A stretch of DNA of 56,151 bases from Chloroflexota bacterium (GTDB lineage: Bacteria; Chloroflexota; Limnocylindria; QHBO01): assembly GCA_040005815.1 (NCBI GenBank), contig JBDTYC010000001.1, positions 1 to 56,151 of the forward strand, written 5' to 3'. The translations under genes and the position numbers were made by a program. Under the pieces are notes generated by a model. That model was given only the letters and a program-made list of their open reading frames with translations. It had not been told where the DNA came from and searched no databases. Positions 1-56,151 of this stretch are shown here, one piece after another (position 1 is the stretch's first letter; each line of letters begins with the position of its first letter).

Positions 1-37
1 AGTCCGCACAGGTGAGCACCTGATCGGTGTAGGCCAC
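1..37 (-). CDS. possible 5' end of a CDS running off the left edge (MAYTDQVLTCAD...)
   Basis: GTG (rc of 35-37) lies 5 nt downstream of GGGAGGG (rc of 43-49). Only 12 codons are visible and there is no domain evidence. Confidence 0.25.
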   Translation of the reverse strand, partial: MAYTDQVLTCAD

Positions 38-259
38 GAGGACCCTCCCACATAGCGTTACCGCGTCGAGCATCTACGCCGTCGATCAGCGCCGGCCACG
101 GTTCTTGCCGCTACCCCGTGAGCCGACGATCTGACGTGGTGGGAGGGGGAGGGAAGGCTGCTGGCGCCGCTCTCTTTGCGGCCCGACCGGGCGAGTATAC
201 CGAGTGAATCCCGGCACGCAAGAGGGCAGATCCAGCACGATCTGGCTATCCTGAGCGGC

Positions 260-445
260 ATGCGAATGGGTGTCATGGCCCTCGGCGGGCTGCTGGTCCT
301 GGGCGGCGCCGTCTGGATCGCCCAAGGGCTGGATCTACCGTTCGCGCCGCGCAGCTTCATGACCGCTGATCGCACCTGGATCGTGCTGGGATTCGTGGCC
401 GTGGTGGTGGGCGTCGCGACCTTCAGCCGGGCGCGGCGAGGGTAA
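260..445 (+). CDS. small hypothetical membrane protein (61 aa, two hydrophobic helices)
   Basis: Internal ATG of ORF 176..445. The product MRMGVMALGGLLVLGGAVWIAQG...WIVLGFVAVVVGVATF has two TM-like segments. The family is not recognised. Confidence 0.4.
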   Translation: MRMGVMALGGLLVLGGAVWIAQGLDLPFAPRSFMTADRTWIVLGFVAVVVGVATFSRARRG

Positions 446-458
446 TAGCCGGAGCCGG

Positions 459-1043
459 CTAGGCGAGCCTGGCGCCCGCCGCTTCCATCTCGGCCAGGGC
501 ACGCTCGCCGTCGCCGGGGGCCAGCTCAACGGCGGCGATCGCCTGCGTTAGGACGACCGTCTCGAAGCCGAGGCGGCATGCATCCAGCACCGTGCCTCGC
601 ACGCAGTAGTCGGTGGCGAGGCCGCACACAACCACCCGTGCCACGTCCCGGTCGCGAAGGATCTGCTCGAGGTCCGTCGGGCGATCAGCGCCGGTGATCG
701 TGTCGTGCATGGTGAAACCGGAATAGCCATCCTCGCCACTGCTCCCCTTCCGGACGCTGGGACCCGCTACCACCAGCCCCGGGTGCAGCTCCGCGCCCCA
801 CGTCTCCCCGACACAGTGCACGGGCCACACGCCGCCGTCCTTGGCGAAGTGCGGCGTCGAGGACGGATGCCAGTCCTGCGTATAGGCCACCAAGGCGCCT
901 TCGGTTGTGGCGAGGCTGATCTCGTCGTTGATGCGTGCCACCACCGCGTCACAGCCCAGCACGTACAGGCTGCCAGCTGGGTCGGCGAAGTCGTTCTGCA
1001 AGTCGACGACCACGAGCGCGGTCACTGGGTCGTAGCGAGTCAC
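459..1043 (-). CDS. pncA: nicotinamidase/pyrazinamidase (isochorismatase-like hydrolase superfamily)
   Basis: Motifs VVVDLQNDF, QDWHPSSTPHF (metal site) and GLATDYCV (catalytic Cys). GTG at 1043 sits 11 nt after the MFS stop. The 60 aa further upstream in the track ORF are R/P/W-rich junk. Confidence 0.85.
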   Translation of the reverse strand: MTRYDPVTALVVVDLQNDFADPAGSLYVLGCDAVVARINDEISLATTEGALVAYTQDWHPSSTPHFAKDGGVWPVHCVGETWGAELHPGLVVAGPSVRKGSSGEDGYSGFTMHDTITGADRPTDLEQILRDRDVARVVVCGLATDYCVRGTVLDACRLGFETVVLTQAIAAVELAPGDGERALAEMEAAGARLA

Positions 1044-1053
1044 GCGGCCGACG

Positions 1054-2694
1054 TTACTCCAGGGCCGCCATGGAGGCTGGCTCAGATCCGTCGTCGGCCG
1101 TCGCGCCGGTCCGTGCGGGTCCGTGGTGCGTGCGCAGGGGTACTTCCGGAAGCCCGATCGCGACCACGACCAGGGCAACCAGGGCGGCCGCCACGCTGAC
1201 CCACAGCGCGTTGGCGATCGCAAGGCTGAATGCCTCGTGCACGGCCGTGACGACGATCCCCCGGAACTGCTCCGGCACGTTCGCCAGAACCTTGGCCAGC
1301 CCGCCGACGCCAGCCAGATCGCTCGCCGCGCCGGACGACGCGAACCGCTGGGTCAGCTCGGCGGGGACGCCCGCCTTGACCAGCTGCTGGGGGATCTCGG
1401 TCGCGAGTGCGGAGCCGAAGACGGTCCCCCCGATCGCCAGGCCGACCGTGCCGCCAACCTGGCGGAAGAAGGTCAGCGCGCCGGTTGCTGCGCCAAGCTG
1501 GGCGAACGGCGCGGCATTCTGCACCACGATCGTGAAGGCGGCCAGGGTCGGGCCGATGCCGATCCCGGCGACCGCCATCCAGAGCCAGATCTGCGGGAGG
1601 CTCGTGTCGCCGCGGAGCTGCGTCATCAGCAGCAGGCCCAGCGAGAGGAACGCCATGGAGACCACGATCAGCCATCGGTAGCGCCCCGTCCGGCTGATGA
1701 GCTGCCCGGAGATGACCGAGCTCACGATCAGGCCAGCCAGCAACGGCAGGATCTGGTACCCGGACTCGGTGGCGCTGGATCCGAGGACGACCTGGAACCA
1801 GCGCGGGACGAAGATGATGGCCCCGAAAAAACCGAAGCCGGCCAGGAAGACCGCGGCCAGCGAGACGCTGATGGATCGGTTTCGGAAGAGGCTCAGCGGC
1901 AGGATCGGCTCGCTCGCGCGCGACTCCACCCAGACGAAGACCGCGGAAAGCGCCAGTCCAAGCAGGATCAGGCCGCCGACCTCCGGGTTCGTCCAGTCCA
2001 GGTTCTGCTTGTTGGTCAGGCCGATCAGGATCGGCACCAATGCCGCGGCGAAGACCACGCTGCCCAGATAGTCGATGCTGCGCGCCCGCTCCGGATGCTT
2101 GATCGGCGGCAGGAGGCGCCAAATGATGACCAGCGCCACCGCGCCGATCGGAAGGTTGACGAAGAAGATCCAGTGCCAGCTGACATTGTCTGTCAGGAAT
2201 CCGCCGAGGGCGGGACCGATCAGGGCGCTGATCCCGAAGACCGCACCGAACAGCCCCTGGTACTTGCCGCGCTCCGCCGGAGTGAAGAGGTCGCCGATGA
2301 CCGCCAGCGCGATCGGGAAGATGGCACCGGCGCCGAGGCCCTGCAGGCCGCGCGCTGCGACCAGCTGCCACATCTCCTGCGAGAGGCCGGAGAGAGCGGA
2401 GCCGACCAGGAACACGCTGACGCCGATCATGACCATCGGCCGCCGCCCGAAGAGGTCCGAGAGCTTGCCGTAGATGGGGCCACTGATGGTGGCGGTGAGG
2501 AGGTATATGGTGACGACCCAGGTGTAATAGTCGTTGCCACGCAACTGGGTGACGATGGTCGGCAGGGCCGTCCCCACGATCGTCTGGTCGAGGGCGGCCA
2601 GGAATATGGCGAGCAGGATCGCGATCAGGATCTCGGTCCTGGCGCGGGGATCGACGTGCACCGGGGCGTCCATCGGCGCTGAGGTAGCTGTCAC
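1054..2694 (-). CDS. MFS transporter, DHA2 (EmrB/QacA-like, 14-TMS) drug:H+ antiporter family
   Basis: N-terminus reads LAALDQTIVGTALPTI and LSDLFGRRP, with many TM segments. GTG at 2694 is preceded by AAGGAGA (rc of 2701-2707) with a 6-nt spacer. The longer ORF to 2964 is an R/G-rich extension. Confidence 0.85.
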   Translation of the reverse strand: MTATSAPMDAPVHVDPRARTEILIAILLAIFLAALDQTIVGTALPTIVTQLRGNDYYTWVVTIYLLTATISGPIYGKLSDLFGRRPMVMIGVSVFLVGSALSGLSQEMWQLVAARGLQGLGAGAIFPIALAVIGDLFTPAERGKYQGLFGAVFGISALIGPALGGFLTDNVSWHWIFFVNLPIGAVALVIIWRLLPPIKHPERARSIDYLGSVVFAAALVPILIGLTNKQNLDWTNPEVGGLILLGLALSAVFVWVESRASEPILPLSLFRNRSISVSLAAVFLAGFGFFGAIIFVPRWFQVVLGSSATESGYQILPLLAGLIVSSVISGQLISRTGRYRWLIVVSMAFLSLGLLLMTQLRGDTSLPQIWLWMAVAGIGIGPTLAAFTIVVQNAAPFAQLGAATGALTFFRQVGGTVGLAIGGTVFGSALATEIPQQLVKAGVPAELTQRFASSGAASDLAGVGGLAKVLANVPEQFRGIVVTAVHEAFSLAIANALWVSVAAALVALVVVAIGLPEVPLRTHHGPARTGATADDGSEPASMAALE

Positions 2695-2705
2695 GCGTTG
2701 TCTCC

Positions 2706-3170
2706 TTATGAATTCACGCGGTTGAACGCCGCGCGCAAAGCTCGGACCGACGCCAGGAGCTGTTCGCGCTCGGAATCGGAGAGGTGATTGAGGGCCGTCG
2801 CCATCCGCTGGCGACGGCTGTGCTGGAGCTCGCGGATCTCGCCCGCGCCCTCCTCGGAGAGGCGAAGCGTGACCACGCGTCGATCCTCGTTGTCGTGCTG
2901 ACGTGCGACCAGCCCGCGCTCCTCCATGCGGGAGACGATCCCGGTCGTCGCCGGCAGGCCGCATCCCAGGAGCTCGGCGACGCGGCTCATGGGCAGCGAT
3001 CCGTGCGTCTCGAGAAGGGTCATCAGGAGCAGGTGGGTCATGCTGATGGAGCGGGTGTGGCAGCGCTGCGCGAACGCCGCGCGCTCACCGGCAATGATTG
3101 GGCCCAGCTCGTCGAGCAGGTCCGCGGCGACACTTCTCGTGTCGCTAATCGTTCGTGTCACGCGAACCAT
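2706..3170 (-). CDS. MarR family transcriptional regulator
   Basis: Winged-HTH core MSRVAELLGCGLPATTGIVSRMEERGLVARQHDNEDRRVVTLRLSEEG. The stop is 12 nt upstream of the MFS start, suggesting an operon. The start is taken at MVRVTR. Confidence 0.8.
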   Translation of the reverse strand: MVRVTRTISDTRSVAADLLDELGPIIAGERAAFAQRCHTRSISMTHLLLMTLLETHGSLPMSRVAELLGCGLPATTGIVSRMEERGLVARQHDNEDRRVVTLRLSEEGAGEIRELQHSRRQRMATALNHLSDSEREQLLASVRALRAAFNRVNS

Positions 3171-3220
3171 TATGCCGAGGCGAAGCTTCTCATGCAAACC
3201 GGCGGGGTTCGATTCGTCCC

Positions 3221-5128
3221 CTAGCCGGGGAAGAGGCGTCGCAGCCTGCGATAGGCGGCCGCCGCCGGTCCCTGCCGACTGCGGAGCCAGTTCGGGTCGG
3301 GCGCGCTGCGCCGAAGGGTCGAGGTCAGGTCGATGGATGGTCGCGGCGCCGCCGGCGACGGCGGAGCGGGCTCGGCCTCGAATGCCCAGTCGTCCGGTCG
3401 GATCGGCGGCTGGTCCTCGGGGGCCGGCTTGGCCCATTGCCGCGAGACCCTCTTCGTGGGATCGGACCGGATCGGCACCGCTTCGAGAGCCGCCATCGCT
3501 TCGTGCAGTTCGGCGGAGCCAGGCAGGTCGACCGGGCCGGGCGGGATCGGCGTGATCATGGCGCGGATTGCCGCGACTTCGCTCTCATCCCAACCCTCGT
3601 CCTGGGCCAGCCTCGCTAGCTCGTCCTCGGACATCGCGAGCGGCGGGCGCACGCCTTGCATCGGGGATGGCGCTGCATCGACCGCCGGCCATGGCGCTGC
3701 GGAACCACGCTGCGGAGGAAGCGGCTCAACCTGTGGGGGCGGCTCCGGCTCTGCGCCCAGCCACATCACCTCTTCTTCGAAATCCTGCAGGGCAACCGAC
3801 GAGCTCATCGTCTGGGGTTCCGGCGCGTCTGGGACGTTGGCATCCGAGAAACCCGAGCCAGCGTCGCCGGTGTCGTCGACGGCAGCCTCCGTCTCGGCCG
3901 AGGGCACCGGCTCCGGCGGCTGCCAGGGCTCGAAGTCGGTATCGACGTCGAAGGCAACCGGCTCCGGCTCGCCAACGAACCCCGGTTCGGCTGACGCCAC
4001 GGCCAGATCGAGCGGCCCGTCGCCCTCCTCTTCGGCGAGCTCCATCGCTGGCTCCGCGGCTGGAGCGCTCGGGAGCTCGGGCTCGGTCAGCGCAATCGGC
4101 TGATCCACAGCGGGAGTTTCGGCCATTGGCGGCGACTCGGCGGGGGCCCGCGATTCGGCGGCCCCGGCAGCCTCCATGTCGACGGCGTCGAGCCATGCGA
4201 AGTCACCATCGGCGAACCAGTCGGGCTCCATCACGACGGCGCTGTAGGTGGGCGGCTCGGCCTCCGCGGCCACCGCGGGCGCTGGCTCCTGGGCCACCAT
4301 CGCCGGCTCAACGGCATCGGCGGCCGTGACCAGTTCATTGGGAGCGATCTCCAGATCCGGGGCGGCAGGTTCGGCTTCGGCTGCCTGCAGAAGCTCAGGC
4401 TCGGCTTCGACCACAGCTCTCATCTGCGGGTCGAGCACATCTGACCGGGCCTCGACGGTCACCGACGTCGCGCTCGGCTCGAATGAGGTCTCGGGCTCCT
4501 CTGAGTCACCAAGGTCGGCCGCATTCGGATCCTGCGCCCGCGCCAGTGCATCGGCGAAGCCGGCGACGGTCTCCCGGGCAGAGGGTGCCTTGCGCGAGCG
4601 CGACGGGCGACGGACAGGAGGGCGAGGTAACGGAGCGCGACGTGGCGGCGCGGCCCGCGGCGGCGCCGGAGCGGATTGGGGCGGCGCCGGCTCGGTGTCG
4701 GCTGCGGAAGGCGGAATGGTGGCGGACTCCCACGCCACCGGCGCTGCCTCGGGCGGTGGTGGCAGGCGCAGGTCCAGGCGAGCCTCCAGCTGATCGACAC
4801 GCGAGCGGAGGCCTGCCACCTCTCCGCGGGCCTCTCCAAGCGCGAGCAGCGCCTGACCGTAGCGCTCCGTCAGGTTGCGGAACTCGGTGAGCAGCTCGCG
4901 GAAGGCGCTCGCCTCCCCGTCGCCGTGCGAGCCTCCATTGCCGTTCGTGCGCGGTGGCTCGTCGCGGGTGCCTGCCGTGGCGATCGGTCCGGGCTGCGCC
5001 TTGAGAAAAACGCGCATGGAGTCACCCTCGGGGGTGCCAAGCAGCACGCCTCTGGCCAGCAGCTCCCAGACGCGCCCTTCCGCTACCCCGAGGACTGACG
5101 CTGCCTCTTGAACCGAGTAGCCGTCCAT
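3221..5128 (-). CDS. HTH (excisionase/MerR-like) DNA-binding protein with a coiled coil and a long acidic Pro/Ala/Glu-rich low-complexity region
   Basis: N-terminus is MDGYSVQEAASVLGVAEGRVWELLARGVL. A heptad-like segment (TEFRNLTERYGQALLALGEARGEVAGLRSRVDQLEARL) follows, then the basic stretch PRPPVRRPSRSRK, then about 350 aa of E/P/A-rich sequence. The ATG at 5128 is bounded by the start of divergent glgP. Confidence 0.6.
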   Translation of the reverse strand: MDGYSVQEAASVLGVAEGRVWELLARGVLLGTPEGDSMRVFLKAQPGPIATAGTRDEPPRTNGNGGSHGDGEASAFRELLTEFRNLTERYGQALLALGEARGEVAGLRSRVDQLEARLDLRLPPPPEAAPVAWESATIPPSAADTEPAPPQSAPAPPRAAPPRRAPLPRPPVRRPSRSRKAPSARETVAGFADALARAQDPNAADLGDSEEPETSFEPSATSVTVEARSDVLDPQMRAVVEAEPELLQAAEAEPAAPDLEIAPNELVTAADAVEPAMVAQEPAPAVAAEAEPPTYSAVVMEPDWFADGDFAWLDAVDMEAAGAAESRAPAESPPMAETPAVDQPIALTEPELPSAPAAEPAMELAEEEGDGPLDLAVASAEPGFVGEPEPVAFDVDTDFEPWQPPEPVPSAETEAAVDDTGDAGSGFSDANVPDAPEPQTMSSSVALQDFEEEVMWLGAEPEPPPQVEPLPPQRGSAAPWPAVDAAPSPMQGVRPPLAMSEDELARLAQDEGWDESEVAAIRAMITPIPPGPVDLPGSAELHEAMAALEAVPIRSDPTKRVSRQWAKPAPEDQPPIRPDDWAFEAEPAPPSPAAPRPSIDLTSTLRRSAPDPNWLRSRQGPAAAAYRRLRRLFPG

Positions 5129-5236
5129 CACGGGTTCGATAGGGTACGCCCTGGCCGGAAAAACAGCGATACCCTGGCCGACTTTCGCGCAGGGAAGCGG
5201 CCGTGCGTGCCTCGGACTCCCTATCATCGGCCCTCG

Positions 5237-7420
5237 ATGACGTCCACGGTCCGGGTCCCAAGTCAGCCTGGCTACGCCTTCGGGCTCCCGCCCGCACTCG
5301 AGGGGCTGGGCGATCTCGCCTACAACCTGTGGTGGAGCTGGACCCCGCGAGCGGGTGCGCTCTTCGCGCGCATCGACTCGGCGGCATGGTCCCGCCACCG
5401 CAGCCCGATCCCCGTCCTCGCGGGACTCGAGCCCGGCCGATGGACCGAGCTGCTGGCCGACGAGGACTTCATGGTCGACGCCAGCCGTGTCCTCGACGAG
5501 TTCGACCGATACCTCACCAACGGCTCCGACTCGTGGTATCGCGCGGCGGAGGAGGCGGATCCTGCGGCCTCGCTCCCCGGCCCGATCGCCTATTTCTGCG
5601 CGGAGTACGGCATCCACGAGTCGATGCAGATCTACTCCGGCGGCCTTGGCATCCTGGCCGGGGATCACTGCAAGTCGGCGTCCGATGCCGCCCTCCCGTT
5701 CGTGGGAGTCGGGCTCCTGTATCGGCGCGGGTACTTCCGCCAGCAGATCGACGCCGATGGCCACCAGGAGCACGCCCAGCCGGACCTGGACCCCGCCATG
5801 CTGTCGCTGCGGCGCGCGCGAGGCCGGGATGGCTCGGCGTTGCAGGTGAGCGTTGACTTCCCCGATCGCAAGGTCCACGTCGCCGTGTGGCTGGCGCAGG
5901 TCGGCCGCGTGCCGCTCCTGCTGCTCGATACGGACATCCCCGCCAACGAGGGGAGCGACCGCCCGATCACCCACATCCTCTACGTCCGCGGGCGCGAGAT
6001 GCGTCTCTGCCAGGAGATCGTGCTGGGGATCGGCGGGGTCCGGGCACTGCGCGGACTCGGAATCGAGCCCGCGGCGTGGCACCTGAACGAGGGCCATTCG
6101 GCGTTCCTGCTGCTCGAGCGAGCGCGGGAGCTGGTCGAGGCACAGCCGGGCCTCGGGGCCGATGAGGCGCTGCGGCGGGTCGGTCACAACTCGGTCTTCA
6201 CCATCCACACCCCGGTCAAGGACGGCAACGAGCAGTTCGAGCGCGGCCTCGCCAGCAGGCTGCTGAGCCCGTGGCTCAAGGCCTGCAGCATGCCGGCCGA
6301 GCAGCTGATGGAGCTGGGTCGCGGGCTCGGCGACGAGGTCGAGCCGCCGTTCGACATGACGGCCTTCGTCCTGCGCCACGCGACCGCGGCCAACGCGGTC
6401 AGCCGCCTGCACGCGGAGACCGCCAACGTGACCTGGGCATCGCTTCGCCCGGACCCGATCTCGGCGATCACCAATGGCGTCCACGCCGCGACCTGGATCG
6501 GCCGTCCCCTGCGGCGTCTGTACGAGCGCGCGACGGCTCGCTCGCTGGGGAGCGACGCACCGCGCGCGGAGGTCTTCGAGAAGCTGGCGGATCTCCCCGA
6601 AAACGATCTCTGGGGTGCGCACCGCCAGCAGAAGCGGGAGCTGATCGAGTTCATGCGCAGCCGCCTGGCCCGCCAGTTCGCCCGCCACGGCGAATCGCCC
6701 CGCGTCCTGCGCGAGCTGCACGCTGCCTTCGACCCCGAGACGCTGATCATCGGCTTCGCCCGCCGCTTCGCGACTTACAAGCGGGCCGACCTGCTCTTCC
6801 ACGACGAGCATCGGCTCGCACGGCTCCTGGCCGACAGCGAACGCCCGGTGCAGCTCGTCCTCGCCGGCAAGGCGCACCCCGCCGACCGTCCGGGGCAGCA
6901 GGTGATCCAGCGCATCTTCACCCTCTCGCGGACCGAGCCCCTGCGCGGCCGGGTCTTCATCCTGGAGGACTACGACATGCGCATCGCTCGCTTCCTGGTA
7001 GGAGGGGTGGACATCTGGCTCAACAACCCGCGCCGGCCGATGGAGGCGTCAGGCACCTCTGGGATGAAGGCGGCCATGAACGGTATCCCGTCGATCAGCA
7101 TCCTGGACGGGTGGTGGGACGAAGGGTTCAACGGTCGAAACGGCTGGGCGATCGGCGGTCGCGAGACGCTGGCCGACGATGCCGCGCAGGACGAGGCCGA
7201 CGCGGCCGAGCTCTATCGGCTGCTCGAGGAGGAGGTCGTGCCGCGCTTCTATGCGCGCGATGGGGAGGGGGTGCCGGGCGACTGGATCACGACCATGCGT
7301 GAGGCGATCGACGCCGCGATCTGGCAGTTCAGCACGGCGCGGATGCTGGGCGAGTACGTCGAGCGGTTGTACCGGCCGGCCTCGCGGAGCGCAGAACCGG
7401 CCGCGGCGACATCGGCCTAG
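5237..7420 (+). CDS. glgP: alpha-glucan (glycogen/maltodextrin) phosphorylase, GT35 'alpha-glucan family phosphorylase' type
   Basis: Motifs LAYNLWWSWTP, YFCAEYGIHES, GGLGILAGDH and the PLP-Lys motif EASGTSGMKAAMNG. The start is taken at MTSTVRVP. Confidence 0.85.
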   Translation: MTSTVRVPSQPGYAFGLPPALEGLGDLAYNLWWSWTPRAGALFARIDSAAWSRHRSPIPVLAGLEPGRWTELLADEDFMVDASRVLDEFDRYLTNGSDSWYRAAEEADPAASLPGPIAYFCAEYGIHESMQIYSGGLGILAGDHCKSASDAALPFVGVGLLYRRGYFRQQIDADGHQEHAQPDLDPAMLSLRRARGRDGSALQVSVDFPDRKVHVAVWLAQVGRVPLLLLDTDIPANEGSDRPITHILYVRGREMRLCQEIVLGIGGVRALRGLGIEPAAWHLNEGHSAFLLLERARELVEAQPGLGADEALRRVGHNSVFTIHTPVKDGNEQFERGLASRLLSPWLKACSMPAEQLMELGRGLGDEVEPPFDMTAFVLRHATAANAVSRLHAETANVTWASLRPDPISAITNGVHAATWIGRPLRRLYERATARSLGSDAPRAEVFEKLADLPENDLWGAHRQQKRELIEFMRSRLARQFARHGESPRVLRELHAAFDPETLIIGFARRFATYKRADLLFHDEHRLARLLADSERPVQLVLAGKAHPADRPGQQVIQRIFTLSRTEPLRGRVFILEDYDMRIARFLVGGVDIWLNNPRRPMEASGTSGMKAAMNGIPSISILDGWWDEGFNGRNGWAIGGRETLADDAAQDEADAAELYRLLEEEVVPRFYARDGEGVPGDWITTMREAIDAAIWQFSTARMLGEYVERLYRPASRSAEPAAATSA

Positions 7421-8742
7421 GGCAGGTAGATCCTCGGGTTTTCCCACACCCCGTGGTCGTTGATACCCATGTGCAGGTGGCATCCGGTCGAGTTGCCCGT
7501 GGTCCCCTCGTAGCCGATGACCTGGCCCCTGGCCACCACCTGGCCGGCACGCACGATGACCACCGCCTTGAGGTGCCAGTACCAGCTCTGGACTCCGGAG
7601 CCGTGGCTGATCACGACGCCGTAGCCCGAATCCCACGGCCATAGCGGCTGGCCCGATGCCTTCACGGTCCCGGTGCCAATCGCGAGGATTGGCGTGCCGC
7701 AGCCCTGCCCAAGGTCGATCCCGCCGTGGAAGTGCGAGTAATACACGCCCTTGTAGGTGTAGGGGGGTTCAAGGACGAAGCGGGTTGGCCCCCACTCCTG
7801 GGTCACGTGGAAGCCGACCTCTGGCCATTTGAAGCCGAACGCGGAGGGCGCCTGGCGCCGCGCATCCTCTTCGGCCTGCAGCTTGGCGACCAGCCTCGTC
7901 TGCGCATCGAACGCCTTCTGGCCGTCGGCGATCTGCTGCGCCACATTGCCCTTGGCCTCCAGGGCTGCGTTCAGGGCGTCGTCCTGCTCTTGCCGCTTCC
8001 GGTCCGCGGCGGACCTCAGCTGGGCAAGCTGTTGCTGCATCGCCGCCAGCTCCGCCTGGCGCTGGGCCAGCAGCACGGCCTCCGCATCGCCCTGGTCGCG
8101 AGCGGCAGCAACCTGCTGGCGTCCGTCGCGCAGGGCCCCCTCCCTGGATTGGAGGCTGGCACGCAGGTCTCGAATCTCCTCTGCCAGCTGCTTGTCCTGG
8201 TCGGAGACGGTCAGCAGGTAGCCCACCTGCGTCGTCGCGGCGTCCAGCGAGTCTGCCGAAAGGAGCAGCTCAAGCACGGACGTCTGGGCCCGCTCGTAGG
8301 CCGAACGGAGATGCTCCTGGAGCAGCGATTCGCGGTTGCGCAGCTCTTCGTTCTGGACCCTGATCTGGACCTCGACCGCCAGCAGCTGCTTGTCGAGGGC
8401 GGCGATTTGCGCGCGCAAGTCAGCCAGGCGCGCCGTGATATCGGCGACCTCGTCCTGCACCTCGTTCAACAGCGCACTGATGTGGTTGTACTCGGCCGTC
8501 ACCGAGGCCAGCTGCGCCCTTGCGCCGTCGAGCTTGCCGGCAAGGGTCGCCGCCTTGTCCTTGAGGGCGGCGAGGGCAGCGCGCTGCGCACTCAGAGTTG
8601 CCTCGAGTGCGTCCTGCTGCGCCTTCGCTTCGGCGAGCGGGTCCGCGGCCTGGGCTTGGTCGCGGGGTGCGGTGGTGACGATGCTCGTTCCGACCATCAG
8701 GAGGGCAATTACCATGATGGCCAGGTGAGATCGTCGCCTCAT
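7417..8742 (-). CDS. M23 family metallopeptidase with signal/TM anchor and a long coiled coil (EnvC-like architecture)
   Basis: N-terminal hydrophobic segment LAIMVIALLMVGTSIV, then about 280 aa rich in Q/A/L/E. The C-terminal M23 core carries HFHGGIDL and GCHLHMGI. The stop overlaps the glgP stop by 4 nt (convergent). Confidence 0.85.
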   Translation of the reverse strand: MRRRSHLAIMVIALLMVGTSIVTTAPRDQAQAADPLAEAKAQQDALEATLSAQRAALAALKDKAATLAGKLDGARAQLASVTAEYNHISALLNEVQDEVADITARLADLRAQIAALDKQLLAVEVQIRVQNEELRNRESLLQEHLRSAYERAQTSVLELLLSADSLDAATTQVGYLLTVSDQDKQLAEEIRDLRASLQSREGALRDGRQQVAAARDQGDAEAVLLAQRQAELAAMQQQLAQLRSAADRKRQEQDDALNAALEAKGNVAQQIADGQKAFDAQTRLVAKLQAEEDARRQAPSAFGFKWPEVGFHVTQEWGPTRFVLEPPYTYKGVYYSHFHGGIDLGQGCGTPILAIGTGTVKASGQPLWPWDSGYGVVISHGSGVQSWYWHLKAVVIVRAGQVVARGQVIGYEGTTGNSTGCHLHMGINDHGVWENPRIYLP

Positions 8743-8859
8743 ACGACAATCATCTGTAGTTGTTCCATTGGCCCAGATGCCCCGTCTACGTGCTCCTGTC
8801 GCGATCCTAAGCGCGCATGCAGAGCGCGTGACGTGGTCGGAAGGTACCACCTGATCTAG

Positions 8860-9756
8860 TCAAGAGTCCACCTCTTTGTCCTGCGCCTCGTCGTCCTCGA
8901 GCACGCTTGCGCGTGCGATCTCGGCTCCCAGGAGCACGACCATGCTCGAAAGATGGAGGAAGACGAGCAGCGAAATGACAGTCGAGATCGGGCCGAAGAA
9001 GCTCTCGTAGCGGGCGACGTCAGTCGCGTACCAGGTGAACCCTGAGCGCAGGACCGTGAACAGAATCGCGGCCACCAGGGCGCCCGGCAGGACCTGGCGA
9101 AAGGTGACGGCGCGATTCGGGACGACCCGATAGATCACGAGCAGAGCGACCAGGACGAGCAGCATCGGGAGGAGCAGCCCCACCAGGTTGACGAGCAGCT
9201 CGCCGCCATGCCCTCCACCGGGGATCCTGCTTGCCATCCGCGTGGCGATCCCTTCCGCAAGGCCGATCCCGATTGACGCCAGCGCGAGGAGCCCCGCGCC
9301 CGCGAGCAGGAGGAGCCCGATCAGCTTGTCCTGCCAGAACGGACGTCGCGTGGTGGTCGCGAAGGCGCGCCCGACGCCGGTGCTCAGTGCGCCGAAGAAG
9401 CCGATGGAGCCCCACGCCAGGATGGCGACGCTCACGATGGTGACGCCGCCGCGCGACTCGATGATGCTCTCGACGATCGCGCCGACCGTTCCCGGCTCGA
9501 GGGGCAGGGCGTGTTCCAGCCGCCCGATCAGCAGCCTTCGAGCCTCGCCCTCGCCGACGACCAGGCTGAAGGCGATGACGCCCAGGACCACGACCTGGAA
9601 GAGCGAGAGGATCGCGAAATAAGCCATGCCGCTGGCCACATCCCCGCCGTCGTGCAGGGCGAAGCCGGCCAGGGCGCGACGGGCGATCCGCGTCGACGGG
9701 CGTTGGCCCGCCCATTCATCGGCCGCCTCCAGGACCCGCTTCCAACGCTCGAGCAT
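8860..9756 (-). CDS. YihY/BrkB (virulence factor BrkB / 'RNase BN-like') family membrane protein
   Basis: Motif SGMAYFAILSLFQVVVLGV, about 6 TM segments, and a C-terminal acidic tail. The start is taken at MLERWKRV. Confidence 0.75.
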   Translation of the reverse strand: MLERWKRVLEAADEWAGQRPSTRIARRALAGFALHDGGDVASGMAYFAILSLFQVVVLGVIAFSLVVGEGEARRLLIGRLEHALPLEPGTVGAIVESIIESRGGVTIVSVAILAWGSIGFFGALSTGVGRAFATTTRRPFWQDKLIGLLLLAGAGLLALASIGIGLAEGIATRMASRIPGGGHGGELLVNLVGLLLPMLLVLVALLVIYRVVPNRAVTFRQVLPGALVAAILFTVLRSGFTWYATDVARYESFFGPISTVISLLVFLHLSSMVVLLGAEIARASVLEDDEAQDKEVDS

Positions 9757-9758
9757 GG

Positions 9759-11186
9759 GTGAGAGGCTACCCTGTCGTCGTGCCGAAGGACGCATCGGTC
9801 CTGCTCGAGGTCGACGGCTTCGAGGTCGCGATCAGCAATCCGGGCAAGCTCTTCTTCGAGCAGGCCGGGATCACGAAGCTCGACCTCGTGAACTACTACC
9901 TGGCCGTGGCGCCGGGGGCGCTGCGCGGGGTGATGGATCGACCGATGGCGCTCAAGCGCTTCGTCAACGGTGCGGCGGGCGAGGCATTCTTTCAGAAACG
10001 CGCCCCGGCATCGGTGCCTCCATTCGTGCGGACGGTGGAGCTGTCGTTTCCCTCGGGCCGCACCGCCGACGAGGTGGTGGTCAGCAACGGCGCGGCGCTG
10101 GCCTGGGTCGTGAACCTCGGCTGCATCGACCTCAACCCGCACCCGGTGCGCGCCGATGACCTCGATCATCCCGACGAGCTGCGGGTCGACCTCGACCCCG
10201 GTCCGGGCGTGCCGTGGACCATGGTCCGCGATGTGGCGGTGGTTGCCGGCGAGGTCCTCACCGACCACGGCCTGACCGGCTGGCCGAAGACCTCCGGCTC
10301 GCGAGGCATCCACGTCTACGCGCGGATCGAGCGGCGTTGGACGTTTGGCGAGGTCCGCCGTGCAGCCCTCGCCCTGGCGCGCGAGGTCGAGCGTCGCGTC
10401 CCGGAGCTCGCCACCAGCAAGTGGTGGAAGGAGGAGCGGCACGGCGTCTTCATCGACTACAACCAGAACGCCAAGGACCGCACGGTGGCCTCCGCCTATT
10501 CGGTGCGGCCAGTCCCCGGCGCGCATGTTTCGGCGCCGCTTCTGTGGGAGGAGGTCCCGGAGGCGGAGCTGGCGGACTTCACGGTAAAGACCATGCCCGA
10601 CCGATACGCCAAGCACGGGGACGTCGGCGCCGCGATCGACGACGCTGTGGGTTCGCTCGAGGGACTGTTGGAGCTCTCTGCCCGCGACGAGGCGGCGGGG
10701 CACGGCGACGCGCCCTGGCCGCCGAACTACGCCAAGCAGCCGGGCGAGCCGCCGCGGGTGCAGCCGTCGAAGCGACGCATGCCGGCCGAAGTGCCCGCGC
10801 CGACCGACCCGACGGCGCCGCGCGGCCGGGTTGGGTCAGTCGCGCCGGCCATGCCGTCGCCAACCGCTCGCCGCGCCGATGGGACCGCCGCGCCCACCGG
10901 TCGCCGGCGGTCGGCTCATCCACTGATCGTGATCTCCCAGGCCAAGGCCAAGAAGGACGCGATGGCCGGCCTGGAACGATGGAAGAAGCGTCACCCGAAG
11001 GCCGCGAAGCTCCTGGCGGAGGACGACGTGTTGGTGGACGGGATGCGCGGCCGCTCCTCGCTCTGGTACCGGGTCCGCGTGAACCTGCGCCACGTCCCCG
11101 AGGGTGAGCGGCCGGAGGCTGAGCCGCCCGACCCCGACTACGATCCGTGGGCGGAGTACCGCGAGCGACCTCCCGGAGCTTCATGA
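9759..11186 (+). CDS. stand-alone LigD-type polymerase/primase (POL, AEP) domain protein with a C-terminal extension
   Basis: Motifs ISNPGKLFF...GITKLDLVNYY, FFQKRAP, DLNPH, DELRVDLDP, KTSGSRGIHVY and IDYNQN. About 145 extra C-terminal residues follow. The start is GTG. Confidence 0.8.
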   Translation: MRGYPVVVPKDASVLLEVDGFEVAISNPGKLFFEQAGITKLDLVNYYLAVAPGALRGVMDRPMALKRFVNGAAGEAFFQKRAPASVPPFVRTVELSFPSGRTADEVVVSNGAALAWVVNLGCIDLNPHPVRADDLDHPDELRVDLDPGPGVPWTMVRDVAVVAGEVLTDHGLTGWPKTSGSRGIHVYARIERRWTFGEVRRAALALAREVERRVPELATSKWWKEERHGVFIDYNQNAKDRTVASAYSVRPVPGAHVSAPLLWEEVPEAELADFTVKTMPDRYAKHGDVGAAIDDAVGSLEGLLELSARDEAAGHGDAPWPPNYAKQPGEPPRVQPSKRRMPAEVPAPTDPTAPRGRVGSVAPAMPSPTARRADGTAAPTGRRRSAHPLIVISQAKAKKDAMAGLERWKKRHPKAAKLLAEDDVLVDGMRGRSSLWYRVRVNLRHVPEGERPEAEPPDPDYDPWAEYRERPPGAS

Positions 11187-11471
11187 GCCGATAGCATCCA
11201 GGCATCAGCGTTGACACCCGGAACGCACCCGTGCCGAGGAGCAGCCACCGCCGTCGGACGTGCCGGTCGCGGCCGAGGTGCTGTCGGTCCCCCGCCAGGG
11301 CCTGGAGCCTCGCCAGGGCGATCGCAAGCGGGTGATCGTCAACGCCTCGATTCAGGGGGCGCTCGAGTCCGGGATCAAGGCCGCGCAGGAGATCCACGAG
11401 GCGCCCTGAGTTCAGGCAGCTCTGAGCGAGGCGGATGGAACCAAATGCCCGCCGATCCCCCCATACCTTGC

Positions 11472-11494
11472 GAACGACGGCCATCCTGGTCGTC
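11472..11494 (+). promoter_or_regulatory. candidate ECF-type promoter (GAAC-N15-CGTC) upstream of the ECF sigma gene
   Basis: GCGAAC (GAAC at 11472-11475), a 15-nt spacer, then CGTC at 11491-11494, 17 nt before the ATG at 11512. A GGTGAGGG SD-like tract lies between them. Confidence 0.3.
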
Positions 11495-11511
11495 AAGCGT
11501 AGGGTGAGGGC

Positions 11512-12072
11512 ATGCAGGTCGATCTGGTCCTCCAGGCGTCCGCGGGCGACCACGACGCCTTCTCGCAGCTGGCCGCAGCCGCGATTCCCGGCCTGTACCG
11601 GATCGCCTACCTGGTCCTGCGACAGCCGGAGCTCGCGCATGACGCCGTCCAGGACGCGCTGATCGGCGCCTGGCGCGACATCCGCGCCCTCCGAGACCCC
11701 GCCAGGTTCGACGCCTGGCTGCACAAGCTCACCGTTCGTGCCTGCTATCGCGCTGCCCGCGAGGAACGCGGCAGGAAGTCGGCGGAGGTGCCACTCCTCC
11801 CGGCGTACGACCTGCCGTCAACCGATGAGGACCAGCGCCTGCTGGCCGCTCGCGACCAGCTCGAGCGCGGCTTTCGCCACCTCGCGCCGCAGGAACGCGC
11901 CGTCCTGGTCCTCCACTACTACCTCGACCTGCCCAATGCCGAGGCCGCCGCGATCATGGGTATCCCGGTCGGCACCATGAAATCGCGGTTGAACCGCGCC
12001 ACCCGGGCTATGCGCGCGGCGCTCGATGCCCACGATCGGACATCGGCCGTCTCGACAGGAGGCATCGCGTGA
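11512..12072 (+). CDS. ECF (group 4) sigma-70 family RNA polymerase sigma factor
   Basis: Region 2 reads AHDAVQDALIGAWRDIRALRDPARFDAWLHKLTVRAC. Region 4 reads LAPQERAVLVLHYYLDLPNAEAAAIMGIPVGTMKSRLNRA. Confidence 0.9.
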   Translation: MQVDLVLQASAGDHDAFSQLAAAAIPGLYRIAYLVLRQPELAHDAVQDALIGAWRDIRALRDPARFDAWLHKLTVRACYRAAREERGRKSAEVPLLPAYDLPSTDEDQRLLAARDQLERGFRHLAPQERAVLVLHYYLDLPNAEAAAIMGIPVGTMKSRLNRATRAMRAALDAHDRTSAVSTGGIA

Positions 12073-13397
12073 CCACCGACCGCGACTTCGACGCGCTGAT
12101 GCGATCCTGGTTCGACGCATCGGCCGCCCCTGCCCAGCCGCAGGACCTCGTGGAGGCTGTGCGGACAGCGACGGCACGCGACCGGCCACGCAGCAGACGG
12201 CTGGCCCGCCTCGGCGGCGATCCGATGCCGGCCATGGTCCGATCAGGGCTCAGTCGCCTTGCGCTGACCGGCCTCGCCGCGGTTGCTATCGTCTCAGCGA
12301 TCGCGCTGCTGGTCGTCCTGGTAGGGCGGCCGTGGCGGGAGGTTGGACCGGAACCCCACGAGAGTGCCTCGCAAGAAGCTTCACAGGAGGCAACGGCAAG
12401 CCCTCGGGCGGCCTCATGGATGCTTACCGGCACGATGATGAATGGAGGGGACGGGCACGCCGCGGTCCTGCTCCCCGACGGCCGGGTTCTTGTACCGGGC
12501 GAACTGTACGATCCTCTCACAGGGGCGTGGAGCAACGCTGGCGGCTCGCCCGGCCTGGGCGGCGCGCCGACCGCCACCCTGCTCGGGGATGGCAGGGCGC
12601 TCGTGGTCACTGATCGCGCCGAGATCTTCGATCCGCGCACGAATGAATGGAGCCCAACTGGCCCGATGGTCGCCCAACGTAGTGGGCAAACCGCCACACT
12701 GCTCCGGAACGGCAGGGTGCTGGTGGCAGGCGGCATGGGCCCTAACAGCAGCTACGACTTTCTTGCGTCCGCCGAGATCTTCGACCCGACCACGAACACG
12801 TGGGCTGCCACTGGCAGCATGCTGGAGCCTCGCGGCGGGCGTGGGATCGGGGTCCTGGCAGGACTGACGGCAACGCTGCTCGACAATGGCACGGTACTGG
12901 TCGCGGGTGGCGAGGGGCCGTTCTACACGCCCCTCGCTTCGGCGGAGATCTACAACCCGGCCACCGGTGCGTGGACCGCGACCAGCGCCATGAGCACCGC
13001 ACGCGAGTTCCACACGGCTACGCTGCTGGCAAACGGTCTGGTGCTCGTCGTCGGCGGCACCCAGGGAAATGCGGCTGAACTCTACGACCCGGTCGCCGGG
13101 AGTTGGGAATCCGCCGGGAGTACCGCGTTCTTGCACACCAATCACACGGCAACTCTCCTCAACAGCGGGTCGGTCCTCGTGGCCGGAGGTAGTGAAACCA
13201 CCGCCGCGGAACTCTATGAACCAACCAGCGGCAGATTTAGCTCGGCAGGCTCGATGAGCGTCAACCGCTCCTGGCATTCCGCCACCCTCCTCGCCGATGG
13301 AAGGGTCCTGATCGCGAGTGGCGAAACGCTCCTGGCCGAGACGGAGGGCTCATTCCGCGGGCTGAGGTCCGCCGAGATCTACGACCCCGGGTCATGA
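12069..13397 (+). CDS. putative anti-sigma factor: short cytoplasmic N-domain, one TM helix, extracytoplasmic 7-repeat Kelch-type beta-propeller
   Basis: The GTG start overlaps the sigma stop (GTGA). TM segment is LALTGLAAVAIVSAIALLVVLV. The unit [AEIFDP.T..W...G.M...R...TATLL.DGRVLVAGG] occurs seven times. Confidence 0.7.
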   Translation: MTTDRDFDALMRSWFDASAAPAQPQDLVEAVRTATARDRPRSRRLARLGGDPMPAMVRSGLSRLALTGLAAVAIVSAIALLVVLVGRPWREVGPEPHESASQEASQEATASPRAASWMLTGTMMNGGDGHAAVLLPDGRVLVPGELYDPLTGAWSNAGGSPGLGGAPTATLLGDGRALVVTDRAEIFDPRTNEWSPTGPMVAQRSGQTATLLRNGRVLVAGGMGPNSSYDFLASAEIFDPTTNTWAATGSMLEPRGGRGIGVLAGLTATLLDNGTVLVAGGEGPFYTPLASAEIYNPATGAWTATSAMSTAREFHTATLLANGLVLVVGGTQGNAAELYDPVAGSWESAGSTAFLHTNHTATLLNSGSVLVAGGSETTAAELYEPTSGRFSSAGSMSVNRSWHSATLLADGRVLIASGETLLAETEGSFRGLRSAEIYDPGS

Positions 13398-13407
13398 TGA
13401 CCAGCGT

Positions 13408-14022
13408 CTAACCCGCACGCTCGAGGCGTTCCTCGAGGCGGGCCTTCACCGCCGGCCATTCCTCGGTGAGGATCGAGAAGTAGACGGTGTCGCGGACGAA
13501 CCCATCCGGCATTCGCATATGCCTGCGCAGTGTCCCCTCCCGCTGCGCTCCGAGCCGCTCGATGGCGGCCTGCGAGCGCAGGTTTCGTCCGTCGGTCTTG
13601 AGCGCGACGCGGGTCGCGCCCAGTTTGTCGAATGCGTAGCCCAGCTGAAGCAGCTTCGCCTCGGTATTCACAGCGGTCCGCTGGTGCGAAGGGGCGATCC
13701 AGGTCCACCCGATCTCAACCCGTCCATGCTCCGGCGCAATATCGCCAAACCGCGACGCACCGACGGCCCGGCCCGTGGCGGCATCGACCGTTGCCCAGGC
13801 GACGTAGTCTGGGCGGAGGGCATCGGCCAGGTAGGCCTGCCAGGCCCCGGCCCCGACCGAGAGGTCGGTACTCATGTACTGGAAGGTGTTTGGGTCCTGC
13901 GCCGCGGCAGCCAGCAGGTCGTCGCGGTGGCGCTCCTCGAGCGGCACGAGACGCACGAACCGCCCCGCCAGGACGATCCGCTCAGGCGCGCGCAAGTTCA
14001 GCCATAGATCGATTCGCGTCAT
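13408..14022 (-). CDS. GNAT family N-acetyltransferase (RimJ/RimL-like)
   Basis: Motifs RVEIGWTWIAPSHQRTAVNTEAKLLQLGYAF and RVALKTDGRNLRSQAAIERLGAQREGTLR. Confidence 0.85.
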   Translation of the reverse strand: MTRIDLWLNLRAPERIVLAGRFVRLVPLEERHRDDLLAAAAQDPNTFQYMSTDLSVGAGAWQAYLADALRPDYVAWATVDAATGRAVGASRFGDIAPEHGRVEIGWTWIAPSHQRTAVNTEAKLLQLGYAFDKLGATRVALKTDGRNLRSQAAIERLGAQREGTLRRHMRMPDGFVRDTVYFSILTEEWPAVKARLEERLERAG

Positions 14023-14147
14023 GCATCAAATCACCCCGATCGCAGCCATCCCGCGTCGAATGATGCGTGTGACGAATGAGGCGTCGCGTGAGTCTTCCCA
14101 TCGGTGCGATCTGATGCGACCAACGAATAGCCGGTGATGAAATCAAC

Positions 14148-15854
14148 CTAGCCTGCGGGCGCGCCCTCGCGCGCCGAGACGGCCGCTTCGACCCAACCCG
14201 GGATCTCCCGTCGCAGGGTCGCGAGCGGCAGCGAGCCGTGGGCCAGCACCTCGTCGTGGAACGCCCGCAGGTCGAATCGGTCTCCCATGAACTCACTCAC
14301 CTCGCGCCGCGCCCGCTCGATCTCGCGCTGGCCGATCTTGTAGGCGAGCGCCTGCCCCGGCCAGATCGTGTAGCGGTCGACCTCGATCTCTGAGTCGACG
14401 AGCGGCATCGAGCCGCGCTCGTGCATGAACTCGATGGCGCGGGCGCGGCTCCAGCCGAAGGCATGCAGCCCGGAGTCGACAACCAGCCGCGCTGCACGGA
14501 AGCCCTGCATGTCGAGCATGCCGATCCGCTCGGCATCGGACTGGTAGAGGCCCATCTCGTCGGCCAGCCGCTCGCAGTACAGGCCCCAGCCCTCCGAGTA
14601 CGCGGCGCCGGCCATCCGGGAGCCCAGCGTTCGGAACGCCGGCAGCCCGGTCAGCTCCATCTCGATCGCAAGCTGAAAGTGGTGGCCGGGGGTCGCCTCG
14701 TGGAAGGTGATCGACGCGATCTTGTGCAGGTCGCGCTGCTCGGGCTGATAGGTGTTGAGGTAGTACTGCCCGGGGCGCGAGCCGTCGATCGAGGGCGGCA
14801 TGTAGAAGGCCGGAGGCACCTCGCGTTCGCGGTACTCCTCGACCGCCTTGACCTCGCAATCGGCTCGTGGAAGGCGTCCGAAGTAGCGAGGAGCCGTCGC
14901 GAACGCGCGCGCCGTCTGCTCGCTGGCGAGCTCGACGATCCGCCCTCCCGACGAGGTGTGGTTCGCGGGATCCTCAGAGAGGGCCTTCGCATAGGCGGTG
15001 CGGTCGCGGTATCCGGCGCGACGCGCGATCTCGTCCTTCTCGGCCTCGATGTGCGCCAGGTCCTCCATCCCAAACCGATGGACTTCGTCCGGCGTGGTGT
15101 CGATCGTCGTGTTCATGCGGATCGCGAGCCGATACGCCTCCTCGCCGTCGGGCGTGCTCGAGATGCCAGGGTCCTGGCGAGCGAGCGCCTCGTACTCATC
15201 GGCCAGGAAATCGCGCAGCCGCTGGAGCGCTGGGTAGATGTCCGCCGCGACGGAGGCGCGGACCCGCTCGCGGGCGGCATCGTCGGCGACGTGAGCCATC
15301 CCGACGGCGGGGAAGTCCTCGGCGGGAAGGGCCACCATCCGTTCGATCTGCTCGATCTGCTTCCGCACCGGGATCGCAGCGCCGGTGCGACCGTCCGCCA
15401 TCCCCTCGCGCAGCGTCTCGATCTCCTGCTCGATGGCGGCCGGGTAGGCGCCCAAGCGGGTCAGGAGGCGCTCGAGGCCCTCGGGGGTTTTGGCGACCTG
15501 GTACTGCGCGATCCGGACGGGCATCGTCTGGGTGCCGAAGATGTGGTTGATGGCCAGCTGGTACTGCTTCGTCTCGAGCGCCTCGAGGTGCGTGCTGGCG
15601 ACCAGGATTAGCATGTCGCGGGTGATGACCTGTTCCGGATCGAGGCCGGCCGGGTCGATCTCGTCGGCGTCGGCCAGGGTTTCCCGGTAGGCGGCCTCGT
15701 CCGCCGCCCGGCCCGCTGCCCCCAGGTCTGGCAGGCGGTCGTCGAAGCGGTCGTCGCCGAGGATGGTGGCGTACACCGGATCGCGAGCCAGGACGCCGTC
15801 CCAGAATCGGTCGGCGAGCTCGTTGACGGCGGCGTTGGGATCGGCGTGGGTCAC
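14148..15854 (-). CDS. DUF885 family protein (predicted metallopeptidase-like fold)
   Basis: N-terminus DRFWDGVLARDPVYATILGD. The motif FHEATPGHHFQ and the length of about 568 aa are typical of DUF885. Confidence 0.8.
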   Translation of the reverse strand: MTHADPNAAVNELADRFWDGVLARDPVYATILGDDRFDDRLPDLGAAGRAADEAAYRETLADADEIDPAGLDPEQVITRDMLILVASTHLEALETKQYQLAINHIFGTQTMPVRIAQYQVAKTPEGLERLLTRLGAYPAAIEQEIETLREGMADGRTGAAIPVRKQIEQIERMVALPAEDFPAVGMAHVADDAARERVRASVAADIYPALQRLRDFLADEYEALARQDPGISSTPDGEEAYRLAIRMNTTIDTTPDEVHRFGMEDLAHIEAEKDEIARRAGYRDRTAYAKALSEDPANHTSSGGRIVELASEQTARAFATAPRYFGRLPRADCEVKAVEEYREREVPPAFYMPPSIDGSRPGQYYLNTYQPEQRDLHKIASITFHEATPGHHFQLAIEMELTGLPAFRTLGSRMAGAAYSEGWGLYCERLADEMGLYQSDAERIGMLDMQGFRAARLVVDSGLHAFGWSRARAIEFMHERGSMPLVDSEIEVDRYTIWPGQALAYKIGQREIERARREVSEFMGDRFDLRAFHDEVLAHGSLPLATLRREIPGWVEAAVSAREGAPAG

Positions 15855-15906
15855 GGGCGAAACGTCTCCTTGTCTTTACGATCGAGGCGGCGTGGAGTGT
15901 AGCCGG

Positions 15907-16992
15907 TCATCGGCCGCCGAAGAGGTCGGCGAGCAGAGCGGGAGCCGTCTCCTCCAACTGGTCGTAACGGCATTCGGCGGGCGGCTTGTCCGGGCGCCAG
16001 CGCTTGAAGGTGGTCGCGTGGCGGAACCGGTCGCCCTGGAGATGGTCAAAGGCGACCTCGCAGACGAGCTCCGGCCGCAGCGGCTCCCAGGAGAGGTCCT
16101 TGCCCCGGTTCCAGCGCGAGGTGGCACCGGGCATACGCTTTCCCGCGGCGGCGGCCTCCCACGCCTTCCACTCCTGCCAGGGATGTCCCTCCAGGGCGTT
16201 GACGCGGTAGGGCTCGAGGAACCCGACCAGCTCGCGGCGACGCTCCTCGGTGAATGACGAGGTGACGCCCAGGTGCTGGAGCTGGCCCGCGTCGTTCCAC
16301 AGCCCGAGCAGCAGCGAGCCGACCATCGTGCCCGGTCCGTTCTTGTGCCAGCGGAACCCCGCCACCACGCAATCCGCCGTGCGGAGGTGCTTGATCTTGG
16401 CCATCTCTCGCTTGCCGGGCATGTAACGCAGCTCCGCCCGCTTCGCGATCACCCCGTCCAGCCCTGCCCCCTCGAAGACATCGAACCAGTGGCGCGCCAC
16501 CTTCGGGTCGCTCGTCGCCGGCGTGAGGAGGACCGATGCGGGCGGATCTGCGAGGAGCTTCTCCAACCGACGACGGCGATCGTCGAGCGGAGCGTCGCGG
16601 AGATCATCGGTCCCCTCGGCCAGGCAGTCGAAGGCGACGAACGAGGCCGGGGTCTCGCCCGCCAGCATCGCCACCCGCGATGCGGCGGGGTGGATGCGGA
16701 GCAGCAGCGACTCGAACCGCAGCTCGCCGTCGTGCGCGATGACGATCTCGCCGTCGAGCACGAAACGTGCCTTGGGACCGCCCACCGCTCGAAGGGGCTC
16801 GAGGAGTTCCGGGAAATATCGGTCCAGTGGCTTCAGGTCACGCGACTGGAGATAGAGATCGGGCCCGTCGCGGAAGACGAGCGCCCGGAAGCCGTCCCAT
16901 TTCGGCTCGTAGCGCCAGCCGTCGCCCACCGGAAGCTCGGGCGTCAGCTTGGCCAGCATCGGCTCGATGGGGGGCTCGATCAGGAACGGCAT
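15907..16992 (-). CDS. ATP-dependent DNA ligase (LigC / LigD-ligase-domain type)
   Basis: Adenylation motif YEPKWDGFRALVF (KxDG), motifs LDGEIV and DGVIAKR, plus a C-terminal OB-like region. Confidence 0.85.
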   Translation of the reverse strand: MPFLIEPPIEPMLAKLTPELPVGDGWRYEPKWDGFRALVFRDGPDLYLQSRDLKPLDRYFPELLEPLRAVGGPKARFVLDGEIVIAHDGELRFESLLLRIHPAASRVAMLAGETPASFVAFDCLAEGTDDLRDAPLDDRRRRLEKLLADPPASVLLTPATSDPKVARHWFDVFEGAGLDGVIAKRAELRYMPGKREMAKIKHLRTADCVVAGFRWHKNGPGTMVGSLLLGLWNDAGQLQHLGVTSSFTEERRRELVGFLEPYRVNALEGHPWQEWKAWEAAAAGKRMPGATSRWNRGKDLSWEPLRPELVCEVAFDHLQGDRFRHATTFKRWRPDKPPAECRYDQLEETAPALLADLFGGR

Positions 16993-17039
16993 GGGGGCCC
17001 GATCATACCCGTGAGCCGGTTTCGGCCATACTCGCGCGG

Positions 17040-18560
17040 ATGAGCGTCTCGATCCAGTTCCTGGGGGCCGTCGGCACCGTCACCGGCTCTCAATACCTGG
17101 TCACCGCCGGTGAGCGACAGGTCGTGGTCGACTGCGGCATGTTCCAGGGCGCGCCTGAAGAGGTGAGCCGCAACCGGATGCCGTTCGCCTACGACCCCAC
17201 GTCGGTCGACGCGCTCCTCCTGACCCATGCGCACCTCGACCATTGCGGTCGCGTGCCGGCCCTGGTCAAGGCGGGCTTTCGTGGACCCATCCACGCCACC
17301 GCGGGCACCGTCGATCTGACCGAGATCGTCCTGCGTGACGCCGCGAAGCTCCAGGAGGAGGCCGAGAACCGCTGGCGCCGGAAGCATCCCGACGAGGCGG
17401 CCGCGCACGATGCCGAGCTCGCCAGCGAGGAATCGGCAGCCGAGGACGATGCGCAGATGCCAGCGAAGCTCCGGTCCGCTCCCGCCGAGGGGATGACCAT
17501 GACGCGCACCGCGCTGTACTCGATCGCGGACGTCGAGCAGACGGTGACGCAGTTCTCACCGATCGACTACGACACCCCGGTGACGCTCATGGACGGGATC
17601 ACCGCCACCTTCCGTGACGCGGGGCACATCCTGGGCTCGGCGATCATCGAGCTGCGCGTGACGGACGAGGGCGGCGATACGACCATCGTCTTCTCCGGCG
17701 ATCTGGGCCGGTGCGATACGCCGATCCTCCGCGACCCGACCCCGGTCAGCCACGCCGATTTCGTTTTGGTCGAGTCGACCTACGGCAACCGGGAGCACGC
17801 GCCCCACGACCAAGCGATCGAGGAGCTGGCCAAGGCGATCAACGAGGTCGCGACCGATAAGGGCGTGCTGCTCGTCCCAAGCTTTGCGGTCGGGCGCACG
17901 CAGGAGCTGGTGTGGGTGCTGGACGAGCTGTACCGGGACAAGCGGATCCCGCGCCTGCCGCTGTACCTGGACTCGCCCATGGCAAGCCGCGCGAGTGATG
18001 TCTACCTGCGCCACCCGGAGGACTACGACGAGGAGACGGCCAAGCTCCTTCGCTCCGGCGATTCGCCGCTGGTCTACCCGGGCGAGACCTACACCAACGA
18101 AGTGGACCAGTCGAAGGCAATCCGGACTCAGCCGCGCCCGCTGATGCTCGTCGCCAGCTCGGGGATGCTCACCGGCGGCCGGATCATGCACCACCTCAAG
18201 GACTTCCTCCCCGACCCCGCCTGCACCCTGCTTTTCATCGGCTACCAGGGGGAGGGGACGCTCGGCAGGCACATCCAGTCGGGGGCCAAGGTCGCGAAGA
18301 TCGACGGCGACGCGTACCCGATCCGGTGCCGCGTTCGCGTCATCTCTGGCTTCTCGGCACACGCCGACGAGCACGAGCTCGACGACTGGCTGGGCAACTT
18401 CGCCAAGGCCGGTGGCACGACCGCCGGGGACGGCAGGCCCAAGCGCGTCTTCGTCACGCATGGTGACCCCGATGCAGCCGAGGCATTCGCGGTCCGAATC
18501 CGGGCGATGGGGCTGGACCCGCATCTGCCCACCTACCTGGAGACGGTCCAGCTGCGCTGA
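17040..18560 (+). CDS. MBL-fold beta-CASP family nuclease (RNA/DNA-metabolising metallo-beta-lactamase)
   Basis: Motifs FLGAVGTVTGS, LLTHAHLDHCG, VESTYG and ISGFSAHAD. The start is taken at MSVSIQ, because the upstream part of the track ORF overlaps the ligase gene. Confidence 0.8.
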   Translation: MSVSIQFLGAVGTVTGSQYLVTAGERQVVVDCGMFQGAPEEVSRNRMPFAYDPTSVDALLLTHAHLDHCGRVPALVKAGFRGPIHATAGTVDLTEIVLRDAAKLQEEAENRWRRKHPDEAAAHDAELASEESAAEDDAQMPAKLRSAPAEGMTMTRTALYSIADVEQTVTQFSPIDYDTPVTLMDGITATFRDAGHILGSAIIELRVTDEGGDTTIVFSGDLGRCDTPILRDPTPVSHADFVLVESTYGNREHAPHDQAIEELAKAINEVATDKGVLLVPSFAVGRTQELVWVLDELYRDKRIPRLPLYLDSPMASRASDVYLRHPEDYDEETAKLLRSGDSPLVYPGETYTNEVDQSKAIRTQPRPLMLVASSGMLTGGRIMHHLKDFLPDPACTLLFIGYQGEGTLGRHIQSGAKVAKIDGDAYPIRCRVRVISGFSAHADEHELDDWLGNFAKAGGTTAGDGRPKRVFVTHGDPDAAEAFAVRIRAMGLDPHLPTYLETVQLR

Positions 18561-18589
18561 ACCGCTCGCGGTTGGCTAGGATGCCGCGC

Positions 18590-19429
18590 ATGACTGACCG
18601 CCCGTTCATCTCCTTCATGACCGACTTCGGTGTCGGCTCCAGCGCCCCATCGGTGTGCCGTGGCGTGATGCTCGACATCGAGCCCGACGCGCGCCTCGTC
18701 GACGTGACGCACGCGATCCGCCACTTCGCCCTGCGCGACGGCGCGTTCCTCTTGGCCCGCAGCGTCCCCTACTTTCCGGTGGGCGTCCATGTGGCGGTGG
18801 TCGACCCTGGGGTCGGGACGGCCCGACGACCGATCGCCCTCAAGGCGGCTCGCGGCGACTTCCTGGTGGGCCCGGACAACGGGCTGCTCGTCCCTGCGGC
18901 GCGCGCGCTGGGCGGGATCGTGGCGGCCCGCGCCCTCGAGAACCGGGAGCTCTGGCTGCCGAGCGTGTCCCATACATTCCATGGCCGCGATATCTTCGCG
19001 CCGGTGGGGGCGCACCTGGCCGGCGGCACGCCATTCGAGAGCGTCGGCCCCGAGCTGGGAGTGGACGAGGTCGTCCCGCTGGAGCTGCCCATCGCCACGC
19101 CCCGAGACGGCGGAGTCGACACGTCGGTGCTTCTGATCGACGCCTTCGGCAACTGCCGCCTGGCCGGCGAGACCTCGGACCTCGTCACCGCCTTCGGCGA
19201 GATGGCGCACGGCCGGCCCTTCGACCTCGTCCTCCCTGCGCGTGGCGCCCATCCCGGAGCGAGGATCCGGGTGCCGTGGGTCTCGACGTTCGGCGAGGTT
19301 CCGATCGGCTCTCCGCTCCTCTTCGAGGACGCCGACTATGCGGGGCCCGCGCTGGCCATCAACCTTGGCTCGGCGGCAGACGTCCTTGGCCTCGAACTCG
19401 ATACGCCGGTACGACTCGAGCCTGCCTGA
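18590..19429 (+). CDS. SAM hydrolase / SAM-dependent halogenase family protein (DUF62; S-adenosyl-L-methionine hydroxide adenosyltransferase-like)
   Basis: Motifs FISFMTDFG, VHVAVVDPGVGT, LVGPDNGLL, SHTFHGRDIFAP and LLIDAFGN. The start could also be 18572 or 18581. Confidence 0.8.
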   Translation: MTDRPFISFMTDFGVGSSAPSVCRGVMLDIEPDARLVDVTHAIRHFALRDGAFLLARSVPYFPVGVHVAVVDPGVGTARRPIALKAARGDFLVGPDNGLLVPAARALGGIVAARALENRELWLPSVSHTFHGRDIFAPVGAHLAGGTPFESVGPELGVDEVVPLELPIATPRDGGVDTSVLLIDAFGNCRLAGETSDLVTAFGEMAHGRPFDLVLPARGAHPGARIRVPWVSTFGEVPIGSPLLFEDADYAGPALAINLGSAADVLGLELDTPVRLEPA

Positions 19430-19433
19430 CCCG

Positions 19434-21098
19434 ATGGCCGACGGCCCGCTGCTCGAGATCGACTCCCTCACCTTTCGCTATCGACGCGCCACCGAACCAG
19501 CCATTCGGGACCTCTCGCTCACGGTGGGCCACGGTGAGGTGCTGCTCGTCGCCGGCCCGTCAGGCTGCGGCAAATCGACGCTGATCCGGGCGATCAACGG
19601 CCTGATCCCACATTCGTACCGCGGCGAGCTAGGCGGGCGGGTGGCGCTGGATGGCCGCTCAGTGGCCGAGTCACGGCTCCGCGATCTGGCAGAGATTGTC
19701 GGCACCGTGCTCCAGGATCCGCGCAAGCAGTTGGTCGGTTCGACGATCGCGGGCGAGCTCGCATTCGGGCCGGAGAACCTGGGGATACCGCGGGACGTGA
19801 TCAGAGATCGCCTCGAGGCGGTGCTGGAAGCAACCGGCCTGCGCTACCTGCGCGACCGGACCACCGACCAGCTGTCCGGCGGTGAGAGCCAGCAGCTCGC
19901 CATCGCGGGGGCGTTGATGCTGGAGCCACGCCTGCTCGTCCTCGACGAGCCACTCGCCAACCTCGACCCACTCTCTGCCCACCGCCTGGTCGAGATGGTG
20001 CGACAGCTGGCGGACGGCGGGACAGCGGTGGTCATCGTGGAGCATCGGGTCGAGGATGTGCTCGACGCCAGGCCCGACCAGGTGCTCTATCTCGAAGATG
20101 GCGCAACGCGCTACTTCGGCCCGATGGAGGGATTCCTGGCGATTGCCGACCCAGCCTCCGTGAAGGTCCCCTTTGCCGTTTCGCTGGCACGCGCCAGGGT
20201 GGCCGCGGATATCGCAGCGCCTGCGGCGCTCCTCGCGCCCGCGACCCATCCCGCAGTGCAAGCCCCTCGCCTCGAATGGCGCGGGGTCGACGCCGGATAT
20301 GACGGGCGCGTAGTCCTGCACGGGATCACCTCTGGCCTCGGTCGCAACGAGCGAGTCGCTGTACTGGGACCGAACGGGTCGGGCAAGACGACTCTCTTCA
20401 AGGCCGCCATCGGCCTCATCCCGCTGGTTGCCGGCGAGGTCGCCGTAGATGGCCGGCCTACGCTGGGTCGAAGTGTCGCGGACCTGGCTGCCATCTTCGG
20501 CTATGTCTTTCAGAACCCATCCCAGATGCTCTTCGCGCCCACCGTGGAGCACGAGATCCTGTTCGGCCCGCGCAACATGGGCCGCGACCCGGAACGGTTC
20601 GCAGGCCTCGTTGCGGACTCGCTCGGCCGGGTCGGCCTCGCCGCGGAGCACGAGATTCGCGATCGCCCGCCGCTCACCCTCTCGTTCGGCCAGCAGAAGC
20701 GGCTTGCCATCGCGGTGGCGCTTGCCCTTGAGCCCCGCACTTTGGTGCTTGACGAGCCGTCTGCTGGGCAGGACCATCGGAGCGCAACTGCCTTCATGGA
20801 GGAGGTTGGAAGGATCGAGGGACTCGAGAGCGTCTACTACGTCACCCATGACGCTGACCTGGCGCTCGCTCACGCAGACCGGATCCTCCTGATGCGCGAC
20901 GGCCGGATCGTGGCCGACGGTGCGCCCCTCGATGTGATCGCGGACCGCGAGCGGTGGGCAGACTGCAACCTGCGGTACACATCGCTGATGGAGGCGAATG
21001 CACGTTGGGGGAGCAGGACCGGGCGATTCCTGGCGGCAGACGAGTTGTCGCGGTGGGTCGTCCGGCAAGATCTTGAGGGAGGTTTGGAGATCACATGA
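19434..21098 (+). CDS. energy-coupling factor (ECF) transporter ATPase, fused duplicated EcfA1-EcfA2 (YkoD-like)
   Basis: Two ABC cassettes. The first has GPSGCGKST, LSGGESQ and LVLDEP. The second has GPNGSGKTT, LSFGQQKR and LVLDEP. The start is 4 nt after the DUF62 stop. Confidence 0.85.
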   Translation: MADGPLLEIDSLTFRYRRATEPAIRDLSLTVGHGEVLLVAGPSGCGKSTLIRAINGLIPHSYRGELGGRVALDGRSVAESRLRDLAEIVGTVLQDPRKQLVGSTIAGELAFGPENLGIPRDVIRDRLEAVLEATGLRYLRDRTTDQLSGGESQQLAIAGALMLEPRLLVLDEPLANLDPLSAHRLVEMVRQLADGGTAVVIVEHRVEDVLDARPDQVLYLEDGATRYFGPMEGFLAIADPASVKVPFAVSLARARVAADIAAPAALLAPATHPAVQAPRLEWRGVDAGYDGRVVLHGITSGLGRNERVAVLGPNGSGKTTLFKAAIGLIPLVAGEVAVDGRPTLGRSVADLAAIFGYVFQNPSQMLFAPTVEHEILFGPRNMGRDPERFAGLVADSLGRVGLAAEHEIRDRPPLTLSFGQQKRLAIAVALALEPRTLVLDEPSAGQDHRSATAFMEEVGRIEGLESVYYVTHDADLALAHADRILLMRDGRIVADGAPLDVIADRERWADCNLRYTSLMEANARWGSRTGRFLAADELSRWVVRQDLEGGLEIT

Positions 21099-21673
21099 CA
21101 ACCATGGCAATGGGGGAGTCGGAGGGCACCTGGTCGGTTACGACCCGGGTGATCGTGTACGCCGCGATCGGCGCCGCCTTGTACGCGCTCTTCAACTACT
21201 TGTCGTTCGGTTTCGCGATGCCGGGCACGAACGACGTGAGCATTCGTCCGCACTACGGACTGCTCACCTTCTTTGGGTTTGCCTTCGGGCCGGTCGTCGG
21301 CTTCCTGACCGGGTTCGTTGGCAACGTCGTCGGGGACCAGCTGACCGGCTACGGCGCGTTCACGTCGTGGCAGTGGAGCGTCGCGAACGGGCTGGCCGGC
21401 CTCGTGGCCGGGCTCTTCCCGGTGTGGATGGCCAGCCGAATGTCGAGCCCGGGTAACAAGGCCGTGACCGCAGCGGTGGCTGGCGTGGTCGCGACCGTCA
21501 TTGGGTTCCTCTTCATATTCGTGGAGCTGGTCACCCAACAGGAGATGGGCTTCAACGCCATTCTGACCACCGAGTACATCCCGACCGTGATCGGGAACTC
21601 GATCGCCGCCGCCATCGTTACGCCGATTTTGGTGCTCGCCTGGGAGCCGCTCAAGGAGCAGATCGGCCGTTGA
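21095..21673 (+). CDS. ECF transporter S (substrate-capture) component, specificity unknown
   Basis: 192 aa with about 6 TM helices and Gly-rich helices (GFAFGPVVGFLTGFVGNVVGD). ATGA start/stop overlap with the ATPase gene. Confidence 0.6.
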   Translation: MTTMAMGESEGTWSVTTRVIVYAAIGAALYALFNYLSFGFAMPGTNDVSIRPHYGLLTFFGFAFGPVVGFLTGFVGNVVGDQLTGYGAFTSWQWSVANGLAGLVAGLFPVWMASRMSSPGNKAVTAAVAGVVATVIGFLFIFVELVTQQEMGFNAILTTEYIPTVIGNSIAAAIVTPILVLAWEPLKEQIGR

Positions 21674-21696
21674 CCGACTGATGGCCGCCTAGCCTC

Positions 21697-22545
21697 ATGC
21701 GAGCGGCCTTTCCGTATCTGGGACGAGGGTCCTGGCTCGCCAGCCGGGACCCTCGTGTTCTGCTGCTGGCGGCGATCCTCTTTGTGATCGGGGCATCGCA
21801 GCTGCGCGATTCCCGGCACTTGGCCGTCGTCCTCACCCTCGCGCTGGGCTATTACACGACGGCCCGCATCCCCTGGCGAGCGGTGCGGCTCCAGTGGATC
21901 TACCTGCTGGTCGTCATCAGCTTCTTCGCCTTCTTCAACACCCTGATCAGTGGCGGGCGGACGAGCACCTTCACGGGGGCCGACACCCACGTCCTACTCA
22001 CGATCCCTCCATTCGGCGCGGAGCTCTCGGCCGAGGGGCTGAGCCTGATGCTGAGCCAGATCCTTCGCTACGCGGGGGTGGCCGCCATCGGCTTTCCGAT
22101 TGCCTACGCGATTGCCCCTGGGGACCTTGGCGTGGCGCTGCGCCGCCTCGGGGTCACCGACAAGATCGCGGTCATGGTCGACCTCACCATCCGCTTCATC
22201 CCGACGCTATCGGGTGAGTTCGCCGAAACGATCGACGCACAGCGAGTGCGGGGCTACGACCCGACCGACCGCAAGGGCGGACCGATCAGGCGGCTACGTC
22301 GCCTGGCGCCGATCTTCGTGCCGGTGACCGTCGGCTCGATCGCGGGGGCCGAGGACACGATCGATGCCATGGACCTGCGCGGATTTGGGGTCGGGCGACG
22401 AACCTGGCTTCGCCACCTTCGATTCGATCGGCTCGACGCGATGGTGATCGGGCTGTTCGTCCTGTTCGCGATCGGCGCGACCTTCCTGAACGTCAGTGGA
22501 CGGACCGATCATTTCCTGCTGCCATTCCTCGTGCCAGGCGAGTGA
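21697..22545 (+). CDS. ecfT: ECF transporter transmembrane (T) component, EcfT/CbiQ family
   Basis: Multi-TM protein containing ...IDAQRVRGYD..., consistent with the Arg-containing coupling helices of CbiQ/EcfT. It follows the S component. Confidence 0.7.
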   Translation: MRAAFPYLGRGSWLASRDPRVLLLAAILFVIGASQLRDSRHLAVVLTLALGYYTTARIPWRAVRLQWIYLLVVISFFAFFNTLISGGRTSTFTGADTHVLLTIPPFGAELSAEGLSLMLSQILRYAGVAAIGFPIAYAIAPGDLGVALRRLGVTDKIAVMVDLTIRFIPTLSGEFAETIDAQRVRGYDPTDRKGGPIRRLRRLAPIFVPVTVGSIAGAEDTIDAMDLRGFGVGRRTWLRHLRFDRLDAMVIGLFVLFAIGATFLNVSGRTDHFLLPFLVPGE

Positions 22546-22655
22546 ACGCAAATCCACTGCGATGTGGATGGGACGTGGATAACTCCGGGAGACGGCCCAA
22601 AACTCGTGGAGAAGTCCCCTAGCCAGACCCCGGGACAGCCCCTACAGTTCGTCTT

Positions 22656-22728
22656 GTTCCGGAGGAGCCGGACCACGGTCCCGAGATTGCATCAAGGGGT
22701 CGGGGTGAGGTTCCTCCGGGACATTTTT
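22656..22728 (+). terminator. candidate intrinsic terminator or structured RNA downstream of ecfT
   Basis: GTTCCGGAGGAGCC (22656-22669) pairs 12/14 with GGTTCCTCCGGGAC (22709-22722) and is followed by TTTTT (22724-28). It lies in a relatively AT-rich convergent spacer. Confidence 0.3.
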
Positions 22729-22764
22729 CATGCCCGGAATTCCCGGGGCTCCCCCGACCGCAGG

Positions 22765-25700
22765 TTACGGTCGCAGCAGCCAGGCCCGATACGACGGCCG
22801 GAAGCCGATGGCGCGGAGCGCTTCCGCCAGGGGTGATTCCGCCGGCGGGACGCGATCGACACGCTCGAGTCGCAACTCGCGGAGCGGGCCGGCCGATCCG
22901 ATCAGACGAGTGAGCGCAACCACCGCACGTGACGCGACCTCGGCATCGGCCATGGCTGGCAGCGTCACGAGGCCCTTCCCGCCGCGCTCGATGTAGAGCG
23001 CAGCCGCACCGTCGGCCATGACGAGGTAGGCACCCGGCACCCTGGCCAGTGGCAGTCGCTCCCCCTCGGGGTCGCGTGGCCATGGCAGTGAGGCGCCGTA
23101 CGGCTGTGCCGGGTCGGCCGCCGCCAGGACCACGATCTCGGGTCCGCCCTCGACGTCGGTGTCACGGGCTGCGCGGAGCCTGTCGACGGCTCCGGGGAAC
23201 GCGAACTGGGCCGCGCCGAGGCCGGCTACAAAGTAGCCACGCCGCGCCCGCCCGGCTTCCTCCATCGCCTTGAGAACCGGATAGACCGAAGCGAAGCCAC
23301 CAGCGAGCCCCTCCGCCAGCACCGCCTCGCGAGTGACGACGCCATGCCGCTCCAGCAGGGCGAGTGCCTGCGCATGGCTCCGTTCGGTCGGCGAGCGTCC
23401 CTCGCCTACCAGGTCGGCCACCAGCGACCAGCGGCCGGCCGCCCGTGGTGGGCCGGTGCCGGCCGAGCGGCCGGGGCGCGTCGTCCGCGATCGGGAGCGG
23501 GGAAGGGAGAGGGCGCGGAGGGGCGCCAGCGTGTCATTCGTGACCTCGCCCGACCAGACGAGGTCCCAGAGCGCATCAAGCAGCTCGTCGTCCGTGCGGG
23601 CGTCGCGGACGTTCACCCGCAGCGGGCCAAAAAAGGTCGCGCCGCGCCGTTCCAGCTGCTGCCGAATGGCGTCGTGCAGCGCGGCGGCGGGGCGGTCGCC
23701 AGGCTCGAAGGCGCCGGCGGAGGCCAACAGCTCGGCTCGCTCGCGGCGGAAGAGGGAGAGGCGACCGTCGTCGCGCCCGATCGGTCCGCGTCCGATCCAG
23801 ACCACCTCGCCCGCCGCTCCCAGCTCGTCGAGGAGCCGCGGCGCGTAACCCGCCACGCGTGCTGCGAGGACGTCCCGTTCGAGGATGGAGGCCGGGATCG
23901 GGTAACCCTCCAGCTGCGTGACCACCTCGAGCAGTCGGGAGGTACCGGAGGCGCGGCTCCCAACCCCGTGCCATGCGGGCAGGAAGCGGGCTAGGGCCTC
24001 CATTGGCACCGGCTCGACCTCGCGCCGCAGCCGCGCCAGGGAGCGGCGGCGCAGGGAGCGCATCACCTCGGGGTCGGCGAACTCGTGCTCGGACTCGGCT
24101 GGACGGAACGAGCCCTCCACCAGGGCGCCGGACTCGACCAGGGCGCGCAGCCGCTCCCCTACCCGCTCCGGCGCGATACCCCAGCGCCCAGCTGGTCCGC
24201 CGGCCATGAACGGGGCATGGGTGCGGGCCCATCGCACGAGGAGTCCATCGAGCGGCGGCTGCCCCTCGCCCGCGGCCGCCAGCCACGTCTCCGCCACACC
24301 GGGTGGTGGGCTCGCGCCGACCGCGTCGCGGTAGCGCGCCACGTCTTCAATCCCCAGCCAGCGGGACTCGCCGCCCACGCGCAGCTCGACGATGCGCCGG
24401 TCGCGCGCCAGCGCGGTGAGCGCTGCCCCCGGATCGGGGAGGTCGCAGCGAGCCATGACCTCGTCGGTCCGCAGGTCGCCTAAGCGCCGCAGCAGGTCGT
24501 GGATCCCGTCGAGGGTCCGCACGCGCCGACCGCCAACCAGGCCCTGGAGCTCCAGCTCGAGATCAGCGATGGCGGCCGGGTCGAGCAGCTCGCGCAGCTC
24601 CTCTTCGCCGAGCAGCTCGGCCAGCAGCTCGCGGTCGAGGGCCAACGCCTGCGCCCGACGCTCCGCCAGGGGCGCGTCGCCCTCGTACATGTAGGCGATG
24701 ACCCAGTTGAAGAGGAGGCCCGATGCGAAGGGTGAGGCGGAGGCGGTTTCGACATTGACGACCCGGATCTGGCGGGAGCGGATCCGGCTCAGGACCTCGC
24801 CCAGCGCCGGAAGATCGAAGACGTCACGCAGCACCTCTCGATACGTCTCGAGGATGATCGGGAACGAACCGTAGCGACTCGCAACGGCCAGAAGATCGGA
24901 CGAGCGCTGTCGCTGCATCCAGAGCGGAGTGCGCTGGCCCGGCCGGCGGCGAGGCAGGAGCAATGCGCGTGCGGCGTTTTCGCGGAAGCGCGAGGCGAAG
25001 AGAGCGGTCCCGCCCAGCGCGTCGGTCACCAGTCGCTCGATCTCGTCGGGATCGAGGAGGAAGAGATCCTCTGGCGGCGGCTCGGTTGCCTCCGGCAGGC
25101 GCAGGGCGATCCCGTCATCGGTCCAGATCGTCTGCACCAGCTGCCCCTGCTCGGCCAGGCGCGCTTCGATCGCCATCGCCCACGGGGCGTGGACTCGGCC
25201 ACCGAACGGTGAGAGGAGGCAGACCCGCCAGTCGCCGAGCTCGTCGCGGAAGCGCTCGACCACGACGGCCCGGTCCGAAGGCAGCGTCCCCGTCGCCTCG
25301 CGCTGCTCGGCCAGGTAGGCGAGCAGGTTGCGAGCGGCACGCTCATCGAGGAAGTGGTCGTCGCGCAGGCGAGCCTCGGCCGCGGTCGGCTCCAGGGCGT
25401 CCATCTCGCGCACGAAGGCACCAATGGCACGGCCCAGCTCCACCGGCCGTCCAAGGGCGTCCCCGTGCCAGAACGGCATCTTGCCCGGCTGCCCAGGGGC
25501 GGGGGTAACGAGGACGCGATCGGCCTTGATCTCGTCGATGCGCCACGACGACGCGCCGAGCAGGAACACCTCGCCGACGCGGCTCTCGTAGACCATCTCC
25601 TCGTCCAGCTCCCCCACCCGACGCCCCTTCCCGCCGTCGTCGCCGGCAAGGAAGACGCCAAACAGGCCCCGATCGGGGATGGTGCCGCCTGACACGATCG

Positions 25701-27198
25701 ACACGACCCGCGCGTCGTTGCGGCTCTGGATCGTGTCGGTGGTCCGGTCCCACACGACCCGCGGCTTCAGCTCCGCGAACTCGTCGGACGGGTAGCGGCC
25801 GGAGAGCATGTCCAGGACCCCCTCGAGCTGCTGCCGCGAGAGGTCGCGAAATGGCTCGGCCCGCGTGACGAGTGCATGCAGCGCGTCGACCGTCCACGGA
25901 TCCATCGCGCAGGTGGCCACGATCTGCTGGGCCAGGACATCCAGCGGGTTGCGCGGGATCCGCGTCTCTTCTATCGCCCCGTCGAGCATGCGCCGCACCA
26001 CGACCGCGGCCTCGAGCAGGTCGCTGCGGTGGTTCGGGAAGATCTTGCCGACAGAGGGCTGGCCGACCTGGTGCCCGGCCCGGCCGATCCGCTGCAGCCC
26101 TGCCGCGACGCTGGGTGGCGCCTCGATCTGAACGACCAGGTCGATCGCCCCCATGTCGATCCCCAGCTCGAGGCTCGAGGTCGCGACCAGGGCGGGGAGA
26201 CGGCCGGCCTTCAGCGCCTCCTCGATCTCCAGTCGCTGCTCGCGAGCGATGCTGCCGTGGTGCGCCAGCACCAGCTCCTCGCCGGCGAGCTCGTTCAGGC
26301 GGCTGCTCATCCGTTCCGCCAGCCGCCGCGAGTTGACGAAGACCAGGGTGGACCGATGTGCCCGGATCAGCTCCAGCAGGGCGGGATAGATGTTGGGCCA
26401 GATCGAGTGGCGCTTCTCGGACCCGGCATCCTCATCGGCCCCCTCGGAAAGGTTCCCCAGGTCATCGACCGGCACGATCACCTCCAGCTCGAGAGTCTTG
26501 CCCGCCCCGGCGTCTGCGATCTGGACCTCGCGCCGCGTGCCCCCCAGGAACGCGGCGATCGCCGACAGCGGCCGCTGGGTGGCGGAGAGGCCGATCCGCT
26601 GTGGCTCGGTATCGGTCAGGGCGGAGAGGCGCTCCATCGAGATGGCGAGGTGCGCGCCGCGCTTGGTGCCGGCCATCGCATGCACCTCGTCGATGATCAC
26701 GTATTCGATCCCGCGCAGCGACTCCCGCGCCTGGCTGGTCAGCAGCAGGTAGAGCGACTCCGGTGTGGTGACCAGGATCTCGGGCGGGTCGCGCACGAGC
26801 TGGCGGCGCGCGTCGGCCGGCGTGTCGCCGGTGCGTGACGCAACGCGGACCTCGGGCAGTTCCAGCCGCAGGCGCTCGGCCGTGCGTCGGATGCCGGCCA
26901 ACGGCGCGCGCAGGTTCCGCTCGACGTCGTAGGTCAGTGCCTTGAGGGGCGAAACGTAGAGGACCCGCAGCCGCCGGTCGCGGGCTCGGGGCGCGGTGTC
27001 GCTGAAGAGGCGGTCGAGGCACCACAGGAATGCGGCCAGGGTCTTGCCGCTGCCGGTGGGCGCGTGCAGGAGGGTGTGGCGGCCCGCCGCGATCGCCGCC
27101 CAGCCCAGTACCTGGGCGCGCGTCGGCTTGGCAAAGGCCTCGCCGAACCAGGCGCGGGTGGGGGCGGAGAAGGGAGCGAGTGGATCGGTCCGGGACAC
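22765..27198 (-). CDS. lhr: Lhr-type large ATP-dependent DEAD/DEAH-box helicase
   Basis: 1477 aa with N-terminus PTRAQVLGWAAIAAGRHTLLHAPTGSGKTLAAF, motifs IIDEVH and QRIGRAGH, and the long Lhr-specific C-terminal extension. The start is GTG. Confidence 0.9.
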   Translation of the reverse strand: MSRTDPLAPFSAPTRAWFGEAFAKPTRAQVLGWAAIAAGRHTLLHAPTGSGKTLAAFLWCLDRLFSDTAPRARDRRLRVLYVSPLKALTYDVERNLRAPLAGIRRTAERLRLELPEVRVASRTGDTPADARRQLVRDPPEILVTTPESLYLLLTSQARESLRGIEYVIIDEVHAMAGTKRGAHLAISMERLSALTDTEPQRIGLSATQRPLSAIAAFLGGTRREVQIADAGAGKTLELEVIVPVDDLGNLSEGADEDAGSEKRHSIWPNIYPALLELIRAHRSTLVFVNSRRLAERMSSRLNELAGEELVLAHHGSIAREQRLEIEEALKAGRLPALVATSSLELGIDMGAIDLVVQIEAPPSVAAGLQRIGRAGHQVGQPSVGKIFPNHRSDLLEAAVVVRRMLDGAIEETRIPRNPLDVLAQQIVATCAMDPWTVDALHALVTRAEPFRDLSRQQLEGVLDMLSGRYPSDEFAELKPRVVWDRTTDTIQSRNDARVVSIVSGGTIPDRGLFGVFLAGDDGGKGRRVGELDEEMVYESRVGEVFLLGASSWRIDEIKADRVLVTPAPGQPGKMPFWHGDALGRPVELGRAIGAFVREMDALEPTAAEARLRDDHFLDERAARNLLAYLAEQREATGTLPSDRAVVVERFRDELGDWRVCLLSPFGGRVHAPWAMAIEARLAEQGQLVQTIWTDDGIALRLPEATEPPPEDLFLLDPDEIERLVTDALGGTALFASRFRENAARALLLPRRRPGQRTPLWMQRQRSSDLLAVASRYGSFPIILETYREVLRDVFDLPALGEVLSRIRSRQIRVVNVETASASPFASGLLFNWVIAYMYEGDAPLAERRAQALALDRELLAELLGEEELRELLDPAAIADLELELQGLVGGRRVRTLDGIHDLLRRLGDLRTDEVMARCDLPDPGAALTALARDRRIVELRVGGESRWLGIEDVARYRDAVGASPPPGVAETWLAAAGEGQPPLDGLLVRWARTHAPFMAGGPAGRWGIAPERVGERLRALVESGALVEGSFRPAESEHEFADPEVMRSLRRRSLARLRREVEPVPMEALARFLPAWHGVGSRASGTSRLLEVVTQLEGYPIPASILERDVLAARVAGYAPRLLDELGAAGEVVWIGRGPIGRDDGRLSLFRRERAELLASAGAFEPGDRPAAALHDAIRQQLERRGATFFGPLRVNVRDARTDDELLDALWDLVWSGEVTNDTLAPLRALSLPRSRSRTTRPGRSAGTGPPRAAGRWSLVADLVGEGRSPTERSHAQALALLERHGVVTREAVLAEGLAGGFASVYPVLKAMEEAGRARRGYFVAGLGAAQFAFPGAVDRLRAARDTDVEGGPEIVVLAAADPAQPYGASLPWPRDPEGERLPLARVPGAYLVMADGAAALYIERGGKGLVTLPAMADAEVASRAVVALTRLIGSAGPLRELRLERVDRVPPAESPLAEALRAIGFRPSYRAWLLRP

Positions 27199-27229
27199 GA
27201 TCGCGTCAGTCTAGCGCGCCGCCGTGCCC

Positions 27230-27245
27230 TCGAACAGATGTTCTA
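27230..27245. promoter_or_regulatory. SOS (LexA) box-like palindrome TCGAACAGATGTTCTA
   Basis: It matches the actinobacterial/Gram-positive LexA consensus TCGAAC-N4-GTTCGA at 11 of 12 defined positions. It lies in the lhr/ddn-like divergent spacer, about 17 nt upstream of a TAGACT -10-like hexamer for lhr. Confidence 0.5.
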
Positions 27246-27307
27246 GTCGCTGAGCACGGGCGCTGCCGCCGCATCGGGGCCGAATCGCGCGCGCGGCGCG
27301 ACGGCGC

Positions 27308-27313
27308 TACAAT
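27308..27313 (+). promoter_or_regulatory. -10-like hexamer TACAAT placed for a leaderless transcript
   Basis: TACAAT ends 7 nt before the ATG at 27321, and no SD lies between them. Confidence 0.35.
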
Positions 27314-27320
27314 TGGTTGC

Positions 27321-27713
27321 ATGATCAACCACTCGACGGCGACCGCCACTGACGAGCGGGTCGCGCGCGCCCTGTCACAGGGCCACACCATTGACATCAC
27401 CACCACCGGACGCAAGACCGGGCAGCTGCGCCGCATCGAGACGGTCTTCCACAACATCGACGGACGGGTCGTCCTGAGCGGTATGCCGGGGAAGCGCAGC
27501 TGGTACGCGAACCTGCTGGCCAATCCACAGTTCACGTTCCACCTCAAGAGCGCAGTGGAGGCCGATCTGCCAGCCACCGCGCGAGCGATCCTCGAGCCGG
27601 TCGAGCGACGCGCTGTGATGGCCCGGGTCGCGCAGAACTGGGGTCGAACCGATATCGACGTGATGCTCGAGCATTCGCCGCTGGTCGAGGTCACCTTCGA
27701 CGAGGCGGCGTGA
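27321..27713 (+). CDS. deazaflavin (F420)-dependent nitroreductase-family / PNPOx-like split-barrel protein (DUF385-type)
   Basis: 130 aa with TTTGRKTGQLRRIETVFHNIDGRVVLSG...SWYANLLANPQFTF, typical of the Ddn-like family. The upstream part of track ORF 27030.. overlaps lhr. Confidence 0.7.
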   Translation: MINHSTATATDERVARALSQGHTIDITTTGRKTGQLRRIETVFHNIDGRVVLSGMPGKRSWYANLLANPQFTFHLKSAVEADLPATARAILEPVERRAVMARVAQNWGRTDIDVMLEHSPLVEVTFDEAA

Positions 27714-27788
27714 CAAGGGCCGGTCCCTCGCGGGGTCGGCCCTCGCCGTGCGCGGCTACTCGACCTTCCGCCGCGACGTCGTCATCGG

Positions 27789-29153
27789 TCAGTTCAGGGG
27801 ATCGCCATCTCCCGACTGGAAGAGGCCCAGGGCTCCCCGACCGACGAAGTTGAAGGCGTGGGTCACCATCGGGTACTTGCCGTCCTCGGCCGTCTGGAAC
27901 TCGATGATGGCGCCCTGCGCGGGCGAGAGGTCGACGGCTTGCGAGCCCCAGCTGCCCTCGTTGCCGGGGACGAGGTGGATCCCCTCCTTCGTGACGGTGT
28001 CGAAGATCGTTCCGACAATGTGGAAGGACGAGTCGATATTCGGCCCGGCGTCGAGGAGGAAGATCCGCACGCGCTCCCCGGTGCCGATCTGGATCGGGTT
28101 GTCCAGGTACTGATTGGCGACGCCGTTGAACATTACGAAGTCGGGAGCTGGGGCACCAGCGGCGGCCTTGGCCAGGTTGGTCGGCTCACCCTGCGGACCG
28201 AGATACCACTCCGACTGCACGATCGCGAACTCCGTGTCGACCGCCGGAAGGCCCTCGGCAGGCTCGACGATCACCATCCCGAACATCCCGTTGGCGATGT
28301 GGTGCAACGCCGGCGCCGTGCCGCAGTGGTACATCCAGACGCCCGCGTACTCGGCGGTCCATTCGTAGAGCTTCTCCTCGCCCGGGTTGATCGACGTCAT
28401 CTCGTCGTTCCAGGCAACCTGGCTGGCGTGGAAGTCGACCGAGTGGGAGACGGTGCTCGTAACCGGATTCTTAAGGTGGACCCGGATGGTGTCACCCACC
28501 TTCACACGGATCACAGGACCCGGGACGCTGCCATTGAATGTCCAGACCATCTGCTGGTAGCCGGTCGCGACGGTCATCAGCTTCTCCTCGACAACGAGAT
28601 CGATGTCGCGCACCTTTCCCGGAAGCAGTAGCGGAGCCGCGGCGTCGCGCAGCTCGTACGGCGGAGCGCTGGGGTCCGCCGCCACGTCGGCGCTCGCGGC
28701 TGGTCCACCGTGACTCTCCCCGCCCGGTGAGGAAGCCGCGCCGGCGACTGTGACCGTGCCCGTCATGCCGGCCGCGGCGTGACCAGGGATCGAGCAGACG
28801 AAGGTGGTGCCACCCGCCGGAATGGTCACCGTCCCGGTCGCCATTGCACCGGCCTCGGCCGCAATCTTCGTGCCGTCGGCAAAGGTGACGTCGTGGGCCA
28901 CCGCCCCGGTGTTGTGGAACATCACGGTATAAGCGCCGGCCGCGGCCACGTCCACCGTGGCAGGCTCAAAGCCCAGGTCGAACGCGGTGATTGCGACTTC
29001 ACCGATCACTTGGCCCGGGCTCGCCCCAGCACTCGACGACGGAGATCCCGAGGCCGATGCCGGGCGACCACTCTGCGTGGCGACGACGGCGTAGATGAGG
29101 GTCAGCAGCAGGACGCTTCCCACCGAAGAGGCGAAGAGGACGATGCGGCCCAT
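27789..29153 (-). CDS. nirK: copper-containing nitrite reductase-like multicopper oxidase with N-terminal TM anchor and an extra N-terminal cupredoxin domain
   Basis: The cupredoxin domain has HNTGAVAHD...CSIPGHAAAGM (C-x2-H-x4-M). The NirK-like core has SHSVDFHA, MYHCGTAPALHHIANGM, SSFHIVG and MVTHAFNF. Confidence 0.7.
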   Translation of the reverse strand: MGRIVLFASSVGSVLLLTLIYAVVATQSGRPASASGSPSSSAGASPGQVIGEVAITAFDLGFEPATVDVAAAGAYTVMFHNTGAVAHDVTFADGTKIAAEAGAMATGTVTIPAGGTTFVCSIPGHAAAGMTGTVTVAGAASSPGGESHGGPAASADVAADPSAPPYELRDAAAPLLLPGKVRDIDLVVEEKLMTVATGYQQMVWTFNGSVPGPVIRVKVGDTIRVHLKNPVTSTVSHSVDFHASQVAWNDEMTSINPGEEKLYEWTAEYAGVWMYHCGTAPALHHIANGMFGMVIVEPAEGLPAVDTEFAIVQSEWYLGPQGEPTNLAKAAAGAPAPDFVMFNGVANQYLDNPIQIGTGERVRIFLLDAGPNIDSSFHIVGTIFDTVTKEGIHLVPGNEGSWGSQAVDLSPAQGAIIEFQTAEDGKYPMVTHAFNFVGRGALGLFQSGDGDPLN

Positions 29154-29189
29154 GGTTTCTTTCTCGCCCGGTCCGAGGGCACTCAGCGG

Positions 29190-30074
29190 TTAAACGTTGA
29201 CGGCGCTCGGCAGTCGAGCCTCGCCGGTCTGTGGCGCGGGCACGTGGCCACGCATCACCAGCACCGAGGTGCGCGAGTGAAGGAGCACGTGGTGCGCGAC
29301 GCTGCCCAGGAGGAGGCGCCGGAGGCCGCCCAGGCCACGCGAGCCGGTGATGATCAGGTCAGTGCCCAATTCGGCGGCAGCGGACACGATCTCGTGGGCG
29401 GGCTGGCCAGCACGCACGATGGCATTGGCGTGCCATCCGCCGGCGGTCAGACGAGCGGTCATCTCATCGGCCATGACCCGATACCGCCCGACCTCGTGCC
29501 GCGCATCGGCAAGCGGCTGGCCACCGCTCATCAGGCCCGCGACCAGGAATGGCATTTCGCCCATGTCGGTCGGCGGCCCGACGCTCAGGACGTCGATCGG
29601 CGTGTCGATGAAGATCCTCCAGCCAAGGAGCACGGCAGGGATGGCCTCGGAGCTTCGAGACCCATCCGTGGCGAGGAGGATCCGCGTGACGGCCTCTCCG
29701 CGCGCCACCAGCACCGGGCACGGGGCGTGGTCGACGAGCGTCGCCGATACGGACCCGAGAAGAACAGAGGCAGCGGCGCTGAGCCCACGACTGCCAACGA
29801 CGACGAGGTCGGCATGGAGCTCATCGGCCTCGGACAGAAGGACGTCTGCCGGCCGACCGCGCACCGCCACTGTCTCCGACTGATAGCCGTTGTGCCGAAG
29901 GCGCCCCGCCAGCTCATCCAGGCTGTCGTTGGGCGCCACCACTGACGACTCGAGAGGCAGCTCGTGTGCTGTCACGAGCCGGAACTGGGTGGCGGCCGGC
30001 CAGATCGTCCCCGTCACCAGTCCGAGGGCGGTGAGCGACGCGTCGGATCCGTCAACCCCTACCACGATTCGCAT
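29190..30074 (-). CDS. universal stress protein, tandem UspA domains
   Basis: Two Usp repeats (IVVGVDGSDAS...LVVVGSRG and ILLATDGSRSS...LIITGSRGLGG..GSV). ATG at 30074 follows AAGGTG; GTG at 30077 is an alternative start. Confidence 0.85.
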   Translation of the reverse strand: MRIVVGVDGSDASLTALGLVTGTIWPAATQFRLVTAHELPLESSVVAPNDSLDELAGRLRHNGYQSETVAVRGRPADVLLSEADELHADLVVVGSRGLSAAASVLLGSVSATLVDHAPCPVLVARGEAVTRILLATDGSRSSEAIPAVLLGWRIFIDTPIDVLSVGPPTDMGEMPFLVAGLMSGGQPLADARHEVGRYRVMADEMTARLTAGGWHANAIVRAGQPAHEIVSAAAELGTDLIITGSRGLGGLRRLLLGSVAHHVLLHSRTSVLVMRGHVPAPQTGEARLPSAVNV

Positions 30075-30098
30075 CACGCACCTTTGTGAAGAGATTGG

Positions 30099-30149
30099 GG
30101 AGCCTGGCCCGCTGGCGAGCGGGTGGTAATTCGCTCGGGGCCAGGCTCC
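30099..30149 (-). other. long GC-rich stem-loop between the membrane-protein gene and the USP gene
   Basis: GGAGCCTGGCCC (30099-30110) is the perfect reverse complement of GGGCCAGGCTCC (30138-30149). An inner 6-bp stem pairs CGAGCG (30116-21) with CGCTCG (30132-37). Confidence 0.4.
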
Positions 30150-30188
30150 GTTGGCCTTCCAGTCAGAGGACCGGAACTAAGTTCTCGA

Positions 30189-30875
30189 CTAGGCGTGCAC
30201 GCTGGCCGGCCGAAGGACCGGAACCGGCACGGTCTCAGGACGGGTGGCCCACACCAGCCCTGCACCTGTCAGGATCAAGGTCCCGCCCAACCCGGCGAGC
30301 ACACCGGTCAGCCCCAGCCCCAGCTGCAGGGCGGATGCGGTCGTGGTGCCAACTCCGAGCTCCGCGATCAGGGCATGTGCGGTCGAGCTCCATGCCTGGG
30401 TTCGGGCCGGACCCTGCAGCGGATCCGAGCGATCCAGCTGTGAGAAGTAGCGCCCGGCGATCGGGACGTCGTAGCTGCCCGCAGCGTACGTCTTCCCCTT
30501 GTAGTCGACCGGCTCGGTGAGGACGACTGTCACGGTGCTATTGAGCGTGTGGTAGGAGATCGTCGCCATCTGGTACATGTACTCACTGGCGGTATTGACG
30601 ATCGGGTCGTTCGGATCGAGCTCTGAGGTCGCGACCGGGTAACCCCAGTCCTTGGTCAGCAGCGCCATGATGCCCTGCGCTTCCTCTGTGTCGCCCACGG
30701 AGTCGGCAAGCTCGCCCTTGTCGTTGTAGGTGAGCTGGACGTCCTGCGCCGCGCTGAAGGCGTTCAGGGACCTGTACCCCTCCTGGGTCTTCATGAATGC
30801 AAATGCACCGGCCGCGACGAAAACGATGCCGATGAGTCCGAGGACGATTCCAAGCCCTCGCAATCGACTAACCAT
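30189..30875 (-). CDS. hypothetical membrane protein (N- and C-terminal TM helices flanking a ~150-aa extracytoplasmic domain)
   Basis: ATG at 30875 is preceded by AAGGTGG. TM helices are GIVLGLIGIVFVAAGAFAF and LGLGLTGVLAGLGGTLILTGAGLVW. The family is not recognised. Confidence 0.6.
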   Translation of the reverse strand: MVSRLRGLGIVLGLIGIVFVAAGAFAFMKTQEGYRSLNAFSAAQDVQLTYNDKGELADSVGDTEEAQGIMALLTKDWGYPVATSELDPNDPIVNTASEYMYQMATISYHTLNSTVTVVLTEPVDYKGKTYAAGSYDVPIAGRYFSQLDRSDPLQGPARTQAWSSTAHALIAELGVGTTTASALQLGLGLTGVLAGLGGTLILTGAGLVWATRPETVPVPVLRPASVHA

Positions 30876-31005
30876 TGGAAGCCACCTTTTTTGGTACTGA
30901 TGGAGCAGATGCCCATGAGTACTGTCGGTGGTCGGAGCAGCCGAACGCATGTGACAGACGGCCCCATTCAACGGCCAAACGGCCTGCCATGGGGTGCTGG
31001 ACGAG

Positions 31006-31689
31006 CTAGCGCTCAGCCTCGTCCGGCGACACGAGGTGGCGCTTGGCCACGAAGGCCGCAGCCTGGGTCCTACGCTCCAGGTTGAGCTTCGACAGGATGC
31101 TGCTGACGTAGTTCTTCACGGTCTTGTCGGACAGGAAGACGTCGGCGGCGATCTCCTTGTTGGTCTTGCCCTCGGCCACCAGCAGCAGGATCTTGCGTTC
31201 CTGGCTGGTCAACCCAGCCAGGTCGTCGGTCGCGGAGCCGCTGGCCATGCGTCTGACCCGCTCCAGCACCTTCTCGGTCACCGCGGAGTCGAGCAACGAC
31301 TCCCCGCGCCCCACGGCCTCAAGCGCCGTGACCAGGTCGCGTCCCCGAATCTGCTTGAGGAGGTAGCCGCTGGCACCCGCGATGATCGCGGACAGCACCG
31401 CTTCTTCATCGGGATAGCTGGTGAGCATGACCACCCGCGTCGCCGGCCGGGCAGCTCGAATCTCCCGGCACGCCTCGATCCCCGTCCCGTCCGGGAGGCG
31501 CACGTCCATGATCACCAGATCAGGTTCGAACCGCGCCGCAGCATCGATCGACTCTGCGACCGATCCCGCCTGGGCGACGATTTCGAACCCGCTGCGGCGG
31601 TCGAGCAGAGCGACCAGGCCTTGCCGAACGACCTCGTGATCATCGACGACCAGGAGGCGCAGTGGTCGCTCCGGCTTGGTGGAGGTCAT
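31006..31689 (-). CDS. NarL/LuxR (DevR/DosR-like) response regulator
   Basis: Receiver domain LLVVDDHEVVRQGL...DLVIMDVRLPDG. LuxR HTH reads LTSQERKILLLVAEGKTNKEIAADVFLSDKTVKNYVSSILSKL. Confidence 0.9.
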   Translation of the reverse strand: MTSTKPERPLRLLVVDDHEVVRQGLVALLDRRSGFEIVAQAGSVAESIDAAARFEPDLVIMDVRLPDGTGIEACREIRAARPATRVVMLTSYPDEEAVLSAIIAGASGYLLKQIRGRDLVTALEAVGRGESLLDSAVTEKVLERVRRMASGSATDDLAGLTSQERKILLLVAEGKTNKEIAADVFLSDKTVKNYVSSILSKLNLERRTQAAAFVAKRHLVSPDEAER

Positions 31690-32864
31690 CGGTTGGGCAC
31701 TCGCCGCGTCCCGGCGCGAGGAATCGTCACGATGATGTGCGTGCCCACGTCGGCGCTGCTGGTCGTGTCGAATGTCCCCCCGAAAGCCTCTGCCCGTGCC
31801 CGCATGTTGGCCAGGCCGTGATGCCCGATGGAGGTGACCGCCTCCGGCGCCATGCCGCGGCCGTCATCTGCGATCTCGAGCTGGACGTCATCAGCAGACG
31901 TTGCAAGTTGGAGGGAAGCACGTCGCGCCCCCGAATGGCGAGCGACGTTCGCGAGCGCCTCGCGAGCGATCGCCAACAGCTCCGCGACGATGTCGATGGA
32001 GAGGTCATCCGGCGCCTCCCCCATGATCTCGATCTCGACGGCGGTGTTGCGGCGCAGCTCGTCGGCCAGGGTCCGAAGGCCGTCGAAGAGGTTCCCCGAT
32101 TCCAGCAGGAGCGGCCGAAGGCCAAAGATGAAGTTGCGGATGTCGCGAATGACCCCGTGCAGAGCATCGATCGCATCTTCGGCGCGCTGACCCGCCTCCT
32201 TAGGGGCGACCGATGCCAGCTCGGCAACGTCGTCGAGTGACAGCGACACCGCATAGATGCTCTGGATGACGCTGTCGTGGAGGTCACGGCTGATCCGATC
32301 GCGCTCGTCGAAGACGGCAAACCGCTGCACCTGCTCATGGAGGTGCGCGTTGTCGATCGCGATGGCGGCGTGGAGGGCGAACATCTCGACCAGCATCTGG
32401 TCATCGGCATTGAATTCAGACGCGCCTAGCTTGTCCGTGAGGTACAGCCGCCCAACGACCCTGCCGCGAACCGTGGCCGGCGCCCCAAGGAACGAGTGCA
32501 TCGGCGGATGGTCGGGCGGAAAGCCGTAGCTCTCCGGATGGGCTGCGATCTCGGGAACGCGATACGAGCGGTTCTCGCGAATGATCATGCCCAGGAGGCC
32601 GTGCCCCTGCGGCAGGTCCCCGATCGCCTCGCGCTCAGCGACGGTGATCCCACTGGTGATGAAGTGGGTGATCACGCTCGCCTCATCGACGATGCCCAGG
32701 GCCGCGTACCGAGCCGATACCAGGTCGCGAACCCGGTCGACGATCAGCTGTAGGACCTGATCGACATCGAGGATGCTGCTGATGCCGCGGACAGCAGCGT
32801 CGAGCGCCTGGAGAGCAGGTGCAAGTACCTGCCCCTTGCGTGCCTGGCGTGAGCTGCTTGCCAC
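31686..32864 (-). CDS. GAF-domain sensor histidine kinase (HisKA_3/HATPase; DevS/DosS-like but single GAF, soluble)
   Basis: The GAF domain (VLQLIVDRVRDLVSARYAAL...RLYLTDK) is followed by the H-box ERDRISRDLHDSVIQ and the ATPase region. The stop overlaps the regulator start by 4 nt. Confidence 0.85.
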   Translation of the reverse strand: MASSSRQARKGQVLAPALQALDAAVRGISSILDVDQVLQLIVDRVRDLVSARYAALGIVDEASVITHFITSGITVAEREAIGDLPQGHGLLGMIIRENRSYRVPEIAAHPESYGFPPDHPPMHSFLGAPATVRGRVVGRLYLTDKLGASEFNADDQMLVEMFALHAAIAIDNAHLHEQVQRFAVFDERDRISRDLHDSVIQSIYAVSLSLDDVAELASVAPKEAGQRAEDAIDALHGVIRDIRNFIFGLRPLLLESGNLFDGLRTLADELRRNTAVEIEIMGEAPDDLSIDIVAELLAIAREALANVARHSGARRASLQLATSADDVQLEIADDGRGMAPEAVTSIGHHGLANMRARAEAFGGTFDTTSSADVGTHIIVTIPRAGTRRVPNR

Positions 32865-32916
32865 ACCGATAGGCTACGCCGACCGATGACCAGTCCACGT
32901 TCGGAACGGCGCAGGG

Positions 32917-33285
32917 CTAGCCTCGACCGATGCGCCCCAGATGCGTGTCGCGGAACTCGGTCGGCAGCTTCAGGCCATAGCCCAGCGCCCGGTCCATGCC
33001 GACGTGGGCGAAGAGGACAGTTCCAATCAGGCTCACCGGCGCCCACGACGTGAACAGGCCGATGACCAGCAATGCCGCGGCCAGCACGAGGTTGTGGACG
33101 GCGTTGTAGGTCACGGCACCGACGCGGGGGCCAGCCAGATACCCGACCATCGACAGGTCGGGCGCAAGCAGGAGGGGCACGAGCCAGTACGGATTGCCAT
33201 GCATGGACAGGTACTGGTAGATGCCGACCAGAAAGATGACCAGCCACTCGGCACGGAGCAGCGACGAGAGCCTGCCGACGTTCAC
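32917..33285 (-). CDS. DUF4260 family membrane protein
   Basis: Motifs LLLAPDLSMVGYL, TYNAVHN and AHVGMDRALGYGLK. The GTG start forms a GTGA overlap with the permease stop. Confidence 0.6.
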   Translation of the reverse strand: MNVGRLSSLLRAEWLVIFLVGIYQYLSMHGNPYWLVPLLLAPDLSMVGYLAGPRVGAVTYNAVHNLVLAAALLVIGLFTSWAPVSLIGTVLFAHVGMDRALGYGLKLPTEFRDTHLGRIGRG

Positions 33286-34391
33286 TCCCACTTGAAGAGG
33301 CGGATGGCGATCAGGAACGTGATCACCGCCCATGCGCCCATCCCGAGCAGCTGCGGCCCCAACGAGGCGAGATTGGCACCGTGGTTCACCACTGCGCGCA
33401 GCGCCTCGTTGACGTAGGTGAGCGGCATGAACTGGGTGATGTTGGCGAGGAAGTCCGGCATCGCGTCACGCGGGAAGAATACGCCGGAGAGGAACATCAT
33501 CGGCAGGCTGATCAGGTTGGCCACGGGGGCCGCCTGGTCCTCGTTTTTCGCCCACCCGGCGATCGCGAAGCCGATGGCCAGGAAGATGATCGCCGCGAGC
33601 AGCACGATCACCCCCAAGGTCAGGTAGTCGCCGAACATCTGGAGTCCGAACCAGATCCCGATGCCGAGCAGAATCGCAACCTGCACCACGCAGATGATCA
33701 GGCGCGACGCGACCTGCGCGCCAAGGAAGTAGGCCGGCGAGGTGGGAGTGGCGAAGAGGCGGCGCAGGGCACCGGTGCGCTTCAGGTGCACGAAGCCGAA
33801 GGCCACGCCGAAGAGGCCGAGCTGCATGACCGTCATGCCGACGATCCCGGGCACGAGGAAGTCGATGTAGCCCAGGTCGCGCGACTGGACCGATTCGAAG
33901 CTGACGGGCGGCGCCCCGAAGGCACCACCAGGCGGCGTGCCGGTAGGCGCGAAGAGGGCGGTGCCGACCGCCTGCTGCAGCAGCCCCTGCCTGATCTGCG
34001 CCTGGCCCGGATCGGCCGTGGAGGCGTACGCCACCAGACCCGTCACCTGCCCCGGCAGCGGATCGAATCCAGACGGGATCACGAGCACGAAGTCCAGGTC
34101 GCCCGCTTCCAGGTTCGCGAGCTGCTCCTCGCGCGATCCAGTGGTGGGCTCGATGTACTCGAACGCGGCCAGCCCGTCGATCAGCCCTTCGCTCGCCCCG
34201 TTGCGGGCCTCGTCGACGAGGCCGAGCCCGATGGTGGTGGTCCCCTCGAAGTTCAGGACACCGAAGATCAGCATGATGATCAGCGGCAGGAAGAGGCTGA
34301 AGAAGACGGCGGCGCGGTTCCGCACGAACATCAGCACGCTCGCCACGAAAAGTGCCCAGAACATCCCGAGCCTGATCCCGAAGGGGCGCAT
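33282..34391 (-). CDS. ABC-2 type exporter permease
   Basis: 369 aa with an N-terminal TM, a large loop, and 5 C-terminal TMs. It lies directly downstream of the ATPase gene. Confidence 0.8.
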   Translation of the reverse strand: MRPFGIRLGMFWALFVASVLMFVRNRAAVFFSLFLPLIIMLIFGVLNFEGTTTIGLGLVDEARNGASEGLIDGLAAFEYIEPTTGSREEQLANLEAGDLDFVLVIPSGFDPLPGQVTGLVAYASTADPGQAQIRQGLLQQAVGTALFAPTGTPPGGAFGAPPVSFESVQSRDLGYIDFLVPGIVGMTVMQLGLFGVAFGFVHLKRTGALRRLFATPTSPAYFLGAQVASRLIICVVQVAILLGIGIWFGLQMFGDYLTLGVIVLLAAIIFLAIGFAIAGWAKNEDQAAPVANLISLPMMFLSGVFFPRDAMPDFLANITQFMPLTYVNEALRAVVNHGANLASLGPQLLGMGAWAVITFLIAIRLFKWE

Positions 34392-34394
34392 CGC

Positions 34395-35159
34395 TCAGCC
34401 TTCCTCCCGCAGATCGTGGCCTGTCAGGTCGAGGAAGACATCCTCCAGGTTGGCGAGCCGCTCGACGCGTGCCTTCGTGAATCCGCGCCCGAGGAGCACG
34501 TCAACGAGGCGCTGCGGCGTGTCAAGGGCGACGATCAGCCCGCCATCCATGATCGCGACGCGGTCGCAGAGCTCCTCCGCCTCCTCCATGTAGTGCGTCG
34601 TCAGCACGACCGTCTGCCCACGCTCGCGAATCCGACGCACCAGGCCCCAGAGGTGGTGGCGCGCCTGGGGATCAAGCCCCGTGGTCGGCTCGTCAAGGAA
34701 GAGGACGCGCGGCTCATTGACGAGGGCCGACGCGATGCTGAAGCGCTGCTTCTGCCCGCCCGACAGGGTCCGAACCTGGGAGCGGGCCTTGTCGCCGAGC
34801 TCCACGTCGGCCAGCAGGGCCGCAGCATCCACTTCGCGATCGTAGAGGTGGCCGAAGAGCTCCAGCAGCTCGACCAGGTTCAGCTCGTCGAAGAAGCTCG
34901 ATGCCTGGAGCTGGATGCCGATGCGGGCCTTCACGCCGCGAGGGTCAGCGGTGACGTCGATCCCGTCCACCACGGCTGTCCCGGAGTCGATCGGCCGCAT
35001 CCCCTCGATCATCTCGAGCGTGGTCGTCTTGCCGGCGCCGTTCGGTCCCAGGATCCCGAAGACTTCGCCCTCGGCGATCTCGAAGCTCACGCCGTCGACT
35101 GCCTGGAGGCTGCCGTAGCGCTTGCGCAGGTCATGGACGGCGACGATGGCGGTTGGCAT
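34395..35159 (-). CDS. ABC transporter ATP-binding protein (DrrA/ABC-2 exporter type)
   Basis: Walker A GPNGAGKTT, signature LSGGQKQR and Walker B LFLDEPT. Confidence 0.9.
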   Translation of the reverse strand: MPTAIVAVHDLRKRYGSLQAVDGVSFEIAEGEVFGILGPNGAGKTTTLEMIEGMRPIDSGTAVVDGIDVTADPRGVKARIGIQLQASSFFDELNLVELLELFGHLYDREVDAAALLADVELGDKARSQVRTLSGGQKQRFSIASALVNEPRVLFLDEPTTGLDPQARHHLWGLVRRIRERGQTVVLTTHYMEEAEELCDRVAIMDGGLIVALDTPQRLVDVLLGRGFTKARVERLANLEDVFLDLTGHDLREEG

Positions 35160-35171
35160 GGCGCCGGAATC

Positions 35172-36383
35172 CTAGGCGACGCCGCGGACGGCGTCGTACA
35201 GCGCCGCTGTCCGCCCCGCGATCGACGACCAGCTGAACCGATCGATGGCTCGGCGCCGACCGGCCGCGCCCATGCTCGCCCGGAGCGCCGGATCCACCAT
35301 CAGCCGGTTGATCGCCGCCGCCAGGTCGGCGGCCAGCTGATCCGGGTCGGCCGGGGTCATCGGCTCATCAGGCCGGAATGCGACGGGCACCAGCAGGCCC
35401 GTCTCGCCGTCGACCACCACCTCGGGGATGCCGCCGACCGCGGTCGCCACCACCGGACGCTCGCAGGCCATCGCCTCGAGATTGGTGATCCCGAACGGTT
35501 CATAGACCGAGGGGCAGACGAAGATCGCTGCATGGCTGTAGAGCTGCCTGATCTCCTCCCGGCTCAGCATCTCGGGGATCCAGACCACGTTCCCGCGTTC
35601 GCGCCGCGCTTCGCTGACGCCCGCCGCGACCTCGGCGGCCAGCTCCGGAGTGTCCGGTTGACCGGCCGCGAGGACCACCCCGATCTCCGGGCCGAGCAGA
35701 CGGATGGCGCGGACGAGGTGGACGATGCCCTTCTGGCGGGTGATCCGCCCGACGAAGAGGACGTAGGGTCGGCCCAGCTCGATCCCGTGACGCTCGAGGG
35801 CGTCGGTGTCCGGATCAGGCGTGAAGAACTCGGCATCGATCCCGTTGTGGATGACGTGCACCCGCTCCGGCGCCATCGCGAAGTGGCGCAGCACGTCGTC
35901 GCGCGTCCCCTCGCTCACCGCGATTACCGCATCCGCCGACTCGAGGGCGGTCCGCTCCACCCAGCTCGAGAGGTCGTATCCGCCGCCCAGCTGCTCGCGC
36001 TTCCACGGCCGCAGCGGCTCGAGCGAATGAACCGTGATGACGAGCGGAATCGTGTTCGCCTTCTGGACCAGCAGGCCGCCCAGGTGGGTGTACCAGGTGT
36101 GGCAGTGGACGAGGTCCGCGTCGCTGGGATCAGAAGCCATGGCAAGGCAGCGCGCAAAGGCATCCCACGCGGGGCGCAGGCGGTCGTTACCAGCCGGCTC
36201 CCGGGGCGTGGACGCGGGGTAGCCCCGCACCGCCCAGCCGGGCGCGTCCTCGTGCTGCTCGCCGAAGGTGCGGACCTCGAGCGAAATCACGCTCCGCAGT
36301 TGACGAGTGAGCTCGGCGACGTGCATCCCGGCCCCGCCGTAGACGTTCGGCGGGTACTCGTTGGTGAGCAGGAGTGCCTTCAT
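35172..36383 (-). CDS. glgM: GT4 glycosyltransferase of the Corynebacterium-type glycogen synthase / maltose-1-phosphate synthase (GlgM-like) family
   Basis: N-terminus LLTNEYPPNVYGGAGMHVAEL and C-terminal motifs FVCPSVYEPFGITNLEAMA and E-x7-E. The family assignment is from memory of Rv1212c-like sequences. Confidence 0.7.
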   Translation of the reverse strand: MKALLLTNEYPPNVYGGAGMHVAELTRQLRSVISLEVRTFGEQHEDAPGWAVRGYPASTPREPAGNDRLRPAWDAFARCLAMASDPSDADLVHCHTWYTHLGGLLVQKANTIPLVITVHSLEPLRPWKREQLGGGYDLSSWVERTALESADAVIAVSEGTRDDVLRHFAMAPERVHVIHNGIDAEFFTPDPDTDALERHGIELGRPYVLFVGRITRQKGIVHLVRAIRLLGPEIGVVLAAGQPDTPELAAEVAAGVSEARRERGNVVWIPEMLSREEIRQLYSHAAIFVCPSVYEPFGITNLEAMACERPVVATAVGGIPEVVVDGETGLLVPVAFRPDEPMTPADPDQLAADLAAAINRLMVDPALRASMGAAGRRRAIDRFSWSSIAGRTAALYDAVRGVA

Positions 36384-36442
36384 TGCTGGGAGCAGGGTAA
36401 CTGGCAGCGGACCATCGTGGTCGAGCCAGTCGCGGCCGTCGC

Positions 36443-36465
36443 GGATATACTCCCCTGTAGTATCC
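36443..36465. promoter_or_regulatory. palindromic operator/-10 candidate upstream of copA (GGATATACTCCCCTGTAGTATCC)
   Basis: Arms ATACT-N7-AGTAT and GGATA-N13-TATCC surround a C-tract. TAGTAT is a -10-like hexamer 13 nt before the ATG. The left half resembles CsoR-type ATACCCC operators (from memory). Confidence 0.3.
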
Positions 36466-36475
36466 TGAAGGACCT

Positions 36476-38713
36476 ATGACCAACCCCGCCGTCGCACCCC
36501 TGACCGAGCTCACCCTCCCCGTGGTCGGCATGACCTGCGCGTCGTGCGTGAGCCGGATCGAGCGCTTCCTGGGACGAGCCGAAGGCGTCACGGACGCCGC
36601 CGTGAACCTGGCCACCGAGCGCGCGACGGTCCATTTCGACGCACGCCGGATCGACCGCAGCGGGATCGTCGCCGCCATCGAGGCGGCGGGCTACGAGGTG
36701 GCGATACAGACCGCACCCGGCGAGACGCTCACCGACGATGCTGATATCGCACGGGCAAAGGAGCGCCGGGGGCTGCTCCGCGATGCGCTGCTGGCGATCG
36801 GCATCGGCCTGGCCATGATGGTGGTCTCTCTCTGGCCGGGCGGCGCACCGTGGCCGATGGAGCGGATCAACGTCTGGATGCTCGCGCCGGCGACGGTGGT
36901 GCAGTTCCTCTTCGGGCGGCGCTTCCTCGTCGCCGCCGCAAAGGGGCTTCGCCACGGCGACCTGACGATGGATACGCTCGTCTCGCTCGGAACCCTGGCT
37001 GCATACGGCTACTCGCTCGCGGTCACGCTCGCGGGATTCGCAGTGGAGACCTACTTCGACAGCGCAGCGCTGATCATCGGCCTCGTGCTGCTGGGCCGCT
37101 GGCTGGAGGCGCGCGCCAAGAGCCTGGCCGCGGGGGCAGTCCGGGCGCTGCTCGAGCTCCGCCCGACGACGGCTCGCGTGCTGCGGGACGGCAAGGAGTC
37201 CGATCTGCCGATCGAGCAGGTCCGGCCCGGCGACCTCCTCCGCGTCCGACCCGGGGAGCGGGTGCCGGCCGACGGCACGATCGTCGAAGGTGGCTCGGCC
37301 ATCGATGAGTCGATGCTCACCGGCGAGTCGATCCCGGTCGACAAGCGGGGAGGCGACCAGGTGACCGGCGCGACGATGAACGCATCCGGATCGTTCGTGA
37401 TGCGTGTGGAGCGCGTCGGAGCGGACACCACCCTAGCCCAGATCGCCCGCATGGTGGAACAGGCACAGGGATCGAAGGCGCCGATCCAGCGGGTGGTCGA
37501 CCAGGTCACCGCTCGCTTCGTCCCGGTGGTCGTGCTCATCGCGGCCGTCGCCTTCGGCCTCTGGCTGCTGCTCGGTCCCGAGCCGCGGCTGGCCGCCGCG
37601 CTGACCGCGGCGGTGGCGGTGCTGATCATCGCCTGCCCCTGCGCCATGGGGCTGGCCACACCGACTGCGATCATGGTCGGCACTGCCAAGGGTGCCGAGG
37701 CTGGCATCCTGATCCGTGACGGCGCCGCGCTGGAGCAGACGCAGCGCGTCACCGCGGTCGTCCTCGACAAGACCGGGACGATCACCCGTGGGAAGCCGTC
37801 CGTCGTGTCGGCTCGACCCCTGACCGGCACCGCCGAAGAGGAGCTCCTGCGCCTGGCGGCCAGTGCCGAGCGTGGCAGCGAGCATCCCCTGGCCGAGGCG
37901 ATCGTGCGACTGGCCAGCGAACGGGAACTTGCCCTGCCGTCTGCCACCGATTTCGCGTCCGTCGCCGGCGGCGGCGTCCGCGCCACCATCGAGGGCCGTC
38001 CGGTGATCGTCGGCAGCGAGCGGCTGCTGAACGACGAGGGGGTCGACACCCACGCTGCCGAGCAGCTCGCCCACGAGGCCGCTACGGCCGGCCACACGCC
38101 GGTCCTGGTCGCGGCGGACCGGGTCGTCATCGGCCTGTTGGCGATCGCCGACACAGTAAAGGCCGAGTCTGCCGTGGCGGTGGAGCGGCTGAGAGCCGCG
38201 GGGCTCGAGGTCTGGATGCTGACCGGAGATCGAGCCGCGGTGGCCCGTGCGATCGGCGCCTCTGTCGGCATCGCGCCCGATCGAATCCTGGCCGAGGTCC
38301 GGCCCGGCGAGAAGGCCGACAAGGTTCGCGAGCTGCAGGTCGCGGGCGCGGTGGTGGCGATGGTCGGCGACGGGATCAACGACGCCCCCGCCCTGGCGCA
38401 GGCCGACCTCGGGGTCGCAATCGGCACCGGTGCGGACGTCGCGGTCGAGGCTTCTGCGATCACGCTCATCGGAGATGACCTGCGGTCGGTCCCCGCCGCA
38501 ATCAGCCTGTCGCGCGCCACGATGCGCACCATTCGTCAGAACCTGGCATGGGCCTTCGGCTACAACCTGGTCCTCATCCCTGTCGCCGCGGGAGTGCTCT
38601 TCCCGCTCACCGGGTGGCTTCTGTCGCCCGCACTCGCCGCCGGCGCGATGGCGCTCTCGAGCGTCAGCGTCGTCACCAACTCGCTGCGGCTCCGCCGCTT
38701 CCAACCCAGCTGA
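36476..38713 (+). CDS. copA: copper-translocating P1B-type ATPase
   Basis: N-terminal HMA motif [17 protein letters not shown] motif [11 protein letters not shown], and [15 protein letters not shown]. Confidence 0.9.
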
Positions 38714-38731
38714 AAGGAAGGATCAACACCG

Positions 38732-38929
38732 ATGGAGACTCCCCAGATGGCTCCCATGGCGCACGACCCCGTGTGCGGCATGACCGTCAACGCCGATGTG
38801 GCAGCCGCGGCCGGCCTGGTGGCCGAACACGAGGGGCAGAGCTACTACTTCTGCGGTCGTGGCTGCCGGCTCGAATTCCTCGACGACCCGAAGCGCTTCT
38901 TCGACTCGGCCTACCTCCCTCGGATGTAG
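38732..38929 (+). CDS. YHS (TRASH-like) domain metal-binding protein
   Basis: DPVCGMTV...YYFCGRGCRLEF is typical of the YHS domain. It lies 18 nt downstream of copA. Confidence 0.8.
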   Translation: METPQMAPMAHDPVCGMTVNADVAAAAGLVAEHEGQSYYFCGRGCRLEFLDDPKRFFDSAYLPRM

Positions 38930-38954
38930 GGACGCCCGGCTAGACTCGGGCGAG

Positions 38955-39875
38955 ATGCCCCTCATCTCGACCCAGTCCCTGACCAAGCGCTACGGCTCGT
39001 CCGTCACCGCGCTGGACGGCCTGACGCTCGACGTCGAGCCGGGGATCATCGGCCTTGTCGGCGCCAACGGCGCGGGCAAGAGCACGCTCCTGAAGATCCT
39101 GCTCGGCCTGCTGAAGCCGACGAGCGGGAGCGCGACGGTCATGGACATGGACGTCGCCACCCGCGGTCCGGAGATCCGGCAGTACGTGGGCTACCTGCCC
39201 GAGCACGACTGCCTGCCGCCCGATGTCTCCGCCACCGACTTCGTGAGCCACATGGGGCGGATGGCGGGCCTGCCACCGGCCGCGGCGCGCGAGCGGACCG
39301 CCGAGGTCCTTCGGCATGTCGGTCTGTACGAGGAGCGCTATCGGCCGATCGGTGGCTACTCCACCGGCATGAAGCAGCGAGTGAAGCTGGCACAGGCCAT
39401 CGTCCACGACCCGAAGCTCCTCCTCCTCGACGAGCCGACCAACGGGCTCGATCCTGCTGGCCGCGACGAGATGCTCGACCTGGTGCACCGCACCGGCACG
39501 GAGTTCGGGATCGCAACCGTGGTGGCCAGCCACCTGCTCGGCGAGATCGAGCGGGTCTGCACCTTCCTACTGGCGATCGATGCCGGCAAGCTCCTGCAGT
39601 CGGCGCCGATCTCCAGCTTCGTGGAGCGCACGGGAACTCTGGGAGTGGAGGTCGAGGACGGCGCCCACGCCCTCGCCGAGCGGCTCGTGGCCGCCGGCCT
39701 GACCGCGCGCGTCGACGGCCGCAGCGTCCTGGTCGACTGCCCTGACGAGCGTCCGTACGACATCGTCCGCGACGCGATCGACGAGATGGGACTCTCGCTC
39801 ACGCGGCTGGAGCAGCGACGACACCGGCTCGAGGATCTCTTCCGCGCGGAGGGCCGGGCGGATGACGCGGCATGA
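38955..39875 (+). CDS. ABC transporter ATP-binding protein
   Basis: Motifs GANGAGKST, YSTGMKQR and LLLDEPTNGLD. The start is taken at MPLISTQ, because the track ORF extension overlaps the YHS gene. Confidence 0.85.
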   Translation: MPLISTQSLTKRYGSSVTALDGLTLDVEPGIIGLVGANGAGKSTLLKILLGLLKPTSGSATVMDMDVATRGPEIRQYVGYLPEHDCLPPDVSATDFVSHMGRMAGLPPAAARERTAEVLRHVGLYEERYRPIGGYSTGMKQRVKLAQAIVHDPKLLLLDEPTNGLDPAGRDEMLDLVHRTGTEFGIATVVASHLLGEIERVCTFLLAIDAGKLLQSAPISSFVERTGTLGVEVEDGAHALAERLVAAGLTARVDGRSVLVDCPDERPYDIVRDAIDEMGLSLTRLEQRRHRLEDLFRAEGRADDAA

Positions 39876-40770
39876 AGCGGCGGTCGCGCCCCGCGAGAGC
39901 GCGACCGGGGCAATCTACGACCTGGGGTACCGAGGCTATGACGGGCCGCGGCTGGGACGGCGGGCGGCCTTCGCGACCCTCTTCTGGGCGAGCCTGCGAG
40001 CCGCCTTCGGGCTCGGCCGGTCCGGCCGCTCGAAGGTCGTCCCATGGGGACTCACCGCAATCATGGTCGTGCCAGCCGCCGTGGCCGGGGCGATCCAGGC
40101 GATCGCGCCGGGCGGGCTCTCCCCCTTCAACTACGACAACTACCTCTGGGACCTGCAGCCGATCCTGGCGCTCTTCGTCGCTGCGCAGTCCCCGGAGCTG
40201 GTCAGCAGCGACCAGCGCAACCGGGTCCTGTCGCTCTACTTCAGCCACGCGCTGGCTCGCAGCGACTACGCGCTCGCCAAGTTCGGCGCGATGGCCGCCG
40301 CGCTCTTCATCCTCGGGCTGGCTCCGCTGCTCGTCATCCTCTTCGCCTCCATCCTCGCCTCATCCGATGTCGCCGGCGCAGCCGGTGACCAGCTCGGCAA
40401 CCTGCCGCAGATCCTTGGCTCGCCACTGATCTACGCTTTTCCGCTCGCGGGCCTCGGCATGGCGATCGCCTCGTTCACGCCCCGTCGCGCCTATGCCACC
40501 GGCGCGATCATCGCCGTCTTCCTCGTCACCGGAGCGGTGGGAGCCATCCTCTCCGAGGCGGGTCGCGGGCGGATGTCACAGGTCGCCCCGCTCCTCAACC
40601 CATTCGTGCTCCTCGACGGCGCGCGCAACTGGCTTGTCGGGAAGAGCATCCCGGACTCACCTGTCTCGGATGCCCACTTGGCGTTGCCGCTCTTCGGACT
40701 CCTCACCGCGGTCCTCACCGCGATCGCGATCGCCGCCGTGGTGTGGCGGTATCGGAGGATCGCCGCATGA
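39862..40770 (+). CDS. ABC-2 family transporter permease (hypothetical substrate)
   Basis: Six predicted TM segments. It overlaps the upstream ATPase gene by 14 nt and is followed by an ATGA overlap. Confidence 0.6.
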   Translation: MTRHEAAVAPRESATGAIYDLGYRGYDGPRLGRRAAFATLFWASLRAAFGLGRSGRSKVVPWGLTAIMVVPAAVAGAIQAIAPGGLSPFNYDNYLWDLQPILALFVAAQSPELVSSDQRNRVLSLYFSHALARSDYALAKFGAMAAALFILGLAPLLVILFASILASSDVAGAAGDQLGNLPQILGSPLIYAFPLAGLGMAIASFTPRRAYATGAIIAVFLVTGAVGAILSEAGRGRMSQVAPLLNPFVLLDGARNWLVGKSIPDSPVSDAHLALPLFGLLTAVLTAIAIAAVVWRYRRIAA

Positions 40771-41708
40771 GCGCGACCGATCTCGTGCCCAGCGAGACCG
40801 TCGAGCTGGCAAACGTCTCTCGCTGGTACGGCAACGTGGTCGCCGTCAACGACATCAGCTTCACGCTGGACGGTGGCGTGACCGGGCTGCTGGGCCCGAA
40901 CGGCGCGGGGAAGTCCACGATCCTGCACATGGTCGGGGGCTTCCTCGCCCCGTCGTGGGGGAGCGTCACCGTTGGTGGCTCCCCGTCGTGGGGTCACCCG
41001 GAGATGTACCGGCGGATCGGCCTGGTCCCCGAGCGCGAAGCGGTCTACCCGTTCCTCACCGGGCGCGAGTTCGCGCACGCCAATGCCCGGCTGCAGGGGA
41101 TGCCGCCCGCCCAGGCGGCGGAGGCAGCGGCGCACGCCATCGGGCTGGTGGAGCTGGAGGACGCTGCCGACCGACCGATCGGCACGTATTCGAAGGGGAT
41201 GCGGCAGCGGGCCAAGGTCGCAGCGGCGCTCGTCCACGACCCGCCGATCCTCCTCCTGGACGAACCCTTCAACGGGATGGACCCACGCCAGCGGCTGCAC
41301 ATGATGGACCTGCTGCACACCATGGCCGCTGCGGGACGCACGATTCTCTTCTCGTCGCACATCCTGGAGGAGGTCGAGCGTCTCGCCGGGCGGGTGCTCG
41401 TGATCGTCTCGGGGCGGCTGGCCGCGTCCGGCGACTTCCGCGAGATCCGGCGGTTGATGACCGACCGGCCGCACACCTTCACCGTGCGCTCCTCGGATGA
41501 TCGCGCGCTTGCGTCGGCCCTGCTCGCCGAGCCGACCATCGCCGGGGCCGCACTCGACGGCGGGCTGCTCACCGTGCGCACCAACGACTTCGGGGCGTTC
41601 AGTCGCGCCGTGAGCGGGATCGCGCGGCGGCACCGGATCAGCCTGCACGAGCTCCTGCCGACGGATGAGTCGCTCGAGTCGGTCTTCAGCTACCTGGTGC
41701 GCCGATGA
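40767..41708 (+). CDS. ABC transporter ATP-binding protein (second ATPase of the cluster)
   Basis: Motifs GPNGAGKST, YSKGMRQR and LLLDEPFNGMD. ATG at 40767 is preceded by GGAGGA (40754-59). Confidence 0.85.
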   Translation: MSATDLVPSETVELANVSRWYGNVVAVNDISFTLDGGVTGLLGPNGAGKSTILHMVGGFLAPSWGSVTVGGSPSWGHPEMYRRIGLVPEREAVYPFLTGREFAHANARLQGMPPAQAAEAAAHAIGLVELEDAADRPIGTYSKGMRQRAKVAAALVHDPPILLLDEPFNGMDPRQRLHMMDLLHTMAAAGRTILFSSHILEEVERLAGRVLVIVSGRLAASGDFREIRRLMTDRPHTFTVRSSDDRALASALLAEPTIAGAALDGGLLTVRTNDFGAFSRAVSGIARRHRISLHELLPTDESLESVFSYLVRR

Positions 41709-42439
41709 ACGGCGTCATCGCAGGAATCACGCTGCGCCAGCTCCTCTCGCGGCGACGTACCCTCCTGCTCCTCCTGCTCGGCGGCGTGCTGGTGCTCGTG
41801 GCTGGGATCTTCCGCCTCGCCGGAGAGGAGGCGCGCGCGCTGCCATTCACCTCCGGCCTCCTCGGCAACCTGGGGATCGGCACGCTCATGCCACTCGTCG
41901 CGCTGATCTTCGGCACCGGGGCGATCGGCGCCGAGATCGAGGATGGAACGGCGATCTTCCTGCTTGCCAAGCCGATCAGCCGCACGACCGTGGTCTTCAC
42001 CAAGCTGGCGGTCGCTGCGCTGTGTGCCGCGGCGCTGACCTGCGGGCCGATGCTGCTCGCCGGCCTCATCGCCGCCGGCGGCCTGGGCGACGGGCTCGTG
42101 ATCGGGATGGTGGCAGGCGCCGCCATCGGCTCGCTGCTGTACAGCGCCGTCTTCGTGGCGGTAAGCCTGACCACCGGCCGCGCGCTGGTCTTCGGGCTCG
42201 CCTATGTGCTGATCTGGGAAGGGTTGCTGGCCGGCCTCTTCGCGGGGACGCGGACATTCAGCATCCGGCAGCTGACCCTGGCCTTCGCCGATGCCATCGG
42301 CGGCATCCCGAAACACATTTTGGATGCCCCCGTCAGCGTGACCACGGCGGCCATCGTGGGGATCGCCCTTTTGGCCATCGCCACCGTCATCGCCATCCGA
42401 CGGCTGAGCGCGTTCGAGATCTCCGGGGAATCCGCCTAG
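41705..42439 (+). CDS. ABC-2 family transporter permease (second permease)
   Basis: 244 aa with about 6 TM segments. ATGA overlap with the preceding ATPase gene. Confidence 0.65.
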   Translation: MNGVIAGITLRQLLSRRRTLLLLLLGGVLVLVAGIFRLAGEEARALPFTSGLLGNLGIGTLMPLVALIFGTGAIGAEIEDGTAIFLLAKPISRTTVVFTKLAVAALCAAALTCGPMLLAGLIAAGGLGDGLVIGMVAGAAIGSLLYSAVFVAVSLTTGRALVFGLAYVLIWEGLLAGLFAGTRTFSIRQLTLAFADAIGGIPKHILDAPVSVTTAAIVGIALLAIATVIAIRRLSAFEISGESA

Positions 42440-44547
42440 GCCGCAACGACCCGGTTGCGACCAGCGCGCTTGGCCATGAAGAGGGCCACGTCCGCCGTCC
42501 GGAGCAGCTGCTCACCGGTCGGCTCAGCCTCCCCAAGCTCGGCGCAGCCGGCTGACACGGTGACGGTGAGCCGGGTAGCGTCGTCGCTCGCGATTGGCAG
42601 CTGGGCGAGGTTGGCCATGATCTCACCGGCGACGGCCACCGCCGCATCGCGTGACGCCCCCTCGAGCACGACCACGAACTCCTCGCCGCCGAAGCGCGCG
42701 ACGAGGTCAACCTCGCGGAACCGGGTGCGCAGGACGCCGGCGAATGCGCGGAGCACCTGGTCGCCAGTCTGGTGGCCGTGCTGCTTGTTGAACTCACCGA
42801 AGTGGTCGAGGTCGAACATGATCGCTGCCACCGGGCGCCGATCCGCGCGGAGCGAGCGTCGCCAGGTCGCGATGACACGATTCAGTGCCTCGTCGAAGTA
42901 GCGTCGGTTGTAGAGACCGGTCAGCGGGTCGTGGGTCGCAAGCTGCTCGACCTCGGCATGCAGGTATGCATTCGAGATCGCCAGCGCGGCGTGGCCAGCC
43001 AGGAGCTCCATCGCCTCCAGGTCGATGGGACGGAACGGGGTCGAGCGGTCGCGCCGCAGGATGGAGATCGCGCCGACGACCACCCCATCGCGTTGGAGCG
43101 GGATCCCTGCGCCCATCAGCGGATGAGGCTCCGCGACTTCCGCGTAGGCCGGCGGGTACCGGTCGGGACCGAAGTTGTCGTCGATGACCACCGTCCGGGC
43201 GCGGATCGCCCGGCCGGCGAGGCCCTCGCCGGGCTTGATCTCGCGGTCCAGGATCGCCTTGTCAATCTCGGTCGCGGCACGCATCAGGTAGCGTCCGGTC
43301 TCGCGCTCCAGCACGGTGAGCGAGACGATGTCGGCCGGGACGACACGGCGGACGGCCTCGACCATGGCGGCGCCGAGGCGCGACATGTCGAGCTCGCCAC
43401 TCACCGCATCCGTGAAGTCGCTGAGGCTGCGGAGGACGACGGCGCGCTCGCCGAGCGCCTGCCGGTCCCGTCCGAGCGCCACCACCGTGGCGATTCGCCC
43501 CGCCAGCGTGGCTACCAGGTCGCGATCTGTCCCATCCAGGGGCGTGATCGCTTCCACGTTGAGGATGCCAAGAAACTCCCCGTCGAAGAGAAGCGGGGCG
43601 CAGATCTCGCTCCTCACCTCGTCGTACACCGCGACGTAGTCCGGGTCGGTGGTAACGTCCGGCACGAAGGCCACCTCGTGCTCGCGCATCACGCGCCCAA
43701 CCACCCCCTCGGTGCCATCGAACGATGCGCGGGGGTGCTCGTAGCCCCGCTGCGCCCCGAGCGCGAGCCCGTCGGCTTCGGCGAGGTAGATCGAGACGTA
43801 GTTGTAGTGGAACCGGTCGATCAGCACGCCGAGCGCCTGGTCGAGCATCAGCGCCACCGGCCCACCTGAGACGAGGAGCTGACTGACGGCCTCCATCCCG
43901 GCGATCTGGCGCGACTTGCGGCGCTCGGAAACCATCGTCGAGCGCAGCTTCGCGTTCGCGTCCTCGACCGCGATCACAAGCCGGCGAGTGCCGAGCGCGA
44001 CCAGGATGCTGACTCCCGCCATCGTGACGCCGCGCAGCGCGATCTCGGCTCGTGAGCCAGGCACCGCAAGCTCCGGCGCGAGGTAGATGAGGGATGCGGC
44101 CGCGCCGATGACCACGGCCTGGCTGGTTCCCAATGCCGCCGCGGCGACTACGATTGGGATGTAGAGCGCGAACATCGGGTGGGTGTGTCCCCCGACCAGC
44201 TCGGCGAGTGCGGCGACATAGAGGAGGCTCGCGGCGAGGCGCAGGAACGACCAGCCGCGGCGGCTGAGCGGGCGTGAACGAGCGGGTACGAGCGCCAGGA
44301 TCAGCTGAAGGCCGATGAAGATCGGGCTGACGATGGCGACCGTCGGAAGGTCCCGGGGCTCCTGCGAGAGGAGCGCGACCGCCAACCCGATCGGCGCCAG
44401 CGCGGCCGTGTAGAGGAAGAACGGATCTCGAAGGAGGTCGACGTGCGCACGCCGACGCACCACGCGACCGGCATGCGCCCACGGTCCCGCCCGCCACGGG
44501 CGGGGCAGCAGGTTTGCGTCGGTCGGCCGGGATGCGGCGGTTCCCAT
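42436..44547 (-). CDS. membrane-anchored GAF-GAF-GGDEF diguanylate cyclase
   Basis: About 6 N-terminal TM helices and two GAF-like regions. The GGDEF domain has DPLTGLYNRRYF and ARFGGEEFVVVL. The start is uncertain. Confidence 0.85.
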   Translation of the reverse strand: MGTAASRPTDANLLPRPWRAGPWAHAGRVVRRRAHVDLLRDPFFLYTAALAPIGLAVALLSQEPRDLPTVAIVSPIFIGLQLILALVPARSRPLSRRGWSFLRLAASLLYVAALAELVGGHTHPMFALYIPIVVAAAALGTSQAVVIGAAASLIYLAPELAVPGSRAEIALRGVTMAGVSILVALGTRRLVIAVEDANAKLRSTMVSERRKSRQIAGMEAVSQLLVSGGPVALMLDQALGVLIDRFHYNYVSIYLAEADGLALGAQRGYEHPRASFDGTEGVVGRVMREHEVAFVPDVTTDPDYVAVYDEVRSEICAPLLFDGEFLGILNVEAITPLDGTDRDLVATLAGRIATVVALGRDRQALGERAVVLRSLSDFTDAVSGELDMSRLGAAMVEAVRRVVPADIVSLTVLERETGRYLMRAATEIDKAILDREIKPGEGLAGRAIRARTVVIDDNFGPDRYPPAYAEVAEPHPLMGAGIPLQRDGVVVGAISILRRDRSTPFRPIDLEAMELLAGHAALAISNAYLHAEVEQLATHDPLTGLYNRRYFDEALNRVIATWRRSLRADRRPVAAIMFDLDHFGEFNKQHGHQTGDQVLRAFAGVLRTRFREVDLVARFGGEEFVVVLEGASRDAAVAVAGEIMANLAQLPIASDDATRLTVTVSAGCAELGEAEPTGEQLLRTADVALFMAKRAGRNRVVAA

Positions 44548-44681
44548 TCACAGCAGACCGTAATCATCCCGACCAGACCGCACCATTCCCCGGAAGTCAC
44601 CCGTACGGATGGGCTGCAAGCCCGGCTGATGGCTTCGCATCGGTTATGGTTGACCTAGCAACTAACCCGAGGAGCCGACCC

Positions 44682-45656
44682 ATGCCCGCCGTGACCGCTG
44701 ACCTCCTAACCCTTCCCCGCCTCTCGACCATCGCGCCCAGTAGCGTTGCGCGCCCGGTCCGAGCGGTCGTCACCGCTATCCGCACCTTCGAGGGCGAGGG
44801 CTTCCCGGTCCGCCGACCGTTTCCCGGGATCGACCTCTCGCTGGTCGATCCATTCATCCTCCTCGACCAGATGGGCGCAGTGGAGTACGCAGCCGGCGAG
44901 GCGAAGGGCGCGCCGGATCACCCGCATCGCGGCTTCGAGACGGTCACCTACATGCTCGACGGGGTGATCGAGCATCGAGACAGCATGGGCGGCGGCGGAA
45001 CGATCAGTGATGGCGCGACCCAGTGGATGACCGCCGGCGCGGGGATCGTGCATTCCGAGATGCCGCCCGAATACCTCGTCCGCTCCGGAGGCCTCTTCCA
45101 CGGCGTCCAGCTGTGGGTCAACCTGCCAGCGCGGCTCAAGTGGAGCCCGCCCCGATACCAGGACATCGTGCCCGGTGACGTGACCCTGATCAGCAACACC
45201 GATGGCTCGGCGCTGGTGCGGATCATCGCCGGTGAGTTGGATGGCCATGCAGGCCCTGGCGTGACCTACATCCCGATCGCCTACGCCCACGCCACGCTCC
45301 ATCCGGAGGCTTGCCTGGCCGTCCCGTGGCGCGCGGACTTCAACGCGCTGGTCTATGTGCTGGCAGGGAGCGGCCGAGTGGGTCCGGAGGACGCACCGAT
45401 CGGGGAGGGGCAGCTGGCCATTCTAGGCGGAGGGGATCACGTGGCGATCAGCGCTGACCGGACGCCCGCCGGTGCGTCACCGACCCTGGAGATCCTCCTG
45501 CTCGGCGGCCAGGCGATCCGGGAGCCGATCGCGCACTACGGACCCTTTGTGATGAACACGCGCGAGGAGATCCTGCAGGCGGTGGCGGACTACCAGGCCG
45601 GGCGCATGGGCACGATCCCGCCGGTCCACGGTCTCACGGCGGGCTCGACGCCCTAG
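44682..45656 (+). CDS. pirin family protein (bicupin)
   Basis: Motifs DHPHRGFETVTYML, QWMTAGAGIVHSE and GVQLWVNLP. ATG is preceded by GAGGAG (44669-74). Confidence 0.85.
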   Translation: MPAVTADLLTLPRLSTIAPSSVARPVRAVVTAIRTFEGEGFPVRRPFPGIDLSLVDPFILLDQMGAVEYAAGEAKGAPDHPHRGFETVTYMLDGVIEHRDSMGGGGTISDGATQWMTAGAGIVHSEMPPEYLVRSGGLFHGVQLWVNLPARLKWSPPRYQDIVPGDVTLISNTDGSALVRIIAGELDGHAGPGVTYIPIAYAHATLHPEACLAVPWRADFNALVYVLAGSGRVGPEDAPIGEGQLAILGGGDHVAISADRTPAGASPTLEILLLGGQAIREPIAHYGPFVMNTREEILQAVADYQAGRMGTIPPVHGLTAGSTP

Positions 45657-45675
45657 GGCTGGTGGGGGTCGCCCC

Positions 45676-45738
45676 TCAGGCCTTCGGCTTCTTCGGCTTC
45701 TTCGGCTTCGGGGGTCGCTTGGGTGTCTTGTCGGCCAT
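45676..45738 (-). CDS. possible 20-aa Lys/Pro-rich peptide MADKTPKRPPKPKKPKKPKA
   Basis: ATG at 45738 lies 5 nt downstream of a perfect AGGAGG (rc of 45743-48), 52 nt after the stop of the cyclase-NTPase gene. It is too short to appear in the ORF track. Confidence 0.3.
   Translation of the reverse strand: MADKTPKRPPKPKKPKKPKA
45682..45708. repeat. 3 x 9-nt perfect tandem repeat (CTTCGGCTT)
   Basis: Read directly from the sequence. It encodes the KPK repeats of the small ORF on the minus strand. Confidence 0.9.
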
Positions 45739-45790
45739 GAGGTCCTCCTGACCGGAGTGTAGGACGACCGACCGGTGTCGCGTCGCCCCG

Positions 45791-48700
45791 CTAGGTCACG
45801 GATTCGGCTTGCGCTTCTGTCGGCGCCGACTCGATCGGCCGGCTCTGCGGCGCGGGTGACGCCGCTCCCCTGACGATGGCGAGGCGGTCGAGGATCGGCT
45901 TCGCGCCGAGTCCCTCGAGTGTTGCACGTGCCCAGTCGACCGCGGTGTGGACGTCGGCCGAGGCCCGCTCGTTCGGTGGAAGCAGGGTCGCCATGTCCGT
46001 CACGGCCAGTGCCTCATCGAAGGCAAGGCCGGCCTGGCGCCAGCCCTTGAGAAGCTCGCGGTACCCAGCCAGGGCCTCCGCGCCGCGCCCTTCGAGCGCC
46101 GCGACGCCCGCACGGATCGTCGCCATGTCAAGCTCTACGGCCGTCCCGCGATGGCCCGACGCATGGAGGGCTTCGACGGCTGCGGCAGCGCGTTCGGCGT
46201 CGCCGGCCCACAGCGCCGCCCGCGCAGCCAGCGGGGTGGCGAGTGGGTGAAAGTAGCTTGTAACGGCTGCGGCAAGCTCCGCCTCGTGGCACGCATCAGC
46301 ATACGAACCAGCCGTGAACGCCGCCCACGAGCGGGCCCAATGTTCGTACGACTCGAACTGGGAATCCGTGATCGCCTGGCGCAGTTGCGCCGCTTTCGCG
46401 ATGTCAGCCGAGGCGTCGCCACCCCGCAGCGCGGTCAGAATCGCCCGGTCGGAGAAGAACTCCGCATACCATGCGAACGATGGGTCGGGCGGAATCCACT
46501 CATCGAGAAGCGCTTCGACCCAATCCCACTCTCCGACCCGAATCGCGCAGATGCTGCCATTGCCAACCATGGTTGCTCCGTACGACCGAGAGCTGATTCG
46601 ATGTGCGATCTCGAGTCCCTCGCGAGCGAGGGCCAGACCTTCCGAACTGTCGTTCCACTGCGCGTAGAAGGTCAGCAGGACCCGGCCTGTTCGCTCCCTC
46701 TCCCAGAAGCCGATGGCTGTCGCCAGTTGATGGCCACCCCGCAGCAGGACCAGCGCCTCGCGTGACCGGTTCATCTTTATCAGGATCTGGGCCCGTGAGA
46801 TGAGGCCGGTGGCGATCGCCTCCATAAGGTCAAGGCGCTCGGCGATCGGCAAATATCGGTCGACCCAGCCAAGCGCAACATCCTCATTCAGGCTCCCCGA
46901 ATTGCTGGCTGCCAAAGCGGCCATCAGCCACACGCCCTCTGGTGTCTGCTCGAGGTCAGAGAACTCCGCCCATGCCGGCTCGAGGATCTCGACGGCGCGC
47001 TGCGGAGTGCCGAGCCAGCCCTGCACCGTGCGTGCGTAATTCGCGATGGCCGCGGCGATGGCCGGGCGGTCTCCAATCTCACGGGCCGCTTCCAACTGCC
47101 CGAGGGCGTGGCGCTCGACGGTGGATGGATCGAGGCCATGCTCGGCGGAGTCCTGGCCGCGCCCATGGAGATCGGCGCGGTCCTCGGCGCTGGTCGCCAC
47201 CTCGAGCGCCTGTTCCAGGAACTTCACTGCCTGCTCGTGCGAGCCGAGGGATGCCGCGCGATCGGCGGCTCCCCGCAGCGCGATGCGCGCCTGGGCCGCC
47301 AGCGCATCGGCCTCGTCCTTGTCCGCTGCCAGGCGCTGGGCGGCGAGGTAATGGCCGGCCAGCCCGCCGGCCAGCTCATCTGTCCCGAGGCTCTCGAAGA
47401 ACCGGGCGGCCGCCAGGTGCCGAACCTTGCGGTCCTTTTTGGCCAGCGTGTTGTAGGCGACTTCGCGGATGAGGGACTGCATGAAGGAGTACTGCCCCCG
47501 CTCCGGGGAACGTGCGTCGGCTTCAAGGATCAGCAGCTCGCGTCGAACGAACGTCCTCAGTCGCGGCTCCAGCTCGGCGCCATTGATGCCGGAGATGGCG
47601 GACAGTCCTGCAACCGTGAAACTCTGCCCCAGCACCGCGGCGTCCTCGATCAGCCCTCGGTCGGCCGCCTCTAGCCCGTCCAGCCGCGCCGCGATCAACG
47701 ACGTCAGCGACTGAGGAACGGCAATTTCGCCGAGATCACCGGTGGGCCGGTAGGCACCGTCCTCGAGCACGAGCTGGCCCTGGGCAAGGAGCATGCGGAC
47801 GGTCTCCACCGCGTAGAGAGGCATCCCGTCGGCCCGCTCGACGATGGCGTCCGCGGTGCGTGGCGGCAGCCCCGGGACGAGGCCCGCGAGCAGACGGTGC
47901 ATCTCTTCGGGCGGCAGGGGTTCCAGGTGGATCGACGTGAAGTTGCGTTTTCCCGCTCCCCAGTCCGGCCGCTTCTCGAGCAGCTCCGGGCGTGCCAGCG
48001 TGATCACCGTGATCGGAACCGTGCGGCTCCACTCCATGAGGTGGTCGATGAAGTCGAGTGTCCCGGAATCGGCGTGGTGCAGGTCCTCGAACAGCATCAC
48101 CACCGGCGAGACCGCGGCCATGCGTTCGAAGAACGTACGCCAGGCGGCGAAGAGCTGGTCCGAGCTGATATCGGCCTCGAACCCGAGCAGTGCCAGCAGC
48201 GCCGATTGGATCCAGCGCCGTTCGTCGGCAGCGGGCACGTGCTGCTCGACCGCGGCCGCGATCTTCTCTCGACTCACGGCCTCGTCGTCCGTCTCCAGCA
48301 GGCCGGCCCGTCCCCGGATCATCTCGCCCAACGCCCAGAAGGTGATGCCGTCGCCATAGGCAGGGCTGCGCCCCGCGTGCCACCAGGTCTGGCCCGCCAC
48401 CCCATCCACGTACTTGAGGAACTCCCAGGCGAGGCGAGACTTTCCGATGCCCCCCGGCCCGATCAGGCTCACGAGGCGCGGCCTCCCCTCGCGCTGGGTC
48501 GCGTGGAAGAGATCCTTGATCTGGCGCAGCTCCTCGTCGCGACCGACGAACGGCGCCTCCAGGGCCTCGCTCCGGTTGCGGCCTCCGATCTCCGACACCA
48601 CACGGACCGCGCGCCAGGTGGGGACCGCCTCGGCCTTGCCCTTCAATGCCTGCTCGCCGGCATCCTCGAAGACGATCGATTGCGCCGCCGCCCGCTGGGT

Positions 48701-49327
48701 CGTCTCTCCCACCAGGACGGTGCCGGGCCTGGCCGCCGATTGGAGGCGGCTGGCCGTGTTGACGATGTCGCCCGCCACCATGCCCTGGTTGGTGGCGCCA
48801 AGGGTCACCGCCGCCTCGCCCGTCAGGACGCCGCATCGGGCCCGGATGCCCGGGCCGAGAGTCGTGACAATATCCACCAGGTCGAGCGCGGCCCGCACCG
48901 CGCGCTCCGCGTCATCTTCGCGGGCGATCGGCGCTCCCCACACGGCCATCACCGCGTCGCCGATGAACTTCTCGACGGTCCCCCCGTACCGCTCGATGAT
49001 CTCGCGCGATACGTCGAAGTAACGGCTGAGGGTCTCACGCACCTCCTCGGCATCGCGCTCCTCGGAGAACGGAGTGAATCCAACGAGGTCGGCGAAGAGG
49101 ACCGAGACGAGCCGGCGCTCCGAGACGGGCCGCGGGCCACGGCCGGTCGTGGTCGATGCGTCCGGGGTAGCCGCGACCGCCAACGGCGTTGCGCACTCCG
49201 AGCAGAACCTGGCGGTGGGCGGGTTCGCGAAGCCGCACTGCGGGCAGGCGGCGGCGAAGGGGGCAGCACAGTCGTTGCAGAACTTCGCCCCGGCGCGGTT
49301 CTCGCTCCCGCAGCTTGGACAGATCAA
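45791..49327 (-). CDS. double zinc-ribbon / class III adenylate-guanylate cyclase / P-loop (AAA_16, STAND-like) NTPase / TPR-like repeat protein (paralog A)
   Basis: Zinc ribbons CPSCGSEN..CNDC...CPQCG..CSEC. Cyclase motifs VLFADLVGFT, EKFIGDAVMAVWG and VNTASRLQ. NTPase motifs FVGRDEEL, GPGGIGKSRL and MLFEDLHHAD, followed by a ~600-aa helical repeat tail. The TTG start at 49327 was chosen because paralog B starts MDCPSCG and B's stop is at 49332. Confidence 0.8.
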   Translation of the reverse strand: MICPSCGSENRAGAKFCNDCAAPFAAACPQCGFANPPTARFCSECATPLAVAATPDASTTTGRGPRPVSERRLVSVLFADLVGFTPFSEERDAEEVRETLSRYFDVSREIIERYGGTVEKFIGDAVMAVWGAPIAREDDAERAVRAALDLVDIVTTLGPGIRARCGVLTGEAAVTLGATNQGMVAGDIVNTASRLQSAARPGTVLVGETTQRAAAQSIVFEDAGEQALKGKAEAVPTWRAVRVVSEIGGRNRSEALEAPFVGRDEELRQIKDLFHATQREGRPRLVSLIGPGGIGKSRLAWEFLKYVDGVAGQTWWHAGRSPAYGDGITFWALGEMIRGRAGLLETDDEAVSREKIAAAVEQHVPAADERRWIQSALLALLGFEADISSDQLFAAWRTFFERMAAVSPVVMLFEDLHHADSGTLDFIDHLMEWSRTVPITVITLARPELLEKRPDWGAGKRNFTSIHLEPLPPEEMHRLLAGLVPGLPPRTADAIVERADGMPLYAVETVRMLLAQGQLVLEDGAYRPTGDLGEIAVPQSLTSLIAARLDGLEAADRGLIEDAAVLGQSFTVAGLSAISGINGAELEPRLRTFVRRELLILEADARSPERGQYSFMQSLIREVAYNTLAKKDRKVRHLAAARFFESLGTDELAGGLAGHYLAAQRLAADKDEADALAAQARIALRGAADRAASLGSHEQAVKFLEQALEVATSAEDRADLHGRGQDSAEHGLDPSTVERHALGQLEAAREIGDRPAIAAAIANYARTVQGWLGTPQRAVEILEPAWAEFSDLEQTPEGVWLMAALAASNSGSLNEDVALGWVDRYLPIAERLDLMEAIATGLISRAQILIKMNRSREALVLLRGGHQLATAIGFWERERTGRVLLTFYAQWNDSSEGLALAREGLEIAHRISSRSYGATMVGNGSICAIRVGEWDWVEALLDEWIPPDPSFAWYAEFFSDRAILTALRGGDASADIAKAAQLRQAITDSQFESYEHWARSWAAFTAGSYADACHEAELAAAVTSYFHPLATPLAARAALWAGDAERAAAAVEALHASGHRGTAVELDMATIRAGVAALEGRGAEALAGYRELLKGWRQAGLAFDEALAVTDMATLLPPNERASADVHTAVDWARATLEGLGAKPILDRLAIVRGAASPAPQSRPIESAPTEAQAESVT

Positions 49328-49331
49328 CGGG

Positions 49332-52300
49332 TTACGACCTCTGACGCTCTTCGGTCGCAAGAGGATAGCGGGCGCTGGTGGCTGACAGCGTGGCCAGCGA
49401 GGTGGCGCCAAGCCGCTCGAAGATCTCCCGCGCCGAGGCCTGGTCGTCGACGTGCCCGGCGAGGAACCAGCGATCGAGGTGGCACAGGGCGAGCCGCAGC
49501 GGCAGATCGAGCTCGCGCCAGGCACCCAGTGCAGCGGCCCATTCCCGCTCCGCGGCGCTGGATGCCGCGTGCTGAGAGGCGACGGCCGCGCGAAGGGTCT
49601 GCCGGGCCGCTTCCGCCGAGCGGCCCCACAACCGGTGGGCATCGAGCGCATCGGATGCCTGTGCCGCGCCGTCCGCATCACCACTCCATGCCGCCAGCCG
49701 ACCCGCCAGGGCGAGCGCCTCGAATTCCTCGAAGCCCTCCGCCCCCTGAGTCGCCGCTCGGGCCAGGTCCAGTGCGTCGGAGAACCTGCCGCCGGACATC
49801 TCGACCATGGCTCGAGCGTGGTTGATGGAGCCAACCGCCTGGAGGTCCAGATCGGCCTCGAGGTCGCCTATCCCCTCGATGGGCCGCGATGCTTCCGCGA
49901 TCCCCCGCATCGCCCGGATGACCGTCTGGGTCACAGCGAAGTCGACCCGGTAGACCGTTGGCAATTCGCCGCTCGATGCGTCGGCGAGCGCCGTCATCGC
50001 CCAGTCCCAGTCGCCGATGTCGACGGCGACCACGCTCGCGACGTCGACCAATTGGAGCGCCATCTCGCGGCTGCCGAGCCGGTTAGCCAGGTCCAGACCC
50101 CTGCGGGCGGTGCGGGATGTCTCCTGCGGATCGTCGCTCACGGTGACCCACGCCAGGTTGTTGAGCGCCCGGAGCTGGAGCCGGCCAAGGTCCGCCGCCT
50201 CGGCATCTTCGATCGACCGGCGCAAAAGCTCGAGCCCCTCTGCGGCTCCCTCCTCGGCGCGAGCGGTGCCCAGCGTGATCCGCGCGTCGATGGCCGTTGC
50301 AATGGCCGCGCCGGTGTCGCCGTTGGCCTCCGCCGCCGCGATGGCGCGCTCGGCCCACTCGACGGCCCGGGGCCGGTCCCCGCGCAGCAGGTGCGCGCGG
50401 GCGAGCTCCGCTGGCAGCTCGGGCGGGACGGAGGCGCCGTCCCCTCCCGCGGTCGCCGCCGTCCAGGCGGCCTCGAGCTCCGCCAGGGCGGTGTCGCTTC
50501 GCTGCGCCTGCAGGAGGAGGCTCGCCAGCTGGGCACGATGACGTGACGCCCCAGCCGCGTCGTGGAGACCCTCCCGCAGCCCGATCGCGTCGCGGAGATG
50601 CTCCTCCGCCCGATCGAAGCGGGCCGCGGAACGGGCGGCCAGCCCGGCCGCCTCTGCCAGATCGGCTCGCGCGGCAGGGAGATCAGTGAGCTTGAGGGCG
50701 TCCTCAAGGTGAGTCAGGGCTCGCACCGGCGCATGGAGCGCCTGGGCTCGATCCGCGGCGAGCTGCAGCGCCTCGCGCGCACGACCCGCGATCGCGGCAT
50801 CCTCGGGCTGCGGCGCGGCGCCGGAGGTGAGCGCCGCGAGCAGGTGCTCGGCGATCGGTTCGGCGAGATCGGGATCGTCGAGCGATTCCAGGTAGGCGAC
50901 CACTTCGAGGTGCCGGGTTCGACGCTGGCGGCGCGACAGGGTGTAGTAAGCGACCTCGCGCACGAGCTCCTGCACGAAGCTCAGCTGCCCGCGACCCGGC
51001 GACCGTGGCTCGTCGTCCATCGACAGGAACTCACGCCGCAGGAGGGCGCGCACGCGTTCCCCGAAGGATCGGGGATCGGCGCCCGACAGCGCGGCCAGCG
51101 ACTCTGGCGCAAAGCGGCGGCCCAGCACGGCGCCGGTCAGGAGGAGCGCCCGATCCGCAGCGGGCAGCGCGTCGATGCGAGCCGCGATGAGCGCATGAAG
51201 GGACTCGGGGATGTCGGCGGTCGACTCGACCCCGCCACTCGGAGAGCGTTCCATCAGCATCCGCGCCATCTCGACCGCATAGAGCGGTACGCCGTCGGCC
51301 CGTCGGCGTACCGTCGTCACGATCTGCGGCGAGAGGCCCGGAGCGAGGGCGGCCAACAGCTCGTCGATCGCTTCGTCCGGCAGGCGGTCGAGGTGCATCG
51401 CGGTGAAATGCGGCAGGCCCGCGCCCCAGGTTGGTCGAGCGTCGAGCAGCTCAGGGCGGCCCAGGGTGAGCACCAGGATGGGACGGTGGCGCGACCAGTC
51501 GGCGACGTAGTCGATGAAGTCGAGGAGGCCCGGATCTGCCCATTGCAGGTCCTCGAAGACGAGCGCGATCGGCCCCTCATCGGCCTGTGCCTCGAAGAAG
51601 CGTCGCCAGGCCGCGAAGAGCTCCTCGCGCTGCGCCTCCTGGCTCCCGCTCGGTTCGAGCAGCGCCAGGAGCCGCGGCTCCATCCATTCGCGCTCCGCGT
51701 CGTCAGGAAGGAGGCGGTTGAGCGTCTCGCCCAGCGCACGTCGCACCAGCTCGACGGGGTCGCTCTCGGCGATCCCGGCGCTGCGGCGCACCACGTCGGC
51801 GAGCGGCGCGAAGGCCGTCCCCTCGCCGTAGGCGGGGGCCCTCCCGACCTGCCATCTCGCTCGCGCGGCAGCGTCCCCGGCTCGCTGCTCCAGCTCCCAG
51901 GCGAGCCTGCTCTTCCCGATCCCGGCGATCCCGATCACCGACACGACGCGCATCCGGTGCTCATCCCCCACGGCAGACAGGAGCTCGAGGAGCGCTCGCA
52001 GCTCAGCATCGCGGCCCACGAACGGCCCGGGATGCCCCGCCCGGGACTCAGTGCCGGGGTGCTGCGCGACGCCCACGGCGCGCCATGCCGCGACCGCGGA
52101 GGCCTTCCCCTTCAGCAGCTGATCGCCAGCCGCCTGGAACTCGATCGCCTGACCGATGACGCGGCGGGTCACGTCATCGACCAGGACCGTGCCTGGCTCC
52201 GCCGCGCTCTGCAGGCGTGACGCGGTGTTCACGAGGTCGCCGGTGACCATCCCCTGTCCGGTGGCGTCGACCGTCACCGCCGCCTCCCCGGTCGTGATGG

Positions 52301-52760
52301 CGGCACGCGCCACGAGGTGTCCGCTGCCGGGGGACGCGATCGTCTCTACCGCGGCGACGACCTCGAGTGCCGTGCGGACTGCGCGCTCTGCGTCGTCCTC
52401 GTGGGCGACCGGCGTCCCCCATACCGCCATCACGGCATCGCCGATAAATTTCTCGAGGGAACCTCCGTAATGCGCGACGGCAGCACGAGCCGCCTCGAAG
52501 TAGAGCGACTGGATCTCGCGCACGTCCTCCGGATCCAGCGACTCCGAGAGGGTCGTGAACCCCACCAGGTCGAGGAAGAGGACAGAGACGAGCCGCCGCT
52601 CCGCGAGGCTCGGGCGCGACTCCGCAACGCCGTGCGCATCATGAACACCGCCTGCGCCGACGGCCGGTGCCTCCGGTCGTGAGGACGTGAGCGCAATCCC
52701 GCAGGTCGGGCAGAAACGGAACTCCGCCGGATAGGTCAGGCCACAGCTGGGGCAGTCCAT
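49332..52760 (-). CDS. zinc-ribbon / class III nucleotide cyclase / P-loop STAND-like NTPase / TPR-like repeat protein (paralog B)
   Basis: Zinc ribbon MDCPSCG..CPTCG. Cyclase motifs VLFLDLVGFT, EKFIGDAVMAVWG and VNTASRLQ. NTPase motifs FVGRDAEL, GIAGIGKSRL and LVFEDLQWAD, followed by a helical repeat tail. TTG at 52823 is an alternative start. Confidence 0.8.
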   Translation of the reverse strand: MDCPSCGLTYPAEFRFCPTCGIALTSSRPEAPAVGAGGVHDAHGVAESRPSLAERRLVSVLFLDLVGFTTLSESLDPEDVREIQSLYFEAARAAVAHYGGSLEKFIGDAVMAVWGTPVAHEDDAERAVRTALEVVAAVETIASPGSGHLVARAAITTGEAAVTVDATGQGMVTGDLVNTASRLQSAAEPGTVLVDDVTRRVIGQAIEFQAAGDQLLKGKASAVAAWRAVGVAQHPGTESRAGHPGPFVGRDAELRALLELLSAVGDEHRMRVVSVIGIAGIGKSRLAWELEQRAGDAAARARWQVGRAPAYGEGTAFAPLADVVRRSAGIAESDPVELVRRALGETLNRLLPDDAEREWMEPRLLALLEPSGSQEAQREELFAAWRRFFEAQADEGPIALVFEDLQWADPGLLDFIDYVADWSRHRPILVLTLGRPELLDARPTWGAGLPHFTAMHLDRLPDEAIDELLAALAPGLSPQIVTTVRRRADGVPLYAVEMARMLMERSPSGGVESTADIPESLHALIAARIDALPAADRALLLTGAVLGRRFAPESLAALSGADPRSFGERVRALLRREFLSMDDEPRSPGRGQLSFVQELVREVAYYTLSRRQRRTRHLEVVAYLESLDDPDLAEPIAEHLLAALTSGAAPQPEDAAIAGRAREALQLAADRAQALHAPVRALTHLEDALKLTDLPAARADLAEAAGLAARSAARFDRAEEHLRDAIGLREGLHDAAGASRHRAQLASLLLQAQRSDTALAELEAAWTAATAGGDGASVPPELPAELARAHLLRGDRPRAVEWAERAIAAAEANGDTGAAIATAIDARITLGTARAEEGAAEGLELLRRSIEDAEAADLGRLQLRALNNLAWVTVSDDPQETSRTARRGLDLANRLGSREMALQLVDVASVVAVDIGDWDWAMTALADASSGELPTVYRVDFAVTQTVIRAMRGIAEASRPIEGIGDLEADLDLQAVGSINHARAMVEMSGGRFSDALDLARAATQGAEGFEEFEALALAGRLAAWSGDADGAAQASDALDAHRLWGRSAEAARQTLRAAVASQHAASSAAEREWAAALGAWRELDLPLRLALCHLDRWFLAGHVDDQASAREIFERLGATSLATLSATSARYPLATEERQRS

Positions 52761-52803
52761 CAGATTGACCGCGATCGGCCAAGCCAGAGCAGGTGCGTCG
52801 CGG

Positions 52804-53160
52804 CTACTCCTCTTCCTTCGCAAGGGTGATGCCGACCGTGCTCGGATTCGTCGAAACGAGCACCATGGCGTAGACGATGAAGCGCTCGAGCGTCTTCTCG
52901 TGGTTCACGATCATCGTCGAGATGCGCGGCGTCTCGTCCTCGTTGATCAGGCGGTACCTGCGGAGAGCCTTGACGGGGTTGTGAATCAGCTCCTCCGCCT
53001 CTCCTTCGGCACCGTCGGGGTCGCCGCTCGGGCTCTTGAAGGCTCGAAAGTGCAGACGGAAGGCGGGAGCCATCACGTCCGGGGTTATGTCCATCCACTC
53101 ACTCGGAACGCCTCGCTCCGCGTACTTCTCCTGCAGCATCGCCCATGCGTCGTCGAACAT
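52804..53160 (-). CDS. hypothetical cytoplasmic protein (118 aa), first gene of the cyclase operon
   Basis: ATG at 53160 is preceded by AAAGGAGGAGG. The composition is protein-like and not R/P/G-biased. No family is recognised. Confidence 0.6.
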   Translation of the reverse strand: MFDDAWAMLQEKYAERGVPSEWMDITPDVMAPAFRLHFRAFKSPSGDPDGAEGEAEELIHNPVKALRRYRLINEDETPRISTMIVNHEKTLERFIVYAMVLVSTNPSTVGITLAKEEE

Positions 53161-53205
53161 CGGTCCTCCTCCTTTTGCCCTTCGGGGCGCTGATCATAAG
53201 TCGGC

Positions 53206-53335
53206 CCTGATGACCTGCCTAGATGCCACGCGGTGTCGGTCGAATGACAGGCCCGCTGTCCGGGGGCTGCTGGTGGGATCACGATTGCGCGACGAGACTG
53301 TGGGGAAGGCCGGCCACAGGCAGGTCATCATCAGG
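53206..53335. repeat. inverted repeat in the divergent promoter/leader region (12-nt perfect core)
   Basis: CCTGATGACCTGCCT (53206-20) pairs with AGGCAGGTCATCATCAGG (53318-35): 12 perfect bp, a 3-nt bulge, then 3 bp. The right arm runs into the AGGAGG SD of the 53347 gene. Confidence 0.6.
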
Positions 53336-53346
53336 AGGTCGAATCG

Positions 53347-53925
53347 ATGAGCGGATCGCAGGAGGGCGCCGCCCTCAACATGAAGGACGGGCAGGGGATG
53401 CTGGCCATCTCAATCCCGGACCAGGAGACGGAGCAGCGGCTCCGAGCACGCTTGACCGGTAGCAAGGGCGCGGCGCTCGCCGTGCGGATCAGCGCGGCGC
53501 AGCCAGCCGACGTCGAGGGCCACGCCTTTGACCTCGCCTCGGTCTGGGTCAGGCTACAGCTGGAGGGGGACGACACAGAGGGGCACGCCATTCGGGTCCA
53601 GTTCCCGACCGCAGCCGACGCGGACAGGTTCCGTCGCAACGTCCTCGTCGCCGGCATCCTCGCGAGCTCCATCGTCCTCGGCTCGGCAGGCGCGATCGCG
53701 TTGACCAGCCAGCCAGCCGCGAACAGCACGACGGACCAGTCGGAGGTGTTCCAGGCGCCAGCGCAGGGGACCGATGTCCTCACCGGTATCAACCCGGCGA
53801 CCGGCAAGCCCTGGCGCAGCGGATTCCTCGAGCGGTCCGACGGTGAGGTGATGGCACCCGCCGACGCCGCGGCGCCAGTCATGCAGCGACCGGAGGGCCG
53901 TGGCCCGCTGGAGACGGTCGAGTAG
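53347..53925 (+). CDS. hypothetical single-pass membrane protein with duplicated D-[VT]-E-G-H-A motif
   Basis: ATG is preceded by AGGAGG with an 8-nt spacer. TM helix is VLVAGILASSIVLGSAGAIALT. The motifs are DVEGHAF and DTEGHAI. Confidence 0.55.
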   Translation: MSGSQEGAALNMKDGQGMLAISIPDQETEQRLRARLTGSKGAALAVRISAAQPADVEGHAFDLASVWVRLQLEGDDTEGHAIRVQFPTAADADRFRRNVLVAGILASSIVLGSAGAIALTSQPAANSTTDQSEVFQAPAQGTDVLTGINPATGKPWRSGFLERSDGEVMAPADAAAPVMQRPEGRGPLETVE

Positions 53926-53943
53926 CAGGAACGAGGTGACCAG

Positions 53944-53973
53944 CGAGGTGAGCGGCCAACGCCGCTCACCTCG
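53944..53973 (+). terminator. GC-rich hairpin (13-bp perfect stem, 4-nt loop) downstream of the 53347 gene
   Basis: CGAGGTGAGCGGC-caac-GCCGCTCACCTCG. There is no U-tract, as is common for high-GC hairpin terminators. Confidence 0.5.
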
Positions 53974-54081
53974 TACGTGCCCCGCGTCGCGGCCGGCGCA
54001 GGCGGGGATATGCGAACTGCTCGGGCTCGACTACGATACCGGTCCGAATTCCACTGATCGATCGCTCCCAGAGGAGGCGCC

Positions 54082-54519
54082 ATGGATCTCGAGAAGGCCC
54101 TCGCCGCAACCCCACTGCTCGCGGATCTCGATGCGGCAATCATCAAGCGACTCGCGGAGCAGGGCGTTCGTCGCGTCTACCCCGCCGGGGACTGGATCAT
54201 TCGCCAGGATGCGCCGGCATCAGCCCTCTACATCATCCTGCGTGGTCGCGCGCGGGCCGAGAAGGACGGCGAGATGGACCGCACGCCCAGTGAGCTGTAC
54301 CCCGGCGACTTCTTCGGCGAGCTCGCGCTCATCGAGGATCACCCTCGAACTGCGAGCGTCCTCGCCGTCGAGGAGACCGAGTGCATCCTCTTCGTAGCTT
54401 GGGAGTTCACCGCCCTCCTCAAGGAGCACCCCATCATGGCGGTGCCGATCATGAATGCGCTGATCAAGCGCCTCCATCGGCGCGAGCACAAGCCCGACGC
54501 ACCCGCCGCCAGCGCCTAG
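54082..54519 (+). CDS. stand-alone cyclic nucleotide-binding (CNB/cNMP) domain protein
   Basis: Phosphate-binding cassette FGELALIEDHPRTASVLA. At 145 aa it has no output domain. SD is GAGGAGG. Confidence 0.85.
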   Translation: MDLEKALAATPLLADLDAAIIKRLAEQGVRRVYPAGDWIIRQDAPASALYIILRGRARAEKDGEMDRTPSELYPGDFFGELALIEDHPRTASVLAVEETECILFVAWEFTALLKEHPIMAVPIMNALIKRLHRREHKPDAPAASA

Positions 54520-55367
54520 GGGTTCCCGGCCGGTCCCCCCGCGCGCTCTCGCGGGGCGCTACGCGGATTGTCTGCGACTGCCGCAAGCACGGCCTTGACC
54601 TCGAATGGGGTCAGTCCCGGGTGCTTGGACAGGATCAGCGCAACCATGGCGACCACGTGCGGCGCCGCAAAGCTGTTCCCCGTTGCGACGGTGGAGCCAC
54701 CGTCCTTCCAGGCCATCGGCACGTCCACACCCCACGCCCCGAACTCGACCGGCGGCGCCGGATTGTAGTAGAGGCGCAGAGGATCGGGCTCGCCATGCGC
54801 CGCCACGGAGATGACCGATGAGAACAGCGACGGGTAGCTCGCCGCGGGCACGTTGTTCGCCGCGCTGACGAGCACCGTGCGATTGAAATAGGCCCGATCG
54901 ACCAGGTCATGGAAAACCGGGAAGAGGGTCTCGCTCTTCGATGAGAGGCTGAGGTTCAGGACCTCGATCCCCTGGTCGATCGCCCATTCGAGCCCGGCCG
55001 CGAATGCGGCGCTCTTCCCTCGCAGGTCGGCGCCGAGGACCCGGACCGAGACCAGCGCGACCTCGGGAGCCATCTCCACGATGATCCCGCCGCAGGCCGT
55101 GGCGTGCCCGTACAGGTCCTTCCCGTCGTCCGGCACGACCTGCGCGTCGTCGTCGTCGAGCTCCACCGTAACGCTCTCGACGACGCGGCCTGCAAGGCGA
55201 GGGTGGTCGACCTCGAGGCCGCTGTCGATGATCCCAACCCTGATTCCCTTGCCGGTGGAGCCGCCCCATGCCCAGTCCCTGGAGATGCCACGCAGTCGCA
55301 TCCGGCGAGCGAGGCCGGGGATGTTGGCAAAGGGCTCCGACCACGCCGGAAGGTCGAGGCCGCTCAC
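54516..55367 (-). CDS. S8 (subtilisin-like) serine peptidase, minimal catalytic domain with no signal peptide or propeptide
   Basis: Asp in VGIIDSG, His in YGHATACGG, Asn in SAANN and Ser in GNSFAAPHV. The N-terminus is not hydrophobic. Confidence 0.8.
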   Translation of the reverse strand: MSGLDLPAWSEPFANIPGLARRMRLRGISRDWAWGGSTGKGIRVGIIDSGLEVDHPRLAGRVVESVTVELDDDDAQVVPDDGKDLYGHATACGGIIVEMAPEVALVSVRVLGADLRGKSAAFAAGLEWAIDQGIEVLNLSLSSKSETLFPVFHDLVDRAYFNRTVLVSAANNVPAASYPSLFSSVISVAAHGEPDPLRLYYNPAPPVEFGAWGVDVPMAWKDGGSTVATGNSFAAPHVVAMVALILSKHPGLTPFEVKAVLAAVADNPRSAPRERAGGPAGNP

Positions 55368-56143
55368 GCTCTTCGACGCGCTCGCTGTGCGTGTCGAGCG
55401 ACCACTTCGAGGATTTCGCCGATCAGGTTCAGGTCGCGCTCGCCCAGGCCGCGAACCAGCGCGACGTGGTCGACCAGTCGCCAGAAGGGGCCGGCGTCCG
55501 GATCGTCGTCGAGGCCCTCGGTCGCTTTCGAGACCACGGTCTCGACCTGCTCGTCGGTCATCGATTCGTCTGCGAGCTGGCGGAGGACCTCCCGCAGCAG
55601 GCGGACGGTGTCGCGCTGCACGCGCGTGGCGGTGATGGCGGTGGTTGCCTGCCGGGCGAAGATGGCCAGGAGCTCCATGTCCCGCAAGGAGAAGCTCGGA
55701 GACCCGCGCTTGTCCAGGACTTGGAGCACGCCGATCGAGCCGTCGTCGTCGAGTAGCGGCACGGTCGCGATCGACCGCGGAACGTACCCGGTGCGCTCGG
55801 CCGCCTCGAGGTCGAAGCGCGGATCCGAGGTGACGTCGGTCATCGCGAGGCCCTGACCTGTCGAGAAGACGTAACCGGCGATGCCCTCGTTCGGCTTGAC
55901 CACAAGGCCGACCACGCCGGCCCCATGCTCGCCTGCCGCGACGCGAAATTCGAGCCGATCCGGATCGGTCTCGTGCAACGCGATCGAGGAAGCCTCCGCA
56001 TCGAAGAGGCTGACAGTGGCGTCGACGATCGACTGCAGGAGGCGCTGCTCCACATCTCCCTGCAGGGTGCGGGCAACAGAAGACCGCCGCCCCACCGCCC
56101 TGAGGGCGGTGAGTGCGGCGGTCAGATCCTCATCTGCGACCAT
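55364..56143 (-). CDS. GAF domain protein with a C-terminal helical extension
   Basis: LLQSIVDATVSLFDAEASSIAL...GIAGYVFSTGQGLAMTDV...TVPLLDDDGSIGVLQVLDK is GAF-like. Its stop overlaps the S8 start by 4 nt. Confidence 0.75.
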   Translation of the reverse strand: MVADEDLTAALTALRAVGRRSSVARTLQGDVEQRLLQSIVDATVSLFDAEASSIALHETDPDRLEFRVAAGEHGAGVVGLVVKPNEGIAGYVFSTGQGLAMTDVTSDPRFDLEAAERTGYVPRSIATVPLLDDDGSIGVLQVLDKRGSPSFSLRDMELLAIFARQATTAITATRVQRDTVRLLREVLRQLADESMTDEQVETVVSKATEGLDDDPDAGPFWRLVDHVALVRGLGERDLNLIGEILEVVARHAQRARRRA

Positions 56144-56151
56144 GTTGGTCG

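Follow-up and report, generated by a model that had tools for sequence, protein, structure and literature searches.

The window analyzed here, 56,151 nucleotides in its entirety, comes from an uncultured soil Chloroflexota. A preliminary description took the source to be actinobacterial; comparison with relatives instead assigns it to a Limnocylindria-type MAG lineage. The 10.5-kb stretch between positions 45,676 and 56,143 contains the following features, in the gene order and on the strands already given in that description:

45676..45738, minus strand: basic micro-ORF of 20 aa (MADKTPKRPPKPKKPKKPKA), a real small gene that adjoins the 3' end of a pirin gene
45791..49327, minus strand: cyc2, double zinc ribbon, class III cyclase, AAA_16 STAND NTPase and helical-repeat C-terminus of ~550 aa (Pfam); the start is probably the TTG at 49327, with an alternative at 49360
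49332..52760, minus strand: cyc1, zinc ribbon, class III cyclase, AAA_16 STAND NTPase and helical-repeat C-terminus (Pfam)
52804..53160, minus strand: small118, 118 aa, a new small family, with a strong Shine-Dalgarno sequence (AAAGGAGGAGG)
53347..53925, plus strand: memb192, single-pass membrane protein of 192 aa, TM helix at ~100-120
53944..53973, plus strand: inverted repeat with a perfect 13-bp stem and a 4-nt loop just past the memb192 stop codon, read from the sequence
54082..54519, plus strand: CNB145, stand-alone cNMP-binding protein of 145 aa (PF00027, E 4.9e-19)
54516..55367, minus strand: S8, minimal cytoplasmic subtilase of 283 aa (PF00082, E 8e-26)
55364..56143, minus strand: GAF259, GAF domain followed by a conserved helical C-terminal region of ~80 aa (Pfam)

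The domain assignments made previously were largely recovered with profile HMMs, the zinc ribbon (Zn_Ribbon/DZR), Guanylate_cyc and AAA_16 domains of both large proteins, as well as cNMP_binding, GAF and Peptidase_S8, all scoring above the Pfam gathering score, whereas the proposed TPR repeats fell below the cut-offs (E 0.005-0.05, 14-17 bits against 25-30). Judged by related loci, the stretch divides into at least two gene modules, each conserved on its own, and is not a single seven-gene, immune-like system; the two modules lie side by side in one Limnocylindria-type lineage only.

Module A comprises small118 and cyc1, with cyc2 as a tandem paralog. The paralogy of the two large proteins, proposed earlier, is evident from 40% identity over 1115 aa. 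The small118 stop codon is separated from the cyc1 start by 43 nt, and the cyc1 stop from the cyc2 start by 4 nt. Both cyclases retain their key residues (D64, K104, D108, N178 and R182, Walker A K283 and Walker B D404 in cyc1; D80, K120, D124, N190 and R194, Walker A K296 and Walker B D415 in cyc2). The second substrate-specifying residue is Met, not Asp or Thr, so that the product of the cyclases is uncertain, which counts against the interpretation that we favor below.

The link between small118 and cyc1 is tight: wherever the sequence continues past a small118 homolog, the next gene downstream is a cyc1 ortholog (54-93% identity), as in 13 of 13 genome loci, and the distant members of the family adjoin genes of the cyclase-AAA_16 or AAA_16-TPR_MalT-GerE type. 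By gene adjacency, small118 is therefore the prime candidate for a dedicated partner of cyc1. As stated in the preliminary description, the protein is of no known family, with no match in Pfam, NCBIfam or PADLOC; there are 93 homologue clusters, and the family is rare, 1.84 billion proteins yielding only 30 representatives. The AlphaFold2 model (pLDDT 86, pTM 0.80) depicts a compact fold, with conservation running to the C-terminus, and resembles no fold found in PDB or in BFVD.

Close known counterparts of the cyclases are the mycobacterial proteins Rv0386, Rv1358 and Rv2488c, in which a MalT/LAL-type STAND module is fused to a class III cyclase and a LuxR domain (bioRxiv 10.1101/2024.03.06.583649). 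As in these proteins, an N-terminal class III cyclase domain in cyc1 and cyc2 is followed by an AAA_16/MalT-like P-loop NTPase and a long helical-repeat region. Unlike them, cyc1 and cyc2 carry an N-terminal zinc ribbon, lack the C-terminal LuxR/GerE HTH (Pfam), and have a candidate dedicated small partner encoded upstream, none such being reported for the mycobacterial proteins in the literature found. The substrate pair is Lys/Met, in contrast to the Gln/Asn pair linked to the guanylyl cyclase side activity of the mycobacterial family (bioRxiv 10.1101/2024.03.06.583649).

The best full-length profile match of the cyclases is TIGR03903 (TOMM kinase/cyclase fusion), which aligns with ~700 residues of both proteins (profile positions 270-976), spanning the cyclase, the NTPase and the first part of the repeats. 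This family is a neighbor of NHLP-related precursors, a resemblance that prompted the idea that small118 is an NHLP-type RiPP precursor. Indeed, 5 of the 37 family members weakly match NF038399 (NHLP clan, best E 0.011) and three match PF14407 Frankia_peptide (E 0.12). However, all these matches are far below threshold and are absent from ten distant small118 members; small118 has no Cys/Ser/Thr-rich core, and its confident model matches neither nitrile hydratase-like nor other PDB structures. The cyclases score 215 and 178 bits against the TIGR03903 cut-off of 705.75 and lack the N-terminal kinase, and neither maturases nor TOMM cyclodehydratase or precursor genes are found nearby. Taken together, these observations make a precursor role for small118 extremely improbable.

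Module B consists of a Crp-like regulator (cNMP_binding and HTH_Crp_2 in Pfam), a DDD[T/V]EGH repeat protein, GAF259, S8 and a cNMP-binding accessory protein, either CNB145 or, in a sister lineage, an MFS_1/MFS_3 transporter with a C-terminal cNMP_binding domain (MFS-CNB). The repeat gene and the regulator were identified in related loci; the window extends only 8 nt past the GAF259 start on its upstream side, and both genes lie just beyond its end. The GAF-S8 pair is an obligate couple: the S8 gene directly follows the GAF gene in 71 of 71 loci. The overlap of the GAF259 stop with the S8 start that was noticed earlier is the tetranucleotide GTGA, suggestive of translational coupling. The absence of a signal peptide and a propeptide from S8 also holds: the N-terminus is not hydrophobic, and mature subtilisin BPN' aligns only from its residue 20 onward, leaving no room for a propeptide. 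The catalytic triad D48/H88/S232 and the oxyanion N172 are present. The GAF protein is highly conserved (61-96% identity across 80+ loci; mean column identity of 80% among 20 homologues of GAF259), and its structure model (pLDDT 55) is too poor to interpret.

Directly upstream of the GAF gene, 46 of 47 related loci encode an acidic ORF built of 3-9 tandem copies of the DDD[T/V]EGH unit, with a modal period of 15 aa and widely varying spacers. Across 236 units from 53 distinct ORFs, the consensus is D-D-D-[T/V]-E-G-H, with E at 98% and both G and H at 100%; the protein has no family match and none in the literature. The same DxEGH motif occurs twice in the N-terminal part of memb192, as ADVEGH at 54-59 and DDTEGH at 75-80, and memb192 homologs keep the sequence LEGDDTEGHAI.V.FP. 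In a scan of 1.2 million six-frame ORF residues, only memb192 and the repeat ORF that precedes GAF have the motif at least twice. In agreement with the earlier description of memb192 as belonging to no known family, it has no Pfam, NCBIfam or PADLOC match. Its gene adjoins that of CNB145 in two orientations, that of the window and that of L031/L032, and the hairpin between them probably is a terminator that separates the two genes. DxEGH may be a substrate site, an inhibitor or a metal site, and could serve as the recognition element of the protease or of the GAF protein.

A sharper version of the interpretation favored below is that Module B matures and exports peptides, such that the repeat protein is a multi-core precursor cut by S8 at each repeat, GAF259 is a recognition or regulatory subunit, and MFS-CNB, where present, exports signaling or metal-binding peptides under cNMP control. 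Such a function would fit the layout of 18 loci, in which a precursor-like repeat gene, GAF and the protease are followed by an MFS_3 'secretion effector' transporter, and the alternation of invariant EGH with variable spacers. S8 also weakly matches the minimal S8 domains of the leader-processing subtilases QhpE (E 2.4e-29) and PatA/PatG (PatA, 4.7e-6), which act on ribosomal precursors with repeated recognition sequences, but scores below the family cut-offs (102 against 165 bits and 26 against 421 bits, respectively). Unlike the loci of those enzymes, the present one has no adjacent heterocyclase, radical-SAM or other maturation genes, and cleavage of the repeat protein is putative; moreover, conservation falls on the motif and not on a core peptide, the repeat protein matches no family or publication, and the lineage of the window has CNB145 in place of the transporter. 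On balance, we consider peptide maturation unlikely.

A different parallel is PopC of Myxococcus xanthus, a subtilisin-like protease without a signal peptide, which PopD keeps in a cytoplasmic complex until it is set free in response to a nucleotide second messenger (PMC6434023). The similarity is in functional outline, S8 being a cytoplasmic subtilase without a signal peptide and with a candidate restraining partner, GAF259; PopC is a secreted protein under (p)ppGpp control, in contrast to the cNMP control proposed here. We know of no repeat-motif client protein of PopC.

The clustering of cyclic-nucleotide genes noted previously is indeed observed around the GAF-S8 pair in divergent relatives. 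The Crp-like gene is present in 22 of 27 loci at a fixed distance of ~1.1 kb upstream, on the same strand, at GAF identities of 64-93%. Downstream of S8, a CNB gene is found in 28 of 37 loci in two unrelated forms, the operonic MFS-CNB and the convergent CNB145. The latter, found in 10 loci of the close lineage, has the intact FGELAL...RTA cassette (residues 78-91) and no output domain, as described before, and shares the palindrome CTAG with S8 at the stop codons. Cyclases of at least four architectures, in at least five independent arrangements, recur beside the module without being universal. Those adjoining or divergent from the crp-repeat-GAF-S8 genes are cyc2-like orthologs in L007, L032, L040 and L068, NB-ARC type cyclases in L005, L026, L038 and L042, and a hydrolase- and receiver-fused cyclase in L008. 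For comparison, roughly 12 non-GAF loci show ~2 extra cyclases.

Nevertheless, the modules could be functionally unrelated neighbors, with small118-cyc1/cyc2 engaged in ordinary cAMP signaling and GAF-S8 being a regulated housekeeping protease that responds to a ligand of its own other than a cNMP, in genomes where CNB, Crp and cyclase genes are very dense. The modules separate freely, no cyclase lies within reach in 9 of the 21 long GAF-anchored loci, the Crp-like gene is absent from five loci, and in L009 the GAF-S8 pair sits between tig and clpX with no cNMP gene at all, so the cNMP link is frequent, not obligatory. Furthermore, the NKFDE-like motif of GAF259 is imperfect (DK..F..DME), and the canonical TGTGA-N6-TCACA box is not enriched upstream of the repeat gene. 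Because these genomes are rich in cyclases, chance neighborhood is inflated, which also counts against our interpretation. Given the fixed position of the Crp-like gene, the two unrelated CNB forms and the multiple cyclase arrangements, we regard mere proximity as possible but rather doubtful.

The preliminary description united all seven genes in one sensor-relay-effector system, possibly an immune one of the CBASS/Pycsar/Avs kind, in which the cyclase-STAND-TPR proteins sense a threat and make a cyclic nucleotide, CNB and GAF receive this signal, and the S8 protease is released as a degradative effector. All the parts do lie within 10.5 kb, the full arrangement is kept in six loci (L005, L010, L022, L024, L026 and L033), and the PycC and Pycsar-effector (PycTIR) profiles match the cyclase and CNB domains. 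However, the full arrangement is restricted to closely related loci in which the pirin and GGDEF flanks are likewise kept, and thus reflects synteny by descent; most genomes with the small118-cyc1 pair, at about nine distinct loci, lack GAF, S8 and CNB genes over the 10 kb around it, and GAF-S8 occurs without a cyclase-STAND gene, as in L009. With Pycsar, the region shares a class III-type cyclase and a cNMP-binding protein in one neighborhood, but these are not an operon pair, CNB145 lacks a TIR or TM effector domain, PADLOC matches are confined to generic domains with no Avs or CD-NTase match, and the surroundings belong to the conserved core chromosome rather than to a variable island. The flanks in the window are ordinary housekeeping genes, GC content is uniform, the GAF-S8 pair is highly conserved in core chromosomal contexts, and no relatives on viral contigs were found. 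Hence a single system is very unlikely.

The interpretation that we favor, with slightly better than even confidence, is that of a chromosomal cyclic-nucleotide neighborhood, the nucleotide most likely being cAMP, in which the signal would come from STAND-gated cyclases, and an operon under Crp/CNB control would encode a protease, restrained by the GAF protein, that degrades proteins bearing the DxEGH motif. We infer each step of this mechanism as follows. If they work as MalT-type STAND proteins do, the cytoplasmic cyclases cyc1 and cyc2 would sense a ligand or a protein through their divergent helical-repeat C-terminus, the prime candidate partner being small118. Class III cyclase domains need dimers for catalysis, and NTP-dependent oligomerization could bring them into catalytic dimers. 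The cAMP produced would act via the Crp-like regulator and the CNB proteins. Translational coupling would keep GAF259 and the protease in a fixed ratio, with GAF259 restraining or targeting S8, which lacks a propeptide; its putative clients are two DxEGH-motif proteins, the repeat protein, which is soluble, and memb192, which is anchored in the membrane.

Finally, the micro-ORF, previously mentioned as a possible member of the cyclase operon, is a real gene that travels with the pirin gene, always adjoining its 3' end. It lies outside the cyclase operon given that L005 has an intervening gene and L026 lacks cyc2. Four or five related loci, L005, L022 and L026 among them, encode exactly the same peptide, with a GTG start in L007; all DNA differences are synonymous, and the Shine-Dalgarno sequence CAGGAGG is conserved.

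The region at 45676-56143 holds seven genes and one micro-ORF:

45676..45738, minus strand, micro-ORF
45791..~49327, minus strand, cyc2, zinc-ribbon/class III cyclase/AAA_16 STAND protein
49332..52760, minus strand, cyc1, paralogue of cyc2
52804..53160, minus strand, small118, 118-aa protein
53347..53925, plus strand, memb192, 192-aa single-pass membrane protein
54082..54519, plus strand, CNB145, stand-alone cNMP-binding protein
54516..55367, minus strand, S8, subtilase
55364..56143, minus strand, GAF259, GAF protein

The small118 gene is preceded by a strong Shine-Dalgarno sequence and its stop lies 43 nt from cyc1, the end of which is 4 nt from the likely start of cyc2. The G+C content is 65-73% throughout the window, with no break in composition at 45676-56143, and the remaining genes of the window are ordinary chromosomal ones (Lhr helicase, multicopper oxidase, Usp, response regulator, ABC transporters, GT4 glycosyltransferase, copper P-type ATPase, GAF-GAF-GGDEF protein and pirin). 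The homologues are metagenomic throughout and those named by organism belong to Chloroflexota (Candidatus Limnocylindria/Limnocylindrales, "uncultured Chloroflexia"), with a few contigs carrying other phylum labels; the actinobacterial source assumed in the preliminary description is wrong. Three contigs of the syntenic cluster (L010, L014 and L016), binned under Methylomirabilota, Steroidobacteraceae and Patescibacteria, are probably mis-binned Chloroflexota.

Comparison with related loci, anchored either on small118 or on the GAF gene, identifies small118 and cyc1 as an independent unit (hereafter module A, with cyc2 as a paralogue). An orthologue of cyc1 (54-93% identity) is the next gene after small118 in every locus that has downstream sequence, a count that takes in 13 species-level genome loci. 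The pair has no GAF, S8 or CNB gene within 10 kb in some nine separate genome loci (L011-L014 and L016-L021, among which two are nearly identical), whose flanks are unrelated to one another. The complete seven-gene arrangement is seen only in close relatives (L005, L010, L022, L024, L026 and L033), which have the pirin and GGDEF flanks in common too, so that it reflects synteny by descent. These observations contradict the original proposal that the seven genes make up a single sensor-relay-protease system.

As described previously, small118 is a protein of unknown family, without a match in Pfam, NCBIfam or PADLOC. It has 93 homologue clusters, and a search at E <= 0.001 recovered only 30 representatives among 1.84 billion cluster representatives. 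Its distant members (30-45% identity) have the motifs FKSSS...FIHDP...VNHxxTL in common and adjoin a gene for a zinc-ribbon cyclase-AAA_16 protein, convergent in L103 and L104 and co-directional in L106; in L105, the neighbor is an AAA_16-TPR_MalT-GerE STAND protein. The AlphaFold2 model of small118 is confident (pLDDT 86, pTM 0.80), and neither a fold search of PDB and BFVD with this model nor a PDB sequence search yielded a match or relative. An NHLP-type leader was suspected given that TIGR03903, the TOMM kinase/cyclase fusion family, is the best full-length profile match of both cyclases. The identification of small118 as an NHLP/RiPP precursor is rejected: the best match was sub-threshold (E 0.011) and involved only 5 of 37 members, the 10 distant members had no NHLP match, no fold match was obtained, and maturases were found in none of the neighborhoods examined. 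Given the strict neighborhoods and the lack of NHLP and fold matches, small118 represents a new family of small proteins, one dedicated to partners of the cyclase-STAND or MalT-like STAND kind, and we infer that it gates or feeds the STAND sensor.

The preliminary assignment of cyc1 and cyc2 as tandem zinc-ribbon/cyclase/STAND-NTPase/TPR paralogues holds for the first three parts, with Zn_Ribbon/DZR, Guanylate_cyc and AAA_16 all above the Pfam gathering score in both proteins, but not for the TPRs: matches to TPR_7, TPR_8 and TPR_1 on the C-terminal halves are sub-threshold (E 0.005-0.05), and the STAND/repeat part of cyc1 gave no useful relative when its sequence was searched against PDB. The class III nucleotidyl cyclase family PF00211 is matched at 74.8 bits by cyc2 and 69.3 bits by cyc1 (cut-off 21.9), and the nearest solved cyclase domains are those of Cya2 (2W01) and CyaB (3R5G). 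The metal-binding aspartates (D64 and D108 in cyc1, D80 and D124 in cyc2) and transition-state residues (N178 and R182, N190 and R194) are present, and the substrate lysine is kept (K104, K120). The second specificity position is occupied by methionine (M171 in cyc1, M183 in cyc2) in place of the threonine of CyaB, the canonical adenine-specifying pair being lysine plus aspartate or threonine. The AAA_16 matches score 75.4 and 72.3 bits (cut-off 32.6), with Walker A (GxxGxGKS) and Walker B (hhhhED) motifs found in both proteins. The two paralogues share 40% identity over 1115 aa, with good conservation of the cyclase and NTPase parts and divergence of the C-terminal sensor regions. Given that cyc2 (81%) is present in L007 without small118 and cyc1, and cyc1 is present in L026 without cyc2, cyc2 is a paralogue independent of small118.

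Cyclase-ATPase-TPR proteins are known from mycobacteria, and what their ATPase/TPR part does biologically, e.g., in Rv0386, is still unknown (bioRxiv 10.1101/2024.03.06.583649). Unlike Rv0386-type regulators, which carry a C-terminal LuxR/GerE HTH, cyc1 and cyc2 contain neither this nor any other HTH in Pfam searches (E <= 0.01, and E <= 10 for the C-terminal halves), confirming the absence of a LuxR domain noted earlier. They also differ from TIGR03903 proteins, scoring 215.2 and 177.7 bits where the cut-off is 705.75; the alignment begins at profile position 270 or 323, past the N-terminal kinase, which is absent here. A second cyclase-STAND family (830-900 aa, Guanylate_cyc + AAA_16/NB-ARC + HTH_77/TPR_12) without the zinc ribbon is encoded in L005 (2642-5140), L026 (6063-8549), L038 (2423-4921), L042 (4666-7365) and L105 (2105-4759), often directly upstream of the Crp-like gene described below.

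The second unit (module B) comprises a Crp-like regulator, a repeat protein, GAF259, S8 and a CNB accessory. The S8 gene directly follows the GAF gene in 71 of 71 GAF-anchored loci, and the two are translationally coupled, the previously noted overlap of the GAF stop with the S8 start reading GTGA. GAF259 matches Pfam GAF above the gathering score and is strongly conserved (mean column identity 80% among 20 homologues; 61-96% identity over 80 metagenome loci). Its residues 144-157 read D-K-x5-F-x3-D-M-E, which resembles, in non-canonical form, the NKFDE motif that marks cNMP-binding GAF domains of the PDE/CyaB type. The AlphaFold2 model built with 20 close homologues has a pLDDT of 55 and is therefore unfit for a fold search. 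S8 (PF00082, 91.4 bits, cut-off 21.8) has an intact triad (D48/H88/S232) and oxyanion residue (N172); its alignment to mature subtilisin begins at residue 20 and its N-terminus is non-hydrophobic, in agreement with the original view of a minimal subtilase lacking signal peptide and propeptide. The stops of the convergent S8 and CNB145 genes overlap in 54516..54519 because both end on the palindromic CTAG, an overlap also called in L005.

Directly upstream of the GAF gene, 46 of 47 GAF-anchored loci have an ORF with at least two D[TVAI][EKQ]GH motifs (for example, L007 9731-9997, L026 9575-9988, L074 9505-9936 and L009 9527-9994). In our contig this gene would lie beyond the window end (56151), since only 8 nt of the window remain upstream of the GAF start. 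The product is an acidic tandem-repeat protein that belongs to no Pfam family, with 3-9 copies of D-D-D-[T/V]-E-G-H at a modal period of 15 aa and with variable spacers; Glu is present in 98% and Gly and His in 100% of the units (236 units, 53 distinct ORFs). In the close lineage, the spacers are rich in His, Lys, Pro and Thr. As pure speculation, cleavage just before Glu would yield Glu-Gly-His N-termini, i.e., an X-X-His (ATCUN-like) metal site.

The same motif occurs twice in memb192 (ADVEGH and DDTEGH), which, as stated previously, is a membrane protein of unknown family (no match in Pfam, NCBIfam or PADLOC) and whose homologues conserve LEGDDTEGHAI.V.FP immediately before the TM helix. 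In the six-frame ORFs of all fetched loci, which total about 1.2 million residues, at least two motif copies were found only in the repeat ORF and memb192 homologues. Given that memb192 adjoins CNB145 in two orientations (the window type and that of L031/L032), and that L032 lacks small118-cyc1, it is a member of module B rather than module A. Straight after its stop, at 53944..53973, there is a hairpin with a perfect stem of 13 bp, a loop of 4 nt and no T-run, a likely terminator in a high-GC genome.

The link of module B to cyclic nucleotides recurs often and follows a positional pattern, without being obligatory. A Crp-like gene (cNMP_binding + HTH_Crp_2) is located about 1.1 kb upstream on the same strand in 22 of 27 GAF-anchored loci, and a CNB gene follows S8 in 28 of 37, being of the convergent CNB145 type in 10 loci of the close lineage and a same-strand MFS_1/MFS_3 transporter gene (~550 aa) with a C-terminal cNMP_binding domain in 18 loci of the sister lineage (L093 1737-3398, L054 1677-3338, L085 2030-3685 and 15 others; L008 has a similar gene at a distance of 8 kb). 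CNB145 itself matches PF00027 at 68.5 bits (cut-off 27.5), and its residues 78-91, FGELALIEDHPRTA, contain the intact phosphate-binding cassette (FGE...RTA) reported earlier. In a more distant Chloroflexota MAG (L009; GCA_040002615.1, JBDUEE010000065.1, 7494-13533), the repeat-GAF-S8 triad lies between tig (trigger factor) and clpX; no clpP was called in between, and the surroundings contain no cNMP gene. 

In several independent arrangements, cyclases of differing architecture recur beside crp-repeat-GAF-S8. A cyc2-like cyclase (47-81% identity) is found downstream in L007, convergent in L040 and divergent upstream of crp in L032 and L068; an NB-ARC-type cyclase-STAND protein of 830-900 aa is encoded in L005, L026, L038 and L042, and L008 has only other cyclase types, hydrolase-fused and receiver-fused. 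A cyclase is present in 12 of the 21 GAF-anchored loci that are flanked by 8 kb or more, compared with about 2 extra cyclases in roughly a dozen small118-anchored loci, a rough comparison because these genomes are cyclase-rich. Upstream of the repeat gene, a search for the canonical Crp box, TGTGA-N6-TCACA (<=2 mismatches), gave 5 scattered, non-conserved matches in 27.5 kb.

The suggested parallel with immune systems of the CBASS, Pycsar or Avs type finds no support, and identity as a defense system is rejected: PADLOC matches are confined to generic cyclase, CNB and subtilase domains, with no CD-NTase or Avs match. CBASS/Avs-type defense combines a CD-NTase or Avs sensor with an effector in a variable context, whereas the genes of this region are strongly conserved, in core contexts and of native composition. 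The setting is a conserved chromosome of uniform G+C rather than a variable or defense-island one, and viral-contig scans with both module anchors found no relatives. In Pycsar, a cyclase is paired with an effector in which a CNB is fused to a TIR or membrane toxin domain; CNB145 is a CNB domain alone (145 aa) that covers only the CNB part of the PADLOC effector profiles, and the cyclase and CNB genes here are neither adjacent nor co-oriented.

We propose that the STAND cyclases would integrate cytoplasmic signals via their divergent helical-repeat regions, with small118 as a putative partner specific to cyc1. Class III cyclases require dimers, and NTP-driven oligomerization might bring the cyclase domains together in this form. 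The product, probably cAMP because the substrate lysine is conserved, would act on the Crp-like regulator and CNB145, and in the sister lineage possibly also on the MFS-CNB transporter. GAF259 might restrain or target the propeptide-less cytoplasmic S8, in outline parallel to PopD with PopC in M. xanthus (PMC6434023), and the DxEGH proteins could be S8 clients, either substrates freed as multiple peptides or decoys and anchors. The most far-reaching joint reading, which we consider rather unlikely to be correct, is that small118 is the obligate partner (ligand, presenter or brake) of zinc-ribbon cyclase-STAND proteins and that Limnocylindria-type Chloroflexota possess a cAMP-controlled cytoplasmic peptide-processing pathway; in that pathway, the GAF-regulated minimal subtilase would cut DDD[T/V]EGH repeat proteins and memb192 into short peptides, to be exported in the sister lineage by the cNMP-gated MFS transporter.

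All domain families involved are already known, and the region represents neither a new category nor an immune system. To the extent of the literature and libraries searched, three features appear to be new: the family of the small118 partner, the triad of repeat protein, GAF and S8 together with the Crp and CNB genes fixed around it, and the motif link to memb192; literature searches on TIGR03903, on the DDTEGH motif and on operons of GAF with cytoplasmic subtilisin found nothing relevant. The strictly co-inherited 118-aa partner is a concrete candidate for what gates the cyclase-STAND class, and the triad, hosted by an abundant, uncultured soil lineage, offers a compact candidate system in which a second messenger would control proteolysis or peptide release inside the cell. 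The clustering of genes for cyclase, CNB, GAF and protease, tempting to over-read as a new anti-phage system, reflects modular signaling, probably by cAMP, in the core chromosome.

The region is flanked by genes for a GAF-GAF-GGDEF diguanylate cyclase (42436..44547, minus strand) and a pirin (44514..45656, plus strand), both syntenic in L005, L007, L022 and L026, so that c-di-GMP and cNMP second-messenger genes adjoin. Copper-related genes of the wider neighborhood encode a multicopper oxidase/cupredoxin protein (27789..29189, minus strand), an HMA-domain P-type ATPase (36461..38713, plus strand) and, in L005 (1-821), CopD. The micro-ORF, always located by the pirin 3' end (L005 18417, L022 19085, L026 17881, L007 ~15850), encodes a Lys/Pro-rich peptide of 20 aa, MADKTPKRPPKPKKPKKPKA, and keeps a CAGGAGG Shine-Dalgarno sequence. 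The peptide is invariant, with synonymous substitutions only, in loci whose other proteins share 81-93% identity; small and basic, it may associate with ribosomes or nucleic acids.

Follow-up and report, generated by a model that had tools for sequence, protein, structure and literature searches.

A predicted GAF–subtilisin unit at the core of a conserved gene cassette linked to cyclic-nucleotide signalling in Chloroflexota and other bacteria

Near the end of the 56,151-nt stretch of Chloroflexota DNA analysed here (hereafter the window), a gene for a GAF-domain protein runs directly into one for a small subtilase, raising the question of whether the two form a sensor-controlled protease and what such a protease would act upon. 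The original prediction, made from the sequence alone, envisaged a ligand-gated module in which the GAF domain would sense a cyclic nucleotide or another metabolite. Sequence comparison with related loci indicates that the GAF and S8 proteins form one functional unit, which is kept across three phyla and is encoded by a single fused gene in some bacteria. This unit forms the centre of a conserved cassette with links to cyclic-nucleotide signalling.

The subtilase and its GAF partner

The features of the gene pair are as follows.

54516–55367, minus strand: minimal S8A subtilase (S8), 283 aa, GTG start (Pfam and ORF call)
55329–55349, minus strand: N-terminal motif P-A-W-x-x-x-F of S8, invariant in orthologs
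55224–55226, minus strand: codon of catalytic Asp48, motif IIDSG (codon checked)
55104–55106, minus strand: codon of catalytic His88, motif GHATACGG (codon checked)
54852–54854, minus strand: codon of oxyanion Asn172, motif SAANN (codon checked)
54672–54674, minus strand: codon of catalytic Ser232, motif GNSFAAPHV (codon checked)
55364–55367, minus strand: 4-nt GTGA overlap of the GAF stop TGA and the S8 start GTG (tcac on the plus strand)
55364–56143, minus strand: GAF-domain partner protein, 259 aa, ATG start (ORF call; Pfam GAF, GAF_2 and GAF_3)
55634–56047, minus strand: GAF domain, aa 33–170, cyclic-nucleotide-type clade by sequence
55367–55633, minus strand: C-terminal extension of the GAF protein, aa 171–259, four predicted helices and a basic tail

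The Peptidase_S8 domain (PF00082) spans residues 39–266 of the 283-aa protein (Pfam, E 8e-26), which belongs to peptidase family S8, subfamily S8A. All four active-site motifs quoted in the original prediction were found, and D48, H88, N172 and S232, together with the N-terminal PAW/F motif (also written P-A-W-[SA]-x-x-F), are 100% conserved across 84 orthologs. The protein had likewise been described as lacking a signal peptide, a propeptide and any extra domain, and Pfam and hydropathy agree: no second Pfam domain was matched and no space is left for an I9 propeptide, while hydropathy gave neither a membrane segment nor a signal peptide, residues 1–40 being devoid of any hydrophobic stretch (highest 10-residue Kyte-Doolittle mean, 0.41). 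The chain begins at the position equivalent to the start of mature subtilisin, and subtilisin BPN' is its top PDB relative by sequence and by fold, the closest fold matches being BPN' variants without the calcium loop. The protein is thus predicted to be a cytoplasmic subtilisin with an intact active site and no export signal.

Several known subtilase types were considered and rejected. A classical secreted subtilisin is ruled out by the missing signal peptide and I9 propeptide and by the hydrophilic N-terminus. The protein scored 112.7 bits against the model for mycosin, a type VII secretion subtilase (TIGR03921; cut-off 278.75), and has neither a membrane segment nor ESX neighbours; it scored 102.2 bits against QhpE (NF049966; cut-off 165), with qhp genes absent from 157 neighbourhoods, and 25.6 bits against PatA/PatG (TIGR03895; cut-off 421), from which it also differs as a bare catalytic domain. 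Its N-terminal motif differs from the LIPY/F of the Bacillus intracellular subtilisins (ISPs).

The partner protein matched GAF models over residues 33–170 (Pfam, E 1.4e-16; PF01590, PF13185 and PF13492, E 1e-16 to 4e-13), and its membership of the GAF superfamily agrees with the AlphaFold2 model of an ortholog, in which pLDDT is 93–98 across the domain. The top PDB relatives were PmGH (4MCW), CyaB2 (1YKD), PDE5, PDE2 and PDE10, and Lcd1 (5W10), with profile E values of 2.5e-32 to 1e-20, against 1e-7 or worse for heme-binding and other GAFs; by sequence, the domain belongs to the cyclic-nucleotide-binding clade (PDE, CyaB2, Lcd1). The NKFDE motif, a signature of cyclic-nucleotide-binding GAF domains (PMC4411481), has its equivalent in D144-K145-x5-F151-x3-D155-M156, which retains K, F and D and has D in place of N and M in place of E; the last position also deviates in PmGH and Lcd1. 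In CyaB2 GAF-B, cAMP is contacted by the side chains of R291, T293, I308, D356 and N359 (PMC4411481), which correspond to A51, S53, A70, A115 and T118 in the HMMER alignment to 1YKD. The window domain lacks the CyaB2-type contact set, three of the five positions (R291, I308 and D356) being taken by Ala51, Ala70 and Ala115, so that direct binding of a cyclic nucleotide appears doubtful and the ligand uncertain. In an alignment of seven GAF orthologs, A51, S53, A115 and T118 are invariant, and the family-invariant motif TGY-x-P (aa 118–122) lies where aligned cNMP-binding GAFs have TG[YF]xT.

Residues 171–259 matched no Pfam family, and an ANTAR domain, as in GAF-ANTAR RNA-binding regulators, was not found in seven family members even at E up to 5. 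The roughly 90-aa extension had been predicted to be helical, and the AlphaFold2 model of an ortholog 68% identical to the window protein has four helices there (pLDDT 70–95). As a weak lead, the profile alignment between the GAF protein and PmGH continues into the first HD-GYP helices, with the HD residues lost. Docking of the extension on the protease, or its inhibition by the extension, had also been proposed and found no support. When the in-frame read-through GAF-linker-S8 chain of an ortholog (L039) was modelled with AlphaFold2, with stop codons entered as Gly and 18 paired rows, the domains were confident and their mutual placement was not (pTM 0.56); moreover, Nocardioides-type fusions of the two domains do without the extension.

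The 4-nt overlap noted in the original prediction is of the kind typically seen in translationally coupled genes, and 64 of the 126 loci measured share it. Conservation of the pair was assessed in 157 related loci, comprising 77 from Limnocylindria and 80 from Actinomycetota, Dormibacterota and other Chloroflexota. The GAF gene immediately precedes the S8 ortholog in all 77 of the former and in 76 of the latter, hence in 153/157 overall, and the doubt that the pair might not be conserved elsewhere can be set aside. In two Chloroflexota loci (L173, L151), the S8 ortholog follows a gene for a 1337-aa STAND NTPase-WD40 protein instead of GAF. Numerous single-chain proteins carry both GAF and Peptidase_S8, with GAF N-terminal to the protease; one is a 411-aa Nocardioides protein (P0302) found in one isolate genome and two independent assemblies, and one GAF-S8 fusion is an NCBI-named multispecies Nocardioides protein. 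Relatives are encoded in at least 587 species genomes. The S8 gene is single-copy and syntenic within families, with similarity declining with taxonomic distance, a pattern consistent with largely vertical inheritance of the cassette; the latter is nevertheless dispensable: of the genomes sampled, it is carried by 60 of 151 in the class and 22 of 301 in Actinomycetota. The literature, including that on conflict systems, yielded nothing describing a GAF–subtilisin pairing or a DTEGH/DVEGH motif, in line with the earlier impression that the pairing was uncharacterised; for the GAF-S8/DxEGH cassette as a whole, too, no prior description was found.

The surrounding cassette

Beyond the pair, the following features are relevant.

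49332–52823, minus strand: zinc-ribbon / class III cyclase / AAA_16 (STAND-type) NTPase / TPR protein (Pfam)
53234–53249, no strand: putative operator copy TGTCGGTCGAATGACA, TGTCG-N6-CGACA type, in a divergent intergenic region
53347–53925, plus strand: single-pass membrane protein, 192 aa, N-terminal domain with two DxEGH motifs
53509–53523, plus strand: DVEGH motif of the membrane protein (checked)
53572–53586, plus strand: DTEGH motif of the membrane protein (checked)
54082–54519, plus strand: stand-alone cyclic-nucleotide-binding-domain protein, 145 aa (Pfam cNMP_binding, E 4.9e-19)
56144–56151, minus strand: contig end, only 8 nt left upstream of GAF

The gene for the cNMP-binding protein is convergent with S8, their stop codons overlapping in the palindrome CTAG (54516–54519), and it occupies the same position in three relatives (L003, L024, L027). 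ORFs with cNMP-binding domains were found in 136/157 loci, at a density of 19.8 per 100 kb compared with 0.49 in the window's own genome, an approximately 40-fold enrichment. The cyclase-AAA_16-TPR architecture adjoins the pair in L003, L181 and 20 clustered loci, and further cassette members comprise a Crp-family regulator, stand-alone and transporter-fused (MFS) cNMP-binding domains, and class III cyclase-STAND proteins. A culturable Nocardioides carries the cassette with the same parts.

Cassette promoters share a 16-bp palindrome, TGTCG-N6-CGACA, which was found de novo; it is present in 119/157 loci, with positional peaks, and lies upstream of every one of 28 repeat genes (see below). The window copy, TGTCGGTCGAATGACA, is located approximately 98 nt upstream of the gene for the DxEGH membrane protein, with a site at the equivalent place in L024 and L016. 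The canonical Crp site TGTGA-N6-TCACA was also searched for and was unenriched, with 6 matches at up to one mismatch in 1.33 Mb of loci.

The third part of the cassette consists of small, intrinsically disordered proteins built from D-[TV]-E-G-[HQ] repeats, for which no Pfam or NCBIfam model gave a match. Each unit is laid out as an acidic run, the motif D-[T/V]-E-G-[H/Q] and a short, basic, variable spacer; the number of units ranges from 2 to 9, spacer sequences are unrelated, and the proteins are acidic and poor in hydrophobic residues. ORFs with at least two DxEGH motifs were present in 107/157 loci, compared with a background in the window's own genome of 6 single motifs per 2.79 million six-frame residues. 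Such proteins occur almost only beside the GAF-S8 pair: the repeat DNA pattern was detected in 21/151 genomes of the class, 20 of which carry an S8 ortholog, and in this sample the repeat genes are nearly always on the S8 contig, 0.8–2.2 kb upstream. In Nocardioides, too, DxEGH genes adjoin the fused GAF-S8 gene. Gln or Asn replaces the motif His in about 10% of loci, and because of this the idea of an ATCUN-type metal site, formed by Glu-Gly-His at a new N-terminus after cleavage, was dropped. Covariation of the EGH/EGQ variant with S8 or GAF residues was fully confounded by phylogeny, since the EGQ loci are one clade.

Assemblies break at these genes because they are repetitive, and repeat genes also lie at contig edges in two other genomes (G036, G027). 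Aligned with its closest relative (L024), the window contig ends 2 nt past the position of the repeat-gene stop, and a DxEGH-repeat gene is therefore expected immediately beyond. Neither a repeat gene nor a Crp ortholog was found in the window's own assembly, which is 66% complete. The 192-aa membrane protein is the sole ORF with at least two DxEGH motifs in the entire 1.42-Mb assembly, and its orthologs adjoin the GAF-S8 pair in at least nine other genomes.

Proposed function and alternatives

With the DxEGH partner, the likely function becomes motif-directed processing or degradation instead of generic gated proteolysis, the repeat protein being the likeliest substrate of the protease. The reading that we favour, to which we give a little less than an even chance, is that of a sensor-gated cytoplasmic protease that would cut DxEGH proteins. 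The GAF protein would be the regulatory module of a propeptide-less subtilisin, separately translated, usually coupled, and fused in some lineages. A Crp-type regulator would turn on the repeat, GAF and S8 genes; GAF would then sense a small ligand and gate the protease, which would recognise the DxEGH motif and cut the repeat proteins into pieces of 14–16 residues. The linked MFS transporter with its cNMP-binding domain may export these pieces. In the window, cleavage would extend to the membrane protein with its two motifs, on its sequence a candidate second target. The ligand-gated module of the original prediction thus keeps its footing in the pairing and fusions, in the clade to which GAF belongs and in the cNMP-binding enrichment, whereas direct cNMP sensing is put in doubt by the alanines at the contact positions; the ligand may be cyclic-nucleotide-related, probably bound unlike cAMP in CyaB2. 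An observation that runs counter to cleavage is the scarcity in the repeat proteins of hydrophobic residues of the kind favoured by classical subtilisins at P1 and P4. Also counting against the favoured reading are the two loci in which S8 is paired with a STAND NTPase-WD40 protein, the dispensability of the cassette, and the AlphaFold2 models, which neither placed the domains with confidence nor docked the repeat protein.

A further-reaching version of this reading is polyprotein dicing in the cytoplasm, wired to cyclic nucleotides, in which a GAF-gated subtilase cutting at the invariant motif would release many short, unmodified peptides exported by the MFS transporter as signals, with the lineage-specific spacer as the message. 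We regard this fuller scheme as tentative and rather unlikely. If true, bacteria would possess an equivalent of Kex2/alpha-factor processing, and Actinomycetota, Chloroflexota and Dormibacterota would use a novel type of multi-copy peptide signal.

Among the alternatives, the GAF protein might act as a substrate adaptor rather than a small-molecule sensor, its pocket or extension binding DxEGH while regulation by cNMP is purely transcriptional (Crp-type). The three alanines at CyaB2 contact positions, two of them invariant, would enlarge the pocket, the motif is strictly conserved amid variable surroundings, and cNMP sensing is already provided by the CAP-type domains and the conserved operator; however, the domain shares K, F and D of NKFDE with nucleotide binders, we know of no precedent for a peptide-binding GAF domain in the PDE/CyaB clade, and AlphaFold2 docked no repeat onto GAF or S8. 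When the repeat protein was added to the read-through model (pTM 0.53), it remained disordered (pLDDT <50). We consider an adaptor unlikely. Somewhat less probable still is a role for the DxEGH proteins as multivalent pseudo-substrate inhibitors or antitoxin-like brakes, with the targets of the protease elsewhere (cAMP-signalling proteins, or bulk proteolysis in stress or dormancy). An unrestrained cytoplasmic subtilisin without a propeptide requires restraint, the repeat genes adjoin the protease gene and occur almost only there, and their acidic, hydrophobic-poor products are unlike classical subtilisin substrates; a variable number of repeats (2–9) with unrelated spacers is nevertheless more in keeping with a cargo or precursor than with a tightly binding inhibitor, and the motif is found on a membrane protein as well.

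A role for S8 as a death or arrest effector of a conflict system (anti-phage or kin-discrimination), with GAF, STAND-WD40 and cyclase-STAND-TPR proteins as interchangeable sensors, appears improbable. The S8 orthologs behind the 1337-aa NTPase-WD40 protein in L173 and L151, the cyclase-AAA_16-TPR genes that repeatedly adjoin the pair, the hypervariable spacers and a PADLOC 'subtilase' match (E 4e-20) would fit it, but that match reflects generic S8 similarity: against PADLOC-DB v2 no defence system was fully matched, S8 giving the generic subtilase hit and weak ones to IetS, and GAF none. The S8 gene, moreover, is single-copy and broadly syntenic, with similarity that falls as taxonomic distance grows, and it is surrounded by housekeeping and signalling genes instead of defence islands. 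Considerably less credible is a RiPP leader peptidase (QhpE/LanP/PatA-like) acting on the DxEGH protein as a multi-core precursor modified before cleavage. QhpE is among the top NCBIfam matches (102 bits), PatA/PatG matches weakly, and invariant flanks with variable cores are what a repeat-built precursor would show, yet all NCBIfam scores fall under the family cut-offs and clustering of neighbours across the 157 loci turned up no modifying enzyme shared among them (such as a cyclodehydratase, radical SAM, LanM or ATP-grasp enzyme). Non-classical export of the protease, acting outside the cell and sharing only transcription with GAF, was one of the outcomes that would have undone the original prediction and is scarcely tenable: beyond the general secretion of most subtilases nothing speaks for it, whereas S8 has no signal peptide or membrane segment and starts at the mature-subtilisin N-terminus, its calcium-loop-less fold suits a low-calcium cytoplasm, and GAF is an intracellular sensor domain that the fusions place on the same chain.

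GAF domains of the PDE/CyaB clade are regulators of nucleotide enzymes, and gating of the protease, if confirmed, would add proteolysis to their outputs. It would also provide a defined control for a cytoplasmic subtilisin, bearing on how one without a propeptide is tolerated, while the DxEGH family offers a concrete hypothesis for many unnamed small genes of abundant soil and freshwater bacteria.

Relation to known systems

Bacillus ISPs are S8A subtilisins of the cytoplasm that have neither a signal peptide nor a classical I9 prodomain; they are held in check by a short inhibitory N-terminal extension whose LIPY/F motif blocks the active site, and are not known to have a partner protein. The window S8 resembles them in being cytoplasmic by prediction, signal-less and I9-less, but has P-A-W-x-x-x-F at a mature-type N-terminus and a GAF partner (153/157 loci); ISP structures were absent from its best 60 PDB sequence matches. 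QhpE, the second-best NCBIfam match of S8 albeit below its cut-off, is a small signal-less subtilisin that acts on a peptide inside the cell in the maturation of quinohemoprotein amine dehydrogenase, and qhp genes are not in the neighbourhoods of the cassette.

A subtilase together with a precursor-like protein of tandem units, each with an invariant flank and a variable segment, is also found in cyanobactin PatE with PatA/PatG and in yeast alpha-factor with Kex2. Compared with PatA/PatG, the cassette has no macrocyclase, DUF domain or conserved modifying enzyme, its protease is predicted to be cytoplasmic and wired to GAF and cNMP, and cleavage is inferred. Restraint of a cytoplasmic protease that is freed by a sensor of a nucleotide signal is known from the defence systems SAVED-Lon (CalpL), SAVED-CHAT and TPR-CHAT/Craspase; these differ from the present case in the folds of both protease and sensor, and the GAF-S8 pair is encoded in a syntenic, largely vertically inherited cassette with no CRISPR or CBASS context.

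The closest sensor relatives, PDE2/5/10, the cyclase CyaB2 of Anabaena, the diguanylate cyclase Lcd1 of Leptospira and the HD-GYP protein PmGH of Persephonella, are similar to the window GAF in sequence, including the K, F and D of NKFDE, and carry GAF N-terminal to the catalytic domain, as do the natural GAF-S8 fusions. Their output is a nucleotide enzyme, whereas here it would be a serine protease, with GAF usually a separate polypeptide.

The GAF-S8 gene pair and its conservation

At the window's end, a GAF protein and a minimal S8 subtilase are encoded by two overlapping genes:

55364-56143, minus strand: ORF of the GAF protein, 259 aa
54516-55367, minus strand: ORF of the S8 protein, 283 aa, GTG start

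The plus-strand tcac at 55364-55367 reads GTGA on the minus strand, so that the two reading frames overlap by 4 nt at the GAF stop and S8 start. Pfam assigned a GAF domain to aa 33-170 of the former protein and a Peptidase_S8 domain to aa 39-266 of the latter, with no further domain in either, while Asp48, His88, Asn172 and Ser232 of S8 fall within the motifs IIDSG, GHATACGG, SAANN and GNSFAAPHV. A hydrophobic stretch was looked for at the S8 N-terminus and none was found. ORFs, sequence and codon positions agree with the original prediction as to both genes, their overlap and the active-site motifs, and the Pfam result and the N-terminus bear out its description of a protease devoid of signal peptide and extra domains.

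Pattern scans, with one genome per species, retrieved at least 587 genomes with an S8 relative. Of the 80 loci nearest to the window, all from Limnocylindria, 77 were scored, and every one of these has a co-directional GAF gene immediately upstream of S8; the same holds for 76 of the 80 loci nearest to an actinobacterial member, a set comprising Actinomycetota (including cultured Geodermatophilus, Motilibacter and Quadrisphaera), Dormibacterota, Anaerolineae and Dehalococcoidia. The four exceptions were L179, with upstream DNA too short to judge, L161, with a 245-aa hydrophobic ORF in GAF's place, and L173 and L151, where a STAND NTPase-WD40 protein occupies that position. In these two Chloroflexota genomes (L173:900-5834 and L151:7-1776), the STAND NTPase-WD40 protein has 1337 aa and precedes an S8 ortholog with ~60% identity to the actinobacterial one; the two WD40 proteins have a Cys-containing C-terminal tail in common. 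The 4-nt stop/start overlap is the commonest GAF/S8 junction (64/126 loci), most others being within ~25 nt. The unit is single-copy; 60 of 151 sampled class genomes carry it, from two of the five families, as do 22 of the 301 Actinomycetota sampled. In one Limnocylindria genome (L004:6826-13084), the pair and a preceding 73-aa ORF are located between tig-clpP and clpX, inside the usual clpP-clpX neighbourhood.

A query made by concatenating the two proteins yielded many natural single chains bearing both GAF and Peptidase_S8. Fusions of ~540 aa retain the helical extension of the GAF protein, and in those of ~405-411 aa hardly anything separates the GAF domain from the P-A-W with which the protease begins. 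Frameshifts could account for some of the long fusions seen in long-read metagenomes; this is unlikely for the Nocardioides fusion P0302, of the ~405-411-aa class, which NCBI names as a multispecies Nocardioides protein and which is present in an isolate assembly and two independent run assemblies. Three other database proteins (P0279, P0296 and P0340) carry Peptidase_S8 and MFS domains on a single chain, and represent either genuine S8-transporter fusions or frameshifts that merged adjoining S8 and MFS-cNMP genes. Taken together, the scored loci, the genomes with an S8 relative and the natural fusions establish the conservation of the pairing, on which the original prediction depended.

Anatomy of the two proteins

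In alignment, S8 is ~30% identical to mature subtilisin BPN'. The model of a 77%-identical ortholog matched subtilisin folds, with engineered variants devoid of the calcium loop as top matches, which in our view would fit a cytoplasmic enzyme. Invariant across 84 diverse orthologs are the catalytic triad, the oxyanion Asn, a Cys at the fourth position past the catalytic His, and a P-A-W-x-x-x-F at the N-terminus. We read this PAW as the counterpart of the P-[YW]-G found close to the N-terminal end of mature subtilisins, and S8 would therefore start where secreted subtilisins start once the propeptide is removed. Assessed against curated cut-off scores, S8 fell outside every named S8 subfamily tried; mycosin, QhpE and PatA/PatG were rejected as identities, with scores under the cut-offs.

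The closest solved relatives of the GAF protein are the GAF domains of enzymes in nucleotide signalling, namely Persephonella HD-GYP PmGH, Anabaena CyaB2, PDE5, PDE2, PDE10 and Leptospira Lcd1 (profile E from 2.5e-32 to ~1e-20), and several of these structures contain cAMP or cGMP; the heme-binding DevS and other GAF types scored 1e-7 or worse. PMC11800159 presents 5W10 as the GAF domain of Lcd1, which its reference list describes as a cAMP-dependent cyclase. The NKFDE signature of cNMP-binding GAFs (PMC4411481) has D-K-x5-F-x3-D-M as its equivalent in the window. The CyaB2 residues contacting cAMP, R291, T293, I308, D356 and N359 (PMC4411481), align with A51, S53, A70, A115 and T118, of which A51, S53, A115 and T118 are invariant in a 7-sequence ortholog alignment; this mapping argues against direct cAMP binding in the manner of CyaB2. 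The 89 C-terminal residues, for which a family match was sought and none found, form four helices in a model of an ortholog. Over this extension (aa 171-259; 55367-55633, minus strand), the family profile continues collinearly beyond the GAF domain into the PmGH linker and first HD-GYP helices (4MCW residues 167-238), with no HD residues in the aligned extension, which could be what is left of an HD-type domain.

Structures were modelled from ortholog loci with GAF and S8 in one frame (in L039, the repeat gene too), reading the intervening stops as Gly and using an alignment of 18 paired rows plus unpaired rows. The GAF-S8 model had a mean pLDDT of 88.6 but a pTM of 0.56; in the three-part model with the repeat protein (pTM 0.53), the latter had pLDDT below 50 almost throughout. 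No interface was obtained for the heterodimer envisaged in the original prediction, to which modelling thus lends no support, without refuting it.

The surrounding cassette

ORFs were called and clustered across 157 related loci, yielding the following recurrent neighbours:

MFS transporter with C-terminal cNMP-binding domain: 92 loci
Crp-family regulators and stand-alone cNMP-binding proteins: 81 loci
Class III cyclase-AAA_16-TPR proteins: 20 loci
Small acidic repeat protein, with the DxEGH motif

The cNMP-domain profile matched 136/157 loci (96/101 among those with full flanks), at a density of 19.8 per 100 kb, the figure for the window's own genome being 0.49 per 100 kb. In some Actinomycetota (L020:669-3926 and L022:1620-2687), the MFS-cNMP transporter gives way to an ABC exporter ending in a cNMP-binding domain, its gene directly upstream of GAF with a 4-nt overlap.

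The repeat protein comprises 2-9 units, mostly of 14-16 residues, each ordered as an acidic run, an invariant D-[TV]-E-G-[HQ] and a short basic spacer, the spacers being near-identical inside one protein and unrelated across genera; comparison with Pfam and NCBIfam models gave no match. ORFs with at least two DxEGH motifs were found in 107/157 loci, and a 79-aa ORF with three DVEGH units adjoins the fused Nocardioides gene. The window's whole assembly contains 6 single motifs among its 2.79 million six-frame residues. A DNA pattern for two adjacent units matched 21 of the 151 class genomes, 20 of them with an S8 ortholog, the matches lying on the S8 contig, 0.8-2.2 kb upstream of that gene; the lone genome without S8 looks like a chance match. 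Co-location of the pair with DxEGH genes, cNMP genes and the palindrome described below is exclusive.

Repeat genes also occur at contig edges of several assemblies (G036 C14:44-148 and C33:5-250; G027 C32:25-87); in short-read MAGs they are systematically broken or lost, and gene catalogues probably under-count them. The window is itself a complete contig, from a 1.42-Mb, 66%-complete assembly, and the GAF start codon is only 8 nt from its upstream end. Alignment with L024, the closest relative (93% identical proteins), puts the contig end 2 nt past the position of the repeat-gene stop; given this alignment and the repeat genes at contig edges elsewhere, the absent upstream gene is in all likelihood a DxEGH-repeat gene at which the assembly broke off. 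A repeat gene and a Crp ortholog were sought in the rest of the incomplete bin, and neither was found. Downstream of S8, the window contains:

54516-54519: palindrome CTAG, where the stop of a convergent stand-alone cNMP-binding gene overlaps the S8 stop
53347-53925, plus strand: 192-aa single-pass membrane protein with two DxEGH motifs; at least nine other genomes have an ortholog beside the pair
53234-53249: palindrome copy TGTCGGTCGAATGACA, ~98 nt upstream of the membrane-protein gene, in the same place in L024 and L016
Past these: cyclase-STAND-TPR genes (Pfam)

The convergent arrangement recurs in L003, L024 and L027. In the membrane protein, a strand-like segment follows each motif (DVEGH, 53509-53523; DTEGH, 53572-53586), and the predicted extracytoplasmic tail is Pro/Ala/Thr/Gly-rich, with a conserved GINPATGKPWRSGF.

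The palindrome TGTCG-N6-CGACA lies upstream of 28/28 Limnocylindria repeat genes, just past the Crp-family gene, often with an additional TGTCG half-site 8-10 nt downstream. Allowing at most one mismatch, it was found in 119/157 loci with sharp positional peaks, at ~5 times its density in the window's genome. It probably serves the cassette's Crp-family regulator as operator; its half-site differs from the classical TGTGA.

Candidate mechanism and comparison with known systems

These facts best fit a sensor-gated cytoplasmic protease acting on DxEGH-motif proteins, within the regulon of a Crp-type cNMP regulator. The regulator would control the cassette, the GAF protein would gate the protease through a presumed ligand, the DxEGH motif would be the cleavage or recognition site, and the cleavage products would be exported. 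The core of the original prediction, a GAF-gated protease, has comparative support, having been incomplete in leaving out the rest of the cassette.

Alternatively, the GAF protein could be an adaptor binding the motif, or the repeat protein could be a brake rather than a substrate. S8 could also be the effector of a conflict system, a RiPP leader peptidase or a secreted enzyme; as to the last, its sequence points to the cytoplasm. The gated protease acting on DxEGH-motif proteins remains the best fit among these readings.

The GAF-S8 cassette is real, widespread and undescribed. Bacillus intracellular subtilisins are set apart by a different N-terminus and by the partner protein that accompanies S8. 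The cassette resembles PatA/PatG with PatE and Kex2 with alpha-factor, in which S8 proteases process multi-copy precursors. In its working, it would be most like the GAF-regulated enzymes, which share the same sensor clade and an N-terminal GAF, as also seen in the GAF-S8 fusions, whereas the output here is a protease.
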